Of a stretch of DNA of 64,000 bases, positions 1-64,000 are shown piece by piece. Source of the stretch: Burkholderiales bacterium (GTDB lineage Bacteria; Pseudomonadota; Gammaproteobacteria; Burkholderiales; SG8-41); assembly GCA_964203275.1 (NCBI GenBank), contig CAXNMF010000010.1:16159-80158 (forward strand), in the 5' to 3' direction. Positions within the stretch are counted from its first letter, which is position 1, and every line of letters begins with the position of its first letter. The notes below the pieces were generated by a model that had not been told where the DNA came from, ran no database searches, and was given only the letters and a program-made list of their open reading frames with translations. Both the position numbers and the translations under genes were made by a program.

Positions 1-142
1 TTCCCAGGTATCAACCATGATCGATCTGAGCCCGTCACGCACGCGCCGCGTCGTGATCGGATACGCCGCCCAGCTCCACGCGAGCCAGGCCGGCACTTCC
101 GACCCCGATTCCAGCCCATCATTCAAAACAAAAGGAAACGCC

Positions 143-1037
143 ATGTCACGCCCGACTTCACAACCGCAATCCGTTTTTGCCAAGCTGTTCCGCAACACCC
201 TCGCAGCCCTGGGCTTCGCAGTGCTGACCGCAGCACCGGCCCTTGCCCAGCAGACCCTGAAGGTCACCACGATCCCCGAAGAAGCCGCAACCGAGCAGAT
301 CCGCAAATTCGGACCGCTGACGCGCTATCTCGAGCGCACTGTGGGCATGAAAGTGGAGTTCACGCCCGTCAACGACTATCCCGCCGCAGTGGAGGCGCTG
401 GTCAACAAGCAGGTTGACCTGGTCTGGTTCGGCGGCTTCACCCATGTGCAGGCGCAACTGCGTTCCGGCGGCAAGATTGTGCCAATCGCGCAGCGCGAGG
501 AAGACACCCAGTTCCGCTCCGTGTTCATCGCCAAGACCGATTCGGGCATCAAGACCCTCGCCGATTTGAAGGACAAGCAGGTGAGCTTCGGATCGCAGTC
601 GAGCACATCCGGACACCTGATGCCTCGCAGCTACCTGCTGGAGGCGAAGATAGACCCTGAAAAGGATTTCAAACGCGTCGCCTATTCGGGCGCGCATGAC
701 GCCACCATCGCATCCGTCGTCGGCGGCCGTGTCGACGCCGCGGCGCTCGACATCACGGTATGGCGCAAGTTCGTCGACGAGAAAAAAGTCGACACCACGA
801 AAGTGAACGTGTTTTACACGACACCGCCGTATTTCAACTACAACTGGTCGGTGCATGCCGACATGCCGGCGGCCCTGCGTGAACGCATCACCAAGGCGCT
901 GCTTGATCTGTCGATGGCCAACGCCCGAAGGCAAGGAAATCCTGACGCTGAACCGCGCCACCAAGTACATCGCCACCAAACCCGAGAACTACAAGGGCCT
1001 CGAAACCGCCGGACGCAGTGCAGGCCTGATCAAGTAA
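143..1037 (+). pseudogene. PhnD-family ABC transporter periplasmic substrate-binding protein, frame broken once near 920
   Basis: Signal peptide MSRPTSQPQSVFAKLFRNTLAALGFAVLTAAPALAQQ, then a PhnD-like core (TLKVTTIPEE, VDLVWFGGFTHVQA, GSQSSTSGHLMPR). After LLDLSMA the family-like C-terminus TPEGKEILTLNRATKYIATKPENYKGLETAGRSAGLIK continues in the frame of ORF 855..1037. Confidence 0.7.
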
Positions 1038-1040
1038 TCC

Positions 1041-1871
1041 ATGCGTATTGCCATTGAAGGGCTTGCGGCGCGCCATCCGGCCGCCGCAAGCGGCAGCCTG
1101 CCGGCGCTGAAACCGCTGACACTCACTGTTGCGCCCGGCGAACAGCTGGCCATCATCGGCCCCTCCGGTGCAGGCAAGACAACATTGCTGCACGCACTGG
1201 CGTGCGCACTGAAACCGGTGGCAGGTCATCTCCTGCTCGACGGTATCGATCCATGGAAACTGCCGGTATCTCAATTACAAACGCTTCGCGGCCAGTTATT
1301 CCTGGCGCCGCAGGCGCCGCCTTTGCCGCCGCGGCAACGCGTCATCACCGCGGTGCTGGCCGGCCGGCTGCCGCAGCAATCGCTGCTCGCGAGCCTGCGT
1401 TCGCTGTTCTACCCGAACCATATTCCGGAAGCACAGGCCGCACTGGAAAAATTCGACCTCGCCGGCAAACTGTGGGATCGCGTTGACCGGCTATCGGGCG
1501 GCGAACGCCAGCGCGTCGGCCTGGCACGCGCCTTGGTTTCCAGCGCCTCACTATGGCTTGTTGATGAACCGCTGTCTTCGCTGGATCCGTCTCGGGCAGC
1601 GCAAGCGATCGATACGCTGACCCGGTCGGCCCATGAACATGGCGCAACGCTGATCACCTCGCTGCACCAAGTCGATGTTGCAAAACGCTTTCAGCGGGTC
1701 ATCGGCCTGCGTGATGGCGAACTCCAGTTTGACCTGCCGTCAGCGGAGGTCACTCACGAGCGGCTGACCACGCTTTACGCCCAGCATGAGGAAGAACTGC
1801 TCGGTGCACCGGCGACCGGCGAACAGAAAACCGCGGAAAATCCGCACATGGCCCCGCTGTACTGTCGATAA
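1041..1871 (+). CDS. ABC transporter ATP-binding protein (PhnC-like)
   Basis: Walker A GPSGAGKTT, ABC signature LSGGERQRVGLARAL, Walker B LWLVDEP. Starts 3 nt after the binding-protein gene. Confidence 0.85.
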   Translation: MRIAIEGLAARHPAAASGSLPALKPLTLTVAPGEQLAIIGPSGAGKTTLLHALACALKPVAGHLLLDGIDPWKLPVSQLQTLRGQLFLAPQAPPLPPRQRVITAVLAGRLPQQSLLASLRSLFYPNHIPEAQAALEKFDLAGKLWDRVDRLSGGERQRVGLARALVSSASLWLVDEPLSSLDPSRAAQAIDTLTRSAHEHGATLITSLHQVDVAKRFQRVIGLRDGELQFDLPSAEVTHERLTTLYAQHEEELLGAPATGEQKTAENPHMAPLYCR

Positions 1872-2730
1872 CCGCACCACAGCCTTGAACACTCCGGTCT
1901 CCGCCCCCATCGCCTCACCGCAACTTCGCGATCCCGCCTGGATCACGCGCGTGTTCTGGCTGCTGGCCGCGGCCGTGCTGCTCGCACCGGCTCTGGTCAT
2001 CACCGAATTCAAGCCTTGGACGCTGTTCGAGCCTGAAACCATCAAATCCACAAAACGTTTCATCGGCGATTTTTTCCCGCCCAAAATTGAAACGGAATTC
2101 CTGCTGATGGTGGCGCGCGAGGCCTGGCGCACGGTCGCTATCGCCACCGCCGGCATGGCGCTGGCCCTGATCATTGCGATTCCACTGACCTTCATATCGA
2201 CCAGCGCGATTTCGATTTCGGCACTGTCGGGACGCATGCATGCGCTCCCCTTCGTCCTGCGCCAGGCCACCCGCTGGTTGTTGATCGTGCTGCGCAGCGT
2301 GCCCGAGCTGGTGTGGGCGCTGGTGTTCGTACGCGTGGTCGGCCTCGGTCCTACTGCGGGCGTGCTCGCCATCGCACTGACTTATGGCGGCATGCTCGGC
2401 AAGGTCTATGGCGAAATCCTCGAGAGCGACGAAACACATGCAACTCACGCGCTGCTGCGTAACGGCGCCGGACGCCTGCAGGCTTTTTTCTACGGCCTGC
2501 TGCCGCAAAGCGCGCCGGAACTGACCAGCTACACGGTGTATCGCTGGGAATGCGCCATCCGCTCGTCGGCAGTGCTGGGTTTTGTCGGCGCCGGCGGCCT
2601 CGGTCAGCAGATGGACAACTCCATGAAAATGTTCCAGGGCGCGGAAGTCGCGACCATGCTGATCGCATTCATGTTGCTGGTGGCGCTCGCCGACCAGGCC
2701 AGCGCCTGGCTGAGAAAGATGCTGGCATGA
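1786..2730 (+). CDS. ABC transporter permease (PhnE-like); true start probably downstream of 1786
   Basis: Multi-TM protein with a permease EAA-type region (SVPELVWALVFVRVVGLGPTAGVLAIALTYGGMLGKVY). The ATG at 1786 overlaps the ATPase gene by 86 nt. A TTG at 1885 is an alternative start. Confidence 0.7.
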   Translation: MRKNCSVHRRPANRKPRKIRTWPRCTVDNRTTALNTPVSAPIASPQLRDPAWITRVFWLLAAAVLLAPALVITEFKPWTLFEPETIKSTKRFIGDFFPPKIETEFLLMVAREAWRTVAIATAGMALALIIAIPLTFISTSAISISALSGRMHALPFVLRQATRWLLIVLRSVPELVWALVFVRVVGLGPTAGVLAIALTYGGMLGKVYGEILESDETHATHALLRNGAGRLQAFFYGLLPQSAPELTSYTVYRWECAIRSSAVLGFVGAGGLGQQMDNSMKMFQGAEVATMLIAFMLLVALADQASAWLRKMLA

Positions 2731-2974
2731 GCCACCTGACGAGGGGATCGGCGAAACGCGGAGCAGGGGCCCCGCTCGCGGGGATGCGACCGTGCAGCCG
2801 ATCAAGGGCGCGAGTTCACGATCCCTTGCGCGTCTACGGGGTCAGATCCCCAGAGGGGCCCCTCTTCCGCCCTTCGACGCGCCCCGCTTCAGCGGGGATC
2901 GGCAGCAAGGCGATTGCCAGCGGCAGCCGACAGCGCAGCATGAACTATGCAACTGATGGCATGGAGGCTGCGGC
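2731..2974. repeat. Structured GC-rich spacer between the two permease genes (REP-like)
   Basis: Two GGGGCCCC-centred palindromes (2766..2773; AGAGGGGCCCCTCT at 2852..2865). 10-nt direct repeat GGGGATCGGC at 2743..2752 and 2894..2903. Hairpin CCCCGC-TTCA-GCGGGG at 2882..2897. Confidence 0.6.
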
Positions 2975-3820
2975 ATGAGCGCCACATCTCCGAAAACAGC
3001 TGCAGATGCGGCAAACGAGACTTACCGCCTGCCGCCGAAACTGTTTGACGCGCGCTGCGCCGCCTGCTGGTTCATGCTCGGACTGTTTGCGCTGACCCTT
3101 GCCAGCTTCTGGTCACTGGATCTGCAATGGGCGAAATTTCTGTCCGCCGACGCGCTGCGCAAAATGGGACGGTTCATGGCTGAGCTGATGACGCCGTCAA
3201 CCGAACCAGCCTTTTTGCTGAAGCTGGCGGGCGCCAGCCTCGAAACCATCGCCATGTCGGCGCTGGGCACTTTGCTTGCCGCAATCGCAGGCCTCGGCCT
3301 CGCGCTGCCGGCCAGCAGAACCTACCCCGGCGACCCGGCTTACTGGCGCGCGCCAACGAGACTGTTGCTCAACGGACTGCGCGCAATTCCGGAACTGGTA
3401 TGGGCGGCGCTGCTGATTATCTCGGCGGGACTCGGACCGTTCGCCGGCACGCTCGCGCTGGCGCTGCACACCACAGGGGTCCTCGGACGCTTGTTTGCTG
3501 AAGCCATCGAAAACGCGCCGCAGGGCCCCGCATTCGCGTTGCGCGTGCGTGGCGTCTCACCGACCCGGGTCTTTTGCTATGCAACCTTGGTGCAGGTGTT
3601 GCCGCAATTGTTGTCATACACGCTGTATCGCTGGGAAAACAATATCCGCGCGGCAGCGGTGCTCGGCGTTGTCGGCGGCGGCGGACTCGGGCAGATGCTG
3701 GCCTTCCACATGGGACTGTTCCACATGAACGAAACCAGTGCGATCCTGATCGCTATGATCCTTCTGGTCGCGCTGGTCGATCTGCTGTCCTATGTATCGC
3801 GCCGCATCATGCAGCGCTGA
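2975..3820 (+). CDS. Second ABC transporter permease (PhnE-like)
   Basis: Paralogue of the previous permease (AIPELVWAALLIISAGLGPFAGTLALALHTTGVLGRLF; C-terminal YTLYRWENNIRAAAVLGVVGGGGLG matches YTVYRWECAIRSSAVLGFVGAGGLG in 1786..2730). Confidence 0.8.
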   Translation: MSATSPKTAADAANETYRLPPKLFDARCAACWFMLGLFALTLASFWSLDLQWAKFLSADALRKMGRFMAELMTPSTEPAFLLKLAGASLETIAMSALGTLLAAIAGLGLALPASRTYPGDPAYWRAPTRLLLNGLRAIPELVWAALLIISAGLGPFAGTLALALHTTGVLGRLFAEAIENAPQGPAFALRVRGVSPTRVFCYATLVQVLPQLLSYTLYRWENNIRAAAVLGVVGGGGLGQMLAFHMGLFHMNETSAILIAMILLVALVDLLSYVSRRIMQR

Positions 3821-3832
3821 TGCCGCAAGGTG

Positions 3833-5371
3833 TTACTCGCTGCCGCGGCGATTGAAGTCGCGCAGCCGGAAACCGGTGAGCCATAAGGTGCCGAAGTAGG
3901 CCGCTGCACCAGCGACAACCAGCAAGGCGAGACGCGCGATTCGTTCCAGCGCCCCGGCGGTCAGCCAGCTGGCGGAGTCGCCCGCCATCACCCACAACAC
4001 CGTACCCATCACATACACCGCCAGCGCCAGCTTGAGCACGAATTCACGCCAGCCGGGTTGCGGCTGGTAGATCGCGCGCTTGCGCAGCCCGCGCAGCAGC
4101 AGTCCCGCGTTAAGGCAGGCGCCGACGCTGATCGCCAGCGCCAAACCGGCGTGGTGCAGTTGTCCGATAAAAACCAGGTTGAGCAACTGCGTGAATACCA
4201 GCGTCACCAGCGCGATTTTCACTGGTGTGCGGATGTCCTGCCGCGCGTAAAACCCCGGCGCCAGAACCTTCACTGCAATCAGCCCGACCAGTCCGATGGA
4301 ATAGGCAATCACCGCGTTGCGCGTATTGATGACATCCGTCGCCGTAAATGCGCCGTAATGAAACAGCGTTGCCACAAGCGGCAAAGCCAGTACCGCCAGC
4401 GCGACCGCACAAGGCACCGCCAGCATCAGTGTCAGCCTTAGTCCCCAGTCGAGAAGCTCCGAATACGCCTGCGTTGAACCTTCGGCATGGCGTTTTGAAA
4501 GACTCGGCAGCAGGATGGTGCCCAGCGCGACACCGAGCAGCCCCATCGGAAACTCCATCAGCCGGTCGGCGAAGTACAACCATGTCACGCTGCCGCTGAT
4601 CAGGAACGAAGCGAAAATATTATTGATCAGCAGACTCAACTGACCCACTGACACGCCAAACACCGCGGGCCCCATCTGGCGCAGCACACGCCGTACGCCC
4701 TCATCGCGCAGGTCGGGACGTGGTCGCGGAAACATGCCGATGCGTGCGAGGAACGGCAGTTGAAACGCCAGTTGCAGCACACCGCCGGCAAACACCGCCC
4801 ACGCCAGCGCCTTGACCGGCGGATCAAACCACGGTGCGGCAAACAGCGCAAAGCCGATAAACGACAGATTGAGCAGCACCGGCGTAAATGCCGGTACCGC
4901 AAAACGGCCCCAGGTATTGAGGATGCCGCCGGCGAGTGCGGTCAGTGCAATGAATACGATGTACGGAAAGGTGATGCGCAACAGATCGACCGTAAGCGCA
5001 AATTTTTCCGGCGTCGCCGCAAATCCCGGCGCACTGACGGCGATGATCCACGGCGCGACCAGCACGCCGGCAGCGGTTACCAGCAGCAACACGATGCCGA
5101 GTACGCCGGTGACGTGATCCACCAGTGTGCGCGTCGCCTCTTCACCGCGCCGGTTTTTGTATTCGGCGAGGATGGGCACGAAGGCCTGGGAAAACGCGCC
5201 CTCGGCAAAAAGCCGACGCAAAAGGTTGGGAATCTTGAAGGCGACGAAGAAAGCATCAGTAGCCAGCCCGGCCCCGAAAACCCGCGCAATCAGCGCATCG
5301 CGCACAAAACCCAGCACGCGGGACACCAGGGTCATGCTGCTGACCGTAGCTAAAGCCTTGAGTAGATTCAT
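3833..5371 (-). CDS. murJ: Lipid II flippase MurJ
   Basis: [72 protein letters not shown] is the canonical MurJ/MviN N-terminus. About 14 TM segments. Start moved to the MNLLK Met (13 codons inside the track ORF). Confidence 0.93.
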
Positions 5372-5476
5372 ATTTCCTGAAACCGGGCCGCCGGGAGGCG
5401 GCCAAGGCATAACTTGCGGTTAAGGCGTATTTTCTTTATCATTACGCCCTTTTTCCGAACGAAATCCGGAGTTTAC

Positions 5477-5740
5477 ATGGCCAATATCGCTTCAGCCAAA
5501 AAAGCCGCACGCCAAGCCGTCAAGCGTCGCGCCCTCAATGGTGCCCAACGCTCTGAACTGCGCACTGCGATCAAGGAAGTCCGCAAGGCGATCGCAGCCG
5601 GTGACAAGGCCGCAGCCAAAACCGTTTTCCAGAAATCAGTCAGCACCATCGACTCGATCGCTGACAAGAAAATCATGCACAAGAACACGGCAGCCCGTCA
5701 CAAGAGCCGCCTGTCCGCCGCCGTCAAGGCGATGGCCTAA
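5477..5740 (+). CDS. rpsT: 30S ribosomal protein S20
   Basis: [21 protein letters not shown]...[20 protein letters not shown]. Divergent from murJ, as in many proteobacteria. Start is the ATG at 5477. Confidence 0.95.
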
Positions 5741-5794
5741 GCAGTTGTTTGCCGCCTGCCGGATTCCGGCGGGCCATGGATGGCGGGCGTCTGC

Positions 5795-6145
5795 CTAGCT
5801 TTCCGAACGGGGAGCAACCCCGCCTTCAGCCACAGCAGCCCCGGTCACCGGATCATCCGGGCGTTTGGCTTTGCGGCCAGGCCGCATCTTCAACTGATTG
5901 TCACGGGCGAACTGCAGCAGGAAGGCATAGGCTGCGGGATCACGTTGTTCCAGTTCCCGGTCGACGGCGACGCAACGCACACCACCGGCCATGATCGGTT
6001 TCAGGAAAGGCGAGTAGGCTAGATAGCCGTCGTCGCTGAATACGGAAAGCATGCCGCTGAGGCGTTCAGCCCAGTCACTCGGGCGAAACGTTTCACCGCT
6101 TTCGGTGATGCCCTGGATGACGATTTCCGGCGCGCCTTCGAACAT
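5795..6145 (-). CDS. DUF3579-like small protein
   Basis: MFEGAPEIVIQGITESGETFRPSDWAERLSGMLSVFSDDGYLAYSPFLKPIMAGGVRCVAVDRELEQRDPAAYAFLLQFARDNQL. Only the 3' 351 nt of the 289-aa track ORF look coding; the rest is antisense to argD. Confidence 0.7.
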   Translation of the reverse strand: MFEGAPEIVIQGITESGETFRPSDWAERLSGMLSVFSDDGYLAYSPFLKPIMAGGVRCVAVDRELEQRDPAAYAFLLQFARDNQLKMRPGRKAKRPDDPVTGAAVAEGGVAPRSES

Positions 6146-6330
6146 GTTGCCAGCCCTGTTTTTGAAACCTGTTTTTTGAGCGACCAAGTCTAGCAGAACA
6201 CCCCTGAAAAACCCTGCTTCCCACTCTGTAACGTAACGGAAAATTAACTTGCCAAGAAAAACGGGGTTGGCGAGAATAGCTGCATCGGCGGCGTAAGGCC
6301 GCCGTCTGTTTTTGTGGAGGTCAAACGACC

Positions 6331-7523
6331 ATGTCGCACGTGATGAACACCTACGGTCGCCTGCCCGTCGCTTTTGAGCGCGGTGAGGGTGTCTGGCTGT
6401 GGGACACGCAGGGTAAGACGCTACCTGGACGCGCTCGCCGGCGTGGCCGTGAACGCGCTCGGCCACAGCCACCCGAAGCTGGTGGCCGCGCTGCGCGAGC
6501 AGGTCGGCAAACTGATCCACACCTCCAATATCTACCAGATCGCGTCCCAGGAAAAACTCGCCGACCGCATTGCTGCCGCCTCGGGCATGGACAGTGTATT
6601 TTTCTGCAACTCCGGTGCGGAAGCCAACGAGGCGGCCATCAAGCTCGCGCGCTACTACGGCCACAAGAAGGGCATCGAGAACCCTGCAGTGGTGGTGCTC
6701 GAAAAATCATTCCACGGTCGTACTATGGCGACGCTGTCGGCCACCGGCAGCCGCAAGGTGCAGGCCGGCTTCGAGCCGCTGGTGACCGGTTTCGTGCGCG
6801 TGCCGTTCAATGATCTAGAAGCCGTGCAGCGCGTTGCCAGTTCCAACCGCAACGTGGTCGCCGTGCTCGCCGAACTGGTGCAGGGCGAAGGCGGCGTCAC
6901 GTGTCTGCAGCGACGGCTACCTGAAGGGTCTGCGTGAAATCTGCGACGCCAACGGCTGGCTACTGATGCTCGACGAAGTGCAGACCGGCATGGGCCGCAC
7001 CGGCAAGATGTTCGCCTTCCAGCATTACGGTGTGATGCCCGACGTGATCACCCTCGCCAAAGGTCTCGGTGGCGGTGTTCCGGTCGGCGCCTGCGTTGCC
7101 CGCGGTGAAGCCGCCACGCTGTTCAAGCCCGGCAGCCACGGCTCGACCTTCGGCGGCAACCTGCTCGCCTGCGCAGCGGCGCTCGCCACCATCGACATCA
7201 TCGAATCCGAAGACCTGTGCAAGAACGCCGCCGAGGTGGGCTCGCACATCCAGACCAACCTGCGTCGCGCGCTGGCCGAGACGCCGGGCGTCCGCGAAGT
7301 CCGCGGCAAAGGCATGATGATCGGCATCGAACTCGACCGGCCCTGTGGCGACCTGGTGAAAACCGCGCTCGAAGCTGGTCTGCTGATCAACGTCACCGCC
7401 GACAACGTCGTACGGCTGGTGCCGCCGCTGGTGATGTCGCGCTCCGAAGCCGACCAGCTGGTCGATCAGCTGGCGCCGATGATCCGCTCCTTCCTGATGA
7501 AGGCCGCCCCGGCGGCCGCCTGA
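6331..7523 (+). pseudogene. argD: Acetylornithine/succinylornithine aminotransferase ArgD, two frame breaks (near 6418 and 6900)
   Basis: Three track ORFs (6331, 6374, 6834) join into one class-III aminotransferase: MSHVMNTYGRLPVAFERGEGVWLWDTQGK | RYLDALAGVAVNALGHSHP...VQGEGGV | SDGYLKGLREICDANGWLLMLDEVQTGMGRTGKMFAFQHYGVMPDVITLAKGLGGG. GGAGG RBS at 6317. Confidence 0.85.
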
Positions 7524-7556
7524 TCGCACGGCGCGTCTGCCGCGCTTGGAAAAATC

Positions 7557-8480
7557 ATGCAATTGCGTCACTACCTCCAGTTCAAAGACTTCACCGCCGC
7601 CGAATACGATCACGTATTCGCGCGCGCGCTGTGGATCAAGGAACGCTTCAAGCGTTACGAACCCTATCTGCCGCTGCACGACCGCACGCTGGCGATGATT
7701 TTCGAGAAGAACTCGACGCGCACGCGCGTGTCTTTCGAAGCAGGCATGCTGCAGATGGGTGGCACGGTGATCAACCTCACCTCCAGCCAGACGCAACTCA
7801 GCCGTGGCGAACCGATCGAAGATGTCGCGCGCGTGATCACGCGCATGGTCGACATCGTGATGATCCGCACCTTCGAGCAGTCGATCATCGAACGCTTCTC
7901 GGCCTACTCGCGCGTGCCGGTGATCAACGGGCTGACCAACGAATACCATCCCTGCCAGATCCTCGCGGATATTTTCACGTTCATCGAACACCGCGGCTCG
8001 ATCCGCGGCAAGACGGTGGCGTGGATCGGTGACTCGAACAATGTCTGCAACACCTGGCTGCAGGCCGCCGAGGTGCTCGGTTTCAACGTACACGTGTCGA
8101 CGCCGCCGGGTTATGAAGTCGAACCCGAACGCGCCGGTCTTTACGGCACCGACCATTACGAAGAATTCAAGGACCCGATGGATGCCGTGCGCGGCGCAGA
8201 CCTCGTCACCACCGACGTGTGGACCAGCATGGGCTTTGAAGCCGAGAACGAAGAACGCAAACGCGACTTCGAAGACTGGTGCGTCGATGCCGACATGATG
8301 CGCGTCGCCGGCAAGGACTCGCTGTTCATGCACTGCCTGCCCGCGCACCGCGGCGAAGAAGTCACCGCCGAAGTCATCGACGGTCCGCACAGCGTGGTGT
8401 GGGATGAAGCCGAGAATCGCCTCCACGCGCAAAAGGCGCTGATGGAATACCTGCTGCTCGGCAAAGTCGAGAACACTTAA
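7557..8480 (+). CDS. argF: Ornithine carbamoyltransferase
   Basis: STRTRVSFE carbamoyl-phosphate motif, HPCQILAD, and [11 protein letters not shown] near the C-terminus. Confidence 0.95.
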
Positions 8481-8500
8481 TTACTGCAACTCTGAAAATC

Positions 8501-9733
<1,233 letters not shown>

Positions 9734-9780
9734 ACAAGCCGCTCAAACACCAAGGCCAACAACCTTTTTCGGAGTTCCGC

Positions 9781-10092
9781 ATGTCCCAGTTCGACAACGT
9801 ATCCGTCATCAAAAATGCCAACGTCTATTTCGACGGCAAATGCATCAGCCACACCGTGATCCTCGCCGGCGGCGTACGCAAATCGGTGGGCGTGATCCTG
9901 CCCTCGACCCTGACCTTCAACACCGATGCCCCCGAGCGCATGGAAATCATCGCCGGCAGCTGCCGCTACAAGCTGGCGGGCGCCACCGACTGGAAAACCG
10001 TAAAAGCCGGTGAGAGCTTTGATGTGCCGGGCAAATCCAGCTTCCAGATCGAACAAAGCGAGCCGCTGCACTACGTCTGCCATTTTGGTTAA
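9781..10092 (+). CDS. ppnP: Pyrimidine/purine nucleoside phosphorylase PpnP (DUF1255)
   Basis: 103 aa. [13 protein letters not shown]...[37 protein letters not shown] is typical of the YaiE/PpnP cupin family. Confidence 0.85.
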
Positions 10093-10098
10093 GCGGGC

Positions 10099-10692
10099 AT
10101 GACCACCGTCGTTGTGGTGCGCAAGGGTCGCGACATCGCGATCGCCGCGGACACCATGACCAAGTGGGGCTCCGGCAAGGAAACCGCCGACTACGTCGTC
10201 AACCACGGCAAGCTTCTGCAGGTCGGCGACACCTGGCTCGGGCTGACCGGCAACGCCACCTTCAAGACCATCCTGCGCGACTATTTCTCACGCCCGAAAG
10301 TGCGTGCGCGCTTTGACACGCCGCTGGAAATCTTCCGCACCTGGCAGGCGCTGCATATCGCGCTGAAAGCCGATTATCAGCTGATCTCCACCGGACACGA
10401 CGACGAACCGCTGGAATCGACACGTTTCGACGCGTTGGTCGCCAACCGTCACGGCATCTTCGGCGTGGTCGCGCATCGTACCGTGCAGGAGTTCTCGCGT
10501 TATTACGCCTTTGGCAGCGGCAGCAACTATGCGATGGGTGCACTGCATGCGTTGTACGGTGAGCGCAGCATCAATGCCGAAGCGCTGGCCCGCCGCGCGG
10601 TTGAAACCGCCGCTGAATTCGACGATGCGACCGGGCTGCCGGTCGACTCGCAGAAGATTCTCCAGTCTGCAACGCGCAAAAGTACACGCTGA
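10099..10692 (+). CDS. Ntn-hydrolase / proteasome beta (HslV-like) fold protein, function unknown
   Basis: N-terminus MTTVVVVRKGRDIAIAADT resembles the Thr-nucleophile start of HslV/20S beta subunits. No hslU-like partner is adjacent. Assignment made by eye only. Confidence 0.45.
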   Translation: MTTVVVVRKGRDIAIAADTMTKWGSGKETADYVVNHGKLLQVGDTWLGLTGNATFKTILRDYFSRPKVRARFDTPLEIFRTWQALHIALKADYQLISTGHDDEPLESTRFDALVANRHGIFGVVAHRTVQEFSRYYAFGSGSNYAMGALHALYGERSINAEALARRAVETAAEFDDATGLPVDSQKILQSATRKSTR

Positions 10693-10761
10693 AGCCGGCC
10701 CGCATCCACAGGATGCCGGGGCGTATAATCCACATCTGACACACTGAACAGCGAGGAAGCC

Positions 10762-11253
10762 ATGCCTTCATTCGACATCGTTTCCGAGGTCAATCAGGTC
10801 GAAGTGCACAACGCCGTCGACCAGACCAACAAGGAAGTCTCCACCCGTTTCGATTTCAAGGGCTCCGACGCCCGCGTCGAAATGAACGAGAAGGAAAAAA
10901 CCCTCACCGTCTTCGCCGACGATGATTTCAAATTGAGCCAGGTGCGCGATGTGCTGACCGCCAAGCTGGCGAAACGCGGCGTCGATACGCGTTGCCTGAA
11001 AATCGGCGACGGCGAAACCATCAGCGGCAACAAGATGAAACAGCCGGTGACAGTGCGTGAAGGCATCGAACAGGAACTGGCGAAAAAAATCGTCAAGCTG
11101 ATCAAAGACAGCAAGATGAAAGTCCAGGGCAGCATCCAGGGCGATGTGGTGCGTGTCTCCAGCGCCAAGAAGGATCTGCTCCAGGACGCGATCGCGCTGA
11201 TCCGCAAGTCGATCACTGATTTTCCGCTGCAGTTCAAGAACTTCCGCGACTGA
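10762..11253 (+). CDS. yajQ: YajQ-family nucleotide/c-di-GMP-binding protein (UPF0234)
   Basis: [40 protein letters not shown] is the conserved YajQ N-terminus. 163 aa. Confidence 0.9.
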
Positions 11254-11275
11254 TCCCGCAGCCGGTCGCGAATCC

Positions 11276-12618
11276 ATGAGTCAGGAACAGGAAGCGCCAC
11301 CGGCAATTTCATTCGCCGAAGCCTTCCGCTTCTGGCTCAAACTCGGTTTCATCAGCTTCGGCGGTCCCGCCGGACAGATTTCGATCATGCATCAGGAGCT
11401 GGTCGAGCGCCGGCGCTGGATTTCCGAGCGCCGTTTCCTGCACGCCCTGAACTACTGCATGGTGCTGCCCGGCCCCGAGGCGCAGCAGCTCGCGACCTAC
11501 ATCGGCTGGCTGATGCACCGCACCTGGGGCGGCATTGTCGCCGGCGGACTGTTCGTGCTGCCGTCGCTGTTCATCCTGATCGCGCTGACCTGGATTTACC
11601 TGCGTCTTCGGCGACCTGCCGGCGATTGCCGGTATTCTCTACGGCATCAAACCTGCGGTCACTGCCATTGTGGTTGTCGCTGCTATCCGCATCGGCTCGC
11701 GCGCACTCAAAAACGGCGTGCTGTGGGGCATTGCGGCGGCAGCCTTTATCGCGTTGTTCGCACTCGACCTGCCATTCCCGCTGATTGTCATCGGCGCCGG
11801 TGTCACCGGCTGGATCGGCGGACGCGTCGCACCCAAACTGTTCGCCACCGGCGGCGGGCATGGTGCGGGCGGCAAGAGTTACGGCCCTGCAGTGATTGAC
11901 GACGAAACACCGACGCCGGAACACGCGCGTTTCAACTGGCCGCATTTTTTCAAGGTGCTGGCCGCCGCATTGCTGCTGTGGGGTTCCGGCATGGCGGTGA
12001 TCATTGCCGTGTTCGGCTGGGGCAGCACGCTGGCTCAGATGGGCTGGTTTTTCACCAAGGCCGCGCTGCTGACCTTCGGCGGCGCCTATGCGGTGCTGCC
12101 CTATGTCTATCAGGCCGCTGTGGAGCATTACCAGTGGGTGACACCGCTGCAGATGATCGACGGCCTGCGCGCTCGGCGAGACCACGCCGGGTCCGCTGAT
12201 CATGGTGGTGGCCTTCGTCGCCTTTGTCGGCGGCTGGACGCACGCAGTTCCTCGGCCCCGACGCATGTGTCTGCCGCGGCGGCGCTGGCCGCCGTCGTCG
12301 TCACCTATTTCACCTTCCTGCCGAGCTTCATATTCATCCTGCTCGGCGGGCCGCTGGTCGAAACCACACATGGCGAACTGCGCTTCACTGCGCCGCTAAC
12401 CGGCGATCACCGCCGCTGTGGTCGGCGTGATCCTCAATCTGGCGGTGTTTTTTGCGTACCACGTGCTGTGGCCGGACGGCCTCGCCGGCCGCTTTGACTG
12501 GCCCTCGGCGGTGATCGGTATCGCCGCCTTCCTCGCGCTGTGGCGTTACAAGATCGGCATCATGCCGGTGATCGGCGCCTGCGCGCTGGCCGGTGGGGCG
12601 TGGACGCTACTGACCTGA
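11276..12618 (+). pseudogene. chrA: Chromate transporter ChrA, at least four frame breaks
   Basis: CHR-family motifs ([60 protein letters not shown]; second half FFTKAALLTFGGAYAVLPYVYQ). ChrA-like sequence moves between frames near 11604, 12168, 12245-12262 and 12400. Confidence 0.8.
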
Positions 12619-12648
12619 ATCTTGTAGCGCATTCAATCAAACACCATT

Positions 12649-12722
12649 CGGGCTGAGCTTGTCGAAGCCCGGTCAAACTCTGATTTGGCCCATCCGTCCT
12701 TCGACAGGCTCAGGACGAACGG
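12649..12722. repeat. REP-like inverted repeat (CTTCGACA[A/G]GCTC core)
   Basis: GAGCTTGTCGAAG (12655..12667) is the reverse complement, with one mismatch, of CTTCGACAGGCTC (12699..12711). The unit CCTTCGACA(A/G)GCTCAGG(A/G)CGAACGG recurs at 58373..58397. Confidence 0.7.
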
Positions 12723-12725
12723 CAA

Positions 12726-13439
12726 TTAATTCACGAGCCCGCTGACCCACCGTTCATAAATCCGGTCCGCCACCGCATTCAGCGCCCGCACCTTGTCGTC
12801 GATGCCGGCCTCCATCTCGGCCGGCGTCTGCACCGACGGCACGCGCCCGGCGAGCGCTTCCACTTCCTTCGCCCAATCGCGGCACCATGTGCGAATCAAC
12901 TCCGGCGTCATCTCGACATGGCATTGCATGCCGAAGTGTTTGCCCAGCGCATAGGCCTGATTTGTGCACCAGGGGCTCTGCATCAGCCGCACAGCGCCTT
13001 CGGGGATCGCAAAGGTCTCGCCATGCCAGTGGAAGGACAGGAACTCGCGCAGGTCGCCTCCCAGCCAACGTCGCGCCTCGGGGTCATCCAGCACCTGCAC
13101 CGCGCCCCAGCCGATCTCCTTCACCGGATTGCGGGTCACCGGCGCACCCAGCGCCTTTGCCATCAGCTGCCCGCCAAGGCAATGGCCCAGCACCGGCACA
13201 TCGCGCGCCACCGCATCACGGATCAGGCTGCACACCGGCGCAATCCACGGCAGGTCATCGTTGACGCTCATCGGCCCGCCCATGAAACACAGCCCGGCGA
13301 ATGACGAAGAATCCTCTGGCACTACTTCGCCAGCATCAATCTTGAACACACGGTACGGGATGCCGCGGCGTTCAAGGTACGTGGCAAAATAAGCCGGACC
13401 TTCGGTCGGGGTGTGGCGAAATATGGCGATCGGTTTCAT
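12726..13439 (-). CDS. Class-I glutamine amidotransferase domain protein (GuaA N-domain-like)
   Basis: MKPIAIFRHTPTEGPAYFATYLERRGIPYRVF...VPVLGHCLGGQLMAKALG (nucleophile Cys) ...FHWHGETF. Start set at the MKPIAIF Met. Confidence 0.8.
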   Translation of the reverse strand: MKPIAIFRHTPTEGPAYFATYLERRGIPYRVFKIDAGEVVPEDSSSFAGLCFMGGPMSVNDDLPWIAPVCSLIRDAVARDVPVLGHCLGGQLMAKALGAPVTRNPVKEIGWGAVQVLDDPEARRWLGGDLREFLSFHWHGETFAIPEGAVRLMQSPWCTNQAYALGKHFGMQCHVEMTPELIRTWCRDWAKEVEALAGRVPSVQTPAEMEAGIDDKVRALNAVADRIYERWVSGLVN

Positions 13440-13452
13440 GGGGAGGCGGTGA

Positions 13453-14121
13453 ATGCGGTTACCGGAGTTTAAAGCCTGTGTTGCGTTCCTGTTGCTTGTT
13501 TCGGCAAGCATGGCCCATGCCAACGACATCACCGTGGCGGCGCTGTTCACCGGCAAGGCCGTATTGGTGATCAAGGGTGGTGCACCGCGCACCATCTCGG
13601 TGGGTCAAAGCACGCCGGAAGGCATCCGCCTGATAAGCGCTGACAGCAGTTCAGCGGTCATCGAATACCAGGGCAAGCGCCAGACGCTCACGCCCGGCGG
13701 CAGCGGACGACTGGGTGGCGGCAGCCCGGTAGGCAGCAGCGGGAGTTCTACGGGATCAGTCACCCTGACCGCAGACTCGCAAGGCCATTACATGACGCTG
13801 GGCCAGATCAACGGCGGCACCGTGCAGTTCATGGTCGATACCGGCGCCACTGTCATCGCGATGTCGAGCACGCGCGCACGCCAGCTCGGCATCAACTACG
13901 TCAACGGCCAGCGCGGTTTCACCCAGACCGCCAACGGCCGCGCCGCGGCCTATCGCGTCACACTCGATACGGTAAAGATCGGCGACATCACGCTGCACGC
14001 GGTCGATGCCGTCGTGCTGGAAGGCGACAACCTGCCGATGGTGCTGCTGGGAATGAGTTTTCTGAACCGCACGGAGATGAAGCGGGATGGGCAGAGTCTG
14101 ACGTTGGTGAAGCGGTTTTGA
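13453..14121 (+). CDS. Secreted retropepsin-like (clan AA) aspartic protease
   Basis: Signal peptide. FMVDTGATVIAMS contains the D-T-G-A catalytic motif. C-terminal LLGMSFLNRTEMKRDG is typical of the bacterial single-domain retropepsin family. GGAGG RBS 5 nt upstream. Confidence 0.8.
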   Translation: MRLPEFKACVAFLLLVSASMAHANDITVAALFTGKAVLVIKGGAPRTISVGQSTPEGIRLISADSSSAVIEYQGKRQTLTPGGSGRLGGGSPVGSSGSSTGSVTLTADSQGHYMTLGQINGGTVQFMVDTGATVIAMSSTRARQLGINYVNGQRGFTQTANGRAAAYRVTLDTVKIGDITLHAVDAVVLEGDNLPMVLLGMSFLNRTEMKRDGQSLTLVKRF

Positions 14122-14232
14122 TAGCCCTTAATAAGGTCAATAAAATCAATAATTTATAATATTCCACATCCTGCAACACCACATTGACGGTCCGCCTTTG
14201 CCCGGATACGTCACGAACGAGGAGAATTCATC

Positions 14233-14412
14233 ATGACTTCGCACTCAACCGCCCGGCCGCATAAACCAGCGGCCAAGGTCGCTCCGCAATACAAGGCGGA
14301 CAATGGCCCGTTAAGCACAGCGCAACTGCGGCAAATCAAAGAACAAGCCCCGCAAGGCATCAAGCACTCGCTGCAATCCAGCCTTCTCGACCGAAAGCGC
14401 TCAGGAAAATAA
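14233..14412 (+). CDS. Hypothetical 59-aa protein (below the ORF-track cutoff)
   Basis: ATG preceded by GAGGAGA with 7-nt spacing. MTSHSTARPHKPAAKVAPQYKADNGPLSTAQLRQIKEQAPQGIKHSLQSSLLDRKRSGK. Lies in the low-GC islet. No recognisable family. Confidence 0.3.
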   Translation: MTSHSTARPHKPAAKVAPQYKADNGPLSTAQLRQIKEQAPQGIKHSLQSSLLDRKRSGK

Positions 14413-14493
14413 GGCCCCCGGCGGATTTGCGACTCCTCTGCGCCGCATATGGGCACTATGGCGGAGACAATCCTTTCCGGCCCGACTTGCAAC

Positions 14494-14513
14494 GTAATTA
14501 CATTGTAATTACA
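14494..14513. promoter_or_regulatory. Putative BrnA operator: tandem 8-bp palindromes GTAATTAC
   Basis: GTAATTACA-TT-GTAATTACA lies 9 nt upstream of the GTG at 14522. Each GTAATTAC is self-complementary. Type II antitoxins usually autoregulate through such sites. Confidence 0.45.
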
Positions 14514-14521
14514 CTGAACTC

Positions 14522-14804
14522 GTGAAGTACCCTGAAATTTGAGTGGGACAGTCGCAAGGCCCTAGCCAATCTGAAGAAACACGGCATTGCCTTCGAAGAA
14601 GCGCAGTCCGTGTTCTTCGACGAGCGGGCACGACTGATCAATGATCCGGACCATTCTGAAGACGAGGATCGATTTATTCTGTTGGGGCTCAGCAGTTCGC
14701 TTCACATGCTTCTGGTTTGTCACTGCTACCGGCGCGAGGGTGAGGTCATCCGCATCATCTCCGCACGGCAGGCAACAGCTCGAGAGTCGAAGCATTACCG
14801 ATAA
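14522..14804 (+). CDS. brnT: BrnT-family (DUF497) toxin; N-terminus needs a frame correction near 14535-14540 or a non-canonical CTG start at 14532
   Basis: In-frame sequence (L)KFEWDSRKALANLKKHGIAFEEAQSVFFDERARLINDPDHSEDEDRFILLGLSSSLHMLLVCHCYRREGEVIRIISARQATARESKHY matches the BrnT consensus (FEWD..KA..N..KHG..F.EA). The only upstream ATG/GTG start (GTG 14522) is in another frame and stops after 6 codons. Confidence 0.8.
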
Positions 14805-14813
14805 AGGTGCCAT

Positions 14814-15023
14814 ATGCGCAAAGAATACGATTTCACGAAATCCCGGAAGAATCCTTACGCTGCCAAGCTCAAAAAGCAGATCACCATCCGCCTTGATGAA
14901 GACGCGATCGCGTACTTCAAGTCAGTTTCACAGGAGATCGGGATTCCTTACCAGAGCCTGATCAATCTCTATCTCAAGGACTGTGCAGCAACGAGCCGGA
15001 AGCCGAATCTCAACTGGAAGTAG
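14814..15023 (+). CDS. brnA: BrnA-family antitoxin (CopG/RHH-like)
   Basis: MRKEYDFTKSRKNPYAAKLKKQITIRLDEDAIAYFKSVSQEIGIPYQSLINLYLKDC is the characteristic BrnA sequence. Starts 10 nt after brnT. Confidence 0.85.
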   Translation: MRKEYDFTKSRKNPYAAKLKKQITIRLDEDAIAYFKSVSQEIGIPYQSLINLYLKDCAATSRKPNLNWK

Positions 15024-15100
15024 CGATTGGGATTAACAATCAAAGCTGCCACGATTAAATCCTTGACGTAAAAATTGATTCCGGTGCTTTTAGAGATAGC

Positions 15101-15661
15101 GTGCAAATACTTAAAAATTTCTGGAATGAAATATTCGGAGGACCGACCGTTGAAATTAGGTTGCTGGTGCCTCCCGATCTGGCTGCGCAGCGCCTCTCCG
15201 AGAACACATCTGATTGGAAGTTTCCGTTAGGACTGCGGGATACCGTGGTGGGGACCGTTTCGGTGGATCAGGTGGTCCTCTCAAGAGCACGCGGATTTCG
15301 CGCACTTTTCTCTGATAGCCCCAATTTCCTAGTGTTCAGAGGCCGATTCGTTGTAGAGGCTGATGCCACTTACTTGCGCGGCCAGTTTCAGCTTGACCTC
15401 ATCGCAAAATGCTTCATGGCGAGCTGGTTTGGCATGCTGATATCCTTCAGCGTAGCAAGTTTCGTTATCGGGCCCGTAATTGCAATCGAAGAGAATGTGC
15501 CCCTATGGGTGGGATTTCTGGCCGGACTTGCTTTCGCACTTTGCTGCCTACTTTTTTGCATATTGGGTTACTTGCTGCTGCGCTATCTACGCTGGCTGTC
15601 TCGATCCGACATTGATCGCATCAAGCGACACGTTGAATTCCATGTAGGTGATCCCGCCTAA
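15101..15661 (+). CDS. Hypothetical protein: soluble N-domain plus two C-terminal TM helices
   Basis: GTG start, lower GC than the flanks. Hydrophobic stretches FMASWFGMLISFSVASFVIGPVIAI and LWVGFLAGLAFALCCLLFCILGYLLL. No recognisable motif. Confidence 0.5.
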   Translation: MQILKNFWNEIFGGPTVEIRLLVPPDLAAQRLSENTSDWKFPLGLRDTVVGTVSVDQVVLSRARGFRALFSDSPNFLVFRGRFVVEADATYLRGQFQLDLIAKCFMASWFGMLISFSVASFVIGPVIAIEENVPLWVGFLAGLAFALCCLLFCILGYLLLRYLRWLSRSDIDRIKRHVEFHVGDPA

Positions 15662-15751
15662 CGGATGATCGACAGCTAAGAAGCTGGATGATACGCCCGT
15701 CAATGATCGCCCAGCGTCGGACAATCGGAAAACCCTGACGTTAAGCCGCCA

Positions 15752-17002
15752 CTATTTCTTCTTCTCTGGCGCCCCACCCACCATCGCCAGCAAATGCCCG
15801 AACTTGCTGCGCTTGGTATCGAGGTACTTGCGGTTGGCATCCCGCGGCGGCACTTCAACGGCGACACGTTCCACCACCGTCAGGCCGTAATCCTGCAAGG
15901 CGGCGACCTTGTCCGGATTGTTGGTCATCAGACGCACCTGATGCGCGCCGAGGTCTGACAGGATCTGCGCGCCAGCGCGGTAGTCGCGCATGTCGGCGGC
16001 AAAACCCAGCGCATGGTTGGCTTCGACGGTGTCCTGGCCCTGGTCCTGCAGCGCATAGGCGCGGATCTTGTTGAGCAGGCCGATGCCGCGGCCTTCATCG
16101 AACATATAGACCAGCACGCCGCGCCCGGCCTCTTCGATCTTGTGCATCGCGGCTTCAAGCTGTTCGCCGCAGTCACAGCGTTCGGAACCGAAGACGTCGC
16201 CGGTCAGGCACTGCGAATGCAGGCGCACCAGCACCGGTTCATCGGGTTTGATCTCGCCCTTCACCAACGCGACAAACAGGTTTGTTTCGAGGTTGTCCGC
16301 GTAAACAATCATGCGGAATTCGCCGGCCTTGCTGGTCGGCAGCACGGTTTCGGCCTTGCGTCGGATTTCGCGTTCGTTCTCGCGATAGGCAACGAGGTCG
16401 CTGATGCGGACGATGTGGATGCCGTGTTTCTCTGCAAACGCTTCAAGGTCGGGCATCCGCGCCATCGTGCCGTCGGCCTTCATGATTTCGCAGATCACGC
16501 CGGCGGGTTTGAGTCCGGCGAGCCGCGCAAGATCAACTGCCGCTTCGGTGTGGCCGCGCCGTGAGATGACACCGCCGTCCACGGCGCGCAGCGTCTGCAG
16601 GCGGCCGGGACGGATCAGGTCAGTCGGTTTGGCATTATCGGCAATGGCCACGGCAATCGTGCGCGCGCGATCATGCGCCGACATGCCCGAGCCCACGCCT
16701 TCGCGGGCATCAATCGGCGTCGCGAATGCGGTGCCGAATTTGGTCTGGTTGCCACGGTCATCGGTGATCAGTGACAGGCCCAGCGTACGCAGCCGGTCTT
16801 CGGTCAGCGCCAGCGACACCAAGCCGCGGCCTTCGGTGGCCATGAAATTGATTGCTTCCGGCGTGGCACGTTCAGCCGCGACAAACAGATCACCTTCGTT
16901 TTCGCGTTCTTCGCTGTCGACCAGGATCACCATGTCGCCGCGGCGCACCGCCGGCAGGATCTGCTCGACCAGGTAGTCGCCGCGTTTGGTTTTGCTGCTC
17001 AT
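15752..17002 (-). CDS. ribBA: Bifunctional 3,4-dihydroxy-2-butanone-4-phosphate synthase / GTP cyclohydrolase II
   Basis: RibB part VILVDSEERENEGDLFVAAERATPEAINFMA. RibA part HSQCLTGDVFGSERCDCGEQLE...GRGIGLLNKIRAYALQDQG. Confidence 0.95.
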   Translation of the reverse strand: MSSKTKRGDYLVEQILPAVRRGDMVILVDSEERENEGDLFVAAERATPEAINFMATEGRGLVSLALTEDRLRTLGLSLITDDRGNQTKFGTAFATPIDAREGVGSGMSAHDRARTIAVAIADNAKPTDLIRPGRLQTLRAVDGGVISRRGHTEAAVDLARLAGLKPAGVICEIMKADGTMARMPDLEAFAEKHGIHIVRISDLVAYRENEREIRRKAETVLPTSKAGEFRMIVYADNLETNLFVALVKGEIKPDEPVLVRLHSQCLTGDVFGSERCDCGEQLEAAMHKIEEAGRGVLVYMFDEGRGIGLLNKIRAYALQDQGQDTVEANHALGFAADMRDYRAGAQILSDLGAHQVRLMTNNPDKVAALQDYGLTVVERVAVEVPPRDANRKYLDTKRSKFGHLLAMVGGAPEKKK

Positions 17003-17042
17003 ACCGGGGGAATTACGTAACTACTTGTTTTTATTGTTATTT

Positions 17043-17660
17043 TCATGCTTTTGCAGCGATCAGCCGCAGGAACTCGGAACGCGTCACGTCCTTGTTGAAC
17101 TCGCCGGTAAAGGCCGACGTCGTCGCCACCGAGTGCTGCTTCTGGATGCCGCGCATGATCATGCACATGTGCTGCGCTTCGATCACCACCGCAACACCGG
17201 CGGGGTCGAGCGTGTCCTGGATGCAGTCGCGGATCTGCACGGTCAATCGTTCCTGCACCTGTAGCCGGCGCGCGAAGGCATCGACCACACGCGGCAGTTT
17301 CGACAGGCCGACGATGCGGCCTTTCGGAATGTAGGCGACATGCGCTTTGCCGAAGAAAGGCAGCATGTGGTGCTCGCACAGCGAATACACCTCGATGTCG
17401 CGCACGATCACCATCTGCTGGTATTCCTCGGTGAACATCGCGGACTTGAGTATCTGCGCGGGATCGAGGTCATAGCCGTGGGTCAGGTACTGCAGCGCCT
17501 TGGCGACTCGTTCCGGGGTTTTGACCAGGCCTTCGCGTTGCGGGTCTTCGCCGATGTCTTCAAGAATGCCGGTGTACTTCTTGGCGATGCTGCGGATTTT
17601 TTTCGGGTTGTACTGGTCGATCTTGGCGTAGCCGTCCATCACGTTCTCTTTGCGCATCAT
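17043..17660 (-). CDS. folE: GTP cyclohydrolase I (FolE)
   Basis: [37 protein letters not shown] and [18 protein letters not shown] are FolE type-1 signatures. The start ATG shares one base with the dxs stop. Confidence 0.95.
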
Positions 17661-19570
17661 CAGCCCTTCTGCGCGGCTTTGCGCGTGACTTCCATTTCGA
17701 GGCGACGGCGGATCGACAAGGCAATGCCTTCGGCATCGAGCCCGACGCTGGCGAGCTGCACCGCCGGGTCGCCCTGCTCGATGAAGCGGTCGGGCAATCC
17801 CAGCAGCAGCACCGGCACCGTGCAGCCGTGCTGCTCGAGTGCTTCAAGCACGGCGCTGCCGGCGCCGCCCATCACTACGTTCTCTTCAACCGTAACCAGC
17901 AGGCTGTGACTGGCGGCGAGTTCGCGCACCAGTTCGACATCGAGCGGTTTGACGAAACGCATGTTGGCGACCGTGGCATCAAATTCTTCGGCAACGGCCA
18001 GCGCCGGCGCGAGCATCGAACCGAAGGCGAGAATCGCCACGCCGCCCTTGCCCTTGCGCCGCAGTTCGCCGCGGCCGACCGGCAGTGCAACCATTTCCTT
18101 CTGCACCGGAACGCCCGGGCCAGTACCGCGCGGGTAACGCACCGCGGACGGACTGTTCATTTGGAATGCGGTGTGGAGCATCTGCCGGCATTCGTTTTCA
18201 TCGGCAGGCGTCATCACCGTCATGTTCGGCAGACAGCGCAGATAACTCAGGTCGAAGCTGCCGTTATGCGTCGCGCCGTCGGCGCCGACGAGGCCGCCGC
18301 GGTCCAGCGCAAAGACCACCGGCAGATTCTGGATCTGCACGTCGTGGATGAGCTGGTCGTAACCGCGTTGCAGGAAGGTCGAATAAATCGCCACTACCGG
18401 TTTGTAACCTTCGCAGGCCACACCCGCGGCGAAGGTCACTGCATGCTGTTCAGCAATGCCGACATCGAAATAACGTTTGGGATACTGCGTGGCGAACTTC
18501 ACCATGCCCGAGCCTTCGCGCATCGCCGGCGTGATCGCCACCAGCCGCGGGTCTTTCTCGGCCATGTCGCACAGCCAGTCGCCGAACACCTGCGTGTATG
18601 TCGGCTTGCTGGCCGCTTTTCCAGTTGGAATGCCGGCCTTGTGATCGAACTTGGAAACGCCGTGATACAGGATCGGGTCGGCCTCAGCCAGCTTGTAGCC
18701 CTGGCCCTTGCGCGTAACCACGTGCAGGAACTGCGGGCCCTTCAGGCGTTTGATGTTGTGCAGCGTCGGGATCAGCGAATCAAGATCATGGCCATCGATC
18801 GGCCCGATGTAGTTGAAACCGAACTCCTCGAACATCGTGCCCGGCGTGACCATGCCCTTGACGTGTTCTTCCGCGCGCCGCGCGAGGTCACCCAGCACCT
18901 TGGTGCCGAGATCCTTGGCTTTGGCGTAGAAGCGGCCCGACATCAGCTTGGCGAGATATTTGTTCAGCGCGCCGACCGGCGGCGAGATCGACATGTCGTT
19001 GTCGTTGAGGATCACCAGCAGGTCGACATCCATGTCGCCGGCGTTGTTCATCGCCTCGAAGGCCATGCCCGCGGTCATCGCGCCGTCGCCGATGATCGCG
19101 ACTGCACGGCGCGGCTCACCCTTGAGTTTGGCGGCGACCGCCATGCCCAGCGCGGCGCTGATCGAAGTGCTCGAATGCGCGGTGCCGAAGCTGTCGTATT
19201 CGGATTCTTCGCGCTGCGGAAATCCGGACAGGCCTTTCCACATGCGCAGGTTTTTCATGCCTTCGCGGCGCCCGGTGAGGATCTTGTGGCCGTAGGTCTG
19301 GTGGCCGACGTCCCACACCAGCCGGTCATGCGGCGTGTCGAATACGTAATGCAGCGCAATCGTCAGTTCGACGGTGCCGAGGTTGGAGGACAGGTGGCCG
19401 CCGGTCTGGCTGACCGACTCAACGAGATAGGTGCGCAGCTCTTCGGCGACTCGCGGCAACTGGCTGCGTTCCAGCAAACGCAGGTCGGCGGGCGATGCGA
19501 TCGATTTCAGCAGTTCGTACTTGGGCCGGTCGCGATCCCCTGCCCCGTCCATGGTCAATGTTCCGCTCAT
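17660..19570 (-). CDS. dxs: 1-deoxy-D-xylulose-5-phosphate synthase
   Basis: [45 protein letters not shown] and [20 protein letters not shown] (TPP motif). 636 aa. Confidence 0.97.
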
Positions 19571-19582
19571 CCCGGCATTGTC

Positions 19583-20479
19583 TCAGAACTTGCGCAGGAC
19601 GATGAAATCCGCGAGTTGCGCCAGTCGCGCACCGCGGGCGCCAAACGGCGCAATCGCAGCGAGCGCCTCCTCTCGCAGTTGAGCAGCGAGCGCCTTGGCC
19701 TGGGCAATACCCATGGCGCTGACGTAGGTGGGTTTGCCCTGCTCGGCGTCCTTGCCGGCGGTTTTGCCCAGGGTCGCGGTCGACGCCTCGGCATCCAGCA
19801 CGTCATCCACGACCTGGAACGCAAGGCCCACGGACTTGGCGTAGGCATCAACACGCTCAAATTCGGCGTCGTTAAGACCACTGCCGCAACGGGCACCGAG
19901 TACGGCTGCCGCGCGGATCAGCGCACCGGTCTTGTGGATATGCATGAATTCGAGTTCGGGCACGGTCAGCGTCTTGCCGACCGCGGCGAGATCAATCGCC
20001 TGTCCGCCGGCCATGCCGCGCGAACCAGAAGCGAGGCCGAGCAGCTTGACCATCTCCAGCTGTGCTTTCGCATCGGGCGCCAGCGTGTATTCGCCGAGCA
20101 ACTGGAAGGAAAGACTTTGCAGTGCATCACCGACCAGCAGCGCGGTCGCCTCATCGAACTCGACATGGCAGGTCGGCTTGCCGCGACGAAGCACATCATC
20201 GTCCATGCATGGCAGATCGTCATGTACAAGCGAATAGGCGTGGATGATTTCAACGGCGGCGCCGGCGACGGTGACGCGTTCCGGATCAGCCTGCGACAGT
20301 TCTCCAGCGGCGTAAGCGAGCAGCGGCCTTACGCGTTTGCCCGCACCGAGCACGGCGTAACGCATCGCGGCATGCAGGCGCTGAGGGGCGATGTCCGCTG
20401 ACGGCAGCGCCTGCTGCAGAAACGCTTCGATGCGCGTCTGCCCGGCGGCGGCCCAGGCCTGGAAATCGGTGGAAGTCAC
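19583..20479 (-). CDS. ispA: Farnesyl diphosphate synthase
   Basis: First DDxxD, HAYSLVHDDLPCMDDDVLRRGKPT. Second, FQVVDDVLD. Conserved xseB-ispA-dxs order. Confidence 0.95.
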   Translation of the reverse strand: MTSTDFQAWAAAGQTRIEAFLQQALPSADIAPQRLHAAMRYAVLGAGKRVRPLLAYAAGELSQADPERVTVAGAAVEIIHAYSLVHDDLPCMDDDVLRRGKPTCHVEFDEATALLVGDALQSLSFQLLGEYTLAPDAKAQLEMVKLLGLASGSRGMAGGQAIDLAAVGKTLTVPELEFMHIHKTGALIRAAAVLGARCGSGLNDAEFERVDAYAKSVGLAFQVVDDVLDAEASTATLGKTAGKDAEQGKPTYVSAMGIAQAKALAAQLREEALAAIAPFGARGARLAQLADFIVLRKF

Positions 20480-20505
20480 AATGGATAGGGGTGGTAGATG
20501 AGCGA

Positions 20506-20745
20506 CTACTGCTCGGCTGCGCCGAAATTCTTCAGCACGCCATTTTCCAGAATTTTCACTTGCTGCTGGGCATCATGGAGCTGCGCCTGACAGAACTTGA
20601 GCAGCTCGGCGCCGCGCTTGTACGCGGTCAGCGACTGCTCCAGCGGCATCTGGCCTTCTTCCATCGCTTCGACGATTTTTTCAAGCTCGGCTAGAGCCGT
20701 TTCGAAAGTGGGCGTGGCGGATGCGGATTTTGTGGTTTTGGACAT
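20506..20745 (-). CDS. xseB: Exodeoxyribonuclease VII small subunit
   Basis: 79 aa. FETALAELEKIVEAMEEGQMPLEQSLTAYKRGAELLKFCQAQL is typical XseB. Confidence 0.92.
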   Translation of the reverse strand: MSKTTKSASATPTFETALAELEKIVEAMEEGQMPLEQSLTAYKRGAELLKFCQAQLHDAQQQVKILENGVLKNFGAAEQ

Positions 20746-20886
20746 AAGGGTGCGCGACCCCGCGAAAGGGTCAGGAAATGTAGCGCAATCAGAAGGTTGC
20801 GGTCAACGATGGCGCCATGGAAACACGCCGGACGCCCCGTGACCGAACGACCCGCTCAGCAATGCGGACGATGTATGCCAGCCGCG

Positions 20887-22098
20887 CTAATGATGTTCAT
20901 CCACAGCGCGTGGAATCAGGCTCTGTTTGCCGAGCGGTTTTAACGATGCTTCATTACTGTTCAGGCAAATCTCGCGCATCGCCAGCAGTGCCCGGGCTGC
21001 CGCGGTTTCGCGCCAGAACCAGTTTTCGATCGCCAAAGGCGCTAGATTGCCCGGTTGTGCGGCAGCCGCTTCGTAGTAATAAGCCTTGATGTCGTCGCAC
21101 GCGCGTTTCACCGCAATGCCCGCCGACCAGTCTGGCTTGGGTGGAGCAACCGGCTTGCCCTCCAGATAAGCAGCGACATGATTCGCCGCGTCATCCACCG
21201 TCGCGGCAAAGACCCCGACGGTGGTGCGTCCGCGGCGTTTTTTCGCCAAGTCATACCAGGACGCCAGCTGTGCAATCTCTTCAAACATCGCACGGCCCAG
21301 TTCATCCGCTTTCAGCGGAGGCGGTGCAAAACTGACGGGACAGGCGAAACCGCCTTGCTGCGTTTCAGTTGCCGGCGCTTCTTCGGGAAAATCCTCCAGC
21401 ACCGGTCCTGTCTGACGTTCGAACAATGTCAGAAGTGCATGCAGCACGCGACGCTGGAAGTCCGGCTCATTCGGCGCGCCCAATGGCCGACCGAGCATGA
21501 ACGGCACCCACAAGGCCCGCGGTGGCCGGATCGCCGCGGTCTGCTCGCGAATCAGACTGATCTGCGCAGTCGCAACGCCTTCCCGTTCCAGGTAGTGGCT
21601 CAGTGCGCCCACGGCGCACGTGCAGTTCGGTCAGACCGGCGTTAGTACAACCGCGTCTACGCGATCTTTTTTCAGCAGCGCAGCCAGTTCGCGGGCTTTT
21701 GGTTCGAGTGCGCGGATCGGCGCCGCACCCATGAAGGAATAATGGAAATCTGCAACTTCTCCGATTACTCCGCCCGCTGCCAGTTCGCGCAGCCGCTGCA
21801 GCGGAAATGCGACGTTGAGATCTTCCTGAAAACCGGTACGGTCGAAATTGACCGACATGTGGCTCATCACCAGATCGCCCGGCGGCGTATCACCGGGAAT
21901 CACGCGATAGTCCGTAGCACCAGTGGCGAACGGACGGTCATCGCGCACATGAATGCCTGCCGTAGTAACAATCGCGACGCGGCGCTCACGCAGTGGCGAT
22001 CCTGCAAGGAACGGTGTGTGGCCGAAGTCAGGCAGATCGTCAATCTTGTCGAGATGATGCTTACGTTCTGCTTCGGGAAAATCGCTCAATCGCGCCAT
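20887..22098 (-). CDS. GrdB/PrdB-family (glycine/sarcosine/betaine/D-proline reductase subunit B-like) selenoprotein; in-frame TGA at 21631..21633 read as Sec (codon 156)
   Basis: Track ORFs 21631..22098 and 20887..21612 are in the same frame with only a TGA and 6 sense codons between them: ...DRVDAVVLTPV-U-PNCTCAVGALSHYLEREGVATAQISLIRE... Hairpin immediately downstream. selA, selB and selC are in the window. GGAGA RBS before the ATG at 22098. Confidence 0.8.
21603..21619 (-). promoter_or_regulatory. Putative bacterial SECIS hairpin for the GrdB-like gene
   Basis: On the minus strand, GUGCGCC-GUG-GGCGCAC: perfect 7-bp stem, GUG loop. Stem starts 11 nt after the UGA; loop G is 19 nt from it. 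Confidence 0.55.
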
Positions 22099-22170
22099 AT
22101 CATCTCCAGTTTGATCGCCTTCACGCCTGCACCCTGACTGCAGAAACGACAGTGTGTCACAGCGGACATT

Positions 22171-22755
22171 TTATTTTTGGAGACAGCGCAGCATCACCGC
22201 TGCGATATCGCTCAGCACCGCACGATCGGGATTGGCCTTGCCGACCAGCCGTAAACCCTGGATACCGGAAACCAGAAAACGCGCCAGCGATGCCACATCC
22301 GCATCCGCTGCAATTTCACCACGCGTCCGCGCGCGTGCGAGCGCAGTCTCAAACGCGGCTTCGATCCGCGCCAGACTTTGCCGCACCCGGGCCGCCGTCG
22401 CGCGATCCTGCGCGGCCAGCTCGGTGGCGCAATTGCCGATGAAGCAGCCGGCACGGCCCGGCCCGGCAACGACGCGGTCGATCAATCCGTCGATGAATCC
22501 GCTGATCGCCTTGAGTACCGGCGCGTCTCCGGATAACGCTGCATCAATGCGCCCCAGCGTTTGCCCCTCGTAGCGTTCAAGCGACCGGTGCAGCAACTCG
22601 CGCTTGCCGCCATAAGCCGCATAAAGGCTGGATCGGCTTAGCCCGGTGACCGTGCATAAGTCATCGATGGAAGTTCCGCGATAACCCCGGGCCCAGAAGG
22701 CCTGCATGGCCTTCTCGACAGCCGCTTCAGCGTCAAATTCACGCGGTCTGGCCAC
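22171..22755 (-). CDS. TetR/AcrR-family transcriptional regulator
   Basis: N-terminal HTH FWARGYRGTSIDDLCTVTGLSRSSLYAAYGGKRELL. 194 aa. Shares 1 nt with the upstream DUF302 gene. Confidence 0.88.
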   Translation of the reverse strand: MARPREFDAEAAVEKAMQAFWARGYRGTSIDDLCTVTGLSRSSLYAAYGGKRELLHRSLERYEGQTLGRIDAALSGDAPVLKAISGFIDGLIDRVVAGPGRAGCFIGNCATELAAQDRATAARVRQSLARIEAAFETALARARTRGEIAADADVASLARFLVSGIQGLRLVGKANPDRAVLSDIAAVMLRCLQK

Positions 22756-23204
22756 TAGCGCACGGACTCCGCTGCGAGTCCGGCGAGGGCTTTCTGCAGA
22801 TTGGGCACTACGGCGCAGTTGCCGGCTTCGTGGCGTTTGCCGAGGTAAGCGGGATCGTTATAGCCCAGCCAGTTTTGCCCTGAGGCATCCTGCCACGCCA
22901 GCACCTTCAGCGGCAGGTCGATGCCGGCGGTCTGCGCGCATTCCATCAAAGGTGTGCCGCCCTGCGGGTTGCCGAACACCAGCAATTCCGTGGGGCGCAG
23001 ATCCTTGCCGATTTTTTTTGCGCCGGCGGCATGGTCAACGCGCAGGAATATATTGAGTCCCTTGCCCTTCGCCGCAGCCTCGAAACGATCCATCGTGTCT
23101 TTGACGCTGTGTGCGCTTTTCACCGCGATCAGCCCGTCAGCGGCACCCGCGTGTACGGCAAACATGGCGAACAACGTTCCAGCAATGATGCAATTCAAGC
23201 CCAT
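22755..23204 (-). CDS. DUF302 domain protein with signal peptide
   Basis: MGLNCIIAGTLFAMFAVHAGAADG then SVKDTMDRFEAAAKGKGLNIFLRVDHAAGAKKIG...ELLVFGNPQGGTPLM...IDLPLKVLAWQD (DUF302 pattern). GGAGA RBS before the ATG at 23204. Confidence 0.75.
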   Translation of the reverse strand: MGLNCIIAGTLFAMFAVHAGAADGLIAVKSAHSVKDTMDRFEAAAKGKGLNIFLRVDHAAGAKKIGKDLRPTELLVFGNPQGGTPLMECAQTAGIDLPLKVLAWQDASGQNWLGYNDPAYLGKRHEAGNCAVVPNLQKALAGLAAESVR

Positions 23205-23220
23205 GATTTTCTCCAATGGA

Positions 23221-23817
23221 TTATTTGGCATGCACGCCAGGGGTCCATCCGGAAGCCGTGAGGTGCTCCCGGGCGAATTCCAGCGGATGGTCTTCAAGTT
23301 GTGTTGCCAGCGTGTCGTTCCACCGGTTCATCCAGCCGAACATGGAAATCACCGAGACGATTTCGATGATGGCGTCTTCGGAAAAATGTTTTTTCAGTTC
23401 ATCGAAATGCGCGTCCGTGACCGAAGGCGGCGTGCCGCCGGCAGCAAGAGCCAGATTGAGCGCAGCCCGCTCGGCCGGCGTAAACAGCGGGCTGGACTGG
23501 AACTGCCACAAGGCGTGCAGCTTCTCATCCGCCACCTTGCCGCGCTCGACAGCGTTTTCGGCGTTGTGCGCGGTGCAGTAGCGGCAGCCGGAGGCATTGC
23601 TGACGACTTCGGCGATCATGAAACGCAGTGCTGCCGGCACTTCGCCGGCATCCACCATCACCGCATCGCGCAGTTCTCGCACCAGCCTGAACACCCGCGG
23701 TTTGCGCGCCAGGGTCAGCCAGCTGTTGGGGACATACCCGCGCTGCTTGCGGGCCTTTTCGAAGTCCGGGGCGAGTTCCGCCAGGCGTTCGGCCGGCGCA
23801 GGTGAGATACGGGACAT
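23221..23817 (-). CDS. Carboxymuconolactone decarboxylase (AhpD-like) family peroxidase-related protein
   Basis: CxxC motif within IAEVVSNASGCRYCTAHN, typical of the AhpD/CMD fold. Start set at MSRISPAPAERL (ATG at 23817). Confidence 0.75.
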   Translation of the reverse strand: MSRISPAPAERLAELAPDFEKARKQRGYVPNSWLTLARKPRVFRLVRELRDAVMVDAGEVPAALRFMIAEVVSNASGCRYCTAHNAENAVERGKVADEKLHALWQFQSSPLFTPAERAALNLALAAGGTPPSVTDAHFDELKKHFSEDAIIEIVSVISMFGWMNRWNDTLATQLEDHPLEFAREHLTASGWTPGVHAK

Positions 23818-24052
23818 GGTTTTCCTCGTGGATGGTGAATCGGTTCGCGGAGTCGGGTTGACCGCTGGCCGATTCATTATAGAATGATCGTTCCAGAATG
23901 CAACTGGCCCGATAATCAACGTCTGCCACGGCGAAACCATGCGGTCCGGCAACACATGGTGACAAGCGACAAGCCGCTTGTAAGGTTTATGCTGCGGTTG
24001 CGACTGACCGGTAGCTTTCAACCGGATCCGTATTTTTCAGGAGTTCATTTCA

Positions 24053-25018
24053 ATGCACGCCACACTCCCGCTGCTGGACGCCACCGGCTTCCCGGCGATC
24101 CACCGCAAGGCAGTCGAGACCCTCCAGGTCAACCTCGGCTACAAGTGCAACCAGAGCTGCCTGCACTGCCACGTCAACGCCGGGCCGACGCGCACGGAGC
24201 TGATGTCGCGTGAAACCATTTTCGAAGTCATCGCCTGCCTGAAGGCGGCAAACATCCGCACGCTGGACGTCACCGGCGGCGCGCCGGAACTGAATCCACA
24301 TTTCCGCATGCTGGTCGAATCCGCTCGCGGGCTTGACGTGCGGGTTATCGACCGCTGCAACCTGACCATCCTGTTCGAACTGGGGCATGAAGACCTCGCG
24401 CAGTTCCTCGCTGATCAACAGGTCGAAATCACCGCATCGCTGCCCTGCTACCTTGAGGACAACGTTGACCGCCAGCGCGGCAAGGGCGTGTTCGACACCA
24501 GTATCCGCGCGCTGCAGAAACTCAACAGCCTCGGTTACGCACAGCCGGGATCGCCGCTGAAACTGAACCTGGTCTATAACCCGCAGGGCCCTGTGCTGCC
24601 GCCCGGCCAGGAAGGCCTGCAGCGCGATTATCAGCAGCGCCTGTTCGACGGCTACGGTGTGGTGTTCAACGAACTGTATGCGCTGACCAATATGCCGATC
24701 CAGCGTTTCGGCAGCACGCTCGTCTCCAAAGGCCAGTTCGATCCGTACATGAAACTGCTGAAAGGTGCTTACCGCGCCGAAAACCTCGACACCGTGATGT
24801 GCCGGACGCTTCTGTCGGTGGACTGGCAGGGTTACGTTTATGACTGCGATTTCAATCAGATGCTGGAATTGCCGCTGCTGTGGAAGGGCCGTCCGCGCAC
24901 ACACCTGCGCGAACTGCTCGGCGCAGACCTTGAAGGCAATCCGATTGCCGTGCGGGACCACTGCTATGGCTGTACGGCAGGGCAGGGTTCTAGCTGCGGC
25001 GGCGCGCTGGCTGACTGA
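24053..25018 (+). CDS. arsS: ArsS-type radical SAM / Cys-rich domain protein (Cys form of a family that includes selenoproteins)
   Basis: Radical SAM cluster motif GYKCNQSCLHCH. C-terminal Cys-rich tail DHCYGCTAGQGSSCGGALAD. Overall match to the radical SAM/Cys-rich family as I remember it. Confidence 0.8.
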   Translation: MHATLPLLDATGFPAIHRKAVETLQVNLGYKCNQSCLHCHVNAGPTRTELMSRETIFEVIACLKAANIRTLDVTGGAPELNPHFRMLVESARGLDVRVIDRCNLTILFELGHEDLAQFLADQQVEITASLPCYLEDNVDRQRGKGVFDTSIRALQKLNSLGYAQPGSPLKLNLVYNPQGPVLPPGQEGLQRDYQQRLFDGYGVVFNELYALTNMPIQRFGSTLVSKGQFDPYMKLLKGAYRAENLDTVMCRTLLSVDWQGYVYDCDFNQMLELPLLWKGRPRTHLRELLGADLEGNPIAVRDHCYGCTAGQGSSCGGALAD

Positions 25019-25036
25019 TCGCACGAAAGCCCATCC

Positions 25037-26422
25037 ATGATCGAACCGGCATTCGCCATCTATTTCTGGGGTTTCCTGCTGCTGTACGGCGGTGCGATGT
25101 ACGCGATCACGCCACGCTCGCGCACGGCTGCCAGTTTTTTCACCGGCAGCGACGACGCGGGCCGTCCGGCCACAGAATGGGCGCTGATGTGCAGCATTTT
25201 CATCAGTTGGATATTCGCCAAGTCGGTGACCAACGCCGCCAATCTCGGCGCGGCGTGGGGCGTGGTGGGCGGCCTCGCCTACGCAACCTACTGGCTGTCA
25301 ATCCCGGTCGCCGGCATCGTGATTTACCGGTTGCGCACACGCCATGGCGCGACCGGACTGGTACCTTTCCTGATCACGCGTTACGGCAGGCTTGCCGCAT
25401 TGGCGTTCACGCTGGCCATCCTGATCCGGCTTTACAACGAAGTCTGGAGCAACACAGCCGTCGTCGGCGCCTATTACGGACAAGCCGGCTCATGGACCTT
25501 CATCACCGCAGCGCTGCTGTTTACTGCGGCGACGCTGGTCTATGCACTGAAGGGCGGATTACGCAGTTCCATCGTTACCGATGTCATCCAGACCGTTCTG
25601 TTCATCGTCGCACTGGGTGCCGTGCTGTTCCTGGTGCTGCCGCACCATGGCCTGGGCACGCTGCTGTCGGTCGGCGACTTCCGCATGAATGCCGGCGTCG
25701 ACCTGATTCTGGTCGCACTGCTGCAGGTACTGTCCTATCCCTTCCACGACCCGGTGCTCACCGATCGCGGTTTCATCACCCGCGAGAAAACCATGCTGCG
25801 CGCGATGATCACCGCCGGCGTGCTGGGTTTCGTCTGCATCTTTGCATTCAGCCTGGTCGGTGTTCACGCCAAACTGGAAGGGCTGCCTGCGGGCGACAAC
25901 ATGCCGGGCGCCGTTGCGCTGGCCTTCGGCACGATTCCCTATCTGCTGATGACCATAGTGATGATCATGGCCGCGGGTTCGACGTTGGACTCGACATTCG
26001 CCTCGGTCGCCAAGTCGATCGGTCAGGAAGTGCCGATGCTCGTCGGCCGCAAACCGGGTGCGCGTGCGATGGTTGTGGGCATGTGGACAATGATCGTGTT
26101 CGCGCTGCTCGGCAACATTCCAATGATTGCCGGCACCGACATTCTGAAGGCCACCACCATCAGCGGCACGATGGTGATGGGCCTGGCACCGGTGTTCCTG
26201 CTGGCGCCGTTGGTCAAACATTCCCCATGGAGCTTCCATCTGGCGTTCTGGCCCGGCGTGTTGCTCGGTGTGCTGCTTGCGGCCGGCATGATTCCGCCGT
26301 CCTTGGCCATTGGTGACGGCAAATACGCATTGCTGCTCGGCGTGAACTTTTACGGGCTCGGCCTGTGCACTGCTGGTTTCCTGCTGCCGATTGCCCTGCA
26401 GAAACTGCGCGGACCACGATGA
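25037..26422 (+). CDS. Sodium:solute symporter (SSS)-family-like permease
   Basis: 461 aa, about 12 TM segments. Stop overlaps the next start (ATGA at 26419..26422). Family assigned from overall topology and sequence feel only. Confidence 0.6.
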   Translation: MIEPAFAIYFWGFLLLYGGAMYAITPRSRTAASFFTGSDDAGRPATEWALMCSIFISWIFAKSVTNAANLGAAWGVVGGLAYATYWLSIPVAGIVIYRLRTRHGATGLVPFLITRYGRLAALAFTLAILIRLYNEVWSNTAVVGAYYGQAGSWTFITAALLFTAATLVYALKGGLRSSIVTDVIQTVLFIVALGAVLFLVLPHHGLGTLLSVGDFRMNAGVDLILVALLQVLSYPFHDPVLTDRGFITREKTMLRAMITAGVLGFVCIFAFSLVGVHAKLEGLPAGDNMPGAVALAFGTIPYLLMTIVMIMAAGSTLDSTFASVAKSIGQEVPMLVGRKPGARAMVVGMWTMIVFALLGNIPMIAGTDILKATTISGTMVMGLAPVFLLAPLVKHSPWSFHLAFWPGVLLGVLLAAGMIPPSLAIGDGKYALLLGVNFYGLGLCTAGFLLPIALQKLRGPR

Positions 26423-27423
26423 GTTCCGAGCAACAACCCGGGCGCAGCTGCCCGCTGCACTACCGCTACCCGCCGGAGTCGCTGAACCGTGCTGCGGATT
26501 TCAACGCCGACACGTTGTATGTGATTGGCGGTCTTTATGGCAACGCCGCTGCATTGCGTACCATCGAAGAACTGGCGGCAGCCGAAGCCGCGGTGCCAAC
26601 ACTGACCTTCAACGGCGACTTCAACTGGTTCAACATCGATGCTGCCGGTTTCCGGGACATCAATGAAGCCGTACTTCGCCACCATGCACTGCGCGGCAAC
26701 GTCGAAACCGAACTGGCGAACGATGATGACGCCGAGGGCTGCGGCTGTGGTTATCCAGACAGTGTCAGCGACAAGGAAGTCGAACGGTCCAACGCCATCC
26801 TCGCGCGCCTGCGCGAAACGGCGAAACCTTTTCCGGAGCTGCGTACTCAACTGGCCGCGCTGCCGATGAATCTGGTCGCACAGGTCGGCAAACTGCGTGT
26901 GGCGATTGTCCACGGCGACTGCGAGTCGCTTGCCGGCTGGTCGTACGACGAATCAGCACTGCGCGACGCACCGGGCATTGCCCATGTTGCCGAGCATTGC
27001 AAAGCGGCCGACGTGAATATCATTGCCAGCAGCCACACCTGCCTGCCCGTCGCGCTGGCGCTGGACACGACGAAAGGTGCGGCCGCGCTGTTCAACAACG
27101 GCGCGGCCGGCATGCCCAATTTCGCCGGCACGTCGTTCGGCGTGATCACGCGGATTTCCACAACACCCGCCACGACATCGGCGACCTTGTATGGAACGGT
27201 GATTAACGGCATCCACATCGATGCCATTGCCGTCCACTATGACCACTCCGCATGGCAGGCAGCATTCAGCGCAAACTGGCCCGACGGCAGCACAGCCGAG
27301 CTCTCCTACGGCAAACGTATCAACAACGGCCCGCGTTACGGGCTCAATCGCGCGATGGGGCGCGGTATCCGCATCAGCCGCAACCTGTTGCAACAGGTAC
27401 GCACGGCCGGAGGACAGTCTTGA
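26419..27423 (+). CDS. Metallophosphoesterase-like protein (degenerate calcineurin-type motifs)
   Basis: LYVIGGLYGN, NGDFNWF, LRGNVE, VAIVHGD and IIASSHTC resemble the MPE motif series, but the first DxH is replaced. Start is the ATG at 26419 (MSSEQQPG). Confidence 0.55.
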   Translation: MSSEQQPGRSCPLHYRYPPESLNRAADFNADTLYVIGGLYGNAAALRTIEELAAAEAAVPTLTFNGDFNWFNIDAAGFRDINEAVLRHHALRGNVETELANDDDAEGCGCGYPDSVSDKEVERSNAILARLRETAKPFPELRTQLAALPMNLVAQVGKLRVAIVHGDCESLAGWSYDESALRDAPGIAHVAEHCKAADVNIIASSHTCLPVALALDTTKGAAALFNNGAAGMPNFAGTSFGVITRISTTPATTSATLYGTVINGIHIDAIAVHYDHSAWQAAFSANWPDGSTAELSYGKRINNGPRYGLNRAMGRGIRISRNLLQQVRTAGGQS

Positions 27424-29552
27424 ACAAAAGCAAATTGCTGGTCGTCGCCATCATCGCGGCCGCCATCACCGCATTTTTTGTATTTGACCTGAAGCAATAT
27501 GTCTCGCTGGATTACTTCCAGTCGCAGCGTGCGGCCATCGAAGCTGCCGTGGCCGCAGACCCGGTTCGGGCCGGCCTGCTGTTTTTCGCCATCTACGTCG
27601 CTGCCACTGGCTTGTCGCTGCCCGGCGCCTCGGTACTGACGCTGATCGCGGGTGCCATCTTCGGACTGCTCTGGGGCACCCTCATCGTGTCATTCGCCTC
27701 GACCATCGGGGCCACGCTCGCGTTCCTGACATCACGTTTCCTGCTGCGGGATTGGGTGCAGCAGCGCTTCGGCGACCGGCTGCGTCCGATCAATGAAGGC
27801 GTTGCACGCGAAGGCGCGTTCTACCTGTTCGCATTGCGGCTGGTGCCGGCGTTTCCGTTCTTCGCCGTGAACCTGCTGATGGGGTTGACGCCGATCCGCA
27901 CCGCAACCTACTACTGGGTCAGCCAGCTCGGCATGTTTGCGGGCACCGTGGTCTATGTTTATGCGGGAACCCAACTTGGCGAATTCCGCATCTCGGCAGG
28001 ACTCATCGGGGCCTTTGTATTGTTGGGTCTGTTCCCGCTGATCGCCAAAAAAACCCTCGATGCACTCAAGGCCCGCAAGGTCTATGCCGGCTGGGCACGC
28101 CCGGCAACCTTTGACCGCAATCTTGTCGTGATCGGCGGCGGCTCCGCCGGACTGGTCTCGGCATACATTGCCGCCGCGGTAAAGGCAAAAGTGACACTGG
28201 TCGAAAAACACAAGATGGGCGGTGATTGTCTGAACACCGGCTGCGTGCCGTCGAAGGCGCTGATCAAGTCGGCCAAGCTGGTTGCCACGATGAAACATGC
28301 GACCGATTTCGGTCTGAAAAATACGCTGGTGGATTTTGATTTCGCTGACGTGATGGAACGTGTGCAGCGCGTGGTGCGAGAGATCGAACCGCATGATTCG
28401 ATCGAGCGTTACACGAAACTCGGCGTCGAGTGCCTGACCGGTGAAGCAAAAATCGTATCGCCATGGTCGGTGGAAATCACCACGGCAGGCAGCAAACAGA
28501 CCCTGACCACCCGCGGCATCATCATCGCCGCCGGCGCGCGGCCCTTCGTGCCGCCGATCCCCGGCATTGAAGACACTGGCTATCTGACCTCAGACACGCT
28601 GTGGGACCTTCGCCAGCTGCCGAAGCGCCTGCTGGTACTCGGCGGTGGTCCGATCGGCTGTGAGCTGACGCAGTGTTTTGCCCGCCTTGGTGCGCAGGTC
28701 ACACAAGTCGAAATGCTGCCGCGGCTGATGATACGCGAGGACCCGGAGATATCGGATCTGGTCATGCAGAGGTTCCGCGCCGAGGGCGTCAACGTGCTGG
28801 TCAGCCACAAGGCACAACGCTTCGCCATCGAGAATGGCGAGAAGGTGCTGTATTGCGAGCATAACGGCGACACCGTGCGCATCGTCTTCGACACGCTGCT
28901 CTGCGCCGTCGGCCGCGTTGCCAATACCACCGGTTACGGCCTTGAAGAACTCGGCATTCCTGTGACCAAGGCCCGCACCGTCGAAGTCAACGAATTCATG
29001 CAGACCAAATATCCGAACATCCTCGCCTGCGGCGATATCGCCGGCCCATATCAATTCACACATACCGCAGCGCACACCGCCTGGTACGCCGCAGTCAACG
29101 GCCTGTTCGGCGGATATAAAAAATTCCGCGCCGACTTCTCGGTGATTCCGTGGGCGACCTTCACCGATCCCGAAGTGGCACGCGTCGGGCTTAATGAAAC
29201 CGAAGCGAAGGAAAAAAATATTCCTTATGAAGTCACCACCTACGGCATTGACGACCTCGACCGCGCCATCGCGGACGGCAACGCCCACGGCCTGGTCAAA
29301 GTGCTGACCGTGCCCGGCAAAGACAAAATCCTCGGCGCCACCATCGCCGGCGAACACGCTGGCGACCTGATCACCGAATTCGTCAGCGCCATGAAACACG
29401 GCATCGGACTGAACAAGATCCTCGGCACCATCCACATCTATCCAACGCTAGCCGAAGCCAACAAATACGTCGCCGGGAACTGGAAGCGCAATCACGCACC
29501 TAAAGGATTGCTGGAGTGGGTGGAAAAGTTTAATGCGTGGCGGCGCAACTAG
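27420..29552 (+). CDS. Fusion protein: TVP38/TMEM64 (DedA-like) membrane domain + class-I pyridine nucleotide-disulfide oxidoreductase (MerA/Lpd-like)
   Basis: TTG start overlaps the previous TGA. N-terminal membrane domain (LPGASVLTLIAGAIFGLLWGT...FALRLVPAFPFFAVNLLMG), then VVIGGGSAGLVSAY, redox-active GGDCLNTGCVPSKAL, second Rossmann LVLGGGPIGCELTQ, and a dimerisation domain with HIYPTLAE. Confidence 0.85.
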   Translation: MNKSKLLVVAIIAAAITAFFVFDLKQYVSLDYFQSQRAAIEAAVAADPVRAGLLFFAIYVAATGLSLPGASVLTLIAGAIFGLLWGTLIVSFASTIGATLAFLTSRFLLRDWVQQRFGDRLRPINEGVAREGAFYLFALRLVPAFPFFAVNLLMGLTPIRTATYYWVSQLGMFAGTVVYVYAGTQLGEFRISAGLIGAFVLLGLFPLIAKKTLDALKARKVYAGWARPATFDRNLVVIGGGSAGLVSAYIAAAVKAKVTLVEKHKMGGDCLNTGCVPSKALIKSAKLVATMKHATDFGLKNTLVDFDFADVMERVQRVVREIEPHDSIERYTKLGVECLTGEAKIVSPWSVEITTAGSKQTLTTRGIIIAAGARPFVPPIPGIEDTGYLTSDTLWDLRQLPKRLLVLGGGPIGCELTQCFARLGAQVTQVEMLPRLMIREDPEISDLVMQRFRAEGVNVLVSHKAQRFAIENGEKVLYCEHNGDTVRIVFDTLLCAVGRVANTTGYGLEELGIPVTKARTVEVNEFMQTKYPNILACGDIAGPYQFTHTAAHTAWYAAVNGLFGGYKKFRADFSVIPWATFTDPEVARVGLNETEAKEKNIPYEVTTYGIDDLDRAIADGNAHGLVKVLTVPGKDKILGATIAGEHAGDLITEFVSAMKHGIGLNKILGTIHIYPTLAEANKYVAGNWKRNHAPKGLLEWVEKFNAWRRN

Positions 29553-29866
29553 GCTTACAAGAGCGCTCGATCGACCAATGGTTTTGAGGTCCCCCTTGTG
29601 AGCCGCCGAGCAGCACAGCGATTTCGGGGGCCGTCGGCGAGCACTGTCTGAGCCCTCGCCTGCGAGGGCGAGTTGCGGAGCCGCCCGGCCGCGCGAGCAG
29701 CGCAGGGAAGCCCGAAGGGCCGGCGAGCCGGGGTCGCCTTCTTTTGGTTACTTTTCTTGGCGAAGCAAGAAAAGTAACTGGCCGCCGGGCCACCCCCGGC
29801 GAAGTTGAAGCACCGCACAACCCACGACCACAAAAAAATCACAAGCCGTACCATTAAATCAATCCC
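29553..29866. repeat. GC-rich REP-like mosaic element with a 13-bp perfect hairpin
   Basis: GTTACTTTTCTTG-GCGAAG-CAAGAAAAGTAAC (29747..29778) and palindrome GCCCTCGC-CT-GCGAGGGC (29652..29669). The track ORFs here (29530..29820, 29555..29854) are Arg/Pro/Gly-rich shadows typical of such elements. Confidence 0.65.
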
Positions 29867-30697
29867 ATGAAAAACCTCCTCTCCATCCTGCTACTGACCT
29901 TGATCCCGCTGGCAGCCACTGCCCAATCCTTCGACCACGACCACAAACCCTGGGCCACCCTGCTCAAAAAACACGTCGTGCTCTTCGACAACAGCAAAGC
30001 CTCACAAGTCCGTTACGCCGGCTTCGCGCAAGATCGCAATGAACTAAAGGCCTACCTCGGCACGCTGTCCAAAGTGACCCAGGCCGAATTCAACGCCTGG
30101 ACCAAAGCGCAACAAATGGCTTTCCTGATCAATGCCTACAACGCCTACACGGTCGAAAAAATCCTCACCCGCTACCCGAACATCAAATCCATCCGGGATT
30201 TCGGAAAAGTTTTTGGAAACCCCTTCAAGGACAAATTCTTCACATTGTTGGGCCGCGAACATTCGCTGGACATGATCGAACACGAAACGCTGCGCAAGCC
30301 CGGCGCCTACGACGAGCCGCGGGTGCATTTCGCGGTGAATTGCGCGTCAACCGGCTGCCCGATGCTGCGTGAGGAAGCCTACGTCGCCGCGCGCCTGGAT
30401 GCGCAACTGGAAGAGCAAACCAAACGCTTCCTGTCCGACCGCAGCCGCAACCGCTTCATCGTGCAGGACAATGCGCTGGAGGTATCGGAGATATTCAAAT
30501 GGTTCGCCACCGACTGGAGCAGCGGCTACCGTGGTTTCGAAGGAAAAAGTCCGGCGATGCAGTCGCGAGAACAGTTTTTTGCGAAATATGCAGCACTGCT
30601 CGCCGATTCACCGGCACAGCAGCAGAGCATTGCCGATCGCAAGGCTGCAATCCGGCATCTGGATTATGATTGGACGTTGAACGACGCCAAAAAATAA
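29867..30697 (+). CDS. DUF547 domain protein, secreted
   Basis: Signal peptide MKNLLSILLLTLIPLAATAQS. AFLINAYNAYTVEKIL and RVHFAVNCASTGCPML are the DUF547 hallmarks. Confidence 0.8.
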   Translation: MKNLLSILLLTLIPLAATAQSFDHDHKPWATLLKKHVVLFDNSKASQVRYAGFAQDRNELKAYLGTLSKVTQAEFNAWTKAQQMAFLINAYNAYTVEKILTRYPNIKSIRDFGKVFGNPFKDKFFTLLGREHSLDMIEHETLRKPGAYDEPRVHFAVNCASTGCPMLREEAYVAARLDAQLEEQTKRFLSDRSRNRFIVQDNALEVSEIFKWFATDWSSGYRGFEGKSPAMQSREQFFAKYAALLADSPAQQQSIADRKAAIRHLDYDWTLNDAKK

Positions 30698-30703
30698 CTG
30701 CTG

Positions 30704-31390
30704 ATGTCGCTATCACTGATCGTCCCGACACTGAATGAAGCCCACGGCATCATCGACATGCTGCAAGCCTTGCAGCCGTTGCGGGACCGTGGCTGCGAGG
30801 TTATCGTGGTGGACGGCGGCAGCACCGATCACACACCGGTGCTGGCGCGACGCTGGTGCGATCTGGTGCTGCGCGCGCCCGGCGGCCGCGCCAGACAGAT
30901 GAATGCCGGCGCAGCGGCTGCCAGCAGCGAGATCCTCTGCTTCCTGCATGCGGATTGTTTTTTGCCGGAGGGCGCCGACGGACTGATCGTCGCTGGCCTC
31001 GCGCGTGGCCGGCGCAGTTGGGGACGTTTCGACGTCACGATCCACGGCTCACACCCGATGCTGCGCGTGGTTGCATGGATGATGAACTGGCGTTCGCGGC
31101 TGACCGGTATCGCCACGGGTGACCAGGGCCTGTTCATGACGCGCTCGGTGTTTGAAGCGGCAGGACGTTTTCCAGAAATCGCGCTGATGGAAGACATCGC
31201 GCTGACAAAACAACTCAAACGTTATGGCAAGCCGCTGTGTATCGCCCATCGCCTGACCACCTCGGGTCGGCGCTGGGAAAAACACGGGCTGTGGCGCACG
31301 GTGCTGCTGATGTGGCGCCTGCGGCTCGCTTACTTTCTAGGCGCGGACCCCAATCGGCTGGCCGCCCAGTATGTCCGCCACAAACCCTGA
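30704..31390 (+). CDS. Family-2 glycosyltransferase-like protein (the 'transferase 2' partner of ArsS-type rSAM proteins)
   Basis: SLIVPTLNEAHGI...VIVVDGGSTDHT...FLHADCFLP (GT-A fold, DxD-like motifs). Confidence 0.75.
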   Translation: MSLSLIVPTLNEAHGIIDMLQALQPLRDRGCEVIVVDGGSTDHTPVLARRWCDLVLRAPGGRARQMNAGAAAASSEILCFLHADCFLPEGADGLIVAGLARGRRSWGRFDVTIHGSHPMLRVVAWMMNWRSRLTGIATGDQGLFMTRSVFEAAGRFPEIALMEDIALTKQLKRYGKPLCIAHRLTTSGRRWEKHGLWRTVLLMWRLRLAYFLGADPNRLAAQYVRHKP

Positions 31391-32018
31391 TCTGACGATC
31401 CTCGTTTTCGCCAAAGCACCGGTACCCGGCACGACGAAGACACGCCTGATCCCGCTGCTGGGTGCGGAACAGTCTGCGGCATTGCAGTCGCGCTTGCTGC
31501 GGCATGCCCTCGCAACGGCATCTGCAGCGGCACCGGCCCGCGTCGAACTGTGGTGTGCACCGGATGCCACCCATCCCGCGCTGATCGCCGCGGCACAGAC
31601 CTGCGGCGCAACACTGCACGTGCAGCACGGCGACGAACTGGGTGCGCGTATGGCAAATGCGTTCACCAGCGCATTGCAACGCGTACCTCTCGCCATCTGC
31701 ATCGGGACCGACTGTCCGGCGCTGACCGTTCAGCACCTGCATGATGCAGCCGCGGCACTACGCGCAAACCACGATGCCGTATTCGTGCCGGCGGAAGACG
31801 GCGGCTATACATTGGTCGGGCTTTCACGAAATGAACCGCGAGTGTTCGGCAATATCACCTGGAGCAGCGAGCACGTGATGCGGCAGACTCGCGAACGCGC
31901 GCGTGCCTGCGGGTTGCGCTGGCATGAAATGGAAACCCTGTGGGACGTAGACCGGCCGGAAGACTGGCAACGCCTGCAGCAATCAGGACTGCTCGATGCA
32001 ACACCGTCGCCGGCCTGA
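31371..32018 (+). CDS. DUF2064 nucleotidyl/glycosyl-transferase-like protein (the 'transferase 1' partner of ArsS-type rSAM proteins)
   Basis: LVFAKAPVPGTTKTRLIP...GDELGARMANAF...CIGTDCPALT...VFVPAEDGGYTLVG is the DUF2064 pattern. 20-nt overlap with the preceding gene. Confidence 0.75.
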   Translation: MSATNPDLTILVFAKAPVPGTTKTRLIPLLGAEQSAALQSRLLRHALATASAAAPARVELWCAPDATHPALIAAAQTCGATLHVQHGDELGARMANAFTSALQRVPLAICIGTDCPALTVQHLHDAAAALRANHDAVFVPAEDGGYTLVGLSRNEPRVFGNITWSSEHVMRQTRERARACGLRWHEMETLWDVDRPEDWQRLQQSGLLDATPSPA

Positions 32019-32784
32019 GCGTCTGCGTGCGCTATTGGCGGCGCTGGCGATGCTAACGGTCGCAACCGCGTACGCGGTTGAGGAGCGCGTCATCGCCGCC
32101 GCCTTTTCCGTCGTACGGCCCGGTGCGGCGCTACCCACAGGCTGGGGGCCGCTGGAGGCCGCGAACATCAAGGTGCGCACGCGCTACACGCTGGTGGATG
32201 ACAACGGCACAACAGTATTGCGTGCCGATTCCGAACGGGGCGCCTCGGGACTTTCACGCCAGTTGCACATCAATCCGACCGAACTGCCGTGGCTGCGCTG
32301 GCGCTGGAAAATCAGCAACCTCATCGAAACCGCGGATCTGCGAACGAAGGAAGGCGACGATTTTCCGGCGCGGATCTATGTCATGTTTGATTACCCACTG
32401 GAAAAGCTGCCCTTCCTGGAACGCAACAAGCTGCGAATGGCCAGAGCACTCTTCGATCCGAATCTGCCTGCGGCGACACTGTGTTACGTATGGGACGGCA
32501 AGGCTGCCGCAGACACCATCGCGTCCAGCGCTTATACCGACCGTGTAAAAATCATCGTCGTCGAGTCTGGCTCCAGCCGGGTCAGGCAATGGGTGAATGT
32601 CGAACGCAACATCGCACGTGATTTCCGCGCGGCCTTCGGCGAGGATGCCCCACCCGTCAGCGCCATTGCCGTGGCCACCGACACGGATAACACGGGTACT
32701 TTTGCAACAGCCCATTTTGGCGATATTTCTTTTAATAAACATCAAGTTAAGACACCGCCCGCAAGTGCGACAGCGAATCCTTGA
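31996..32784 (+). CDS. DUF3047 domain protein, secreted
   Basis: Signal-like N-terminus. LRWRWKISNLIETADLRTKEGDDFPARIYVMFDYP matches the DUF3047 core. 23-nt overlap with the preceding gene. Confidence 0.7.
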   Translation: MQHRRRPERLRALLAALAMLTVATAYAVEERVIAAAFSVVRPGAALPTGWGPLEAANIKVRTRYTLVDDNGTTVLRADSERGASGLSRQLHINPTELPWLRWRWKISNLIETADLRTKEGDDFPARIYVMFDYPLEKLPFLERNKLRMARALFDPNLPAATLCYVWDGKAAADTIASSAYTDRVKIIVVESGSSRVRQWVNVERNIARDFRAAFGEDAPPVSAIAVATDTDNTGTFATAHFGDISFNKHQVKTPPASATANP

Positions 32785-32941
32785 GGAAATTGTTGTTGCC
32801 TTTTAGGGGGGGCTGGGGAAGAATGGCCCCTCATTTTTGACGCGGCTTCATTGCACTCGAATCAGCGCTAAAAAACTTTAAGAATCAGGCCCTTGAAACC
32901 TCATCGACGGCTGACCAACCCGTAACTTTCGCACCTGCTGC

Positions 32942-34051
32942 ATGTCCGATCTATCCAGCGTTTCCGCGTTCGGTAAAACCTCCACGCAACTCCCTGTACA
33001 GTGGTATTTCGATCCGCATATTTATGAGGTCGAAAAACGACTGCTGTTCGACAATGGCCCGGGTTATATCGGCCATGAACTGATGGTGCCGAACACCGGC
33101 GACTATCATGCGCTGGCGTGGCTCGATAACGCGCAGGCGCTGGTGCGCAACGCCAGCGGCATTGATCTCATCTCAAACATTTGCCGTCACCGTCAGGCGA
33201 TCATCCTGAAGGATCGCGGCAATACCCAAAACATCATCTGCCCGCTGCATCGCTGGACCTACGGCCTCGACGGCAAACTGCTCGGTGCGCCGCATTTTCC
33301 AGACAGCCCCTGCCTCGATCTAGCGCGCACGCCGCTGACCAACTGGAACGGCCTGCTGTTCTCGGGACGCCGCGATATTGCGCGCGATCTGGCGAAACTC
33401 GGCGTGATGAAGGATTTCGATTTTTCCGGCTACATGCTCGACCGCGTCGAGATCGATGAATACGCCTGCAACTGGAAAACCTTCATCGAGGTTTACCTCG
33501 AGGATTATCACGTCGAACCCTTCCATCCCGGGCTCGGCCACTTCGTCAACGTCAACGACCTGCGGTGGGAGTTCGGCGACTGGTACAGTGTGCAGACCTG
33601 CGGCATCGCCAACCAGCTTGCGCGTCCAGGCAGCCCCGTCTACCAGCGCTGGCATGATCACGTGCTGCGTTACGGCGAAGGCAAGGCACCGGCGCACGGG
33701 GCAATCTGGCTGACCTATTTCCCGAACATCATGGTCGAGTGGTATCCGCATGTGCTGGTGGTCAGCACCATCGTGCCGCGTGGTCCCGAAGCCTGCAGCA
33801 ACGTCGTCGAGTTTTATTACCCCGAAGACATCGCGCTGTTCGAGCGCGAATTTGTCGAGGCCGAACAGGCCGCTTACCGCGAAACTGCAGTCGAGGATGC
33901 CGAGATCATCACGCGCATGACCGATGGCCGGCGCGCGTTGTGGCGGCAGGGTCGCAGCGAAGTGGGTCCCTACCAGTCACCATTGGAAGACGGCATGGTG
34001 CATTTCCACGAATTCCTCCGGCGCGAAGTGGAACACCAGCTCTATAAATAA
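32942..34051 (+). CDS. Rieske [2Fe-2S] non-haem-iron oxygenase alpha-subunit-like protein
   Basis: Rieske motif CRHRQAIIL...CPLHRWTY. Catalytic-domain-like EVYLEDYHVEPFHPGL (His ligands). Confidence 0.8.
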   Translation: MSDLSSVSAFGKTSTQLPVQWYFDPHIYEVEKRLLFDNGPGYIGHELMVPNTGDYHALAWLDNAQALVRNASGIDLISNICRHRQAIILKDRGNTQNIICPLHRWTYGLDGKLLGAPHFPDSPCLDLARTPLTNWNGLLFSGRRDIARDLAKLGVMKDFDFSGYMLDRVEIDEYACNWKTFIEVYLEDYHVEPFHPGLGHFVNVNDLRWEFGDWYSVQTCGIANQLARPGSPVYQRWHDHVLRYGEGKAPAHGAIWLTYFPNIMVEWYPHVLVVSTIVPRGPEACSNVVEFYYPEDIALFEREFVEAEQAAYRETAVEDAEIITRMTDGRRALWRQGRSEVGPYQSPLEDGMVHFHEFLRREVEHQLYK

Positions 34052-34177
34052 TTTCTTTAAATACAATTAGTTATATACATAATCAGGTGGCCGCGAGCTG
34101 CCGTTTTTATTTGCGGCGCTTGATTTTCGGTTGGCGTTTGCTACCTTTGCCGCTCCCGCTTCCACCGGATTGCCGCG

Positions 34178-35029
34178 ATGGCCCACAAGACGCTGATCAG
34201 TGCCGACGAAACCGCAGCTCATCTGAAAGATCCGGACTGGGTCATTTGCGACTGCCGGCATGACCTTGCCGATTACAGCGCCGGCTACCGCGCTTACCGC
34301 AACGGCCATATCCCCGGCGCGCGCTTTCTGCATCTGGATGTTGATCTGTCCGGCCCGAAAACCGGCCTGACAGGTCGCCATCCCTTGCCGCACCCTGCAA
34401 CATTCTCGTTGCGACTCGGCGCACTCGGCATCGATAACAGCAAGCAGGTCGTTGCCTATGACGACAGCGGCGGCCCCTTCGCCGCCCGCCTGTGGTGGAT
34501 GCTGCGCTGGGTTGGACACGAACGTGTGGCGGTGCTCGACGGCGGCTGGAATGCATGGCAGCAGGCGGGATTGCCTTATACGGTTGCACAACCGGAAATC
34601 GAACCAGCCATTTTCAGCATGCGCGTGCAGCCACAAATTGCTGTCGACAGCAAACAAATCCTCACAGACCTGCAGGAACGCAGGACGCAAATCATCGACG
34701 CGCGCGCGCCGGATCGCTATCGCGGTGAAAACGAAACGCTGGATCCCGTCGCCGGCCATATACCAGGCGCCATCAACCGATTCTTCAAGCTCAATCTCGG
34801 TGATGACGGGCGCTTCAAATCGCCAGCAATACTTCAGCAGGAATTCGCCGTGATGCTAAACGGACGCCATCCACAGACCGTCATTCACCAATGCGGCTCC
34901 GGTGTGACCGCGTGCCACAACCTTCTGGCGATGGAACTTGCCGGCATGAACGGCTCACGGCTCTACCCGGGATCCTGGAGCGAATGGGTCAGTGACCGCC
35001 GCCGCCCGGTCGCCGGCGGCAGCAACTGA
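34178..35029 (+). CDS. sseA: Tandem-rhodanese sulfurtransferase (3-mercaptopyruvate/thiosulfate sulfurtransferase type)
   Basis: Two rhodanese domains. Active-site loop HQCGSGVTACH. GHIPGA appears twice. YPGSWSEW C-terminus. Confidence 0.85.
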   Translation: MAHKTLISADETAAHLKDPDWVICDCRHDLADYSAGYRAYRNGHIPGARFLHLDVDLSGPKTGLTGRHPLPHPATFSLRLGALGIDNSKQVVAYDDSGGPFAARLWWMLRWVGHERVAVLDGGWNAWQQAGLPYTVAQPEIEPAIFSMRVQPQIAVDSKQILTDLQERRTQIIDARAPDRYRGENETLDPVAGHIPGAINRFFKLNLGDDGRFKSPAILQQEFAVMLNGRHPQTVIHQCGSGVTACHNLLAMELAGMNGSRLYPGSWSEWVSDRRRPVAGGSN

Positions 35030-35101
35030 ATCAAGTTTCACGCAGGTACTTCGCTTGAATCTGCTGCTTGCAGATCTGGGCTGATCGTTCATTTCATATT
35101 T

Positions 35102-35431
35102 GTGCTGTTCGTGCTCGCGGGATTGCCGCTGATCTGGATCGGCGCAGCAGCCGGCTGGCGCTGGGTGCTTCATTTCGGATTTCGCGCATCCCATCTTGCG
35201 GCAATCCTCATCGTCAGCGCCGAGGCGCTTGCAGGAGTCTGGTGTCCGCTGACTCTTCTGGAAGATGCGCTGCGGGGGAATTCAGCCGACAAAGGCTTTA
35301 TCGCACGTTGGCTGCATGCACTGCTGTATTACGATCTGCCCTTATGGATGTTCACCGCAGCCTATCTTGCATTTGCCGCCCTGGTCGTTCTGACCTGGTG
35401 GCACTTACCACCGATAAGCAAACGATCATGA
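35102..35431 (+). CDS. DUF2784 membrane protein (N-terminus possibly longer; frame break near 35078)
   Basis: HLAAILIVSAEALAGVWCPLTLLEDALR is the DUF2784 core. In another frame, TTG 35055 gives MNLLLADLG, which would join LIVHFIFVLFVLAG if one base were missing in the GGG run at 35078..35080. Confidence 0.65.
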   Translation: MLFVLAGLPLIWIGAAAGWRWVLHFGFRASHLAAILIVSAEALAGVWCPLTLLEDALRGNSADKGFIARWLHALLYYDLPLWMFTAAYLAFAALVVLTWWHLPPISKRS

Positions 35432-35456
35432 AAAAGGGGCGCTTTGCGCCCCTTTT
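35432..35456. terminator. Bidirectional rho-independent terminator
   Basis: AAAA-GGGGCGC-TTT-GCGCCCC-TTTT, between the convergent DUF2784 and fccB genes. Confidence 0.75.
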
Positions 35457-35479
35457 AGTTTCGTCGAAACTTACGAAGA

Positions 35480-36751
35480 TCAGGCCAGTGCTTCTGCCCA
35501 GATGTTACGTGCCCAGCCCCAGGCGTAATTACCTTCGGCAACGCTCGCTGCAGTCGAAACACCGCCACTGCCCTTGACCGCCACCATCGTCTTCTGCGCC
35601 GCATCGTACCGATGAACCGAGGCCACGTGCATCGCACTGTCGCCGCTGACGAAGCTGTAGCAGGTGTTCATCATCATGGTATCGGTATTTACCGGCTGCC
35701 CCTTAAGCAGTGCAATCACACCAGCCGCGCAAACTTTCGCATGCTGATTGGCCATGCTTCCTGACTTCGGCATTGCCGGTGCAGAAAGTGTTGCATCGCC
35801 GAGCACATGCACACCTTTGACTGCGGTTGATTCGCAGGTAGTCCAGTCAACGCCGCACCAGCGGTTGTTGGCCGTGATCAGGCCACTGCGGACCGCAATA
35901 TCGGCGGCGCGCTGTGCCGGCACCACGTTGATGACGTCCGCTTTGACGTCATCGAACTGCAGCTTGATGGTCATGCCTTTGACATCAACATCAGCGATTT
36001 CGCTGTTCGGCCGATATTCGATCATGCCTTTGTAGGCACCATTCCACGCCGCCAGAAACAGCCCCTTCTTGGATGTGATATCCGGGTTCGAATCCAGCAC
36101 GAGTATTTTCGATTTAGGTTTCGCCTTCTTGAAATAACTGGCGACCTGGCACACACGTTCGTAGGGACCCGGCGGGCAGCGATACGGCGCCATCGGGATC
36201 TGCAGCGCGTAGACGCCACCGTCCCTCATCGACTCCAGCTGTTTGCGCAATGCAATGGTCTGCGCACCGGCTTTCCAAGCATGAAGTATCCGCGACTGGG
36301 CATCGGCGGATTTCAATGCCGGAATCTGGTCGAACATGAATTCGATGCCCGGCGATACCACGACACGGTCAAAGGGCAAGGTCTGTCCGCCGGCGAGCGC
36401 GACCTGGCGTTTTTGCGCGTCAATGGCGACCGCCGTATCACGGACCACACGGATGCCGCGACTGCGCAGGCCGTCATAGCTGAAAGATATCTGCGACATT
36501 TGCGCATTGCCGCCGATCACGAGGTTGCTGATCGGGCAGGATACAAAATGTTCGTTGGGCTCGACCAGGGTCACGTCGATGTCAGGCGCCCACAGTTTGA
36601 TGTATTTCGCAGCGGTTGCGCCGCCGTAACCACCGCCGATCACCACAACGCGACCTGCGCTGCCGCCACCGCCCGTTGCACAACCAGCAAGTGTTGCAAC
36701 ACCTGCGCCCGCCGAAGCCCATTTGATGAATTCGCGTCTCGAAAAAGTCAT
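35480..36751 (-). CDS. fccB: Flavocytochrome c sulfide dehydrogenase, flavoprotein subunit (FCSD/SoxF-like)
   Basis: Tat signal MTFSRREFIKWASAGAGVATLAG. FAD fold VVVIGGGYGGATAAKY. CPISN and PYRCPPGPYER motifs of the FCSD family. Confidence 0.88.
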   Translation of the reverse strand: MTFSRREFIKWASAGAGVATLAGCATGGGGSAGRVVVIGGGYGGATAAKYIKLWAPDIDVTLVEPNEHFVSCPISNLVIGGNAQMSQISFSYDGLRSRGIRVVRDTAVAIDAQKRQVALAGGQTLPFDRVVVSPGIEFMFDQIPALKSADAQSRILHAWKAGAQTIALRKQLESMRDGGVYALQIPMAPYRCPPGPYERVCQVASYFKKAKPKSKILVLDSNPDITSKKGLFLAAWNGAYKGMIEYRPNSEIADVDVKGMTIKLQFDDVKADVINVVPAQRAADIAVRSGLITANNRWCGVDWTTCESTAVKGVHVLGDATLSAPAMPKSGSMANQHAKVCAAGVIALLKGQPVNTDTMMMNTCYSFVSGDSAMHVASVHRYDAAQKTMVAVKGSGGVSTAASVAEGNYAWGWARNIWAEALA

Positions 36752-36760
36752 GTTGTTCTC

Positions 36761-37102
36761 CTAGCGAGCGGCCGGCGCGACTGCCGCGCGACCGGGCGTC
36801 ACCGCTGCAAAGTAACCGGCAATCAACCCCAGCTGTTCTTCGGTATATCCCTTGACATGCTGGTGCATGATCGTTGACGGACGCTTGCTTTCTCGAAACT
36901 CCTGCAACTGCTTCAGCAGATAATTGCGATTCTGTCCGGCCAGACTGGGTGGTACGCCCTCCACACTGTGCCCGTCAGTGCCATGACAGGTAAAGCAGGT
37001 GGCGGCGAGACTGCGTGCGTAACTCGGATCTGCAGCCATCGCAGAATGCGTCCACACGCAACCAGCCAAACCGACAACGAACAGCGTCATTGCTCTCAAC
37101 AT
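36761..37102 (-). CDS. fccA: Monohaem cytochrome c (FCSD cytochrome subunit-like)
   Basis: Signal peptide. One CxxCH site (CFTCHG). Immediately upstream of fccB. GGAGG RBS before the ATG at 37102. Confidence 0.8.
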   Translation of the reverse strand: MLRAMTLFVVGLAGCVWTHSAMAADPSYARSLAATCFTCHGTDGHSVEGVPPSLAGQNRNYLLKQLQEFRESKRPSTIMHQHVKGYTEEQLGLIAGYFAAVTPGRAAVAPAAR

Positions 37103-37120
37103 GGGCAGCCTCCATATCAA

Positions 37121-37145
37121 TACGGCCTCAACGATTGAGGCCGTA
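37121..37145. other. Perfect 11-bp hairpin between clpA and the cytochrome c gene
   Basis: TACGGCCTCAA-CGA-TTGAGGCCGTA. No flanking T-run on either strand. Ends 18 nt upstream of the fccA start codon. Confidence 0.5.
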
Positions 37146-37235
37146 TAACTGATTGGGATCAGTTTTCTTTTGAATCTTTTGAAACCAGTTTCAGCGTAAC
37201 AACCCTGCCTGTCAAGGCACGGGGACCCGGCACCT

Positions 37236-39494
37236 TCAGACTACGCTTGCGGGTTCCTCGGCGAACTCCAGCCGAACCTTGCCAGCAGCGTCGAGATCGA
37301 CCGTGACCTTGCCGCCATTGGCCAGTCGGCCGAACAGCAGTTCGTCGGCAAGCGCACTGCGGATGGTGTCCTGGATCAGCCGCGACATTGGTCGCGCCCC
37401 CATTTGCGGGTCAAAGCCTTTCTCGGCGAGATGCTCGCGCAGAGCCGGTGTAAAGCTGATATCGACTTTCTTTTCATGCAACTGTTCTTCCAGTTGCATC
37501 AGGAACTTGTCGACAACGCGCAGGATGACGGATCGATCCAGCGACTGGAAGGAAATGATGCCGTCCAGACGATTACGGAACTCCGGTGTGAACATCCGCT
37601 TGATTTCACCCATCTCATCACCCGACTGCTTGGACGCGGTGAAACCCATTGACGTTTTCGACAGCTCGGCAGCGCCGGCGTTGGTGGTCATGATGATCAC
37701 AACGTTGCGGAAATCCGCCTTCCGGCCGTTGTTGTCGGTCAGCGTGCCGTGATCCATCACCTGCAGCAGGATATTGAAAATATCCGGATGCGCTTTCTCG
37801 ATTTCGTCGAGCAGCAGCACCGAATACGGATTCTTGGTAATGGCTTCCGTCAGCAGCCCGCCCTGGTCAAAACCGATGTATCCGGGCGGCGCACCGATCA
37901 GCCGAGAAACCGCGTGGCGTTCCATGTATTCCGACATGTCGAAGCGCAGCAACTCGACGCCCATCACATAGGCCAATTGGCGCGCCACCTCGGTCTTTCC
38001 GACACCGGTTGGTCCGCTGAACAGGAAGCTGCCGATGGGTTTGACCGGATTGCCGAGGCCGCTGCGAGCCATGCGGATCGCTGCGGTCAAGGCGCTGATC
38101 GCCTTGTCCTGGCCGAACACTACGGCTTTGAGATCGCGATCCAGCGTCTTCAGCGCATTGCGATCATCCACCGAAACAGTCTGCGCCGGTATACGCGTGA
38201 TCTTGGCAATGATCTCTTCGATCTCGTGTTTACCGATCACACGTTTCTGTTTGGACTTCGGCAGAATTTTTTGCGCCGCGCCAGCCTCGTCGATGACGTC
38301 GATGGCTTTGTCGGGCAGATGGCGGTCATTGATGAAGCGTGCGGAAAGTTCCGCAGCGGCGCTCAACGCCGCGGGCTGATATTTCACACCATGATGTTCT
38401 TCAAAGCGTGACTTCAAACCCTTCAAGATGGCGATTGTCTCGGCAACCGATGGCTCATTGACATCGATTTTCTGGAAGCGGCGCGACAGCGCATGGTCTT
38501 TCTCGAACACGCCGCGATATTCGTTGTAAGTGGTCGCGCCAATACACTTGAGCTGGCCGCTGGAGAGTGCCGGCTTCAGCAGATTGGAAGCATCGAGTGT
38601 GCCGCCCGATGCGGCACCGGCGCCGATCAGCGTATGAATTTCATCAATGAACAGGATCGCGTGCGGATTTTCGTTCAGCTGCTTCAGCACAGCCTTGAGA
38701 CGTTGCTCGAAATCACCGCGATACTTGGTTCCGGCCAGCAGCGCACCCATGTCCAGCGCATACACCACGGCTTTCTTGAGAATATCCGGCACATCGCCTT
38801 CAACCACGCGCCGCGCCAGTCCCTCGGCGATCGCGGTCTTGCCGACACCGGCCTCACCGACCAGCAAGGGATTGTTTTTGCGCCGGCGGCACAGGATCTG
38901 GATCACGCGCTCGAGCTCATGATCACGCCCGATCAGCGGATCAATCTTCCCCGCGGTCGCCATCGCGTTCAGATTCTGCGTATATGACTCCAGAGCGCCG
39001 CCTGACTGGCCCTCTTGCTCAGCTTCTGCGGGTTCGCTTTCCTGTTTCGGTTGCTGCGCCTGCGGTACTTTGCTGATGCCGTGAGAAATGAAATTCACGA
39101 CATCCAGACGGGTTACACCCTTCTGATGAAGGAAATAGACCGCATGCGAATCCTTCTCGCCAAATATCGCCACCAACACGTTCGCGCCGGTAACTTCCTT
39201 CTTGCCCGAGGACTGCACATGCAGGATGGCGCGCTGGATCACGCGCTGGAATCCCAGCGTCGGCTGGGTATCCACCTCTTCACCGGCCAGTATTGGTGTG
39301 TGTTCGGTCACAAAATCCGCAAGCAGCTTGCGTAGTTCATCGACATTGGCAGCGCAAGCGCGCAGAACTTCAGAGGCCGACGGGTTGTCGAGGAGTGCCA
39401 GCAGCAGGTGTTCCACGGTGATGAATTCGTGGCGTTTCTGACGGGCCTCCATAAAGGCCATGTGCAAGCTGACTTCAAGTTCCTGGGCGATCAT
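37236..39494 (-). CDS. clpA: ATP-dependent Clp protease ATP-binding subunit ClpA
   Basis: Clp N-domain. Two AAA+ modules ([15 protein letters not shown]; [15 protein letters not shown]). 752 aa. Preceded by clpS. Confidence 0.97.
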
Positions 39495-39521
39495 AGGTTT
39501 CCGATCATGGCCTGTTGATAA

Positions 39522-39830
39522 TCAATTTTCTTCCATTACGCACTGTAACGGGTGTTGGTGCTGCTTTGCGTACGACTTTACCTGCTCGACTTTGGTCGCA
39601 GCAACATCCCGCGGAAAAACGCCGCAGACCCCCATGCCTTCGCGATGGACCTTGAGCATGACCTGGGTTGCGCGCTCACGGCTCAAACCGAAAAACCTCT
39701 GCAGAACGGCGACCACAAAATCCATAGGGGTGTAGTCATCATTAAGCAGCAGCACCTTGAACATCGGTGGTGGCTTGGTTTTGCTGCGCTTCGCCTCGAG
39801 GACGGTGTCTTCACGCTGCCGGTTCGCCAT
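39522..39830 (-). CDS. clpS: ClpS adaptor protein
   Basis: [27 protein letters not shown]...[19 protein letters not shown]. Confidence 0.95.
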
Positions 39831-40106
39831 GCCTGCTTAATGTGGGGGGTGTGCTGTTCAATTGAATCTCCAGACCTATTGTGTCTGGAATTGGGAATTT
39901 TTCAAGTGGCGAAATGAGGGCCAAAACCGGGTCAATGGTGTGGATCCCCGGGGATTCTTGTGCGCACTTGACTTTGGCGCGCAAATACCCTAGAAAGCAG
40001 TCGGGTGTTGGGGTTCAGGTTACAGCGCAAGACCAGTTTGGCCGGTGCTTTCCTTGGAACTCGAACAAATCGCGGAGCCCATCCGCTTTTCTATCAAGGC
40101 AGGCAT

Positions 40107-40310
40107 ATGGCAACTGGTACTGTGAAATGGTTCAATGACTCCAAAGGCTACGGGTTCATCACTCCGGACGACGGCAGCGAAGATCTTTTCGCGCACTTCT
40201 CCGCGATTCAGATGAATGGCTTCAAGACGCTGAAAGAAGGCCAGAAGGTGTCTTTCGAAGTTACCCAGGGTCCCAAGGGCAAGCAAGCCTCTAACATCCA
40301 AGCAGCCTGA
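40107..40310 (+). CDS. cspA: CspA-family cold-shock protein
   Basis: [34 protein letters not shown] contains the RNP1 and RNP2 motifs. 67 aa. Confidence 0.95.
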
Positions 40311-40361
40311 AGCTGTGATTTAGCAGCGGGCTGCAGTCCGGCCCGCCGCCCTGCAAGAAAC

Positions 40362-40392
40362 GAAGCCCGCAGGCCAGCCTGCGGGCTTTTTT
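40362..40392 (+). terminator. Rho-independent terminator of cspA
   Basis: GAAGCCCGCAGG-CCAG-CCTGCGGGCTT followed by TTTT. Confidence 0.8.
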
Positions 40393-40595
40393 ATGTCCTG
40401 CCGCCCCGATCCGGCGACGTCAGTCGATGCCCGGCCGGGGAAATAATGCGATAATTCGCCCCCTGACCAGCAGGCAATCTGACACAGGCACGATGGTCAC
40501 CGCTTCGGGAAGAACCTAGCATCCGGAGTACCACTTTCGATCGCCATTACGCGCCGATCACTTGAACGACCCAATTCGAACGGAGAATTAGAGAA

Positions 40596-41972
40596 ATGAG
40601 CGGAAAACTGGACCTGCTGAAAATCGCGCAGGAAGAAGCAAACGGCGATCTTTTCAAATATCTGGACGGCGTTTTCAAGCGCTCCAAAACCCAGCCGCGC
40701 GGCATCAGTGATGCCATCATCTGGGAAGGTGGCAATTTCACCGGTGACGTCAAGCCGGTTGCCCATGCCCTGACCGACACCTTCGCGCTGAACGGCACCA
40801 TCATGGCGCTCGATGTGCTCGGCCTGCCCTTCCTCGGCGTACCAATGATGGCCCAGTTCCGCCATGACTCGAAACTGAAATCGCTCGAGTGGTTCGGCAA
40901 GATGGACTACACCTGTCTGAAGTGGTCCACCGCAGGCGACTTCATGGTCAATGACGGCGGCAAAAAAGTCGTCGTGGCCGGCAAATCGGCCAATGCCCCG
41001 CTGCGCACCGCCGCCGGCGTGTATTGCAACGTTCGCCCCTACGGCTCGATCACCAATGTGCGCTTCATGCCCGGCCTGCCGTACTCGCAGGACAACAAGA
41101 AGTTCGTTGTTGAAAAAGCCACTGGCAACATCCACTCCGAAATGAACACCCCGGGCGTGCGCATGGCCTACGCCGCGCGCCTGTTCCTGCAACTGGTCAA
41201 CGAGCGCGGCTGCATCGGCCGCGTCGCCACCAAGCCGACCCAGGCCAAGGAAGACGCGGTCAATGCCGGCCTTTTCCGCTGGATTCTGCAGGGCACCAAG
41301 TTCAAGCTGAAGCGCCAATATGCGGTCGACGCCTACCAGGAGCACAAAGAGAACGTCGATGCCATCGTTGCGCTGCTGCCGAAGGACTTCAAGGCCGGCA
41401 TGGAAAACTGGAGCGGCGACATCTACGAACACATCTCCGACACCAACTTCGGCCTGCTGCTGCATGACATGATCGAGCAGCGCGAGTGCATCGTTTACTC
41501 AACCGACCTTGACGGTGACCGTCTGACCGACCTGATGGCCGATGCGCCGGACGTACTGCGCAAGTGGGGGCAGATGATTCTCGACTACGCGAAGACCGGC
41601 AAGAAAATGGGCGACGTGTGGAAGGACATGGGTTTCACGATGACCAACGGCAAGGACATGACCAGCGTCATGTACCGCATGGAAGGCGCGCCGATCTACG
41701 AACAGACCCTCGGCTCGGCTGACGCCATGCTGCAGCGCCTGCTCAACGGCGACGAAACGGTCGGCGGCACCAAGGATCCTTACGATCCGCGCATTCACTT
41801 TGTTCTGATCAACGAGGCGTACAAGGCCGCAAATCCGGGCAATGCCGAACTGGCGAAGTGGCTGGATGATCAACTGGCTATCTTCGACAAGATCTACAGC
41901 CCGAAGCGTCCGCGCTACCTCGACGGTTACAACCAGCTCAAGGCAGCGATCAAGCCCTGGGGCACAAAATAA
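40596..41972 (+). CDS. Hypothetical 458-aa soluble protein, no family recognised
   Basis: GGAGA RBS 8 nt before the ATG. Even coding-like composition. No TM segments, no Cys/His motifs or nucleotide-binding loops seen. Has its own terminator. The antisense ORF 40497..41465 is a shadow. Confidence 0.7.
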   Translation: MSGKLDLLKIAQEEANGDLFKYLDGVFKRSKTQPRGISDAIIWEGGNFTGDVKPVAHALTDTFALNGTIMALDVLGLPFLGVPMMAQFRHDSKLKSLEWFGKMDYTCLKWSTAGDFMVNDGGKKVVVAGKSANAPLRTAAGVYCNVRPYGSITNVRFMPGLPYSQDNKKFVVEKATGNIHSEMNTPGVRMAYAARLFLQLVNERGCIGRVATKPTQAKEDAVNAGLFRWILQGTKFKLKRQYAVDAYQEHKENVDAIVALLPKDFKAGMENWSGDIYEHISDTNFGLLLHDMIEQRECIVYSTDLDGDRLTDLMADAPDVLRKWGQMILDYAKTGKKMGDVWKDMGFTMTNGKDMTSVMYRMEGAPIYEQTLGSADAMLQRLLNGDETVGGTKDPYDPRIHFVLINEAYKAANPGNAELAKWLDDQLAIFDKIYSPKRPRYLDGYNQLKAAIKPWGTK

Positions 41973-42024
41973 GTTTCCGGCCCATTACTGCAGCTGCCTG
42001 AAAACAGCTGCAGTCACAATCAAA

Positions 42025-42049
42025 ACGCCCGCATATGCGGGCGTTTTTT
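42025..42049 (+). terminator. Rho-independent terminator
   Basis: ACGCCCGC-ATAT-GCGGGCGT followed by TTTTT. Confidence 0.85.
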
Positions 42050-42144
42050 ATTTACCGATCAAATTTATTTTTGCTTCGCAACAAGCTCGGTTTGTTCATC
42101 AACCCTCTGATTTTTCATAGGGAAAGTCCGGTTTTTGACAAATA

Positions 42145-42172
42145 TTGGACTTTTGGCGATTTTAAGTATAAT
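42145..42172 (+). promoter_or_regulatory. Candidate sigma-70 promoter of aceB
   Basis: TTGGAC (42145..42150), 16-nt spacer, TATAAT (42167..42172). Lies in an AT-rich stretch, 70 nt upstream of the aceB ATG. Confidence 0.4.
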
Positions 42173-42241
42173 GCATCGCAGCAATAAGAATGATACGATT
42201 TTTTATATTCTGAAACGCTGTACTGACGCTAGGAGTCCGCC

Positions 42242-43870
42242 ATGTCCACCTTCAATTTGCCTGAAGGGATCGCCGTCTCCGGCGCAATCCCCTCCGCTTA
42301 CCAGCAAATCCTCACACCACAGGCTGTTGCTTTCGTCGCCAAGATTGCCCGGAAGTTCGAGGGTCGGCGGCGCGAATTGATGGCGCAGCGCGCCGCACGA
42401 CAGTCGGAATTTGATGCCGGCAAACTGCCGGATTTTCTGCCAGAAACCCGCAACATCCGCGAAAGTGACTGGATCGTCTCCTCGATTCCCGCCGACCTGC
42501 AGGATCGCCGTGTCGAGATCACCGGTCCCACCGACCGCAAGATGGTGATCAACGCACTGAACTGCGGCGCCAACGTTTTCATGGCCGATTTCGAAGACTC
42601 AAATGCTCCGACCTGGAGCAACATGATCGAGGGCCAGATCAACATGTACGACGCTGTACGGCGCACGATTTCCTTCCGGAGTCCTGAAGGCAAGCAGTAC
42701 AGCCTAAACAAGAAAATCGCCACGCTGCTGGTACGCCCACGAGGCTGGCACCTGATGGAACACCATATGCAGGTCGATGGCGCACCTGTTTCCGGTGCGA
42801 TCTTCGACTTCGCGCTGTACGTCTTCCACAATGCGAAGGAAGCGGTCGCGCGCAACACCGGACCCTATTTTTACCTGCCAAAAATGGAAAGCCATTTTGA
42901 GGCGAGGCTGTGGAACGACATTTTCATAATGGCACAGCGCGAGCTGGGCCTGCCATTGGGCACGATCAAGGCCACCGTGCTGATCGAAACCGTTCTCGCC
43001 GCATTCGAGATGGACGAGATCCTTCACGAGCTGCGCGAACACTGTGTAGGTCTGAATATCGGCCGCTGGGACTACATCTTCAGTTGCATCAAGAAATTCC
43101 GCTCCAACAAGGATTTCTGCCTTGCCGATCGCAGTCAGGTCACAATGACTGCACCGTTCATGCGCGCCTATGCATTGTTGCTGGTGAAGACCTGCCATCG
43201 CCGCAAGGCCTTCGCCATGGGTGGCATGGCAGCGCAGATCCCCATCAAAAATGACACTGCAGCGAACGAAGCGGCATTGGCCAAGGTACACGCCGACAAG
43301 GAACGCGAGGCAAGCGACGGTTGCGACGGCACCTGGGTGGCACACCCCGGGTTGGTCGGTATAGCCAAAGCCATTTTCGACAAGCATATGCCCACCCCGA
43401 ATCAGGTCGCGCGCCTTCGCCCTGATGTTCAGGTGACCGCAAAAGACCTTCTCGACTTCAAACCGGAAGCTCCAATCACCGAAGCAGGCTTGCGCAACAA
43501 TATCAGTGTCGGCATCCAGTACATCGGCGCCTGGCTTGCGGGCAATGGCTGTGTCCCGGTGTACAACCTGATGGAAGACGCGGCCACCGCGGAAATTTCA
43601 CGCTCGCAAATCTGGCAGTGGATGCGCAGCCCAAAGGGCGTACTTGATGACGGCCGTAAAGTCACCAAAGAAATGTTCCGCAAAATGCTGCCTGAAGAAC
43701 TTGCCCGCGTCCGCCGCGAACTGGGCGAAGATGCATGGAATGCGGGGCGCTACGAAGAAGCCGCACAGTTGTTCGACGAAATCACCACCAACGACGATTA
43801 CGTGGAGTTCCTTACGCTTCCTGGCTATCAACGTCTCACCAAAGGCCTTGAAACCGCTACAACTGCCTGA
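42242..43870 (+). CDS. aceB: Malate synthase A
   Basis: DRRVEITGPTDRKMVINALNCGANVFMADFEDSNAPTW and CVGLNIGRWDYIFS are malate synthase A signatures. 542 aa. Confidence 0.95.
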   Translation: MSTFNLPEGIAVSGAIPSAYQQILTPQAVAFVAKIARKFEGRRRELMAQRAARQSEFDAGKLPDFLPETRNIRESDWIVSSIPADLQDRRVEITGPTDRKMVINALNCGANVFMADFEDSNAPTWSNMIEGQINMYDAVRRTISFRSPEGKQYSLNKKIATLLVRPRGWHLMEHHMQVDGAPVSGAIFDFALYVFHNAKEAVARNTGPYFYLPKMESHFEARLWNDIFIMAQRELGLPLGTIKATVLIETVLAAFEMDEILHELREHCVGLNIGRWDYIFSCIKKFRSNKDFCLADRSQVTMTAPFMRAYALLLVKTCHRRKAFAMGGMAAQIPIKNDTAANEAALAKVHADKEREASDGCDGTWVAHPGLVGIAKAIFDKHMPTPNQVARLRPDVQVTAKDLLDFKPEAPITEAGLRNNISVGIQYIGAWLAGNGCVPVYNLMEDAATAEISRSQIWQWMRSPKGVLDDGRKVTKEMFRKMLPEELARVRRELGEDAWNAGRYEEAAQLFDEITTNDDYVEFLTLPGYQRLTKGLETATTA

Positions 43871-43931
43871 TTAAACCGCGCTAAAAAGGCCCTCCGGTTA
43901 CGCCGGAGTCCTTTCTACGTAAAATCAGCAT

Positions 43932-44471
43932 GTGCCCAGACTTCTGTTGCTCAACAAGCCCTATGGCGTGATTTGTCAGTTCAGCCCATCGGGTGACAAA
44001 CCCACGCTGAAGGACTTCGTTCCGGTATCCGGGGTATATCCAGCCGGACGTCTGGACACAGACAGCGAAGGGTTGGTCGTATTAACCGATGACGGCGCAC
44101 TGCAACACCGGATCAGCGATCCTCAGCACAAGTTGCCCAAAACCTATTATGTCCAGGTCGAAGGCACACCTGATGAGGCCGCCCTGACGCTATTGCGGGC
44201 GGGGATTCAGCTTACTGATTTTCGCGCGCAGCCCGCCGAGACCACCCCAGTTGCTGAACCGGACTGGGTCTGGTCGCGTAACCCACCCATCCGCATCCGC
44301 AGGCAGATTCCGACATCCTGGCTAAAAATAACGATTCGAGAGGGCAAAAATCGGCAGGTCCGACGCATGACCGCCGCAGCTGGTTTTCCTACGCTCCGCC
44401 TGATTCGTTACGCGATCGGAATATGGACTTTGGACGAACTCGCGCCGGGCCATTGGCAAGAGATCAAGTGA
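43932..44471 (+). CDS. rluE: RsuA/RluE-family 23S rRNA pseudouridine synthase
   Basis: [13 protein letters not shown]...[20 protein letters not shown] (catalytic Asp)...KTYYVQVEG...[13 protein letters not shown] start. Confidence 0.85.
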
Positions 44472-44713
44472 TCTTGGTGAAAAAACGAAGAGAATCACTC
44501 GTTGTAAATTATATTTTACATTTATCTTTATTAATGGAATTGGTGCCTGAAAAACGCAATCAAAGCGCATCAGAAAGCGGGTTTGAATAAGCTTTGATGA
44601 AAAAACCTACTTGAAACTGTCAACTAAGCTCTTTAAAGCACGTTAGTGGGCAAGACCGTCCTTTTCGGTCAAGGGCTTATAAGCCCGGTTGATCAACCAC
44701 TAATGAGGAAATC

Positions 44714-44878
44714 ATGAACAAACTGTTTGCCGCCATCATCGCCGCCGTGTTCTCGACCGTTGCCGTTGCTCCGGCCTTCGCCGCCGAAGAGAAAAAGACC
44801 GAGAAAAAGGCCGAGAAAAAGACCGAGAAAAAAGCTGAAGAGAAAAAAGCCGACAAAGGAAGTAATTTTCTCGCTTGA
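44714..44878 (+). CDS. Small secreted Lys/Glu-repeat protein (54 aa), paralogue 1
   Basis: AGGAA RBS. MNKLFAAIIAAVFSTVAVAPAFA|AEEKKTEKKAEKKTEKKAEEKKADKGSNFLA. Signal peptide with an AxA site. 12-nt (E-K-K-T/A) tandem repeats about 44786..44856. Terminator follows directly. Below the track cutoff. Confidence 0.65.
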   Translation: MNKLFAAIIAAVFSTVAVAPAFAAEEKKTEKKAEKKTEKKAEEKKADKGSNFLA

Positions 44879-44880
44879 AA

Positions 44881-44906
44881 GGCAGGGCTTCGGCCCTGCC
44901 TTTTTT
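44881..44906 (+). terminator. Rho-independent terminator
   Basis: GGCAGGGC-TTCG-GCCCTGCC followed by TTTTTT. Confidence 0.85.
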
Positions 44907-45054
44907 CACCTCCGCCAGATGGGCAAACTCCAGCACGCTGCAGCACTATTTCCCGCCAGTTGTCATTTATATGTGCATAAGCTAATGTAGCGGCGCTCGC
45001 ACTGAGCCGCCGGCTGCATCAAGCCGGTTGATTCATTAATCCAAGGGAGGACTC

Positions 45055-45204
45055 ATGAAGAAGCTGCTCGCAATTGCTATTGCCGCAATGTTCGGCGCTG
45101 TTGCTGTCGCACCTGCCTACTCGGCCGATAAAAAAGACGAGAAAAAGACCGAGAAAAAAGAAAAGAAAGCCGCGACAAGAAGTAATCGTTCAGCTAGTCT
45201 TTAA
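45055..45204 (+). CDS. Small secreted Lys/Glu-repeat protein (49 aa), paralogue 2
   Basis: GGGAGG RBS. MKKLLAIAIAAMFGAVAVAPAYS|ADKKDEKKTEKKEKKAATRSNRSASL. Same architecture and same kind of terminator as paralogue 1. Confidence 0.65.
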   Translation: MKKLLAIAIAAMFGAVAVAPAYSADKKDEKKTEKKEKKAATRSNRSASL

Positions 45205-45205
45205 A

Positions 45206-45231
45206 AGCAGGGTTGCGACCCTGCTTTTTTT
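45206..45231 (+). terminator. Rho-independent terminator
   Basis: AGCAGGGT-TGCG-ACCCTGCT followed by TTTTTT. Confidence 0.85.
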
Positions 45232-45294
45232 ACGCCCGCTCCGGCTTAATTCGCGGCAGAAACCCGATTCTCCCGCTGGCGATAAAATAGAGTC

Positions 45295-45756
45295 ATGCTG
45301 AATCAAGAACACCAATGGAAACCCAATGTAACCGTCGCGGCTGTTGTAGAACGCGACGGCGCGTTCCTGCTCGTCGAAGAACAAACCAGCGAGGGCATCC
45401 GTTATAACCAACCGGCTGGACATCTTGAAGCCGGAGAGTCGCTGATCGATGCCGTAATCCGTGAAACGCTGGAAGAATCGGCGCGGGATTTCAAGCCGGA
45501 AGCCTTGCTTGGCATTTATCAGTACCGCCAAGCAGGCAGCGGCGTGACCTATCTCCGTTTTGCCTTTACCGGCACGCTGTCAGAACCACATCCGGGTCGT
45601 CCTCTGGATACCGGAATCCTGCGAGCGCTGTGGATGCCCGTTGCCGAAATTCGTGCCTGCAGCGAACGGCACCGGAGCCCGTTGCTGATGCAGTGCATCG
45701 ACGACTACCTGGGCGGACAGCGTCATCCGCTGCAATTGCTGCATCATTACAACTGA
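45295..45756 (+). CDS. NUDIX hydrolase
   Basis: Nudix box GHLEAGESLIDAVIRETLEESA. Confidence 0.88.
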   Translation: MLNQEHQWKPNVTVAAVVERDGAFLLVEEQTSEGIRYNQPAGHLEAGESLIDAVIRETLEESARDFKPEALLGIYQYRQAGSGVTYLRFAFTGTLSEPHPGRPLDTGILRALWMPVAEIRACSERHRSPLLMQCIDDYLGGQRHPLQLLHHYN

Positions 45757-46918
<1,162 letters not shown>

Positions 46919-47524
46919 TCAGACGGCGGTATCCTTGAAGGACGGGCGCTGAGCCAGCTTGTCGGCCAGCCGGGCCAGATTCGGATGATTGCGCCGCCAC
47001 GGCAGTTCGGACAAGCGCAGTTCAAGCCAGCCGAGGCAGCAACCGACGGCGATGTCGGCAAGGGTGAAAAAATCCCCGGCACACCACGGCTTTGCGGCAA
47101 GATCATCCGCCATCGCCTGCAACGCGCGATCGACCTTGCCCTGCTGGCGGGTCACCCACTCGGTTGATTGCTGTTCTGCGGGCTTACGTTTTTCGTTATA
47201 CAACGCAATGGCTGCATCCGTACAACCGTCGGCCAGCGCTTCCCAGCGCCGTACCTGAATGCGCGGCCTTTTCTCCTCAGGGATCAGGCGATTGCCAGGG
47301 CTGGCGTTGTCGAGATACTCGACAATCACGCGTGAATCGAAAATCGTATTCTCATCGTCAAGCACCATCACCGGGATTTTGCCCAGAGGGTTATATCGCG
47401 TAACAACACTGTCCGGCGTGTTCGGCACATCAGTGATGAACTCACACTCCATGCGTTTTTCGGCAAGCGCGACACGCACCTTGCGGGTATAGGGACTGGT
47501 GACGGTCCCGATCAGCTTCATCAT
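46919..47524 (-). CDS. Glutathione S-transferase
   Basis: MMKLIGTVTSPYTRKVRVALAEK...NPLGKIPVMVLDDENTIFDSRVIVEYL (GST N-domain, cis-Pro IP, Ser of the ES motif) plus a helical C-domain. Confidence 0.85.
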   Translation of the reverse strand: MMKLIGTVTSPYTRKVRVALAEKRMECEFITDVPNTPDSVVTRYNPLGKIPVMVLDDENTIFDSRVIVEYLDNASPGNRLIPEEKRPRIQVRRWEALADGCTDAAIALYNEKRKPAEQQSTEWVTRQQGKVDRALQAMADDLAAKPWCAGDFFTLADIAVGCCLGWLELRLSELPWRRNHPNLARLADKLAQRPSFKDTAV

Positions 47525-47650
47525 ATGGATTGTTCGCAGCGCAAAAATGCAGGAAAAAAGCGCGCGGATTATAGCATCGACATCCTTGACGCCCAACGCC
47601 GCTGAACGTTAGTCTGGACTCCCTTTCAACCGCCTGCAAAGAGGCCACAC

Positions 47651-48421
47651 ATGGGCGCCAACGAACAGTTCATCCTGTTTACCCAACCGGGATGAAGCAG
47701 CTGTCTCCGGGCGAAAGAGTTTCTTTCGCGCAAAAAAATCGATTTCATCGCCATTGATGTCCTGAACGACCCGGATGGCCGCGAACGCCTGCTGAAGTTC
47801 GGCGTGCGCAATGTCCCTGTCGTTGCCAAGGGCGATCAGTTTGTATTCGGACAAAACCTTGAAGATGTCGCCGAATTTGTCGGGCTTCAAGGCACCGGCC
47901 ACAAGCCCTTGCCACCTGAAGAACTGATCAAGCGCTGGATCATGATACTGCGCGCCGCTCAGCGTTTGATTCGTCAGTTGCCGGATGCCAAGCTGCTGGA
48001 GCGCGTCATTCCCAACCGCGATCGCTCCATCCGGCTGATGTGCCACCACATCTTCCGCATCGGCGAGGCTTACCTGGAGTCCGTCGAAGGCGGTGTTGAA
48101 TACGCAGTACAACTCGCCAACATTCCTCCAAAAGACGGCACCTTCATGACCGGCGCTGAAATTGCGCAGTATGGCGACACGGTCATCGAGCGGCTGGAAA
48201 ACTGGTGGAACAAGCTCGAAGACAAATCCTGCCAGCAGAAGATCAAGACCTTCTTCGGCATGCAGCCCATCCACATGCTCTACGAGCGTTCAACCTGGCA
48301 CAGCGCGCAACACGCACGTCAACTTGCCGCAGTGCTGGAGGGCATCGGCATCACGCCGGACCAGCCATTGACGCCCGAACAACTGGCGGGTTTGCCACTC
48401 CCTGAAAGGTTGTGGGAATAG
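47651..48421 (+). CDS. Glutaredoxin-like (U-S-S-C) / DinB-like fusion protein; in-frame TGA at 47693..47695 read as Sec (codon 15)
   Basis: The frame of track ORF 47804..48421 stays open upstream to ATG 47651 except for one TGA: MGANEQFILFTQPG-U-SSCLRAKEFLSRKKIDFIAIDVLNDPDGRERLLKFGVRNVPVVAKGDQFVFGQNLEDV. This is a Grx/Trx-fold with the TGA at the first redox Cys position. Hairpin 15 nt downstream. sel genes are in the window. Confidence 0.75.
47711..47729 (+). promoter_or_regulatory. Putative bacterial SECIS hairpin for the Grx-like/DinB gene
   Basis: GCGAAAGA-GUU-UCUUUCGC: perfect 8-bp stem, GUU loop. Loop G is 24 nt after the UGA. Confidence 0.55.
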
Positions 48422-48441
48422 TTGTTTACAATCAATAGCTT

Positions 48442-48482
48442 AAAACAAAATGCCGGCATCACCGATGCCGGCATTTTGTTTT
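48442..48482. terminator. Bidirectional rho-independent terminator (19-bp perfect stem)
   Basis: AAAACAAAATGCCGGCATC-ACC-GATGCCGGCATTTTGTTTT, between the convergent Grx/DinB and tctC-like genes. Confidence 0.85.
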
Positions 48483-48495
48483 ACTGCAAATCCGC

Positions 48496-49461
48496 TTACT
48501 GCGGCTTGATGCCCGCCGCCTTGACGATCTTCGCGTACAGCGCAAGATCATCCTTGATCACCTTTGCAAACTCTTCCGGCGTGTTGCCGACGAGATCATT
48601 GCCGCCCTGCGTTGCCAGACGGTCGATGACATCGGGCATTTTCAGCGCCTTCACTACTTCGCGGTTCAAGCGATCAATCACCGGTTTCGGCGTACCGGCA
48701 GGCGCGACCACAGCCTGCCACTGCGTCAGCTGAAACCCCTTCAGACCCAGTTCATTCAGCGTCGGTACATCGGGCAATGCCGAAGCACGCTTGCCGCCGG
48801 TGACACCAATCGCCCGCAGCTTGCCGCCGCGCAGCTGCGGCACCGCAGTGATCACGGTATCGAACATATAGCTGATCTGGCCGCCCAGCAGTGCCGCCAG
48901 CGCCAGCGAACTCCCGGTGTAAGGCACATGGATCGATTTGGTATTCGTCATCAGGTTGAACAGCTCACCCGAGAGATGATTGCCACCGCCGATACCGGTT
49001 GAACCGTAAGTCATCTGCCCCGGCTTGGACTGCAGCAGCTTGATGAAATCCGGCAACGATTTCACCGGTGCCGCAGGCTGAACCACCAGCACGTACATGT
49101 ATGAAGTGCCCTGCGTGACGGGCGCAAAATCCTTGACCGGGTCGTAACCCAGTTTCAAATAAAGATTCGGATTGACGGTCATCGGCCCGGCGTTGCCCAT
49201 CAGCAGCGTGTAACCGTCGGCCGGTGCACGCGCCACCAGTTCAGTACCAATACCACCATTGGCGCCGGCACGGTTATCGACCACCACGGTCGTGCCCAGC
49301 GCTTCGCCGAGTTTCTGCCCGATGGTGCGGGTAAAAATATCGCCCGCGCCGCCTGGCGCGTAAGGGCAAATAAATCGAATCGGTTTGATCGGGTAGCTTG
49401 AATCGGCAGCCTGTGCCACACCTGCTGCCAGCAGCAACACACCCATTAATATTCGCATCAT
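48496..49461 (-). CDS. Tripartite tricarboxylate transporter substrate-binding protein (Bug/TctC family)
   Basis: Signal peptide. YPIKPIRFICPYAPGGAGDIFTRTIGQKLGEALGTTVVVDNRAGANGGIG is the Bug-family N-terminal signature. No tctA or tctB adjacent (orphan Bug). Confidence 0.88.
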   Translation of the reverse strand: MMRILMGVLLLAAGVAQAADSSYPIKPIRFICPYAPGGAGDIFTRTIGQKLGEALGTTVVVDNRAGANGGIGTELVARAPADGYTLLMGNAGPMTVNPNLYLKLGYDPVKDFAPVTQGTSYMYVLVVQPAAPVKSLPDFIKLLQSKPGQMTYGSTGIGGGNHLSGELFNLMTNTKSIHVPYTGSSLALAALLGGQISYMFDTVITAVPQLRGGKLRAIGVTGGKRASALPDVPTLNELGLKGFQLTQWQAVVAPAGTPKPVIDRLNREVVKALKMPDVIDRLATQGGNDLVGNTPEEFAKVIKDDLALYAKIVKAAGIKPQ

Positions 49462-49616
49462 CTTGAATTTCCCCGCATTTTGGTTGTTTTACGCCTGCAG
49501 CAGCAGGCGGCGGCAGAATAGCACGCGCCCTGCAAGTTACGCTAAACTGCGCCCTCCACTTTTACCGCAACTCCCACTCCGGCAATCCGCATGTCCCGCC
49601 GCGTCTACATACCCCG

Positions 49617-51023
49617 ATGGTGAATCCAGAAGCAGCCGCGCGTCGCGCGTTGCCCTCGGTTGATCGCCTGCTCGGCAGCGAGACAGTCGCGGTCATTATT
49701 GCCGCTCACGGACGCAGCCGCGTAACCACCTTCCTGCGCCGCGCGCTCGAAACCGAGCGCGCACGTCTTGCCGAACCCGATGCCGGCGCTTTCGACGAAA
49801 CCCGTTTTCTGCAGAACTGCGCGGTCGCGCTGGAACGTTCCGCCGCACCGTCACTGAAACCGGTATTCAATCTGACCGGTACCGTGCTGCACACCAATCT
49901 CGGCCGCGCCGTGATGCCGAAGAGTGCTGCAACCGCGGTGATGGCCGCGATGACCCGTCCGGTCAACCTCGAATTCGATCTGGCCACCGGCGCCCGCGGC
50001 GAACGCGACAGCCATGTCGAGCGCTGGCTCGCGGAACTGACCGGTGGCGAAAAAGCCGTCGCCGTCAATAACAACGCCGCCGCCGTCTATCTCGCACTGA
50101 ACACGCTGGCGCTGAAACATGAAGTACTTGTTTCGCGCGGTGAACTGATCGAAATCGGCGGCGCGTTCCGCATTCCCGACATCATGTCGCGCGCCGGCGT
50201 GAAACTGGTCGAGGTCGGCACCACCAACCGCACGCACCTCAAAGACTTTGCCGACGCGATCACCCCGCGCACCGCGGCGATCATGAAAGTCCACACCAGC
50301 AATTACGTGGTGCAGGGTTTCACCGCGACGGTGCCTGAAAGCGAATTGGCGAAACTTGCGCATGAACACAACATTCCGTTCATCGTCGACCTCGGCAGCG
50401 GCACGCTGATCAATCTTGAGGATTACGGCCTGCCGCATGAGCGAACGCCGCGCGAGACCATCGCCGATGGCGCCGATGTCGTCACCTTCAGCGGCGACAA
50501 ACTGCTCGGTGGGCCGCAGGCCGGCCTGCTGGTCGGGCGCAAGGACCTGATGGCGCGCATCGCGAAGAATCCGATGAAACGCGCGTTGCGCCTCGACAAG
50601 CTGACGTTGACCGCACTTGATGCCGTGCTGCGCCTGTATCTGCATCCGGAACGCCTGCACGAAGAACTGCCGGCACTGCGCCTGCTGACACGCAGCGCCG
50701 GCGACATCGCCGCACAGGCGGCCCGTGTACTGCCCACGCTTACAGCCGCACTGGGCGAAGACTGGAAAGTTGAAATAGCTGCCTGCAAAAGCCAGATCGG
50801 CAGCGGTGCACTGCCGGTCGATTCACTGCCCAGCAGCGGGCTGGCCATCGCGCCCGCTGGCAAAAAAGGCAATCTCAACAAACTCGCCGCAGCGCTCCGC
50901 GCACTGCCGGCCCCGGTGATCGGCCACATCAAGGACGGCGCATTGATGCTCGACCTGCGCTGTCTGGATCATGAAGACGAATTCGTCGAGCAACTGCCGC
51001 AACTGAAGATCAGCCACCAATGA
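49617..51023 (+). CDS. selA: L-seryl-tRNA(Sec) selenium transferase
   Basis: LPSVDRLL N-terminus, [34 protein letters not shown] (PLP Lys). 468 aa. Stop overlaps the selB start (ATGA). Confidence 0.93.
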
Positions 51024-53041
51024 TCGTCGCCACCGCAGGCCACATCGACCACGGCAAGACGTTATTGGTCAAAACACTGACCGGTACCGACACCGACCGC
51101 TTGCCCGAGGAAAAAGCCCGCGGCATTTCCATCGACCTCGGATTCGCCTACCTGCCGCTGGCCGAAGGCGGCCTGATCGGCTTTGTCGACGTACCCGGCC
51201 ACGAACGCTTCATCCGCAACATGCTCGCTGGCGTCTCCGGCATTGATTTCGCGCTGCTGATTGTTGCCGCTGACGATGGTGTGATGCCGCAGACCATTGA
51301 ACACCTGCAGATCCTTGATCTGCTGCGTATCGGCCGCGGTGCTGCCGTGATCACCAAAGCCGACCGCGTTGATGCCGCGCGCATTGAAGAAGTACGTGAC
51401 CAGGTCAAAGCCCTGCTGGCACCGACGCTGCTCGCCGATGCGCCGATACTGCCGGTGTCCGCGATCAGCGGCATCGGTATGACCGAACTGAAATCGCTGT
51501 TGCTGCGCGAGGCCACAGCCAAAGGCCAGCGCAGTGCTGCCGGTCAGCATCTGCGTTACGCCATTGACCGCGCCTTCAGCATTGCTGGCAGCGGCACTGT
51601 CGTCACCGGTACGGTGTTCAACGGCACCGTGCGCACCGGCGACAAGCTGGTCATTTCACCCGCTGGGCGCGAAGTACGCGTGCGCAGCATCCAGATCCAC
51701 GGCAAGGCGGCCGTCGAAGCACGCGCCGGCGAACGCTGTGCGCTGAACCTGACCGGCGCAGACGTTGAATCCGTACGTCGCGGCGACTGGGTGATGGCCG
51801 AATCGATTCACCGCCCGACCCGGCGCATCGACGTACGCCTGAACGTGCTGCCCGGTGAAAGCAAACCGCTGAAACACTGGACGCCGGTGCATCTGCACCT
51901 CGCCACCGCCGATGTCACTGCGCGGGTCTCGTTGAAACGCGGCGAAGCCTTGAACCCGGGCCAGGGCGGCATCGGCCAGCTGGTGCTCGACGAACCGGTC
52001 TCGGCGCTTCATGGCGATCGTTTCATCCTGCGCGACCAGTCATCAACACGCACGCTCGGTGGTGGCGTCATCATTGATCCAATTCCACCAGCGTCCCGGC
52101 GCAGCAAGGCGCGCGATGCCACGCTCACCGCTCTCGAATCGGCAGATCACATCACCGCGCTCTCCGCACTGGCCGCCGACGGCAAACGCCCGGTTGACCT
52201 TGCGCATTTCGAAGCGATCTTCAATCTGCTCCCCGACGTCGCCGCTGCCGCGATTGCCCAATCAGGCCTTACGCCGCTGGGCAAAGACCGCCGTATCGCC
52301 ATAACCCAGCCGCGACTGACCGCGCTGCATCAGGCCGTCATCAAACAGGTCAACGCGTTTCATGTGGCCCAGCCCCAGGCGCCGGGTATGGAAATCGAAG
52401 TGCTGCATCAGACACTTGCACCGGAACTCGACGCGGACGCATTTGGTCATGTACTGCGCCTGCTCGCCGAACAGCGGCAGATCGAAGTGCACAGCTCGCT
52501 GGTGCGCAAGCCCGGCCATGACACCACGGCCAACAGCGCCGACGTCAAACTATGGGAGACCGTACAACCCGCGCTGCTGTCGGCAGGATTCAATCCGCCG
52601 CCGCTGAAGGAACTCGCGCCGCTGCTGAAACTGAAAGACGCCATCCTCAAGGATTTCCTCTACCGCCAGATGAAGGCGGGTAATTTGTACAAGGTCGGCG
52701 CCGAACGTTTTTATCTGAAACCGACGATGGCCGTGCTCGCCGCCACGGCACAGGCGGTGGCCGCAAAACAACCCAACGGCCAGTTCACCGCCGCGCAATA
52801 CCGCGACGCGGTCGGCATCGGCCGCACGCTGGCCATTGAGATCCTCGAAACACTGGACGGCATCACCGTTACGCAACGAATCGGCGACGCCCGCAAGATG
52901 CGCAAGGATTTTGCGCCCATCCTCGGCGCCGCCGAACCTGCGCCGCCACCGCCGCCGGGCGCGGTCGCCAAACCGCAGGTGCAGAAACCCTCTGCCGGCA
53001 AGCCGCAGCAACGCCCTCCTTTCCGCAACAAACGTTACTGA
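51020..53041 (+). CDS. selB: Selenocysteine-specific translation elongation factor
   Basis: G-domain [34 protein letters not shown]. Long winged-helix C-terminal extension. 673 aa. Confidence 0.93.
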
Positions 53042-53062
53042 TCACTGAACTGAGAGAACGCC

Positions 53063-53971
53063 ATGACCACATCCGCATTTGACGTCATCATCATCGGCGA
53101 AGGCATCGCCGGACTCACCGCTGCCGGCGCGCTCGCCAAAAAGGGCCTGAGTGCCGCCACTTTCGAACAGCAAATCTTCGGCGGCCTCGTGCTCAACGTG
53201 AATGAACTTGATCCCGCGCCTCCCGGCGGCGAAGCCGGCGGTGCCGCTTTTGCCGCCGAGATGACCGGCGCCAACACCGAAGCTGGCGTCACCAGCATCC
53301 AGGAGCCGGTCACTGCGCTGGCCGCCGCCGATGGCGGCTATGTCGTCACCACCGAGAGCGGCAGCTACCGTGCGCGTCAGGTCATAATCGCCAGCGGCGC
53401 CAAACTGAAATCATTGAACGTGCCCGGCGAAACTGAATTCGAAGGGCGCGGCGTCTCGAAATGCGCCGACTGCGACGGCCCGATGTTCCAGAACGAAACC
53501 GTGGCCGTGATCGGCGGTGGCGACTCCGCACTGCAGGAAGCCAATGTGCTGACGCACTACTGCGGCAAGGTGCTGCTGATCCATCGCGGCACGGCGTTCC
53601 GTGCGCAGCAGCGCTTCATCGACCAGGTCAATGCCAACGACAAGATCGAAAAACGTTTCGGCACGACGGTCGAAACAATCCTCGGCGGACAGATGGTCGA
53701 GAAGATCAAAGTTAAAACTGCTGCGGGCAGCGAAGAGATCACCGTCGCCGGCGTTTTCGCCTATATCGGCCTTGAACCCAACACTGCCTTTGTGCCGGAT
53801 GCCGTCAAACGTGATGACCAGGGTCGCCTCGTCACCAGCGATGCGCTGGAAACCGCGCTGCCCGGCGTCTGGGCTGTCGGCGCCGTACGCAGCGGCTGCG
53901 GCGGCAGTCTCGATGACGCCATTGCTGACGCAAACCGTGCCGCCGACGCCGTCGCGGCGCGTCTGCAGTAA
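53063..53971 (+). CDS. Thioredoxin-reductase-like FAD/NAD(P)H disulfide oxidoreductase
   Basis: DVIIIGEGIAGLTAA (FAD), redox CADCDG (TrxB has CATCDG), VIGGGDSALQEA (NADPH), GVWAVGAV. Confidence 0.8.
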   Translation: MTTSAFDVIIIGEGIAGLTAAGALAKKGLSAATFEQQIFGGLVLNVNELDPAPPGGEAGGAAFAAEMTGANTEAGVTSIQEPVTALAAADGGYVVTTESGSYRARQVIIASGAKLKSLNVPGETEFEGRGVSKCADCDGPMFQNETVAVIGGGDSALQEANVLTHYCGKVLLIHRGTAFRAQQRFIDQVNANDKIEKRFGTTVETILGGQMVEKIKVKTAAGSEEITVAGVFAYIGLEPNTAFVPDAVKRDDQGRLVTSDALETALPGVWAVGAVRSGCGGSLDDAIADANRAADAVAARLQ

Positions 53972-53980
53972 GACTGCTGT

Positions 53981-54529
53981 ATGGCTCTGACCGCCACCAT
54001 CTTCAAGGTGGATCTGACGATCTCCGACATGGACCGCGGCTACTACGCGACCCATGCGCTGGTACTGGCGCGCCATCCTTCCGAAACCGATGAACGGATG
54101 ATGGTGCGGCTGCTCGCGTTCGCGCTCAATGCCGATGAGGCACTGGAGTTCGGCAAGGGCCTGAGCAATGAAGAGGAGCCGGCGCTGTGGCGCAAGGATC
54201 TGACCGGCATCATCGAACAATGGGTCGAAGTCGGCCTACCCGATGAAAAATCCGTACGCAAGGCCTGCGGCCGCGCGACGCAGGTGCTGCTTTATACCTA
54301 CGGCCGCGGTGCCGCGAAGTGGTGGCAGGACAACAGCGATGCGATGGCGCGGCCCGACAACCTCACGGTGATTGATCTGCCAGCTGAATCGACACAGGCA
54401 CTGGCAAAACTTGCCGAACGCACAATGCAACTGCAATGCACGATCCAGGACGGCACAACCTGGATCACCAACGGCGACGAAACCGTGGAAATTGCGCCGG
54501 TCGTGCTCAGCGCAGCGCGACGGCATTAA
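53981..54529 (+). CDS. yaeQ: YaeQ-family protein
   Basis: MALTATIFKVDLTISDMDRGYYATHALVLARHPSETDERMMVRLLAFAL is the conserved YaeQ N-terminus. 182 aa. Confidence 0.88.
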   Translation: MALTATIFKVDLTISDMDRGYYATHALVLARHPSETDERMMVRLLAFALNADEALEFGKGLSNEEEPALWRKDLTGIIEQWVEVGLPDEKSVRKACGRATQVLLYTYGRGAAKWWQDNSDAMARPDNLTVIDLPAESTQALAKLAERTMQLQCTIQDGTTWITNGDETVEIAPVVLSAARRH

Positions 54530-54603
54530 ACGTCACCACAGTCTGGAACCGCATTTCTCGTCAGCACCGCGCCGTCTTACAATGTCGGCCGCGCAGTAAC
54601 AAC

Positions 54604-54698
54604 GGAAGGGAATCGCTCCCGGTGGGGCGGCCGGACTTCAAACCCGGTAGGGGCCGCGAGCGGTCCTGTGTGGGTTCGACTCCCACTCTCTTCCGCCA
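54604..54698 (+). tRNA. selC: tRNA-Sec (anticodon UCA)
   Basis: 95 nt including CCA. 8-bp acceptor stem GGAAGGGA/UCUCUUCC. 6-bp D-stem CGCUCC/GGGGCG with a 4-nt loop. Anticodon loop CUUCAAA. Long variable arm GGGGCCGC..GCGGUCCU. T-arm GUGGG-UUCGACU-CCCAC. The 8/5 architecture is diagnostic of bacterial tRNA-Sec. Confidence 0.93.
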
Positions 54699-54752
54699 CC
54701 ACATCATTACGGTCCGCAACCACGCGGGCTGTTGCCGACGAGGAGCAATGCG

Positions 54753-56138
54753 ATGAGCTTCGCCATAGATTTATCCAATAAAATCAATGAATTACAGTAC
54801 AACACCCTGCCGGCCGATGCCGTGCACTGGGCCAAGGTCGGCATCCTCGACACCGTCGGCGTAACGATAGCCGGCGCCGCAGAAGATGCGACGCGCATCC
54901 TGCTCGGCGTCTCCGGTTCCAGCAGCGGCCCGTCGCTGGTATTCGGCCACGCACGGCGCATCGGCGCACTCGATGCCGCACTGGTCAACGGCACGGCGTC
55001 ACATGCACTCGACTTCGACGACTGCAACAACACATTGGGCGGTCATCCGTCGGTGCCCATACTGCCCGCATTGTTTGCGCTCGCTGATGAAACCGGCGCC
55101 ACCGGCAAAGACTTCATCGCCGCCTACGTCGCCGGCTTCGAAGCCGAATGCAAACTTTCGATGGTGGTGAATTTCTACCAGTACACCAGAGGCTGGCACC
55201 CGACGACCACCATCGGCGTGTTCGGCAGCGCCGCGGCCTGCGCGCATCTGCTGAAACTGTCCGTTGAAAAAACCGCCACTGCGCTGTCGATCGCCGCATC
55301 GCTCGCCGCCGGCGTCAAATCGAATTTCGGTACCATGACCAAACCGCTGCACGTCGGTCACTGCGCACGCAGTGGCCTGTTCGCCGCACTGCTCGCCCGT
55401 GACGGCTTCACAGCCGGCGCAACCGCCTTCGAACACAAGCAGGGTTACTTCGAAGTTTTCAACGGCGCCGGCAATTACGACGCGAGCAAGGCGATCCCGG
55501 CTTGGGCCAATCCGCTCGACATCACCCGCCCCGGCATCGCGATCAAGTCCTATCCCTGCTGCGGCAGCACCCACCCGGCCATCGACTGCATGCTTGAACT
55601 GGTGCAGAAAAACAACCTGAAACCCGAGCAGGTCGCGCGCATCGATTCCTGGACACATACGCGCCGCCTCGAACACACCAACCGTCCCGATCCGCAGTCA
55701 TACCTCGACGCCAAGTTCAGCGTGCAGTACACGCTGGCCCGTGCGCTGAAGGACCGCACCGTCAAGCTGGAACACTTCGAAGGCGACAACTGGAAAGACC
55801 CCGCGACACGCGCGATCCTGCCGAAAATCCATGTCGCGACTTACACCACCGAGCAGTTCCCTGCCGACAACCATTTCGGCGCCGAAGTAAAAGTCACGCT
55901 GACCGACGGCCGCGTCTTCAGCACCAAGACCGACCAGGCGCTGGGCCGCAGCGTCGATAAGCCGCTGCCCGCCGACATGCTCAAGGCCAAGTTCGACAAC
56001 TGCGCCGCACGCGCACTGTCAACTGACAATGTCGCGCGGCTTTATGCGGCGATCCAGGATTTCGAGAACGCAAAGGATGTGCGGGAGATTGCGGCGCTGG
56101 CTGCTGGTAAGGGCGGGCCGCAGCGGGTTGCAGCCTGA
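54753..56138 (+). CDS. MmgE/PrpD-family protein (paralogue 1)
   Basis: LDTVGVTIAGA, ALVNGTASHALDFDD and TKPLHVGHCARSG match the 2-methylcitrate dehydratase superfamily. AGGAG RBS before the ATG at 54753. Confidence 0.85.
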   Translation: MSFAIDLSNKINELQYNTLPADAVHWAKVGILDTVGVTIAGAAEDATRILLGVSGSSSGPSLVFGHARRIGALDAALVNGTASHALDFDDCNNTLGGHPSVPILPALFALADETGATGKDFIAAYVAGFEAECKLSMVVNFYQYTRGWHPTTTIGVFGSAAACAHLLKLSVEKTATALSIAASLAAGVKSNFGTMTKPLHVGHCARSGLFAALLARDGFTAGATAFEHKQGYFEVFNGAGNYDASKAIPAWANPLDITRPGIAIKSYPCCGSTHPAIDCMLELVQKNNLKPEQVARIDSWTHTRRLEHTNRPDPQSYLDAKFSVQYTLARALKDRTVKLEHFEGDNWKDPATRAILPKIHVATYTTEQFPADNHFGAEVKVTLTDGRVFSTKTDQALGRSVDKPLPADMLKAKFDNCAARALSTDNVARLYAAIQDFENAKDVREIAALAAGKGGPQRVAA

Positions 56139-56526
56139 CCATCGAACGAACATTCAGCTCGTTGTTGATTTCTTCCTCAATTAAATTTCTGAGCTGGTTG
56201 TTCGCAGAGTGAATACGCTCTACATGAATACTGGCTGAACAGCGCATAAGGTCTCTTTTGTGACTGCGCGGCTTTTTATTGCTGCAATTGCTGAAATCAG
56301 GCCTCCAGAACCTGGCCGACTGATGGCAGGCAAGCCACCGGGCCATTGGCGCAGCACGAATTTGCGTCCCCATACCCATAGTAAAAACCTCCCATGCGAT
56401 TCCAGAGGACCTGCCCATGTCCAAAGTTTGCAGGGTCTGCGAAAGTTTCACGGTCGACAAACCAGTTGCGACTTGCTTTACGCTTGAAAATAAAAGCGAA
56501 TACAAATACATATCCAGGGAATTACG

Positions 56527-57273
56527 ATGCGTAAGACATTGATGATCGGCCTGCTGTGTTTCATGACCAATTCTGTGCAGGCCGCAGTATTCGACATGCG
56601 GGACTATTTCGAATCACTGCCGTCGCCTTACCCCGCTCAATCCAGCAGCGATTTATGGACTTTTCAGGTTGGCAACCATAACGGTAGCCTGATCGCGCCC
56701 AATGGAGACTCATACTACGGCGGCGAGCTTGCGCCCCAGCAAATCGGCGGCATGGTCAATATCGGAGGAAGCGGTTGTACTTCGGGATTCTGCCCGGCAT
56801 CACCTTCGAATACCTTGGCCACCTTCAATGGTGTATTTGTTCATTCCGGTCCCAGTACCAGTACGGCAGCGGTTTTTCATGCTTCCAGCGCCATGCAAAT
56901 CAGCAAGATTGAGCTGCAAAGCGAGATGGTCGGAAACGGCAACAACGGAAACGGCTTCAACGTCACCGTCAACTCAGTGCTTGGTGGTGTAGCCAATACG
57001 ATCGGTACATTCGTTTTCGATTACCCGAGCACCCTCACCAGCTTCATCAGCACCATTTACACACCGGCTTCGCTGACATTGCAGGCTGGCGACATGATCG
57101 AGATCCTGTATGGCAATAATGGCAGCTACCTATATGACCATGGCAACGTGAACGCTCAAATTACTACTGGTCCCGCTGTGTCGCCCGTCCCCGAACCCGA
57201 GATCTACGCGATGATGGGCCTGGGTTTGGGACTGTTGGGATGGCTCGGCCGCCGTAAGCAGCGAGCTGCATAA
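56527..57273 (+). CDS. PEP-CTERM sorting-domain secreted protein
   Basis: Signal peptide. C-terminal VPEPEIYAMMGLGLGLLGWLGRRKQRAA (PEP motif, TM helix, basic tail). Confidence 0.85.
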   Translation: MRKTLMIGLLCFMTNSVQAAVFDMRDYFESLPSPYPAQSSSDLWTFQVGNHNGSLIAPNGDSYYGGELAPQQIGGMVNIGGSGCTSGFCPASPSNTLATFNGVFVHSGPSTSTAAVFHASSAMQISKIELQSEMVGNGNNGNGFNVTVNSVLGGVANTIGTFVFDYPSTLTSFISTIYTPASLTLQAGDMIEILYGNNGSYLYDHGNVNAQITTGPAVSPVPEPEIYAMMGLGLGLLGWLGRRKQRAA

Positions 57274-57291
57274 TCCTTCAAGACCCGAACT

Positions 57292-57318
57292 GACCCCGCC
57301 TCAGCGGGGTCTTTTTTT
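57292..57318 (+). terminator. Rho-independent terminator
   Basis: GACCCCGC-CTCA-GCGGGGTC followed by TTTTTTT. Confidence 0.85.
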
Positions 57319-57421
57319 GCGTATTCATTAATGTCACAGCCGCAAGAAAACAGGCTCCAAGTGAATACTTGATTTGCACGTAACAAGAAAAGTCGAGTCG
57401 AAGTCTGGGTCGGCCTAGCTT

Positions 57422-58342
57422 TCATTTTTTGATACGCACCTCCCGCAGCCCCTGCCCCCACCGCTTCTTCAGCATCGCCAGAAACTCCTGCGTCGCCGGT
57501 GACAACGTCACGCCCCGCCGCCGGATCACCGCCACCGTCCGCGTCAGACTCGGCTCGACCAGCGGCCGGCTGACCACTTGCGGATTGTTGCGCCCCGACA
57601 GCGCCAATGCCGGAACGGCAATCACACCGATACCCGCTTCGACCATGCCCAGCCCGGTCCAGAATGAATGCTGAACCTCATAGGTCCAGCGCTGCTGTGG
57701 CAGGTTGCCGGGCAGGCCGAAGTCGAGCAGCGCGCGGTTGCCGCTCATGCGGCCAACGGTGATCACGCGGTGCTGTTCCAGATCCGACCACTTCACCGTT
57801 TTCTTTTTTGCCAGCGGGTGATCGCGGTGGCAGGCCAGCACGAAGGGGTCTTCGAACAGGGCTTCGGTTTCCAGTTCCGGCGTATCGGCACCGGACAGCG
57901 TCAGCCCGAACTCGGCTTCGCCACCGAGCACGGCCTGCAGCACTTCGTTGGCATGCACATCCAGAATGCGAATGCGATTTTCCGGATGTTTCGCGCTGTA
58001 ATCACGAATCACCGGCGGCAACATGTGCATTGCCGCCGTCGGCACGCAGGCCACAGTGACCTGACCGGCGCCGCGTTTGGCCATGTCGCGCAGCCCGGCC
58101 AGCGAGTTCTCCAGTTCCTCGATCAGCCGACGCGCCTGCGGCAGGAAGTCGCGGCCAACCGCGGTAAGCCTCACCTTGCGCGTGGTACGGTCGAGCAGGC
58201 GCACGCCCAGTTCCTCCTCCAGCTTGCTGATGCGCCGCGACAGTGCAGATTGCGAAAGATGCAGTGCCTCTGCGGCCTGGTGAAAGCTGCCGAGTTCCGC
58301 AATGCGGGCAAAAGCCTGCAGGCCGTGGGTATCAATGTTCAT
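57422..58342 (-). CDS. LysR-family transcriptional regulator
   Basis: N-terminal wHTH LQAFARIAELGSFHQAAEALHLSQSALSRRISKLEEELGVRLLDR. 306 aa. Divergent from the flavoprotein/PrpD operon. Confidence 0.92.
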   Translation of the reverse strand: MNIDTHGLQAFARIAELGSFHQAAEALHLSQSALSRRISKLEEELGVRLLDRTTRKVRLTAVGRDFLPQARRLIEELENSLAGLRDMAKRGAGQVTVACVPTAAMHMLPPVIRDYSAKHPENRIRILDVHANEVLQAVLGGEAEFGLTLSGADTPELETEALFEDPFVLACHRDHPLAKKKTVKWSDLEQHRVITVGRMSGNRALLDFGLPGNLPQQRWTYEVQHSFWTGLGMVEAGIGVIAVPALALSGRNNPQVVSRPLVEPSLTRTVAVIRRRGVTLSPATQEFLAMLKKRWGQGLREVRIKK

Positions 58343-58372
58343 GGTTTAGGTGATTACATTTGGTGAACACGC

Positions 58373-58397
58373 CCTTCGACAAGCTCAGGGCGAACGG
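58373..58397. repeat. REP-like unit, third copy of the CTTCGACA[A/G]GCTC repeat
   Basis: CCTTCGACAAGCTCAGGGCGAACGG compared with CCTTCGACAGGCTCAGGACGAACGG at 12698..12722. Confidence 0.65.
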
Positions 58398-58427
58398 CTT
58401 TGGATTATTAATGCGTAGTAACGAACA

Positions 58428-58441
58428 ATTGTTGCAATAAT
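58428..58441. promoter_or_regulatory. Candidate LysR-binding dyad
   Basis: ATTGTTGCAATAAT is a near-perfect 14-nt palindrome (ATT-N8-AAT) in the divergent LysR/flavoprotein intergenic region. Confidence 0.3.
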
Positions 58442-58516
58442 CTCATTTTACTCATGAGTGTGATGAAAGGATAATTGCGCACCGTTCCAAACCTGCACAC
58501 CGAAAGGCCTCAGAAA

Positions 58517-60001
58517 ATGTCCGAATTTGATGTGATCGTCGTCGGCAAGGGCAACGCCGCCATGTGCGCCGCCCTGTCGGCCCATGACCAGGGCGCCAAA
58601 GTCGCCATTCTCGAAGCCGCATCCGAAGACGAAGGTGGCGGCAACAGCCGTTTTGCCGGCGGCGTCATGCGTTTTGCTTACGAAACCGTTGAGGATCTGC
58701 TGAAGATCACGGACATCACCGAGCAGGAAATCGCCGAGACCGATTTCGGCACCAACACCCGCGAGGAATTCCTCGACAAAATCCACCAGCTCACCGCCTA
58801 CCGCACTGATCCCGATCTGTCGGAGTATCTGGTCAACGAGAGCCTGCCGACGATGATCTGGCTACGCGAAAAAGGCGTGAAGTTCGTGCCGAACTGGGGT
58901 CGCCAGTCGGCAGTGGTCGACGGCAAGCGCAAATTCTTCGGCAACATGCCGATCGAAGCCCACGGCGGCGGCGCAGGCCTGGTGGAATACCTGAACAAGG
59001 CCGTTAAAAAAGCCGGCATCCCGGTGCATTTCGAAACCCGCGCGATCAAGCTGCTGTATGACGGCGCCACCGTCAGCGGCGTGCAGGTGCGGCAGAAGGG
59101 CAAATCCTTCGAGATGAAAGCCAAGGCTGTGGTGCTGGCCTGCGGCGGCTTCGAAGCCAATCCCGAAATGCGCGCACGTTACCTCGGCCCGGGCTGGGAA
59201 CTGGCGAAGGTTCGCGGCACGCGCTTCAACGTCGGTGACGGCCTGAAAATGGCGCTGGACATCGGTGCTGCGCCCTACGGCAACTGGTCGGGCTGCCATG
59301 CCACCGGCTGGGACCGTTACGCGCCGGAATTCGGCGACGTCAGCGTCGGCGACCAGTTCCAGAAACACAGCTACATCTTCGGCCTGCTGATCAATGCCGA
59401 AGGCAAACGCTTTGTCGATGAAGGTTATGACTTCCACTCCTTCACCTACGCCAAATACGGCGGCGAAGTACTGAAGCAGCCGGGCCAGTTCGCCTGGCAG
59501 GTGTTCGACTCCAAAGTCACCAAGCTGCTGCGTTCGGAATACCGCATCAAGTACATGACCAAGGTCAGCGCCAACACGCTGGAAGAACTCGCGACCAAGC
59601 TGGAAGGCGTCAATCCCGAACAGTTCCTGAAGACCGTGCGTGAGTACAACGCGGCTGTGCAAAAAGATGTGCCGTTCAATCACGTGATCAAGGACGGCAA
59701 GGGCACAGTCGGCATCGAGCCGCCGAAATCGAACTGGGCACAGGCGCTCGACGCCCCGCCCTACGACGCCTATGCCACGACCTGCGGCATCACCTTCACC
59801 TTCGGCGGCCTGCGCGTCGACAAGGAATCCGGTCAGGTGGTGGATTCGAACCAGTTGCCGATCCCCGGCCTGTATTGCGCCGGTGAAATGGTCGGCGGCC
59901 TGTTCTACTTCAACTACCCGAGCGGCACCGGCCTGGTATCCGGCGCCGTATTCGGCAAGCTCGCCGGCACCGCTGCAGGTAAAGCGGCCACACAGGGTTA
60001 A
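58517..60001 (+). CDS. FAD-dependent dehydrogenase, tricarballylate dehydrogenase (TcuA)-like / fumarate-reductase flavoprotein fold
   Basis: MSEFDVIVVGKGNAAMCAALSA (FAD). ...GGGNSRFAGGVMRF...VVLACGGFEAN...GLYCAGEMVGGLFYFNYPSGTGL. No TcuB-like FeS partner adjacent. Confidence 0.75.
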   Translation: MSEFDVIVVGKGNAAMCAALSAHDQGAKVAILEAASEDEGGGNSRFAGGVMRFAYETVEDLLKITDITEQEIAETDFGTNTREEFLDKIHQLTAYRTDPDLSEYLVNESLPTMIWLREKGVKFVPNWGRQSAVVDGKRKFFGNMPIEAHGGGAGLVEYLNKAVKKAGIPVHFETRAIKLLYDGATVSGVQVRQKGKSFEMKAKAVVLACGGFEANPEMRARYLGPGWELAKVRGTRFNVGDGLKMALDIGAAPYGNWSGCHATGWDRYAPEFGDVSVGDQFQKHSYIFGLLINAEGKRFVDEGYDFHSFTYAKYGGEVLKQPGQFAWQVFDSKVTKLLRSEYRIKYMTKVSANTLEELATKLEGVNPEQFLKTVREYNAAVQKDVPFNHVIKDGKGTVGIEPPKSNWAQALDAPPYDAYATTCGITFTFGGLRVDKESGQVVDSNQLPIPGLYCAGEMVGGLFYFNYPSGTGLVSGAVFGKLAGTAAGKAATQG

Positions 60002-60007
60002 CCCGCC

Positions 60008-61417
60008 ATGTCCTCGAACAAACCGCCGCTGCTCGCTGATGCCACCCGCGATCTTGCCCGCTTCGGTGCGGCGCTGCGTTATGAGGACATTCCCGCCGAG
60101 GCCGTTGCGCGTATCAAGCTGTCGCTACTCGACAGCCTGGGTTGCTGCCTGTTCGGCGCGACACTGCCGTGGACCCGGAAAGTTGCCGAACTCGCCGATA
60201 CCGAAGGCGCCAAAGCAGTCGCCACACTGATCGGCCTCGGTCGCAAGACCTCACCGGCGCTCGCCGCACTGGTCAATGGAACGTCGGGCCACGCGTTTGA
60301 ACTGGATGACATTCACAAGGAATCCATCGTCCATGCCGGATCGATCGCCACACCGGTGGCGCTGGGTCTCGCAGAGTCAAAGGGCAAAGTCTCGGGCCGC
60401 GATCTGCTGACGGCCATGGTCGCCGGTTATGAAATCGGCCACCGTGTCGGCAATGCAGCAACGATGAGCCTGTTTTTCCGTGGCTTTCATCCGCAGGGCA
60501 CTTCAGGCACTTTTGTTGCTGCAGCCACCGCGGCGCGCATGCTGAACCTCAACGCAACGCAGTTCCAGCACGCGCTCGGCATGGCGGGCTCACAGGCCGG
60601 CGGCCTGATGGCGGCGCAGGAAGGCGCGATGGTCAAACGCTTTCACAGCGGCCGCGCGGCGCAGAGCGGTGTGTATGCCGCGCAACTGGCTTCACGCGAT
60701 TTCACCGGCATTCTCGATGCGCTGGAAGCGCCGTACGGCGGTTATCTGTCGACCTACTCTGACAAACCGAATCCGTCGCGCCTCACTGATGGACTCGGCA
60801 AGACCTGGGAAACATTGAACGTCGGCTATAAGCCGCATGCCAGCGTCACCAGCATCCACAGCGCGCTCGATGCGCTGTCGGAACTGATGAAAGAACACGG
60901 CATCAAGGCCGGTGACATTGCCAAAGTCGAAACCGGCCTGTCGCCGATGACGCATGTGCACTGCGCCTGGGAATACAAGGCGCAGGGGGTCACCGCGGCA
61001 CAGATGAATCTGTATTACGGCATGGCAGTCATTGCGCTCGACGGCGCGGCTTTCACCGAACAGTTCCGTGAAGCGCGCCTCGCCGATCCGCAGATTCTCG
61101 ACTTCATCACGCGCATCACGGCGCATGTCGATCCCGAGATTGAAAAAATGGGCGCGCCTTTCCGTCATGCGTCGCGCGTGAAAATCACCACCCGCGCCGG
61201 CCAGGTGCATGAGAAACTCGCCCTGCATCGCCGCGGCAGCCCGGAGAATCCGCTGGCGCCGGAAGAAGTCATTCACAAATTCCGCAACGTCGTTTCACCG
61301 TGCATGAGCAAAGCCGACGCGGAGCGCATCATCACGACCGTTGAGCGTTGCGAATCACTCGCCGACATCAACGAACTTGCCGCCATCGTCGGCGCGGCAG
61401 TCACGCTGCCGAAGTAA
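60008..61417 (+). CDS. MmgE/PrpD-family protein (paralogue 2)
   Basis: LLDSLGCCLFGA, ALVNGTSGHAFELDD, MVKRFHSGRAAQSG. Confidence 0.85.
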   Translation: MSSNKPPLLADATRDLARFGAALRYEDIPAEAVARIKLSLLDSLGCCLFGATLPWTRKVAELADTEGAKAVATLIGLGRKTSPALAALVNGTSGHAFELDDIHKESIVHAGSIATPVALGLAESKGKVSGRDLLTAMVAGYEIGHRVGNAATMSLFFRGFHPQGTSGTFVAAATAARMLNLNATQFQHALGMAGSQAGGLMAAQEGAMVKRFHSGRAAQSGVYAAQLASRDFTGILDALEAPYGGYLSTYSDKPNPSRLTDGLGKTWETLNVGYKPHASVTSIHSALDALSELMKEHGIKAGDIAKVETGLSPMTHVHCAWEYKAQGVTAAQMNLYYGMAVIALDGAAFTEQFREARLADPQILDFITRITAHVDPEIEKMGAPFRHASRVKITTRAGQVHEKLALHRRGSPENPLAPEEVIHKFRNVVSPCMSKADAERIITTVERCESLADINELAAIVGAAVTLPK

Positions 61418-61500
61418 GCCCCGCAAAGTATTCACAAATATTTGTTTTTATTGATATTTCTATAGACCGTTTTTTTAGACTTACGACAGGAATCCGCCCC

Positions 61501-62898
61501 ATGGCCCAGCAATCGACGCAACCCCATCCCTACACCCGCGACATCGCCACCTTCGTTTCCGGCCTGACTTACGACAAGATTCCGGAAGAAGTGCGTCACC
61601 GCAACAAGCTGCTGATGCTGGATTCGCTGGGTTGTGCACTGTACGGCGCGGACCTCGAATGGACCCGCATCCTGCAGGATAAGCTCAGCAGCGTCGACAG
61701 CACCCGTCAATGCACTGTTTGGGGCACCAACAAGAAACTTTCCGCACCGCATGCCGCGCTGGTCAATGGCACCCAGGTGCAGGGCTTTGAACTGGATGAC
61801 GTACATCGTGCCGGCGTGCTGCATGTCGGCGCCGTCGTGCTGCCCGCGCTGATCTCGGTCACTGAACTGAAGCCTGGTATGAGCGGCAAGGAGTTCCTCA
61901 CCGCCTCCGTCGCCGGCTACGAAATCGGCCCGCGCGTCGGTCTGTGCATGGGCCCGGCGCACATCGCCTCCGGCTGGCACTCGGGAGCAACGCTGGGCGT
62001 GTTCTCTGCCGCCGCAGGCGCTGCGCGCGGCATGAAACTTGATGTCGACAAGACCGTGCACGCGCTGGGCATTGCCGGCACCCAGGCTGCAGGCCTGATG
62101 GCGGCGCAGTTCGGTGCGATGGTCAAACGCATGCACGCTGGCCGCTCCTCGCAGTCCGGCCTCTACGGCGCGTTGTTTGCCGAAGGCGGCTTCACCGGTA
62201 TCGTCGACGTGCTGGAGAATCCGTACGGCGGCTTCTGCACAACGATGTCGCAGTCCACCGACAAGTTCAATCTGAAGGAACTCACCGCCGGTTTCGGTGA
62301 AGTCTGGCAGACCATGGGTATCGCGCTGAAGTTCTACGCCTGCGTCGGCAGCAACCACACCACGCTGGATGCGCTGCGCGAGATGGATGCCGAACGCCCC
62401 TTCACCGCCAAGGACGTAAAAAAAGTTGTCGTCTACGGTTCCGAAGTCACGGTGCACCACGTCGGCTGGCCATACAAGCCGCAAGGCCTGACCTCGGCCC
62501 AGCTGAACCTGCCGTACTGCATCGGCACCTGGCTGCTGGAAAAAGACGTCTTCGTCGACCAGTTCACCGAAGCGATGGTCGCCGATCCGGCGCGCATTGC
62601 GGAGTCGCGCAAGGTTGAGGTGCTCCACGACCCGGCGATCACCGCGCTCGGCGCAAAAATGCGCCACAAGGTCCATGTCGAACTGCACCTTAACGACGGC
62701 ACAGTGATGAAGCGCACCGTCGAATCCGCACGTGGCAGTGAATTCCGTTTCGCCAGCGACGCCGACATCATCGCCAAGTTCGAAAAGCTGGCGGTCAAGG
62801 CGCTGCCGAAGGCACAGGTCGAGCAGTTGCGCGACGCAGTGATGGGCATCGAGAAACTGCCCGACGCTACCGTGCTGTCCAAACTGATGTCGGTTTAA
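61501..62898 (+). CDS. MmgE/PrpD-family protein (paralogue 3)
   Basis: Start set at MAQQSTQPHPY (ATG 61501). MLDSLGCALYGA, ALVNGTQVQGFELDD, MVKRMHAGRSSQSG. Confidence 0.85.
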   Translation: MAQQSTQPHPYTRDIATFVSGLTYDKIPEEVRHRNKLLMLDSLGCALYGADLEWTRILQDKLSSVDSTRQCTVWGTNKKLSAPHAALVNGTQVQGFELDDVHRAGVLHVGAVVLPALISVTELKPGMSGKEFLTASVAGYEIGPRVGLCMGPAHIASGWHSGATLGVFSAAAGAARGMKLDVDKTVHALGIAGTQAAGLMAAQFGAMVKRMHAGRSSQSGLYGALFAEGGFTGIVDVLENPYGGFCTTMSQSTDKFNLKELTAGFGEVWQTMGIALKFYACVGSNHTTLDALREMDAERPFTAKDVKKVVVYGSEVTVHHVGWPYKPQGLTSAQLNLPYCIGTWLLEKDVFVDQFTEAMVADPARIAESRKVEVLHDPAITALGAKMRHKVHVELHLNDGTVMKRTVESARGSEFRFASDADIIAKFEKLAVKALPKAQVEQLRDAVMGIEKLPDATVLSKLMSV

Positions 62899-62908
62899 CG
62901 TTGCAGCG

Positions 62909-64000
62909 ATGAGCGCCGCCAAGACCGCAGCACGCACGCTGGCCGAGTTCGCCACCGGACTGACCTACGAGCAGATCCCGGCGGCGGCGCGGGAACGCGC
63001 CCGCCAGTGCATCATCGACACCACCGGCGCGGCGCTGTTCGGCTCGCGCCTGCCGTGGAGCAAGATCGTCGCCGGGCATGCCCGCAGCTGCGGCGGTAAC
63101 GGCAGCAGCCGTGTCATCGGCACCGACCTCAAGATCGCGCCGCCCGCGGCGGCCCTGGCAAACGGCGTGTGTTCACATGCCTTCGAACTCGACGGCCTGC
63201 GTAAACCCAGCGCCGGTGTACATCCCGGCGCAATCCTGCTGCCGGCAGCGCTCGCTGCGGCAGAACAGCAAGGCGCCAGCGGCAAAGAGGTGCTGACCGC
63301 CTTCATCGCCGGCGCGGAGGTGATGTTCCGCATCGGCCTCGCCGCCAAACAATCCACCGAGTCGCTGGGCTTTCATGCGCCGGGCGTCAACGGGCCCTTC
63401 GGCTCAGCCATCGTCGCCGGTAAACTGCTGGGGCTCAATGCCGAACAGCTGACGCAGGCGCTGGGCATTGCCGGTTCTCTGGGCGGCGGCCTGCTCGCCT
63501 TCGCCAAGGCCGGCAACGGCGCGATGGTCAAACGCCTGCACATGGGGCGCGCCGCTGAAGCCGGTGTGGTCGCCGCATTGCTGGCGCGCGACGGTTACGA
63601 AGGCCCGGATACCGTGCTGGAAGGCCAATACGGCTATCTCGAATCCTATGCCCGCGACGGCGACGCGACGCAGTTCACCAAGGATCTCGGCACGCATTTC
63701 GATATCGTATATGCCTGCCTGAAACGTTACGCCTGTCACATCACCGCACACACGCCGGTGCAGTCGCTGCAGGAACTGCGCGCCGAAAATAATTTCAGTG
63801 GTGACGACGTTGCCGCACTGACCATCAATGCCCGTCATAAAGTGCTGTCGCATCACGACATCCGCGAACCGCGTGATGTCGCCGGCGCGCAATACAGCGT
63901 GCCCTTCTGTTCAGCAATTGCGCTGTATTACGACGTCAATGATCCGCTGGCCTTCTCGGAAACCGCTCTGAACGATGCCAAAGTACGCGCGCTGGCGCTG
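62909..64000 (+). CDS. MmgE/PrpD-family protein (paralogue 4), 3'-truncated by the window edge
   Basis: Not in the track because no stop is reached. Hand translation: MSAAKTAARTLAEFATGLTYEQIPAAARERARQCIIDTTGAALFGS...ALANGVCSHAFELDG...MVKRLHMGRAAEAG. Confidence 0.8.
   Translation, partial: MSAAKTAARTLAEFATGLTYEQIPAAARERARQCIIDTTGAALFGSRLPWSKIVAGHARSCGGNGSSRVIGTDLKIAPPAAALANGVCSHAFELDGLRKPSAGVHPGAILLPAALAAAEQQGASGKEVLTAFIAGAEVMFRIGLAAKQSTESLGFHAPGVNGPFGSAIVAGKLLGLNAEQLTQALGIAGSLGGGLLAFAKAGNGAMVKRLHMGRAAEAGVVAALLARDGYEGPDTVLEGQYGYLESYARDGDATQFTKDLGTHFDIVYACLKRYACHITAHTPVQSLQELRAENNFSGDDVAALTINARHKVLSHHDIREPRDVAGAQYSVPFCSAIALYYDVNDPLAFSETALNDAKVRALAL

What the first reader, a model, noticed from the sequence alone, without database searches (positions are those of the whole stretch)
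20887..22098. GrdB/PrdB-family selenoprotein (U-P-N-C-T-C) in an aerobe-type betaproteobacterial context, split by the ORF track
ORFs 21631..22098 (155 aa) and 20887..21612 (241 aa) are in the same frame. Only TGA (21631..21633) and six sense codons separate them: ...KDRVDAVVLTPV-U-PNCTCAVGALSHYLEREGVATAQISL... The N-terminal half resembles subunit B of the glycine/sarcosine/betaine/D-proline reductases, whose catalytic Sec is followed by nearby Cys residues. A perfect 7-bp hairpin, GUGCGCC-GUG-GGCGCAC (21603..21619), starts 11 nt after the UGA. No GrdA/GrdC/GrdD/GrdE or PrdA partners are present in this window. Instead, the gene ends a probable operon of AhpD-like CMD protein, DUF302 and TetR. 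A stand-alone GrdB-like selenoprotein outside the clostridial Stickland context has no assigned substrate, as far as I know.
Basis: partly seen in the sequence, partly recalled or inferred. Interest (0 to 1): 0.7.

Follow-up and report, generated by a model that had tools for sequence, protein, structure and literature searches.

The report
PrdB-like selenoprotein gene split at UGA
The two ORFs are one real 403-residue selenocysteine-containing enzyme gene related to subunit B of proline and glycine reductases. It belongs to a widespread family already catalogued in 2005 as "PrdB", whose true substrate is still unknown.

Summary
Minus-strand 22098..20887 is one reading frame with a single in-frame TGA (21633..21631), and a 17-nt hairpin starts 11 nt after it.

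The TGA is a selenocysteine codon:
- All 81 related genes in 80 species-representative genomes carry TGA at this column.
- Every full-length database homologue has Cys there.
- The column aligns with the active-site U/C-x-x-C of authentic PrdB.
- The hairpin is kept far beyond what the peptide requires and is absent from 4 of 5 Cys forms.
- selA, selB and tRNA-Sec lie in the same window.

The protein is not a D-proline or glycine reductase subunit. It scores far below both curated cut-offs and carries an extra ~175-residue helical C-terminal domain. No PrdA/PrdC/PrdD/PrdE homologue occurs in the window or in 1.03 Mb around 95 loci.

It is not new. The 2005 Sargasso Sea selenoproteome supplement lists members of this family as "Proline reductase PrdB" (47% identity to the window protein). 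RefSeq calls relatives [quoted passage not shown].

The most likely function is a stand-alone Sec/Cys (UxxC) reductase with an unknown substrate. A weak lead links it to the neighbouring ArsS/DUF547 cluster.

The parts
20887..22098 (-). Complete selenoprotein CDS of 403 codons plus TAG stop. It has an N-terminal PrdB-like alpha/beta domain (about aa 35-228) and a family-specific helical C-terminal domain (about aa 230-403).
   Evidence: One frame with a single TGA. Pfam GRDB 33.4 bits (gathering score 22) on aa 35-153. TIGR04483 E 2.4e-29 on aa 34-227. AF2 model of the Cys homologue P0121 has pLDDT 92.5. PrdB sequences end where the C-terminal domain begins.
21631..21633 (-). UGA codon 156, read as selenocysteine. 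It is the first residue of the U-x-x-C motif (Sec156, Cys159).
   Evidence: TGA in 81 of 81 related genes. Cys in all full-length homologues. Aligns with the U/C of PrdB 'G-[C/U]-G-T-C'.
21603..21619 (-). Bacterial SECIS hairpin: 7-bp stem, GUG loop, starting 11 nt after the UGA.
   Evidence: MFE -13.6 kcal/mol. 92% paired, with 5 of 7 pairs showing compensatory changes. Exceeds the synonymous-codon null. Lost in 4 of 5 Cys forms. Meets the published bSECIS criteria.
22104..22107 (-). GGAG Shine-Dalgarno-like motif 5 nt upstream of the ATG at 22098..22096.
   Evidence: Read directly from the sequence. Not tested further.
22171..22755 (-). TetR-family regulator immediately upstream and co-directional. 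Probable local regulator.
   Evidence: Pfam TetR_N and TetR_C_13. A homologue lies beside the gene in 17 of 82 related loci and in L001.
22755..23297 (-). DUF302 protein, co-directional upstream.
   Evidence: Pfam DUF302 75.8 bits. Homologue present in 8 of 82 loci.
23221..24021 (-). CMD/AhpD-like protein with a CxxC motif (…GCRYC…), co-directional upstream. Possible thiol redox partner.
   Evidence: Pfam CMD. TIGR01926 77 bits. CMD-like ORFs lie near the gene in 18 of 82 loci.
49617..51023 (+). selA (selenocysteine synthase), a trans-acting requirement.
   Evidence: TIGR00474 575.6 bits, cut-off 267.9.
51020..53041 (+). selB (Sec-specific elongation factor that binds the SECIS hairpin).
   Evidence: TIGR00475 418.3 bits, cut-off 242.25.
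54604..54698 (+). tRNA-Sec (anticodon UCA).
   Evidence: ARAGORN.

Best explanation
Minus-strand 22098..20887 is one gene for a 403-residue selenoprotein.

Supported by comparative sequence evidence (Se incorporation itself was not tested):
- UGA-156 is a selenocysteine codon.
- It is followed, after an 11-nt spacer, by a conserved 17-nt hairpin with an invariant G-U at the start of its loop. That is the geometry of a bacterial SECIS.
- The organism encodes SelA, SelB and tRNA-Sec 28-33 kb away in the same window.
- The N-terminal alpha/beta domain is homologous to PrdB/GrdB.
- Sec156 and Cys159 align with the catalytic U-x-x-C of PrdB.
- A C-terminal all-helical domain of about 175 residues is specific to this family.
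- No pyruvoyl-type partner (PrdA, PrdD, PrdE) is encoded nearby.

Inferred:
- SelB with Sec-tRNA(Sec) binds the hairpin while the ribosome sits on the UGA and inserts Sec. When selenium is lacking, translation stops after 155 residues.
- The enzyme works alone, or with thiol redox partners, as a selenol/thiol reductase.
- The Sec156 selenolate sits between a beta-strand and the N-terminus of a helix. It attacks an electrophilic centre of a small-molecule substrate.
- Cys159 then resolves the adduct into a Se-S bond.
- That bond is re-reduced by a cellular dithiol system, such as thioredoxin or the neighbouring AhpD-like CMD protein.
- The upstream TetR protein probably controls expression in response to the substrate or a related compound.

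The substrate is unknown. It is very unlikely to be D-proline or glycine.
For: One frame, one TGA.

Sec codon:
- TGA is conserved in 81 of 81 orthologues and paralogues from Betaproteobacteria, Alphaproteobacteria, Desulfobacterota, Chloroflexota and Entotheonella.
- About 14 full-length homologues all have Cys at that column in the motif PVCPxCTR.
- One population carries both alleles, TGA CCC and TGC CTC. Only 2 nt differ in the 1110-nt gene.

SECIS hairpin:
- 92% paired, with 5 of 7 pairs showing compensatory changes.
- 6.45 of 7 pairs against a synonymous-codon null of 4.51 +/- 0.11. 57% of sequences are perfect, against 3.8% in the null.
- Cys forms keep 2, 4, 7, 4 and 3 of 7 pairs.
- It meets the published bSECIS model: 7-bp stem, 3-nt loop starting G-U, 18 nt from UGA to loop, MFE -13.6 kcal/mol.

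Sec machinery: selA, selB and tRNA-Sec are in the window.

Homology:
- Pfam GRDB is above its gathering score.
- TIGR04483 gives E 2.4e-29.
- tblastn of a real Clostridium PrdB gives 31% identity over 190 aa, E 3e-21, spanning the TGA.
- An alignment with eight database PrdBs places U and C159 on the PrdB C/U-G-T-C motif, with 20 invariant columns.

Architecture and context:
- The AF2 model of P0121 has pLDDT 92.5. The CxxC lies between strand 150-154 and helix 158-173, and the C-terminal domain is helical.
- There is no PrdA/C/D/E in 1.03 Mb of window plus 95 loci.
- TetR and CMD-like genes are the commonest neighbours.
Against: - No experimental evidence for Se incorporation or for any activity.
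- The single-sequence hairpin is not significant against shuffles.
- The compared sequences are related, so covariation counts are not independent events.
- One of five Cys forms (L093) still has a perfect hairpin. Hairpin loss after Sec-to-Cys conversion is therefore not immediate, and five is a small sample.
- selD was not found in the window. It was not searched for elsewhere.
- The catalytic cycle is transferred by analogy from PrdB/GrdB chemistry, where a pyruvoyl subunit is required. How a stand-alone protein would activate a substrate is unexplained.
- Gene neighbourhoods differ widely across the family. One common substrate is therefore unlikely.
Confidence: 0.8

Rival explanations
1. 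It is the genuine PrdB subunit of a D-proline reductase (or a GrdB of a glycine, sarcosine or betaine reductase). The partner genes lie elsewhere in the genome.
For: IMG labels relatives 'D-proline reductase (dithiol) PrdB'. Selenoproteome papers call the family 'proline reductase'. PrdB is the best NCBIfam hit.
Against: - It scores 102.5 bits against a TIGR04483 cut-off of 300.
- It scores 47.3 bits against a cut-off of 65.45 for the Grd/Prd subfamily model TIGR01918.
- It is 403 aa with an extra helical domain. PrdB has 241 aa.
- In a real prd operon, prdC-prdA-prdB-prdD-prdE are adjacent.
- None of these has a homologue in the window or near any of 95 loci.
Confidence: 0.03
2. The TGA is a true stop. 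Either two separate proteins are made (155 aa and 241 aa) or the gene is a pseudogene.
For: Gene callers annotate it this way in hundreds of assemblies.
Against: - The six codons between the TGA and the GTG (P-N-C-T-C/R-A) are conserved at the protein level in all relatives.
- Cys forms are single fused proteins.
- A pseudogene would not keep TGA at one column, and both halves under constraint, across phyla.
- The hairpin is conserved beyond coding needs.
Confidence: 0.02
3. Sequencing or assembly artefact at the TGA.
For: None specific.
Against: The same codon appears in 81 of 81 independent genes from different projects and technologies.
Confidence: 0.01
4. A more specific functional reading: the protein is a redox component of the adjacent ArsS-type cluster. 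That cluster holds a radical-SAM 'selenodomain' protein, a DedA-FAD disulfide reductase, DUF547, and the TIGR04282 and TIGR04283 transferases. The protein might, for example, reduce an organoarsenical or organoselenium intermediate.
For: - The cluster is divergently adjacent in the window (24053..32784) and in 8 betaproteobacterial loci.
- In a Desulfomonile MAG (L059, 52% identity) the selenoprotein gene is followed co-directionally by DUF547, the DedA-FAD reductase and ArsS.
- DUF547 is also nearby in L042 and L082.
Against: - The 8 betaproteobacterial cases share xseB-ispA-dxs synteny, so they count as one event.
- Of the roughly 55 more distant loci, only L059 has the full cluster within 6 kb, and L082 has DUF547 alone.
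- Other family members sit in unrelated catabolic contexts.
Confidence: 0.12

Closest known systems
'Proline reductase PrdB' selenoprotein family of the marine selenoproteome surveys (Zhang, Fomenko & Gladyshev 2005, PMC1088965; Zhang & Gladyshev 2008, PMC2398784; also 'proline reductase' in the Olavius delta-1 symbiont, PMC1976440)
   Same: This is the same family. Supplementary sequences such as AACY01078217 (…LLTPVuPNCTRSVGAL…PRALWVSFPLGRPLG…GPVLEDYP…) and AACY01791542 carry the same U-P-x-C-T motif and the same C-terminal domain. AACY01791542 is 47% identical to the window protein over 242 aa, E 8e-77. The surveys report a UxxC motif, pfam07355, and 42 and 235 Sec genes respectively.
   Different: Nothing structural differs. 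Those papers treat the family as D-proline reductase. They do not discuss the missing PrdA or the extra domain. The window gene comes from a betaproteobacterium-like genome, not from surface-ocean plankton.
D-proline reductase subunit PrdB (TIGR04483; Clostridium sticklandii, C. difficile, C. sporogenes)
   Same: The alpha/beta catalytic domain is homologous, at about 26-32% identity. The Sec or Cys is in the same column, followed by x-x-C. The P-R-A and G-x-P-N motifs downstream are shared.
   Different: PrdB has 241 aa and no C-terminal helical domain. It is encoded between prdA and prdD/E and needs the pyruvoyl subunit from PrdA. The window protein scores 102 bits against a cut-off of 300 and has no such partners.
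Glycine, sarcosine and betaine reductase protein B selenoproteins GrdB, GrdF and GrdH (TIGR01917, NF040794, NF040795; Pfam PF07355)
   Same: Same superfamily. The Pfam GRDB hit is above its gathering score, and the match falls on the part of GrdB just before and around its Sec (profile positions 222-403 of about 431).
   Different: GrdB is about 435 aa, with an additional 200-residue N-terminal region and a UxxCxxC motif. The window protein lacks that region and has UxxCxC, whose last Cys is not conserved. It scores 40-52 bits against cut-offs of 600-800. No grd genes are nearby.
Thiol-disulfide-type UxxC selenoproteins (thioredoxin-like, Prx-like, DsbA-like)
   Same: It probably works in a similar way. 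A redox-active Sec-x-x-Cys pair sits at a strand-to-helix junction and cycles through a selenenylsulfide.
   Different: The fold is unrelated. The N-terminal domain is PrdB-like, not thioredoxin-fold. There is no significant match in the PDB.

Membership tests
Bacterial selenoprotein gene (Sec-UGA plus bSECIS) | In-frame UGA aligned with Cys in homologues | tested here: met
   All full-length homologues that span the column have Cys there (A2). Cys and Sec alleles exist in one population.
Bacterial selenoprotein gene (Sec-UGA plus bSECIS) | UGA conserved in orthologues, with both flanks under protein-level constraint | tested here: met
   81 of 81 genes in 80 loci.
Bacterial selenoprotein gene (Sec-UGA plus bSECIS) | bSECIS model: 4-16 bp upper stem, 3-9 nt apical loop with G in its first two positions, 16-37 nt from UGA to the loop, MFE <= -7.5 kcal/mol (criteria from PMC13188914) | tested here: met
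   7-bp stem, GUG loop, 18 nt spacing, MFE -13.6 kcal/mol. Conserved with covariation. Above the synonymous-codon null.
Bacterial selenoprotein gene (Sec-UGA plus bSECIS) | Sec-insertion machinery in the genome (selA, selB, selC, selD) | tested here: met
   selA, selB and tRNA-Sec are in the window. selD was not seen in the window and the rest of the genome is not available.
Bacterial selenoprotein gene (Sec-UGA plus bSECIS) | Selenium actually incorporated at the UGA | not testable with these tools
   Needs 75Se labelling or mass spectrometry.
GrdB/PrdB superfamily (Pfam PF07355 GRDB) | Pfam score at or above the gathering score | tested here: met
   33.4 bits against 22.
GrdB/PrdB superfamily (Pfam PF07355 GRDB) | Sec in the same column as the catalytic Sec/Cys of PrdB, followed by x-x-Cys | tested here: met
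   Alignment with eight database PrdB sequences, five of them named PrdB by NCBI. tblastn with a real PrdB.
D-proline reductase PrdB (TIGR04483 equivalog) | HMM score at or above the curated cut-off of 300 bits | tested here: not met
   102.5 bits.
D-proline reductase PrdB (TIGR04483 equivalog) | Encoded with prdA (pyruvoyl proprotein) and prdD/prdE | tested here: not met
   The real operon layout is seen in L096. No homologue at E <= 1e-3 in the window or 95 loci.
D-proline reductase PrdB (TIGR04483 equivalog) | About 240 residues, ending shortly after the catalytic domain | tested here: not met
   403 residues, with about 175 extra C-terminal residues.
Glycine/sarcosine/betaine reductase protein B (TIGR01918 subfamily) | HMM score at or above 65.45 bits | tested here: not met
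   47.3 bits.
Glycine/sarcosine/betaine reductase protein B (TIGR01918 subfamily) | UxxCxxC motif and an N-terminal region of about 200 residues | tested here: not met
   The motif here is U-P-N-C-T-C, and the third Cys is Arg or Ser in most relatives. The match starts at profile position about 222.
Glycine/sarcosine/betaine reductase protein B (TIGR01918 subfamily) | Neighbouring grdA, grdE, grdC and grdD | tested here: inconclusive
   No such Pfam or NCBIfam family among about 55 window ORFs scanned. There is no PF09338-type homologue, tested through PrdA/D/E. GrdA, GrdC and GrdD were not searched with real sequences, and short ORFs were not scanned.
Marine 'PrdB' selenoprotein family of Zhang et al. 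2005 | Sequence similarity across the Sec motif and the C-terminal domain to the published sequences | tested here: met
   47% identity over 242 aa, E 8e-77, to AACY01791542.

The most novel reading that the evidence does not exclude
The family labelled 'PrdB' in selenoproteome catalogues is not a proline reductase. It is a distinct, self-contained Sec-dependent reductase family: a PrdB-like catalytic domain fused to its own helical domain, with no pyruvoyl partner. In this lineage it may serve the adjacent ArsS/DUF547/DedA-FAD-reductase cluster, for example by reducing an organoarsenical or organoselenium intermediate. That would be a new reaction type for selenoenzymes outside Stickland fermentation.
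Probability: 0.15. Interest if true: 0.65.

Novelty: already known. Interest (0 to 1): 0.3.

Why it matters
For annotation, the two ORFs should be merged into one selenoprotein CDS. The labels 'PrdB' and 'D-proline reductase' should not be used for it.

Biologically, this is one of the most abundant selenoprotein families outside anaerobic fermenters. Published surveys count 42 Sec genes in the Sargasso Sea and 235 in GOS. After twenty years it still has no substrate.

- PrdA-type partners are absent from 1 Mb of flanking sequence.
- The family has its own C-terminal domain.
- Recurrent neighbours are TetR, AhpD-like, DUF302, DUF547 and ArsS genes.

As a discovery in this window, however, it is an ordinary member of a catalogued family.

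Tried and rejected
- Rfam scan of 20400..22400 found no family for the hairpin. There were only two sub-threshold chance hits.
- PDB sequence searches with the protein and with a family profile found nothing.
- Foldseek of a high-confidence model against the PDB found nothing at E < 0.001. The best TM-score was 0.24, to photocobilin/B12-type proteins, which is not meaningful. The fold gave no functional lead.
The Cys homologue P0121 (43% identity) was modelled instead.
- Single-sequence folding statistics for the hairpin were not significant. Comparative tests replaced them.
- The recent Cys allele P0025 could not serve as a 'no-SECIS' control, because it differs from the Sec allele by only 2 nt and keeps the hairpin. 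Older Cys forms were used instead.
- Neighbourhood clustering across 82 loci (the 80 genome-scan loci, L001 and the window) found no universal partner. TctC, GST, HAD, amidase and GGDEF/EAL neighbours look incidental.
- The promoter and terminator scan gave nothing informative around the gene.
- A scan of the window for other same-frame ORF pairs split by TGA found no second convincing selenoprotein candidate. tblastn found no paralogue in the window.
- Literature searches for 'PrdB-like', 'GrdB-like' and ArsS-cluster links found no paper treating this family as distinct.
Full report
**1. The observation**

Reading the minus strand from 22098 to 20887 gives 403 codons. The only interruption is a TGA at 21633..21631. 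The mechanical ORF list splits this into 21631..22098 (155 aa) and 20887..21612 (241 aa, GTG start). Both are in the same frame. Six sense codons, P-N-C-T-C-A, lie between the TGA and the GTG.

The hairpin GUGCGCC-GUG-GGCGCAC lies at 21619..21603, starting 11 nt after the UGA. A GGAG lies 5 nt before the ATG.

**2. Is the TGA a selenocysteine codon?**

Five independent lines say yes.

(a) Split in relatives. A word-indexed search of 5.8 billion proteins returned 1900 relatives. Nearly all of the best 120 are fragments of about 240-250 aa that begin 'MGAL…', just after the TGA. Gene callers therefore split the gene in the same way everywhere. In a complete 4.0-Mb contig the 155-aa GRDB ORF and the 245-aa ORF are adjacent, as they are here.

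(b) Conserved TGA. A scan of one genome per GTDB species found at least 580 loci. The 80 loci kept come from Betaproteobacteria/Burkholderiales, Alphaproteobacteria/Rhodospirillales, Desulfobacterales, Desulfarculia, Desulfomonile, Dehalococcoidia/Chloroflexota, Entotheonella and the cultured Zwartia hollandica. All 81 family genes in them, including a tandem pair in L055, have TGA at this column. The motif is U-P-x-C-T-[C/R/S].

(c) Cys in full-length forms. The rare full-length database proteins (P0025, P0121, P0125, P0129, P0160, P0180 and others) all have Cys there, as 'PVCPxCTR'. In one environmental population both alleles exist in the same synteny: TGA CCC in L090-92 and TGC CTC in L087-89. 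Only these two nucleotides differ in the 1110-nt gene.

(d) The hairpin behaves as a SECIS.
- Over 79 distinct sequences the 7-bp stem is 92% paired, and 5 of 7 pairs show changes on both sides. One example is U16-A30 becoming C16-G30: the Cys-to-Arg codon change is matched by a synonymous change in the partner codon.
- All slid-register controls collapse to 24-44% paired.
- The stem encodes a conserved peptide, so I resampled synonymous codons using each gene's own codon usage. The observed value is 6.45 of 7 pairs against 4.51 +/- 0.11. The maximum of 2000 resamples was 4.89. 57% of sequences are perfect, against 3.8% in the null.
- Five Cys-form genes keep 2, 4, 7, 4 and 3 of the 7 pairs.
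- The element meets the published bacterial SECIS model: 4-16 bp stem, 3-9 nt loop with G[G/U] at its start, 16-37 nt from the UGA, MFE <= -7.5 kcal/mol. Here the values are a 7-bp stem, a GUG loop, 18 nt and -13.6 kcal/mol.
- From my own knowledge, not tested here: an 11-nt spacer before a 17-nt minihelix is also the minimal geometry reported for E. coli fdhF.
- Caveats: on the single sequence the fold is not better than shuffles, and the compared sequences are related to each other.

(e) Sec machinery. The window itself carries selA (49617..51023), selB (51020..53041) and tRNA-Sec (54604..54698).

**3. What protein is it?**

Family scores. Pfam GRDB matches aa 35-153 at 33.4 bits, above the gathering score of 22. 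The best NCBIfam hit is PrdB (TIGR04483) on aa 34-227, with E 2.4e-29. Its 102.5 bits fall far below the cut-off of 300. The Grd/Prd subfamily model TIGR01918 gives 47.3 bits against 65.45, and the GrdB, GrdF and GrdH models give 40-52 bits against 600-800.

Testing the Sec column. It scored 432 bits on TIGR04483, so it is a valid PrdB proxy. I used it to retrieve real PrdBs from the database.
- In an alignment with eight of them, five named PrdB by NCBI, the window's Sec falls on the C/U of PrdB 'G-[C/U]-G-T-C-H-R' and Cys159 falls on its Cys.
- Twenty columns are invariant across both families.
- All PrdBs end where the window protein's last roughly 175 residues begin.
- A real PrdB from a Clostridium contig gives 31% identity over 190 aa (E 3e-21) by tblastn, spanning the TGA.

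Structure. An AlphaFold2 model of the Cys homologue P0121 (43% identity) is confident, with pLDDT 92.5 and pTM 0.92. It shows an alpha/beta N-terminal domain with the CxxC between strand 150-154 and helix 158-173, followed by an all-helical C-terminal domain. Neither sequence searches nor Foldseek find a solved relative.

**4. Partners and context**

In a genuine prd operon the order is prdC, prdA, a 63-aa ORF, prdB, prdD, prdE. tblastn with those proteins finds no homologue of PrdC, PrdA, PrdD or PrdE at E <= 1e-3, either in the 64-kb window or in 95 fetched loci (1.03 Mb in total). PrdB hits every family locus. Scans of about 55 window ORFs show no Grd or Prd family.

In the window the gene follows, co-directionally, a CMD/AhpD-like protein, a DUF302 protein and a TetR regulator. 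Among 82 related loci, TetR homologues lie nearby in 17, CMD-like ORFs in 18 and DUF302 in 8.

An ArsS-type cluster runs divergently from 24053 to 32784:
- ArsS radical-SAM '(seleno)protein', here in its Cys form
- an SSF transporter
- an unknown 352-aa protein
- a DedA/VTT-FAD disulfide reductase fusion
- DUF547
- TIGR04283 and TIGR04282 transferases
- DUF3047

The same juxtaposition occurs in 8 betaproteobacterial loci that also share xseB-ispA-dxs on the other side, so they count as one evolutionary event. It also occurs, as a co-directional string PrdB-like -> DUF547 -> DedA-FAD reductase -> ArsS, in a Desulfomonile MAG (L059). DUF547 recurs in L042 and L082.

Distant Cys forms sit in quite different settings: family-III CoA-transferase/TRAP-transporter clusters, amidohydrolase/monooxygenase clusters, and sulfatase clusters. 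Several MAGs carry two copies, and L055 has a tandem pair. The family therefore looks like a set of substrate-diversified paralogues with no universal partner.

**5. How it most likely works**

Shown: Sec-UGA, SECIS, Sec machinery, a PrdB-type catalytic domain with U-x-x-C, and an extra domain of its own.

Inferred:
- SelB-dependent insertion of Sec156.
- A catalytic cycle in which the selenolate attacks the substrate, Cys159 resolves the adduct into a selenenylsulfide, and a dithiol system (thioredoxin or an AhpD-like protein) regenerates the enzyme.
- TetR-controlled expression.

The chemistry is borrowed from D-proline and glycine reductase, as summarised in the 2026 review. What replaces the pyruvoyl subunit is unknown. 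The C-terminal domain is the obvious candidate for substrate binding.

**6. Comparison with what is known, and novelty**

The family is already in the literature.
- The 2005 Sargasso Sea selenoproteome lists 42 'Proline reductase PrdB' genes with a UXXC motif.
- The 2008 GOS study lists 235 Sec and 110 Cys forms under pfam07355.
- 'Proline reductase' selenoproteins are also listed for Anaeromyxobacter, Geobacter uraniireducens and the Olavius delta-1 symbiont, which has five copies and no GrdA or GrdB.

I checked the 2005 supplementary sequences directly. AACY01078217 reads …LLTPVuPNCTRSVGAL…PRALWVSFPLGRPLG…GPVLEDYP…, and several others carry uPFCT, uPRCT or uPLCT together with the same C-terminal domain. 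AACY01791542 is 47% identical to the window protein over 242 aa, E 8e-77.

RefSeq names a Cognatishimia homologue 'glycine/sarcosine/betaine reductase selenoprotein B family protein'. IMG names others 'D-proline reductase (dithiol) PrdB'.

So the selenoprotein status and the non-Stickland distribution are known. I did not find the family described anywhere as distinct from PrdB: no PrdA, its own C-terminal domain, below both curated cut-offs. The substrate also remains open (searches found nothing).

**7. Verdict**

The gene is a routine member of a catalogued but functionally orphan selenoprotein family. Interest is modest at 0.3. The most novel reading not excluded is a self-contained Sec reductase tied to the ArsS/DUF547 cluster. 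I give that reading a probability of about 0.15.

Noticed in passing
window 49617..54698 (+): selA, selB, a thioredoxin-reductase-like gene (53063..53971; TIGR01292 229 bits, below its cut-off of 343), a YaeQ-family gene (53981..54529) and tRNA-Sec (54604..54698) form one co-directional block. A TrxR-like gene wedged between selB and selC is unusual. It might be the reductant supply for local selenoproteins.
   Followed up: partly
window 24053..32784 (+): An ArsS-type cluster lies divergently next to the TetR/selenoprotein unit. It holds ArsS radical SAM (TIGR04167, 455 bits; Cys form, C-terminus …SSCGGALAD), an SSF transporter, an unknown 352-aa protein with no family, a DedA/VTT-FAD disulfide reductase fusion (766 aa), DUF547, TIGR04283 and TIGR04282 transferases, and DUF3047.
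   Followed up: partly
L059 398..6478 (Desulfomonile tiedjei MAG); L082 1655..7218 (Desulfobacterales MAG): In L059 the Sec-containing family gene is followed co-directionally by DUF547, the DedA-FAD disulfide reductase and ArsS. This is an independent recurrence of the window's neighbourhood. In L082, DUF547, an LCAT-like lipase and an unknown 629-aa ORF precede the family gene on the same strand.
   Followed up: partly
L087-L089 versus L090-L092 (same synteny, environmental assemblies): A natural Sec/Cys polymorphism. The 1110-nt gene differs at only two adjacent-codon positions: TGA CCC (U-P) versus TGC CTC (C-L). The SECIS hairpin is intact in both. This is a very recent Sec-Cys switch.
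   Followed up: yes
L055 6001..8196; also L005/L012, L017/L031, L022/L050, L029/L066: Paralogy is common. L055 has two family genes in tandem, both with TGA. Four MAGs contribute two different loci each, and L029 and L066 lie on one contig. This matches the five copies reported in the Olavius delta-1 symbiont.
   Followed up: partly
L094 3841..5505; L095 1499..3933: Two distant Cys-form homologues lie directly next to family-III CoA-transferase genes. In L095 the two genes overlap by 4 nt, and an NAD-binding dehydrogenase, a TRAP transporter and a CMD protein follow. This hints that some family members act on organic-acid or CoA-ester substrates.
   Followed up: no
e.g. L015 5629..5979; L001 9009..9359: A conserved 116-aa ORF lies immediately beside the family gene in about 16 loci. 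It has no Pfam hit but matches the C-terminal half of NF053654 'YciW-related (seleno)protein' (E 2e-11), so it is a CMD/AhpD-like mini-protein. The window has a 266-aa CMD protein instead (23221..24021).
   Followed up: partly
L084 7757..8017; L085 890..1150: An 86-aa ORF with no Pfam family overlaps the start of the Cys-form family gene in two independent contigs. It could be a small partner subunit. The real prd operon also has a 63-aa ORF just before prdB (L096 6783..6974).
   Followed up: no
protein P0281 (database PrdB): One database PrdB shows Trp at the Sec column (…LTAGWGTCHR…). This is most likely a TGA translated as Trp by the source's gene caller, another way selenoproteins are mis-recorded.
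   Followed up: no

What the first reader, a model, noticed from the sequence alone, without database searches (positions are those of the whole stretch)
24053..32784. Eight-gene ArsS-type radical-SAM/Cys-rich cluster without arsM or ars genes, partnered with membrane, periplasmic and disulfide-reductase proteins
There are two same-strand blocks separated by a 314-nt REP-like spacer. Block 1 is translationally coupled: an ArsS-type radical SAM protein (CNQSCLHC; C-terminal CYGCTAGQGSSCGG), an SSS-like permease (ATGA overlap), a degenerate metallophosphoesterase (TTGA overlap), and a TVP38/DedA-flavoprotein disulfide reductase fusion. Block 2 is secreted DUF547, a GT2-like transferase, a DUF2064 transferase-like protein (20-nt overlap) and secreted DUF3047 (23-nt overlap). 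From memory, the rSAM, DUF2064 and GT2 families form the comparative-genomics trio 'radical SAM/Cys-rich (seleno)domain protein plus transferase 1 plus transferase 2'. They are now labelled arsenosugar biosynthesis because cyanobacterial ArsS acts after the As(III) methyltransferase ArsM. This window has no arsM and no arsR/arsB/acr3/arsC/arsH. The extra five genes are not explained by the arsenosugar model. The cluster also sits back-to-back with a selenoprotein operon in a genome that encodes Sec machinery. The real substrate here (arsenic, selenium or another 5'-deoxyadenosyl acceptor) and the role of the envelope-facing partners are open.
Basis: partly seen in the sequence, partly recalled or inferred. 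Interest (0 to 1): 0.75.

Follow-up and report, generated by a model that had tools for sequence, protein, structure and literature searches.

The report
Arsenosugar-type gene cluster lacking arsM
A freshwater Burkholderiales genome carries a conserved eight-gene operon pair built round the arsenosugar enzyme ArsS, in which a dedicated permease and a cysteine-rich phosphoesterase-like protein sit where related bacteria have the arsenic methyltransferase ArsM, pointing to an undescribed route into organoarsenic compounds.

Summary
The eight genes are real, at the stated coordinates and junctions. They are a conserved unit, not a chance adjacency. In about 320 related loci from four seeded surveys, every "extra" gene recurs beside ArsS. 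The VTT/DedA-flavoprotein reductase fusion, DUF547 and DUF3047 also sit in single operons with ArsS plus an ArsM-like methyltransferase in many relatives. This ties the whole set to the arsenic pathway by context and weakens the selenium lead.

The new result is a swap. The SSS-like permease (0 of 80 loci) and the degenerate metallophosphoesterase (0 of 158 ArsM-seeded loci, one exception elsewhere) almost never share a locus with ArsM, while ArsS itself does not differ between the two cluster types. Natural MPE-ArsS and ArsM-ArsS fusion proteins lie on one contig.

Best reading (confidence about 0.5): an arsenosugar-type pathway in which uptake and thiol capture of a pre-methylated arsenical replace in-cluster methylation. 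Activation, transfer and envelope steps follow.

Not resolved: whether arsM lies elsewhere in this genome, and the true substrate. No arsM or ars genes were found in the ORFs scanned across the 64-kb window. The spacer is not a repeat family within the window. Verdict: new variant of a known kind, interest 0.6.

The parts
23858..23885 (+). Sigma-70-like promoter candidate (TTGACC-16-TAGAAT) upstream of arsS
   Evidence: Consensus scan, 10 of 12 matches. It is a pattern match only.
24053..25018 (+). ArsS, a radical SAM 5'-deoxyadenosyl transferase (Cys form, not Sec)
   Evidence: TIGR04167 scores 455 bits against a cut-off of 300; Radical_SAM plus DUF3641. Cys32/36/39 and Cys250/265/304/307/315 are invariant in 240 homologues.
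25037..26422 (+). SSS-like (sodium:solute symporter superfamily) permease, 461 aa
   Evidence: PF00474 32.8 bits, TIGR00813 37.5 bits. Weak matches to SGLT1 and CHT1 in the PDB. ArsS lies directly upstream in 72 of 80 homologous loci, and ArsM is never within 10 kb.
26419..27423 (+). Cys-rich degenerate metallophosphoesterase-fold protein, 334 aa, with no Pfam family
   Evidence: AF2 pLDDT 90.9; Foldseek matches 1nnw, 3qfm and 3rqz. Invariant residues are D67, N94, H165, H206 and Cys11, Cys108, Cys110, Cys208. Natural fusions to ArsS and to DUF2064 exist.
27420..29552 (+). VTT/DedA membrane domain fused to a class I flavoprotein disulfide reductase, 710 aa, TTG start
   Evidence: VTT_dom 77.5 bits; Pyr_redox_2 205.8 bits; Pyr_redox_dim 100.8 bits. 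It carries the CLNTGC redox motif and HIYPTLAE but no C-terminal Cys pair. It lies next to ArsS in 34 of 48 full-flank loci.
29553..29866 (+). Structured 314-nt spacer between the two blocks, with a terminator-like hairpin at 29722-29738 and a perfect 13-nt inverted repeat at 29747-29778
   Evidence: It is unique in the window and largely absent from relatives.
29867..30697 (+). Secreted DUF547 protein with an invariant NCASxGCP (CxxxxC) motif
   Evidence: PF04784 93.2 bits. The signal peptide is read from the sequence. C159 and C164 are invariant in 103 sequences. It neighbours ArsS/ArsM in Proteobacteria and Bacteroidota.
30704..31390 (+). GT2-type glycosyltransferase (TIGR04283)
   Evidence: 275 bits against a cut-off of 182. 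It lies next to ArsS in 33 of 48 full-flank loci.
31371..32018 (+). DUF2064 / CofC-MobA-like nucleotidyltransferase-fold protein (TIGR04282)
   Evidence: 203 bits against a cut-off of 134; NTP_transf_3 hit below threshold. The GxxKTRL and Asp motifs are conserved in 147 sequences.
31996..32784 (+). Secreted DUF3047 protein
   Evidence: PF11249 245 bits. The signal peptide is read from the sequence. It is present in 14 of 48 ArsS-seeded, 21 of 35 SSS-seeded and 15 of 78 ArsM(B)-seeded loci.
32807..32832 (+). Terminator-like hairpin ending the second block
   Evidence: 9-bp stem followed by a T-run. It is a pattern match only.
23221..23817 (-). Divergent AhpD/CMD-family CxxC protein; a possible redox partner, but the link is weak
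   Evidence: TIGR01926 scores 78.6 bits, just under its cut-off; it is not TIGR04169. The adjacency is kept only in close relatives. A different, short CMD family (TIGR04169) flanks ArsS in 50 of 65 Bacteroidota loci.

Best explanation
The two blocks form one functional unit for making an arsenosugar-type organoarsenical and moving it to the cell envelope. This is a proteobacterial variant in which the usual in-cluster arsenite methyltransferase is replaced by a permease plus a Cys-rich phosphoesterase-fold protein.

Proposed sequence of steps:
1. Inferred: the SSS-like permease imports a pre-methylated arsenical. Dimethylarsinate is the obvious candidate.
2. Inferred: the degenerate metallophosphoesterase keeps one of its two metal sites and has gained invariant cysteines. 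It binds this phosphodiester mimic and hands it on as a thiol-bound trivalent species. The cytoplasmic flavoprotein disulfide reductase domain supplies or recycles reducing equivalents.
3. Shown for the family in the literature, inferred here: ArsS adds the 5'-deoxyadenosyl group of SAM to As(III), giving 5'-deoxy-5'-dimethylarsinoyl-adenosine.
4. Inferred: adenine is removed. MTAP or PNP-like genes sit in many sister clusters but not in this one.
5. Inferred: DUF2064 activates the ribose-1-phosphate as a nucleotide sugar.
6. Inferred: the GT2 enzyme transfers it to a glycerol, lipid or polyprenyl acceptor.
7. Inferred: the VTT/DedA domain moves the lipid-linked product across the inner membrane.
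8. Inferred: the secreted DUF547 (CxxxxC) and DUF3047 proteins finish or relocate it in the periplasm.
For: - Unit: tight junctions and overlaps, a promoter-like site before arsS and a terminator-like hairpin after DUF3047.
- Conservation beside ArsS in full-flank ArsS-seeded loci (n=48): VTT-FDR 34, GT2 33, DUF2064 30, DUF547 23, MPE 19, DUF3047 14, ArsM 8, SSS 5.
- Conservation in SSS-seeded full-flank loci (n=35): MPE 33, VTT-FDR 34, GT2 31, DUF2064 29, DUF547 28, DUF3047 21, ArsM 0.
- Arsenic link, from ArsM(B)-seeded loci that also hold ArsS (n=40): VTT-FDR 33, GT2 33, DUF2064 32, DUF3047 13, DUF547 11.
- Three ArsM-like subfamilies, mostly under 35% identical to one another (the exception, L041, is 42-46% identical to type A), each cluster with ArsS.
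- DUF547 is in 33 of 80 AsSugarArsM loci, which are mostly Bacteroidota.
- Swap, SSS against ArsM: 0 of 80 SSS loci hold any ArsM-like ORF, by tblastn and by HMM, against 15 of 73 SSS-negative ArsS loci. Fisher p = 4e-6 for 0/80 against 15/70, ignoring shared ancestry.
- Swap, MPE against ArsM: MPE is in 0 of 158 ArsM-seeded loci. It occurs with ArsM in only 1 of 15 ArsS-seeded ArsM loci, against 26 of 65 without ArsM (p = 0.015).
- Both cluster types occur within Polaromonas, Gallionella and Methyloversatilis.
- The ArsS tree interleaves the two types, with about 18 and 21 state changes. No ArsS column separates them and all eight Cys are invariant.
- Fusions: MPE-ArsS proteins P0436 and P0483, and DUF2064-MPE protein P0374. 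Contig L320 carries an ArsM-ArsS fusion and an MPE-ArsS fusion side by side.
- ArsS chemistry: adenosylation of DMAs(III) to DDMAA (PMC13598754).
- Later steps are only proposed in the literature (PMC10456119).
Against: - No experiment exists on any of these proteobacterial proteins.
- arsM could lie elsewhere in this genome. I could not search beyond the window.
- The absence of SSS-type assemblies from the two top-80 ArsM lists is weak evidence, because both lists were truncated.
- The exclusivity statistics ignore shared ancestry. With about 12 independent lineages the SSS result falls to p of about 0.06.
- L041 carries both ArsM and MPE.
- MPE also occurs in 13 full-flank loci with neither SSS nor ArsM.
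- The substrate of the permease, the chemistry of the MPE and the roles of DUF547 and DUF3047 rest on context and motifs only.
- The mapping of the MPE motifs onto metal sites was done by eye.
- The DUF547 model was poor (pLDDT 69.9).
- VTT-FDR also pairs with ArsM alone, without ArsS or the transferases, in L298, L301 and L306. This fits a role in handling arsenicals better than a role in flipping a sugar-lipid.
Confidence: 0.5

Rival explanations
1. The pathway is the same arsenosugar-type pathway, but ArsM is encoded elsewhere in the genome. The permease and the phosphoesterase-like protein then do something other than supply substrate, such as taking up the glycosyl acceptor, processing the adenosyl intermediate, or recycling product.
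For: - Only 8 of 48 full-flank ArsS loci have ArsM within 10 kb, so unlinked arsM may be common.
- Half of the type-B ArsM loci lack ArsS nearby.
- The nearest structural relatives of the MPE are nucleotide-handling enzymes such as the Ap4A hydrolase SapH.
- MPE is also found fused to DUF2064.
- L041 has ArsS-ArsM-MPE in a row.
Against: - The strict absence of ArsM from 80 SSS loci and of MPE from 158 ArsM loci is hard to explain if the functions are independent.
- MPE-ArsS and ArsM-ArsS fusions occupy the same N-terminal position.
- No SSS-type assembly appears in either top-80 ArsM list. This point is weak because the lists were truncated.
Confidence: 0.3
2. In arsM-less clusters the ArsS homologue adenosylates something other than dimethylarsenite, giving a different 5'-deoxyadenosyl or ribosyl product. 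Candidates are inorganic arsenite, a selenium, antimony or tellurium species, or an imported organic nucleophile.
For: - The ArsS family has selenocysteine members (PMC13188914).
- A TIGR03169 'N-terminal-to-SelD' oxidoreductase is a frequent neighbour, in 21 of 78 ArsM(B) loci.
- The window carries selA, selB and tRNA-Sec, plus a Sec-containing GrdB-like gene nearby.
- A DedA protein has been linked to selenite resistance (reference list of PMC10127716).
- No ArsM lies in this window.
Against: - ArsS from SSS-type and ArsM-type clusters is interleaved on the tree and shows no discriminating residue.
- Every accessory gene except SSS and MPE also occurs with ArsM-like genes.
- The Sec genes are 17 kb or more away. 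The AhpD/GrdB synteny is limited to close relatives.
- The only demonstrated substrate for the family is DMAs(III).
Confidence: 0.12
3. The adjacency is coincidental: two unrelated operons happen to lie side by side.
For: A 314-nt spacer with a terminator-like hairpin separates the two blocks.
Against: The same genes recur in the same order in dozens of species across Burkholderiales, Rhodocyclales, Gallionellaceae and several gammaproteobacterial groups. Relatives have a much shorter spacer.
Confidence: 0.02

Closest known systems
Cyanobacterial/Bacteroidota arsenosugar gene set (ArsM NF038099 + ArsS TIGR04167 + TIGR04169 peroxidase-like + TIGR04282 + TIGR04283)
   Same: ArsS, TIGR04282 and TIGR04283 are all present above their curated cut-offs. 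DUF547 is a shared but unmodelled neighbour in both phyla.
   Different: The window has no ArsM and no TIGR04169 member. Its CMD protein belongs to another AhpD subfamily. It has in addition the SSS-like permease, the degenerate MPE, VTT-FDR and DUF3047. None of these four was seen in the Bacteroidota loci.
Proteobacterial ArsS-VTTred-(DUF547)-GT2-DUF2064-(DUF3047)-ArsM operons (e.g. L243, L244, L268)
   Same: The gene families and their order are the same for six of the eight genes, at 50-70% identity.
   Different: Those operons end in an ArsM-like methyltransferase and lack SSS and MPE. The window has SSS and MPE inserted after ArsS and has no ArsM.
Mercuric reductase MerA / dihydrolipoamide dehydrogenase (class I flavoprotein disulfide reductases)
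   Same: The C-terminal 480 residues align end to end with MerA (5x1y, E 7e-76) and with LipDH. The CxxxxC redox centre and the His-Glu dyad region are present.
   Different: There is no C-terminal Cys pair and no NmerA domain. All NCBIfam scores fall below their cut-offs. The domain is fused to an N-terminal VTT/DedA membrane domain. That fusion class has been noted in the literature, but its function is unknown (PMC10127716).
Calcineurin-like metallophosphoesterases (YfcE / Ap4A hydrolase SapH group)
   Same: The fold is the same (Foldseek E about 1e-10, TM up to 0.7 on the target).
   Different: The motifs are GGLYGN, GDFNWF, GNVE, VHGD and SHTC in place of DxHG, GDxxDR, GNHE, H and GHxH. 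One metal site appears to be lost, and invariant cysteines are gained. No Pfam model reaches threshold.

Membership tests
ArsS (TIGR04167, arsenosugar radical SAM protein) | CX3CX2C radical SAM motif and full-length match above the curated equivalog cut-off | tested here: met
   CNQSCLHC gives Cys32/36/39. The score is 455.2 bits against a cut-off of 300, covering model positions 2-303 of 303.
ArsS (TIGR04167, arsenosugar radical SAM protein) | C-terminal DUF3641 domain with conserved Cys (or Sec) cluster | tested here: met
   PF12345 scores 181.5 bits. Cys250/265/304/307/315 are invariant in 240 homologues. The window protein is the Cys form, with no in-frame stop.
ArsS (TIGR04167, arsenosugar radical SAM protein) | Catalyses 5'-deoxyadenosylation of DMAs(III) | not testable with these tools
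   The activity is shown for ArsS in the literature (PMC13598754). It has not been assayed for this orthologue.
Arsenosugar biosynthesis gene set (NCBIfam/TIGRFAMs) | TIGR04282 and TIGR04283 transferase-like partners adjacent to ArsS | tested here: met
   Scores are 203.5 bits against 134 and 275.2 bits against 182. Both lie on the same strand, 5.7-6.4 kb downstream of arsS.
Arsenosugar biosynthesis gene set (NCBIfam/TIGRFAMs) | Arsenite methyltransferase ArsM (NF038099 or other ArsM) linked to ArsS | tested here: not met
   No ArsM is found in the 64-kb window, nor in any of 80 loci with the same SSS-type cluster. The rest of the genome was not searchable.
Arsenosugar biosynthesis gene set (NCBIfam/TIGRFAMs) | TIGR04169 arsenosugar-associated peroxidase-like (short AhpD) protein next to ArsS | tested here: not met
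   The best hit of the window's CMD protein is TIGR01926 at 78.6 bits, below its cut-off of 81.8, and TIGR04169 is not among its hits. True TIGR04169 members were seen in L088 and L320.
Metallophosphoesterase superfamily | Calcineurin-like alpha/beta sandwich fold | tested here: met
   The AF2 model has pLDDT 90.9 and pTM 0.91. Foldseek matches 1nnw, 2gju, 3qfm and 3rqz at E 8e-11 to 1e-8.
Metallophosphoesterase superfamily | Canonical dinuclear metal-binding motifs (DxH, GDxxDR, GNHE, H, GHxH) | tested here: not met
   Only D67, N94, H165 and H206 are retained. The other ligand positions are Gly, Tyr, Val and Cys. The motifs were mapped by eye. Pfam Metallophos_2 scores only 15.3 bits against a cut-off of 27.
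Mercuric reductase MerA | C-terminal Cys-Cys pair and score above TIGR02053 cut-off | tested here: not met
   The score is 363.9 bits against a cut-off of 454.45. The C-terminus...NKYVAGNWKRNHAPKGLLEWVEKFNAWRRN, has no Cys.
DedA/VTT membrane protein family | VTT domain above Pfam gathering score | tested here: met
   PF09335 scores 77.5 bits against 33.9, over residues 70-184.
Sodium:solute symporter family | Full-length match to SSF/TIGR00813 | tested here: inconclusive
   PF00474 scores 32.8 bits against 22.8 but covers only profile positions 4-171 of 406. TIGR00813 scores 37.5 bits against a cut-off of 184. PDB matches to SGLT1 and CHT1 are at E about 1e-5.

The most novel reading that the evidence does not exclude
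A widespread group of freshwater and soil Beta- and Gammaproteobacteria does not methylate arsenic itself. It scavenges methylated arsenic made by other organisms. A dedicated SSS-type permease imports it, and a new Cys-rich phosphoesterase-derived protein feeds it directly to ArsS. The product is an arsenosugar or arsenolipid destined for the envelope. This would be the first organoarsenical salvage pathway, the first SSS-family arsenical importer, and a new function for the metallophosphoesterase fold. It would also name candidate enzymes for the unknown later steps of arsenosugar synthesis: MTAP/PNP, DUF2064, GT2, DUF547 and DedA-reductase.
Probability: 0.35. Interest if true: 0.8.

Novelty: new variant of a known kind. 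Interest (0 to 1): 0.6.

Why it matters
Arsenosugars and arsenolipids are major arsenic species in aquatic food webs. Yet only two biosynthetic enzymes, ArsM and ArsS, have been shown. The steps after 5'-deoxy-5'-dimethylarsinoyl-adenosine are still only proposed.

This cluster and its relatives supply a concrete, conserved list of candidate genes for those steps. They also suggest that abundant heterotrophic freshwater Burkholderiales take part in organoarsenic cycling. The ArsM-or-permease/phosphoesterase alternation gives a directly testable hypothesis: arsenosugar synthesis from scavenged dimethylarsenic. It could be tested in cultured strains that carry either version of the cluster.

The work also gives a first functional context to four poorly understood families: the DedA-flavoprotein reductase fusion, DUF547, DUF3047 and an unmodelled MPE-like family of about 1,200 clusters at 50% identity.

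Tried and rejected
- **PDB sequence searches.** Searches for MPE, DUF547 and DUF3047, and a profile search for MPE, found nothing.
- **DUF547 structure.** The model was mediocre (pLDDT 69.9) and had no Foldseek match below E = 2. No fold could be assigned.
- **RNA elements.** An Rfam scan of 20000-35500 found no riboswitch or other RNA.
- **REP-like spacer.** Rejected for this window: the spacer matches only itself and the same species' contig.
- **arsM elsewhere in the genome.** The source contigs available are only 11-15 kb. Two ArsM-seeded genome scans returned truncated top-80 lists containing none of the SSS-type assemblies. The result is inconclusive.
- **Selenium link through neighbours.** The CMD/AhpD adjacency is kept only in close relatives, and the window protein is not TIGR04169. 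The link is downgraded.
- **Specificity-determining residues in ArsS.** None separates SSS-type from ArsM-type clusters.
- **Extra conserved genes in the gaps of Rhodocyclales loci.** Only unrelated insertions were found, PEP-CTERM and HD-GYP-like by my own reading of the translations.
- **P0378 'fusion'.** Rejected as a probable frameshift artefact because its tail is Arg-rich nonsense.
- **Literature.** Searches found no description of the extended cluster.

Full report
**1. The observation**

Profile searches gave the following:
- ArsS: TIGR04167, 455 bits against a cut-off of 300.
- A weakly SSS-like permease.
- A 334-aa protein with no family hit.
- A VTT/DedA domain fused to a class I flavoprotein disulfide reductase.
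- DUF547.
- A GT2 enzyme of family TIGR04283: 275 bits against 182.
- A DUF2064 protein of family TIGR04282: 203 bits against 134.
- DUF3047.

The junctions are an 18-nt gap, an ATGA overlap, a TTGA overlap, the 314-nt spacer, a 6-nt gap, a 20-nt overlap and a 23-nt overlap. A promoter-like site precedes arsS and a terminator-like hairpin follows DUF3047. The spacer holds another terminator-like hairpin and a perfect 13-nt inverted repeat. The spacer is well structured. It is not repeated elsewhere in the window and is mostly absent from relatives, so 'REP-like' is not supported within the window.

The exact ArsS protein occurs on contigs of a Burkholderiales MAG, GCA_945862135.1.

**2. The window**

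The Pfam scans show housekeeping genes. These include a phosphonate-type ABC transporter, murJ, arginine biosynthesis genes, clpA/S, malate synthase and prpD-like genes. I found no arsR, arsB, acr3, arsC or arsH among the ORFs scanned. About eight stretches were not scanned.

tblastn with 15 ArsM sequences found nothing in the 64 kb.

The Sec machinery is real:
- selA at 49617-51023 and selB at 51020-53041.
- tRNA-Sec at 54604-54698.
- An upstream GrdB-like gene that reads through an in-frame TGA.

**3. Neighbourhood surveys**

I ran four genome-collection surveys, each seeded on a different gene and each returning about 80 loci with flanks of up to 10 kb (8 kb for the ArsM type A survey). The seeds were ArsS, the curated arsenosugar ArsM (type A, NF038099), the SSS-like permease and an ArsM-like methyltransferase common in Betaproteobacteria (type B). 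Presence was scored by tblastn, ORF clustering and HMMs.

| Survey (loci that hold ArsS) | n | VTT-FDR | GT2 | DUF2064 | DUF547 | MPE | DUF3047 | TIGR03169 oxidoreductase | ArsM | MTAP | SSS |
|---|---|---|---|---|---|---|---|---|---|---|---|
| ArsS-seeded, full flanks | 48 | 34 | 33 | 30 | 23 | 19 | 14 | 13 | 8 | 6 | 5 |
| SSS-seeded, full flanks | 35 | 34 | 31 | 29 | 28 | 33 | 21 | 7 | 0 | 0 | 35 |
| ArsM type B-seeded | 40 | 33 | 33 | 32 | 11 | 0 | 13 | 16 | 40 | 12 | 0 |

A typical type-B operon is L243: ArsS-VTTFDR-GT2-DUF2064-DUF3047-ArsM, contiguous on one strand.

The type-A ArsM loci are mostly Bacteroidota. Of these 80 loci, ArsS is in 65, DUF2064 in 34, DUF547 in 33, GT2 in 29 and a PNP/MTAP-like gene in 28. 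A short AhpD-like protein lies directly upstream of ArsS in 50 of the 65. It belongs to TIGR04169, 'arsenosugar biosynthesis-associated peroxidase-like protein'.

The extra genes are therefore conserved neighbours. Four of them (VTT-FDR, DUF547, DUF3047 and TIGR03169) share operons with ArsM.

**4. The ArsM against SSS/MPE alternation**

- No ArsM-like ORF occurs in any of the 80 SSS loci.
- No SSS or MPE occurs in any of the 158 ArsM-seeded loci.
- In the unbiased ArsS-seeded set, MPE accompanies ArsM in 1 of 15 loci (L041) against 26 of 65 without ArsM (p = 0.015).
- For SSS, 0 of 80 compares with 15 of 70 (Fisher p = 4e-6). This ignores shared ancestry. With about 12 independent lineages, p is about 0.06.

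The pattern is not a single deep split. On a neighbour-joining tree of 240 ArsS sequences the SSS state needs about 18 changes and the ArsM state about 21. Both cluster types occur within Polaromonas, Gallionella and Methyloversatilis. No ArsS alignment column discriminates the types, and all eight cysteines are invariant.

Three ArsM-like subfamilies, mostly below 35% identical to one another (L041 is an intermediate, 42-46% identical to type A), have each become linked to ArsS.

A profile search of 1.84 billion representative proteins found about 1,200 MPE-family clusters. Among them were natural fusions:
- MPE-ArsS: P0436 (688 aa) and P0483 (616 aa).
- DUF2064-MPE: P0374.

The contig carrying P0436 also encodes an ArsM-ArsS fusion, a stand-alone ArsS with a TIGR04169 partner, a second ArsM-like gene and a CobW-like GTPase. 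MPE and ArsM thus occupy equivalent positions at the N-terminus of ArsS.

**5. The parts**

- **MPE.** It has a confident metallophosphoesterase fold. Its motifs read GGLYGN, NGDFNWFN, RGNVE, VHGD and SHTC. By my own mapping onto the canonical motifs, one metal site (D67, N94, H165, H206) is kept and the other is lost. Cys11, Cys108, Cys110 and Cys208 are invariant.
- **Reductase domain.** It has the CLNTGC redox centre and the HxxPTxxE region but lacks the C-terminal cysteines of MerA. The DedA(COG0398)-reductase fusion is noted in the literature as the commonest DedA fusion, with unknown function (PMC10127716). VTT-FDR also forms two-gene units with ArsM alone in L298, L301 and L306.
- **DUF547.** It has a signal peptide and an invariant NCASxGCP motif.
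- **DUF2064.** It keeps a GxxKTRL nucleotide-binding motif and acidic residues.
- **GT2.** It keeps GT-A type acidic motifs.
- **DUF3047.** It is secreted; its fold was not determined.

**6. Mechanism**

Shown in the literature: ArsS adenosylates DMAs(III) to give 5'-deoxy-5'-dimethylarsinoyl-adenosine. Later steps are only proposed.

Inferred here:
1. The permease imports a pre-methylated arsenical.
2. The MPE-derived protein captures it on thiols for ArsS, helped by the flavoprotein reductase.
3. A nucleoside phosphorylase releases the ribose-1-phosphate.
4. DUF2064 activates it.
5. GT2 transfers it.
6. The DedA domain and the two secreted proteins deal with the envelope side.

I give the whole model a confidence of 0.5. 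The arsenic assignment is about 0.7 and the uptake-for-methylation swap about 0.4.

**7. Rivals**

- ArsM in trans, with SSS and MPE doing something else: 0.3.
- A substrate other than dimethylarsenite: 0.12.
- Coincidence: 0.02, refuted by the surveys.

**8. Comparison and novelty**

The ArsS/TIGR04282/TIGR04283 core, TIGR04169 and the arsenosugar ArsM are already modelled by NCBI. I did not find the following in the literature I could search:
- the proteobacterial extension (VTT-FDR, DUF547, DUF3047, TIGR03169);
- the MPE-like family;
- the SSS-like permease;
- the ArsM against SSS/MPE alternation.

I therefore rate this a new variant of a known kind, with interest 0.6.

Noticed in passing
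window 20887-22098 (-): A GrdB-like (PF07355) gene was called as two ORFs (155 aa and 241 aa) but is one 403-codon frame with an in-frame TGA at codon 156 (...LTPV-U-PNCTC...). It is probably a selenoprotein. It lies in an operon with TetR, DUF302 and an AhpD-like CxxC protein.
   Followed up: partly
window 49617-54698 (+): A compact Sec locus: selA, selB, a 302-aa thioredoxin-reductase-like flavoprotein, YaeQ and tRNA-Sec (anticodon TCA).
   Followed up: partly
window 6374-7523 (+): A class-III aminotransferase is split into two overlapping ORFs (Pfam positions 27-208 and 207-400). This is a frameshift, either an assembly error or a pseudogene. MnmA at 45766-46518 also looks truncated, ending inside the PRC-barrel domain.
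   Followed up: no
window 14610-15023 (+), in a low-GC patch at 14-16 kb (GC 0.53): Two small adjacent ORFs (64 and 69 aa) resemble a BrnT/BrnA-type toxin-antitoxin pair. This is my own reading of the sequences and was not tested with profiles. A 186-aa membrane ORF follows.
   Followed up: no
window 32942-35029 (+): A Rieske/ring-hydroxylating oxygenase alpha subunit (369 aa) and a 3-mercaptopyruvate-sulfurtransferase-like rhodanese (283 aa) lie directly downstream of the cluster. They are syntenic in about 22 of 80 close relatives. Whether they belong to the pathway is unknown.
   Followed up: partly
L320 1-10357 (ENA ERZ15610165 NODE_8429): One 10-kb contig carries three ArsS paralogues: an ArsM-ArsS fusion (683 aa), a stand-alone ArsS with a TIGR04169 partner, and an MPE-ArsS fusion (688 aa). 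It also carries a second ArsM-like gene and a CobW-like GTPase.
   Followed up: partly
L298, L301, L306 (about 7750-11040 in each): In Porticoccaceae-like Gammaproteobacteria, a VTT/DedA-reductase fusion and an ArsM-like methyltransferase form a two-gene unit. No ArsS or transferases lie within 10 kb. This suggests that the reductase fusion serves the methylarsenical chemistry rather than the sugar.
   Followed up: partly
L319 3976-11197 (Psychrobacter sp. 72-O-c): This cluster has the TIGR03169 oxidoreductase, VTT-reductase, DUF547, GT2, DUF2064, ArsM and MTAP, but no ArsS was detected in the 21-kb locus.
   Followed up: no
L016 and L284 (Pseudogulbenkiania subflava DSM 22618): L016 (NZ_FXAG01000024.1) and L284 (NZ_FXAG01000014.1) are two different contigs of this isolate, yet tblastn finds the same genes in both at identical spacing and identical percent identities (MTAP, oxidoreductase, DUF2064, ArsM, ArsS, VTT-reductase, GT2; a constant offset of about 2,191 bases). 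This looks like a duplicated region or a redundant assembly; the DNA was not compared directly.
   Followed up: no

What the first reader, a model, noticed from the sequence alone, without database searches (positions are those of the whole stretch)
47651..48421. Unannotated UGA-containing ORF: glutaredoxin-like domain with U-S-S-C fused to a DinB-like domain (predicted selenoprotein)
The ORF track begins this gene at GTG 47804 (205 aa, DinB-like helical domain with HHIFRIGEAYL and WHSAQHARQL). The same frame is open upstream to ATG 47651 apart from one TGA at 47693..47695. It reads MGANEQFILFTQPG-[TGA]-SSCLRAKEFLSRKKIDFIAIDVLNDPDGRERLLKFGVRNVPVVAKGDQFVFGQNLEDV. This is a standard glutaredoxin/thioredoxin-fold N-terminus: beta1, redox motif at the start of helix 1, cis-Pro VP, and a GDxxxxG turn. 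The TGA sits exactly where the first Cys of CxxC belongs. Fifteen nt after the TGA is a perfect 8-bp hairpin, GCGAAAGA-GUU-UCUUUCGC. Its loop G is 24 nt from the UGA, within the spacing usual for bacterial SECIS elements. selA, selB and tRNA-Sec lie 1.2 to 7 kb downstream. Sec-containing Grx-like proteins are known, but I do not recall a Sec-Grx/DinB fusion as a described selenoprotein family. DinB-superfamily proteins are often thiol-dependent transferases, so a tethered Sec redox module is mechanistically interesting.
Basis: partly seen in the sequence, partly recalled or inferred. Interest (0 to 1): 0.8.

Follow-up and report, generated by a model that had tools for sequence, protein, structure and literature searches.

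The report
Unannotated selenoprotein: Sec-glutaredoxin fused to DinB
The "stop" codon at 47693 is almost certainly read as selenocysteine, so the gene makes a 256-residue enzyme (a selenium-containing glutaredoxin-like head fused to a DinB-type metal-binding domain). This protein family is widespread, is cut short in public annotation, and is missing from current catalogues of bacterial selenoproteins.

Summary

- **TGA conservation.** The in-frame TGA is kept in all 81 species-level orthologues. It is also kept in diverged paralogues and in Alpha-, Gamma- and Deltaproteobacteria, Chloroflexota, Binatia and other phyla.
- **Sec/Cys pair.** Full-length homologues carry Cys (QPG-C-S/T-S-C) in the same column.
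- **SECIS hairpin.** Of 144 conserved degenerate codon columns, only six use a single codon. Those six are exactly the hairpin codons (47711-47728). The hairpin meets every criterion of the published bacterial SECIS model.
- **Shared cassette.** The same TGA-N16-hairpin unit also heads known-type stand-alone Sec-glutaredoxins (YruB family) in many phyla.
- **Machinery.** selA, selB and tRNA-Sec lie downstream, in conserved synteny.
- **What is new.** The fusion to DinB_2 is new. It is absent from a May 2026 list of 119 prokaryotic selenoprotein families and from NCBIfam. GenBank calls the truncated ORFs "DinB family protein".
- **Biochemical function.** This is inferred only. The likely role is a metal-dependent thiol-transferase or reductase-like enzyme that uses a tethered selenol.

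Verdict: a real feature and a new variant of a known kind. It is moderately to highly interesting.

The parts
47640..47644 (+). Shine-Dalgarno-like AGAGG, 6 nt upstream of the ATG
   Evidence: Read directly from the sequence.
47651..48421 (+). Full coding sequence of the Sec-Grx/DinB selenoprotein: 256 codons including UGA-Sec at codon 15, then stop TAG 48419-48421
   Evidence: Translation. Pfam Glutaredoxin + DinB_2. Orthologues in 80 species-level genomes have the same start, TGA and stop.
47693..47695 (+). In-frame TGA read as selenocysteine (U15 of the U-S-S-C motif)
   Evidence: TGA in 81/81 orthologues and in 104 unique Sec-form sequences. Cys in the aligned column of full-length homologues. 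It aligns with the native Sec13 of the C. oremlandii selenoprotein cGrx1.
47711..47729 (+). SECIS hairpin GCGAAAGA-GUU-UCUUUCGC. The invariant 17-nt core is 47712-47728. The apical loop is G47719 U47720 U47721.
   Evidence: MFE -8.6 kcal/mol, z -3.3. Six codons with zero synonymous variation in 80 sequences, the only such codons among 144 conserved degenerate columns. The core is invariant in 98/99 unique sequences; the one change, A-U to G.U, keeps the pair. It meets the bSECIS model. The same cassette occurs in stand-alone Sec-Grx genes of many phyla.
47672..47845 (+). Glutaredoxin-like thioredoxin-fold domain (residues 8-65)
   Evidence: Pfam PF00462, E 5e-13. Best PDB sequence hits are cGrx1 7c10 and NrdH-type redoxins. 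A Foldseek search with the model of homologue P0124 gives TM 0.86-0.90 to BC3987 and cGrx1.
47954..48325 (+). DinB_2 four-helix-bundle domain (residues 102-225) with invariant H133, H217 and H221 (WHSAQH)
   Evidence: Pfam PF12867, 28.6 bits against a cut-off of 24.8. Invariant columns. The AF2 model of the 47%-identical Cys form has pLDDT 92.7. Foldseek hits YfiT 1rxq and DR0053 6iz2 at probability 1.0.
48450..48482 (.). Intrinsic-terminator-like hairpin ATGCCGGCATC-ACC-GATGCCGGCAT followed by TTTGTTTT, with an A-rich run (AAAACAAA) on its 5' side. It looks like a bidirectional terminator shared with the convergent TctC gene.
   Evidence: Read from the sequence. The scan flags the minus-strand version.
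46919..47524 (-). Divergently transcribed YibF-type glutathione S-transferase
   Evidence: NCBIfam NF007682, 186.5 bits against a cut-off of 181. 37% identical over its full length to E. coli YibF, which sits directly upstream of selA-selB. Present next to the selenoprotein gene in 53/80 loci.
49617..51023 (+). selA (selenocysteine synthase)
   Evidence: TIGR00474, 575.6 bits. Found downstream of the selenoprotein gene in 56/80 loci within the fetched flank.
51020..53041 (+). selB (Sec-specific elongation factor, the expected reader of the hairpin)
   Evidence: TIGR00475, 418.3 bits. Synteny.
53063..53971 (+). Thioredoxin-reductase-like flavoprotein (CADC motif), a candidate reductant of the Grx domain
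   Evidence: TIGR01292, 228.7 bits, below the equivalog cut-off of 343. Follows selB in at least 33/80 loci. One Cys-form locus has a TrxR-type gene directly after Grx-DinB.
54604..54698 (+). tRNA-Sec (selC), anticodon TCA
   Evidence: ARAGORN. Rfam RF01852, 75.9 bits.

Best explanation
Window 47651-48421 encodes one 256-residue selenoprotein.

Shown or strongly supported:
- UGA 47693-47695 is recoded as selenocysteine.
- The signal is the 17-19-nt hairpin at 47711-47729, which has G-U in its apical loop 23-24 nt downstream of the UGA. It is the kind of element that SelB reads.
- SelA, SelB and tRNA-Sec are encoded 1.2-6.9 kb downstream, in a syntenic block.
- The product has an N-terminal YruB/NrdH-like glutaredoxin-fold domain. 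Its redox motif is U15-S-S-C18, with Sec in the attacking position.
- This domain is fused to a C-terminal DinB/YfiT (S-transferase-like) four-helix bundle with an invariant His triad (H133, H217, H221).

Inferred (about 0.35 confidence):
- The DinB domain binds a divalent metal and an electrophilic or oxidised substrate.
- The tethered selenolate takes the place of the diffusible low-molecular-weight thiol that other DinB enzymes use.
- Its attack yields a Se-S (U15-C18) selenenylsulfide.
- That bond is re-reduced by the TrxR-like flavoprotein encoded after selB, or by glutathione with the neighbouring YibF-type GST.
- Gene contexts and one natural fusion link the family to MmgE/PrpD enzymes and carboxylate uptake proteins. 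This suggests a role in organic-acid catabolism or detoxification.
For: - **TGA conserved.** 81/81 orthologues. 104 unique Sec-form sequences, including diverged paralogues and other phyla.
- **Translated upstream region.** The upstream codons are conserved as protein while their synonymous sites vary.
- **Sec/Cys pair.** Shown. It includes cultured Enterovirga, Ferrovibrio and Falsiroseomonas.
- **Truncated gene calls.** All 120 best database hits are gene calls of 192-238 aa that start after the TGA.
- **Hairpin under selection.** Only 6 of 144 conserved degenerate codon columns use a single codon, and these are the six hairpin codons. The core is invariant in 98/99 unique sequences, and the one change keeps pairing.
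- **bSECIS criteria met.** Loop, stem, G[U], spacing and MFE all fit.
- **Cys forms are relaxed.** They vary these codons and lose the hairpin or the loop G.
- **Same cassette in stand-alone Sec-Grx genes**.
- **Closest solved relative.** The best PDB sequence relative, cGrx1, is a native selenoprotein with Sec in the aligned position.
- **Machinery.** selA, selB and tRNA-Sec are present, in synteny.
- **DinB assignment.** Pfam, AF2 model and Foldseek. The His triad matches the YfiT pattern H67/H160/H164.
- **Context.** PrpD and TctC neighbours and a 721-aa PrpD-Grx-DinB fusion. A TrxR-type neighbour.
Against: - There is no experimental evidence of selenium incorporation.
- The hairpin shows almost no covariation, because it is invariant. 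Support therefore comes from purifying selection, not compensatory change.
- The peptide motif K-E-F-L is itself predisposed to form a hairpin.
- In the wider 71-nt or 43-nt context the fold energy is not unusual (z -0.5 to -0.6).
- Some diverged Sec groups (L147, L162) do not place a G in the loop of their MFE fold.
- No Rfam family matches.
- selD was not looked for.
The geometry between the redox motif and the His triad is unknown.
- The TctC and PrpD neighbourhood is weak evidence, because these genes are very abundant in Burkholderiales.
- The TrxR-like link rests on synteny alone.
Confidence: 0.9

Rival explanations
1. The TGA is a genuine stop. The real product is a DinB-only protein that starts at an internal codon (GTG 47804 or similar). 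The upstream stretch is a 14-codon leader or a decayed remnant of a former Grx domain.
For: Gene callers and GenBank annotate it this way, as 'DinB family protein' of 205-238 aa. TGA is the commonest stop in the window.
Against: - The annotated starts differ from genome to genome and fall inside a conserved Grx fold.
- The residues before and after the TGA are under protein-level purifying selection.
- A decayed remnant would not keep TGA in 104 unique sequences across phyla while the flanking synonymous sites vary.
- Cys-form homologues are full length.
- The Sec machinery is adjacent.
Confidence: 0.03
2. The UGA is recoded, but the conserved hairpin is only a by-product of coding for A-K-E-F-L-S. 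The true SECIS lies elsewhere, or recoding is SECIS-independent.
For: The codons for K-E-F-L are intrinsically self-complementary, and Cys forms share the peptide motif. The wider-context fold is not significant.
Against: - Protein-level selection cannot explain zero synonymous variation in exactly these six codons while 138 other conserved codon columns all vary.
- Non-preferred codons (TTT, CTT, AAA) are fixed here.
- Cys forms with the same peptide use varied codons, including GAA, which removes the loop G.
- The exact TGA-N16-hairpin unit recurs in unrelated phyla, with UxxC in 116 of 119 loci.
Confidence: 0.05
3. The protein serves selenium trafficking itself, not general metabolism. With the YibF-type GST and the TrxR-like flavoprotein it would reduce selenite or selenodiglutathione and hand selenide to SelD. 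That would explain its place inside the sel gene block.
For: Tight synteny yibF-like GST / Sec-Grx-DinB / selA / selB / TrxR-like / selC. The yibF-selA-selB linkage also exists in E. coli.
Against: - Cys forms and paralogous Sec forms sit in unrelated catabolic contexts without sel genes.
- Selenoprotein genes commonly travel with selABC for reasons of co-inheritance, as reported for fdhA.
- No biochemical data exist.
Confidence: 0.12
4. The TGA in this window is a sequencing or assembly error for TGC/TGT.
For: The window does carry at least one probable single-base error: the frameshift in mnmA at about 46513.
Against: The same TGA is present in all 80 independent species-level assemblies and in many more.
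Confidence: 0.01

Closest known systems
Sec-containing glutaredoxins (Grx selenoprotein family, PF00462, UxxC; e.g. Clostridium oremlandii cGrx1; YruB-family TIGR02196)
   Same: - Thioredoxin fold.
- Sec is the first residue of U-x-x-C at the start of helix 1.
- cGrx1 is the best PDB sequence hit, and its native Sec aligns with U15.
- The stand-alone YruB-type Sec-Grx genes carry the identical TGA-N16-CGAAAGAGTTTCTTTCG cassette.
   Different: - Those proteins are stand-alone and about 78-85 aa long. This one continues into a 170-residue DinB domain.
- The motif is U-S-S-C rather than U-P-x-C.
- The Grx domain scores below the YruB, NrdH and Uxx-star cut-offs.
- The classical glutathione-binding motifs (TVP, GG-x-DD) are replaced by NVP and FGQN, as read from the sequence.
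DinB/YfiT (S-transferase-like) superfamily: bacillithiol and mycothiol S-transferases (BstA/YfiT), DR0053, mycothiol-dependent maleylpyruvate isomerase, and the DinB domains of EgtB and OvsA
   Same: - Pfam DinB_2 hit.
- Four-helix bundle, with Foldseek probability 1.0 to 1rxq, 6iz2, 2p1a, 3gor, 2nsf and 8u41.
- Three invariant His in the H...HxxxH pattern of YfiT.
- Multi-domain DinB enzymes are known.
   Different: - Known members use a diffusible thiol (bacillithiol, mycothiol, glutathione or gamma-Glu-Cys).
- None is reported with a fused redox domain or with selenocysteine.
- Sequence identity to solved members is only 12-20%.
Cys-active-site GST-like proteins (omega-class GST, CLIC, E. 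coli Grx2)
   Same: The architecture is analogous: an N-terminal thioredoxin-fold domain carrying the catalytic Cys, followed by an all-helical C-terminal domain. Weak whole-length Foldseek hits to CLIC1 and bacterial GSTs reflect this (ranks 12-50).
   Different: They are not homologous in the helical domain (TM about 0.3, rmsd above 11 A). GSTs have no His-triad metal site and no Sec in these classes.
Other fusion selenoproteins in the 2026 catalogue (HUGP/GUXX-star fusion, Trx7/PDZ, arsenite methyltransferase fusions)
   Same: A Trx- or Grx-fold Sec module is joined to a second domain. They were identified by the same bioinformatic logic.
   Different: None contains DinB / PF12867. The HUGP/GUXX-star model scores 21 bits against a cut-off of 325.

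Membership tests
Bacterial selenoprotein (SelB/SECIS-dependent UGA recoding) | In-frame UGA conserved among orthologues, with coding conservation on both sides | tested here: met
   TGA in 81/81. 104 unique Sec-form sequences. The flanks FILFTQPG / SSCLRAKEFLS are conserved with synonymous variation.
Bacterial selenoprotein (SelB/SECIS-dependent UGA recoding) | Cys-containing homologues with Cys aligned to the UGA | tested here: met
   QPG-C-[ST]-S-C in 83 full-length proteins. TGC/TGT in 13 unique DNA loci.
Bacterial selenoprotein (SelB/SECIS-dependent UGA recoding) | bSECIS hairpin: 3-9 nt loop, 4-16 bp stem, G in the first two loop positions, 16-37 nt from the UGA, MFE <= -7.5 kcal/mol | tested here: met
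   Criteria taken from PMC13188914. Here: loop GUU, stem 7-8 bp, 23 nt spacing, MFE -8.6. Synonymous-site invariance supports it.
Bacterial selenoprotein (SelB/SECIS-dependent UGA recoding) | Sec machinery in the genome (selA, selB, selC, selD) | tested here: met
   selA, selB and tRNA-Sec are in the window. selD was not searched for.
Bacterial selenoprotein (SelB/SECIS-dependent UGA recoding) | Selenium demonstrably incorporated into the protein | not testable with these tools
   Needs 75Se labelling or mass spectrometry.
Glutaredoxin / Sec-Grx family (PF00462) | Pfam Glutaredoxin above the gathering score, with U/CxxC at the start of helix 1 and a cis-Pro loop | tested here: met
   49.4 bits against 22.9. 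U-S-S-C and N-V-P are seen in the sequence. Homologue model TM 0.86-0.90 to BC3987 and cGrx1.
Glutaredoxin / Sec-Grx family (PF00462) | Glutathione-binding motifs (T-V-P, G-G-x-D-D) | tested here: inconclusive
   The sequence has N-V-P and F-G-Q-N instead. The best structural relatives include BC3987 and NrdH redoxins; from background knowledge, not checked here, these are reduced by thioredoxin reductase. The reductant is unknown.
Named NCBIfam Sec-Grx families (Uxx-star NF041212, UXX-star 1-3, YruB TIGR02196, NrdH TIGR02194, HUGP/GUXX-star) | Score at or above the curated cut-off | tested here: not met
   Best scores are 41-44 bits against cut-offs of 66-325.
DinB/YfiT (S-transferase-like) superfamily | DinB-type four-helix bundle recognised by a profile or by structure | tested here: met
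   PF12867, 28.6 bits against 24.8. A Foldseek search with the AF2 model of the 47%-identical homologue (pLDDT 92.7) gives probability 1.0 to YfiT and DR0053, TM up to 0.82.
DinB/YfiT (S-transferase-like) superfamily | Three conserved metal-binding histidines (YfiT H67, H160, H164) | tested here: met
   H133, H217 and H221 are invariant in 36 sequences, with the H...HxxxH pattern. The defining pattern comes from PMC5815605. This was matched by pattern, not by residue-level superposition.
DinB/YfiT (S-transferase-like) superfamily | Metal-dependent thiol-transferase activity | not testable with these tools
   Requires enzymology.

The most novel reading that the evidence does not exclude
Sec-Grx/DinB is a new enzyme type: a DinB metalloenzyme whose thiol co-substrate has been replaced by a covalently tethered selenol. 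It is also the selenoprotein that keeps the Sec-decoding trait alive in a large clade of freshwater, groundwater and soil Burkholderiales. It occupies the place next to selA-selB-selC that fdhA holds in the Betaproteobacteria studied so far. It works with MmgE/PrpD-family enzymes on an as yet unidentified carboxylate substrate.
Probability: 0.3. Interest if true: 0.75.

Novelty: new variant of a known kind. Interest (0 to 1): 0.64.

Why it matters
1. **Annotation.** Thousands of database entries for this family are truncated 'DinB family' or 'hypothetical' proteins that lack their active site. A family model with a Sec exception would correct them.
2. **Catalogue.** It adds a widespread, multi-phylum architecture to the catalogue of prokaryotic selenoproteins.
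3. **Sec trait in Betaproteobacteria.** A 2006 survey (the only source checked) found FdhA to be the only selenoprotein in the Sec-decoding Betaproteobacteria then sequenced. Here a different selenoprotein sits next to the sel genes.
4. **DinB biochemistry.** A DinB domain with a built-in selenol offers a handle on the poorly understood DinB/S-transferase-like superfamily, whose natural substrates are mostly unknown.
5. **SECIS biology.** A 17-nt SECIS that is sequence-identical from Bacillota to Burkholderiales is unusual, given that bacterial SECIS elements are described as highly divergent. It could serve as a portable Sec-insertion tag.

Tried and rejected
- **Rfam.** Both the gathering scan of the window and the permissive scan of 47640-47800 gave no SECIS family. 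This is expected, because bacterial SECIS elements are not well covered.
- **Folding wider contexts** (71 nt, 43 nt) gave non-significant z-scores. Only the isolated hairpin stands out, so I relied on comparative evidence.
I used the truncated orthologue P0017 and the Cys homologue P0124 instead.
- **Profile search of the DinB domain against PDB sequences** returned only designed helical repeats and a marginal DR0053 hit (E 0.22). The DinB assignment therefore rests on Pfam and Foldseek.
- **Genome scan with P0139** found nothing.
- **Promoter scan** of the intergenic region found no sigma-70 consensus.
- **A single consensus SECIS structure across all Sec groups** was rejected. The pairing register shifts by one between groups (GUU loop versus AGUU loop), so a formal covariation count on one structure would mislead.
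- **TctC adjacency** was considered as functional evidence and discounted, because Bug/TctC genes are very numerous in Burkholderiales.
- **The TrxR gene next to Cys form P0127** is only 29% identical to the window's TrxR-like gene. It is a weak parallel, not an orthologue.
- **One paper** (PMC3062254) was not held.
Full report
**1.

- The mechanical ORF list starts the gene at GTG 47804 (205 aa).
- The same frame is open from ATG 47651 to TAG 48419-48421, with a single TGA at 47693-47695.
- An AGAGG Shine-Dalgarno-like motif lies 6 nt before the ATG. A strong hairpin followed by a T-run comes after the stop.
- The 8-bp hairpin GCGAAAGA-GTT-TCTTTCGC is at 47711-47729, 15 nt after the TGA.
- With U replaced by C, the product hits Pfam Glutaredoxin (residues 8-65, E 5e-13). 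That domain straddles the TGA. It also hits DinB_2 (residues 102-225, above the cut-off).
- TGA is the commonest ordinary stop in the window (12 of 25 ORFs). A variant code is not the answer.

**2. Comparative evidence for a conserved, translated UGA**

- A protein search returned 3226 relatives. All 120 best hits are gene calls of 192-238 aa that begin at different codons after the TGA, several of them inside the Grx fold (MRAKEFLS...). This is the usual signature of a selenoprotein truncated by gene callers.
- In 80 species-level genomes, almost all labelled Burkholderiales or Betaproteobacteria MAGs and 67-95% identical, the aligned codon is TGA in every case. An in-frame ATG lies about 14 codons upstream.
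- The codons before the TGA (F-I-L-F-T-Q-P-G) are conserved as amino acids while their synonymous sites vary freely. The stretch is therefore translated.
- An exhaustive profile-free search with the orthologue P0017 found 826 clusters at 50% identity. Many are full-length proteins of 250-276 aa that carry QPG-C-[ST]-S-C in the same place.
- At the DNA level, the cultured Enterovirga and Falsiroseomonas and a Ferrovibrio MAG carry TGC. Other Alpha-, Beta- and Gammaproteobacteria carry TGA.
- This is the classical Sec/Cys pair.
- Some MAGs hold two or three Sec paralogues, for example L050, L081 and L084.

**3. The hairpin is under nucleotide-level selection and fits the SECIS model**

- I examined 144 codon columns with a conserved, degenerate amino acid. 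Exactly six use one codon in all 80 sequences: GCG AAA GAG TTT CTT TCG, 47711-47728. These six form the hairpin.
- The fixed codons include non-preferred ones such as TTT and CTT.
- The 17-nt core is identical in 98 of 99 unique sequences. The one exception changes an A-U pair to G.U.
- The published bacterial SECIS model asks for four things: a 3-9-nt loop and 4-16-bp stem; a G (usually G followed by G or U) in the first two loop positions; 16-37 nt between the UGA and the loop; and MFE <= -7.5 kcal/mol.
- Here the loop is GUU, the stem is 7-8 bp, the spacing is 23 nt and the MFE is -8.6 kcal/mol.
- Cys forms share the K-E-F-L peptide but vary these codons. Four of 11 use GAA, which removes the loop G, and they mostly lose the hairpin.
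- Diverged Sec groups keep a hairpin with G27-U28 in the loop through different sequences, for example CCAAGG-AGUU-CCUUGG.
- Caveats: there is no true covariation within the main group; wider-context folding is not significant; two diverged Sec groups do not show the loop G in their MFE fold.

**4. The Sec head is a known cassette; the DinB tail is new**

- I ran an exact scan of 185,579 species genomes for TGA-N16-CGAAAGAGTTTCTTTCG.
- 116 of these have U-x-x-C. They break down as follows:
  - 61 are Grx-DinB fusions. These occur in Burkholderiales, Alphaproteobacteria, Binatia, Deltaproteobacteria, Chloroflexota/Dehalococcoidia, Eremiobacterota and Acidobacteria. Four examples were checked with Pfam: three hit DinB_2 and/or DinB above the cut-off, and one (L209) only below it.
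  - 35 are stand-alone Sec-glutaredoxins of about 78 aa. One of the two tested passes the YruB-family cut-off; the other falls just short.
  - 13 are cut by a contig end.
  - 7 are of other lengths. Among them are Grx-PDZ, Grx-zinc-ribbon and ArsC-like forms.
- The best PDB sequence relative of the Grx domain is cGrx1 of Clostridium oremlandii. It is natively a selenoprotein whose Sec aligns with U15.
- The recoding unit therefore belongs to the established Sec-Grx family. This is independent support that the hairpin works as a SECIS.

**5. The C-terminal domain**

- An AlphaFold2 model of the 47%-identical Cys form P0124 is confident (pLDDT 92.7, pTM 0.89).
- Foldseek matches its helical domain to YfiT/BstA (1rxq), DR0053 (6iz2), other DinB structures, mycothiol-dependent maleylpyruvate isomerase (2nsf) and the DinB domain of OvsA, all at probability 1.0.
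- Foldseek matches its N-domain to BC3987, cGrx1 and NrdH redoxins (TM up to 0.9).
- H133, H217 and H221 (W-H-S-A-Q-H) are invariant. They match the three-histidine pattern that defines metal-dependent DinB thiol transferases (YfiT H67, H160, H164).
The distance between the redox motif and the His triad is unknown.

**6. Context**

- The conserved block runs: mnmA; YibF-type GST (divergent); Sec-Grx/DinB; sometimes TctC; selA; selB; TrxR-like flavoprotein; YaeQ; tRNA-Sec; MmgE/PrpD-like. Counts among 80 loci, limited by flank length, are mnmA 71, GST 53, selA 56 and selB 52.
- The GST is 37% identical to E. coli YibF, which likewise sits directly upstream of selA-selB.
- Cys forms and paralogous Sec forms lie in catabolic clusters:
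  - Grx-DinB / TctC / MmgE-PrpD / acyl-CoA synthetase
  - Grx-DinB / TrxR-type reductase
  - clusters with an aconitase-like dehydratase or CoA-transferases
- One 721-aa protein fuses MmgE/PrpD to Cys-Grx-DinB.
- These data suggest a redox or thiol-transfer step in organic-acid metabolism. They do not define the substrate.

**7. Mechanism**

Shown or strongly supported: UGA recoding as Sec through the hairpin, SelB and tRNA-Sec; and the two-domain architecture with U-S-S-C and a His triad.

Inferred, at about 0.35 confidence:
- The DinB metal site holds the substrate.
- The tethered selenolate replaces the diffusible thiol of other DinB enzymes.
- The resulting Se-S bond with C18 is re-reduced by the TrxR-like protein or by glutathione.

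An alternative is that the protein serves selenium delivery within the sel block (about 0.12). The non-sel contexts of its relatives argue against this.

**8. Novelty**

- NCBIfam release 20 has no full-length model. The best hit scores 41 bits against a cut-off of 66.
- GenBank names the truncated ORFs 'DinB family protein', 'glutaredoxin domain-containing protein' or 'NrdH-redoxin'.
- A May 2026 review lists 119 prokaryotic selenoprotein families and subfamilies. None has DinB or PF12867.
- Full-text searches combining selenoprotein or selenocysteine with DinB or YfiT terms found nothing relevant.
- The GOS study reports 'Grx-like' Sec reads and several fusions, but not this one. With short reads, some of its Grx-like hits could in fact be this family.
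- A 2006 survey found FdhA to be the only selenoprotein of the Sec-decoding Betaproteobacteria then sequenced, with fdhA next to selABC.
- I therefore rate this a new variant of a known kind: a new architecture and family built on the known Sec-Grx cassette.

**9. Verdict**

Confidence that this is a genuine selenoprotein gene is about 0.9. The biochemical function remains open. Interest is 0.64.

Noticed in passing
window 45766-46918 (frameshift near 46513): mnmA (tRNA 2-thiouridylase) is frame-shifted. The ORF stops at TGA 46516-46518 after ...GLGIGGTR, and the rest (DGDGDAWYVAQKD...) continues in another frame. Relatives read GTRDGDGD without interruption; the window has one extra T. This is either an assembly or sequencing error or a pseudogene.
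   Followed up: partly
window 46919-47524 (-); L285 6348-6956: The divergent neighbour is a YibF-type GST (NF007682 above its cut-off, 37% identical to E. coli YibF). In E. coli K-12, yibF sits directly upstream of selA-selB. The GST-sel linkage therefore spans Beta- and Gammaproteobacteria and may point to a role in selenium handling.
   Followed up: partly
window 53063-53971 (+): A divergent thioredoxin-reductase paralogue (CADC motif; TIGR01292, 229 bits against a cut-off of 343) directly follows selB. It is conserved there in at least 33/80 loci. YaeQ (53981-54529) lies between it and tRNA-Sec.
   Followed up: partly
P0226 (721 aa); window 54732-56138; L138, L142, L143: One natural protein fuses an MmgE/PrpD domain to Cys-Grx-DinB. 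Several Cys-form loci have the gene order Grx-DinB / TctC / MmgE-PrpD. The window has an MmgE/PrpD-like gene right after tRNA-Sec. This may be a functional partnership.
   Followed up: partly
L166-L284 (e.g. L167, L176, L179, L192, L234): The exact unit TGA-N16-CGAAAGAGTTTCTTTCG recurs across many phyla. It heads stand-alone Sec-Grx (YruB type), Grx-PDZ, Grx-zinc-ribbon and ArsC/Spx-like proteins, including one in a cultured Bacillus sp. B1-b2 (L239). A sequence-identical SECIS across such distances is unusual.
   Followed up: partly
L050, L081, L084 (one MAG); L033 + L083; L038 + L089: Single MAGs carry two or three diverged Sec-containing Grx-DinB paralogues (about 50% identical), each with the SECIS core. 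The extra copies lie among TctC and PrpD genes, not next to selAB.
   Followed up: partly
window 48442-48482: An 11-bp GC-rich hairpin is flanked by an A-run and a T-run. It lies between the convergent selenoprotein and TctC genes and looks like a bidirectional intrinsic terminator.
   Followed up: no
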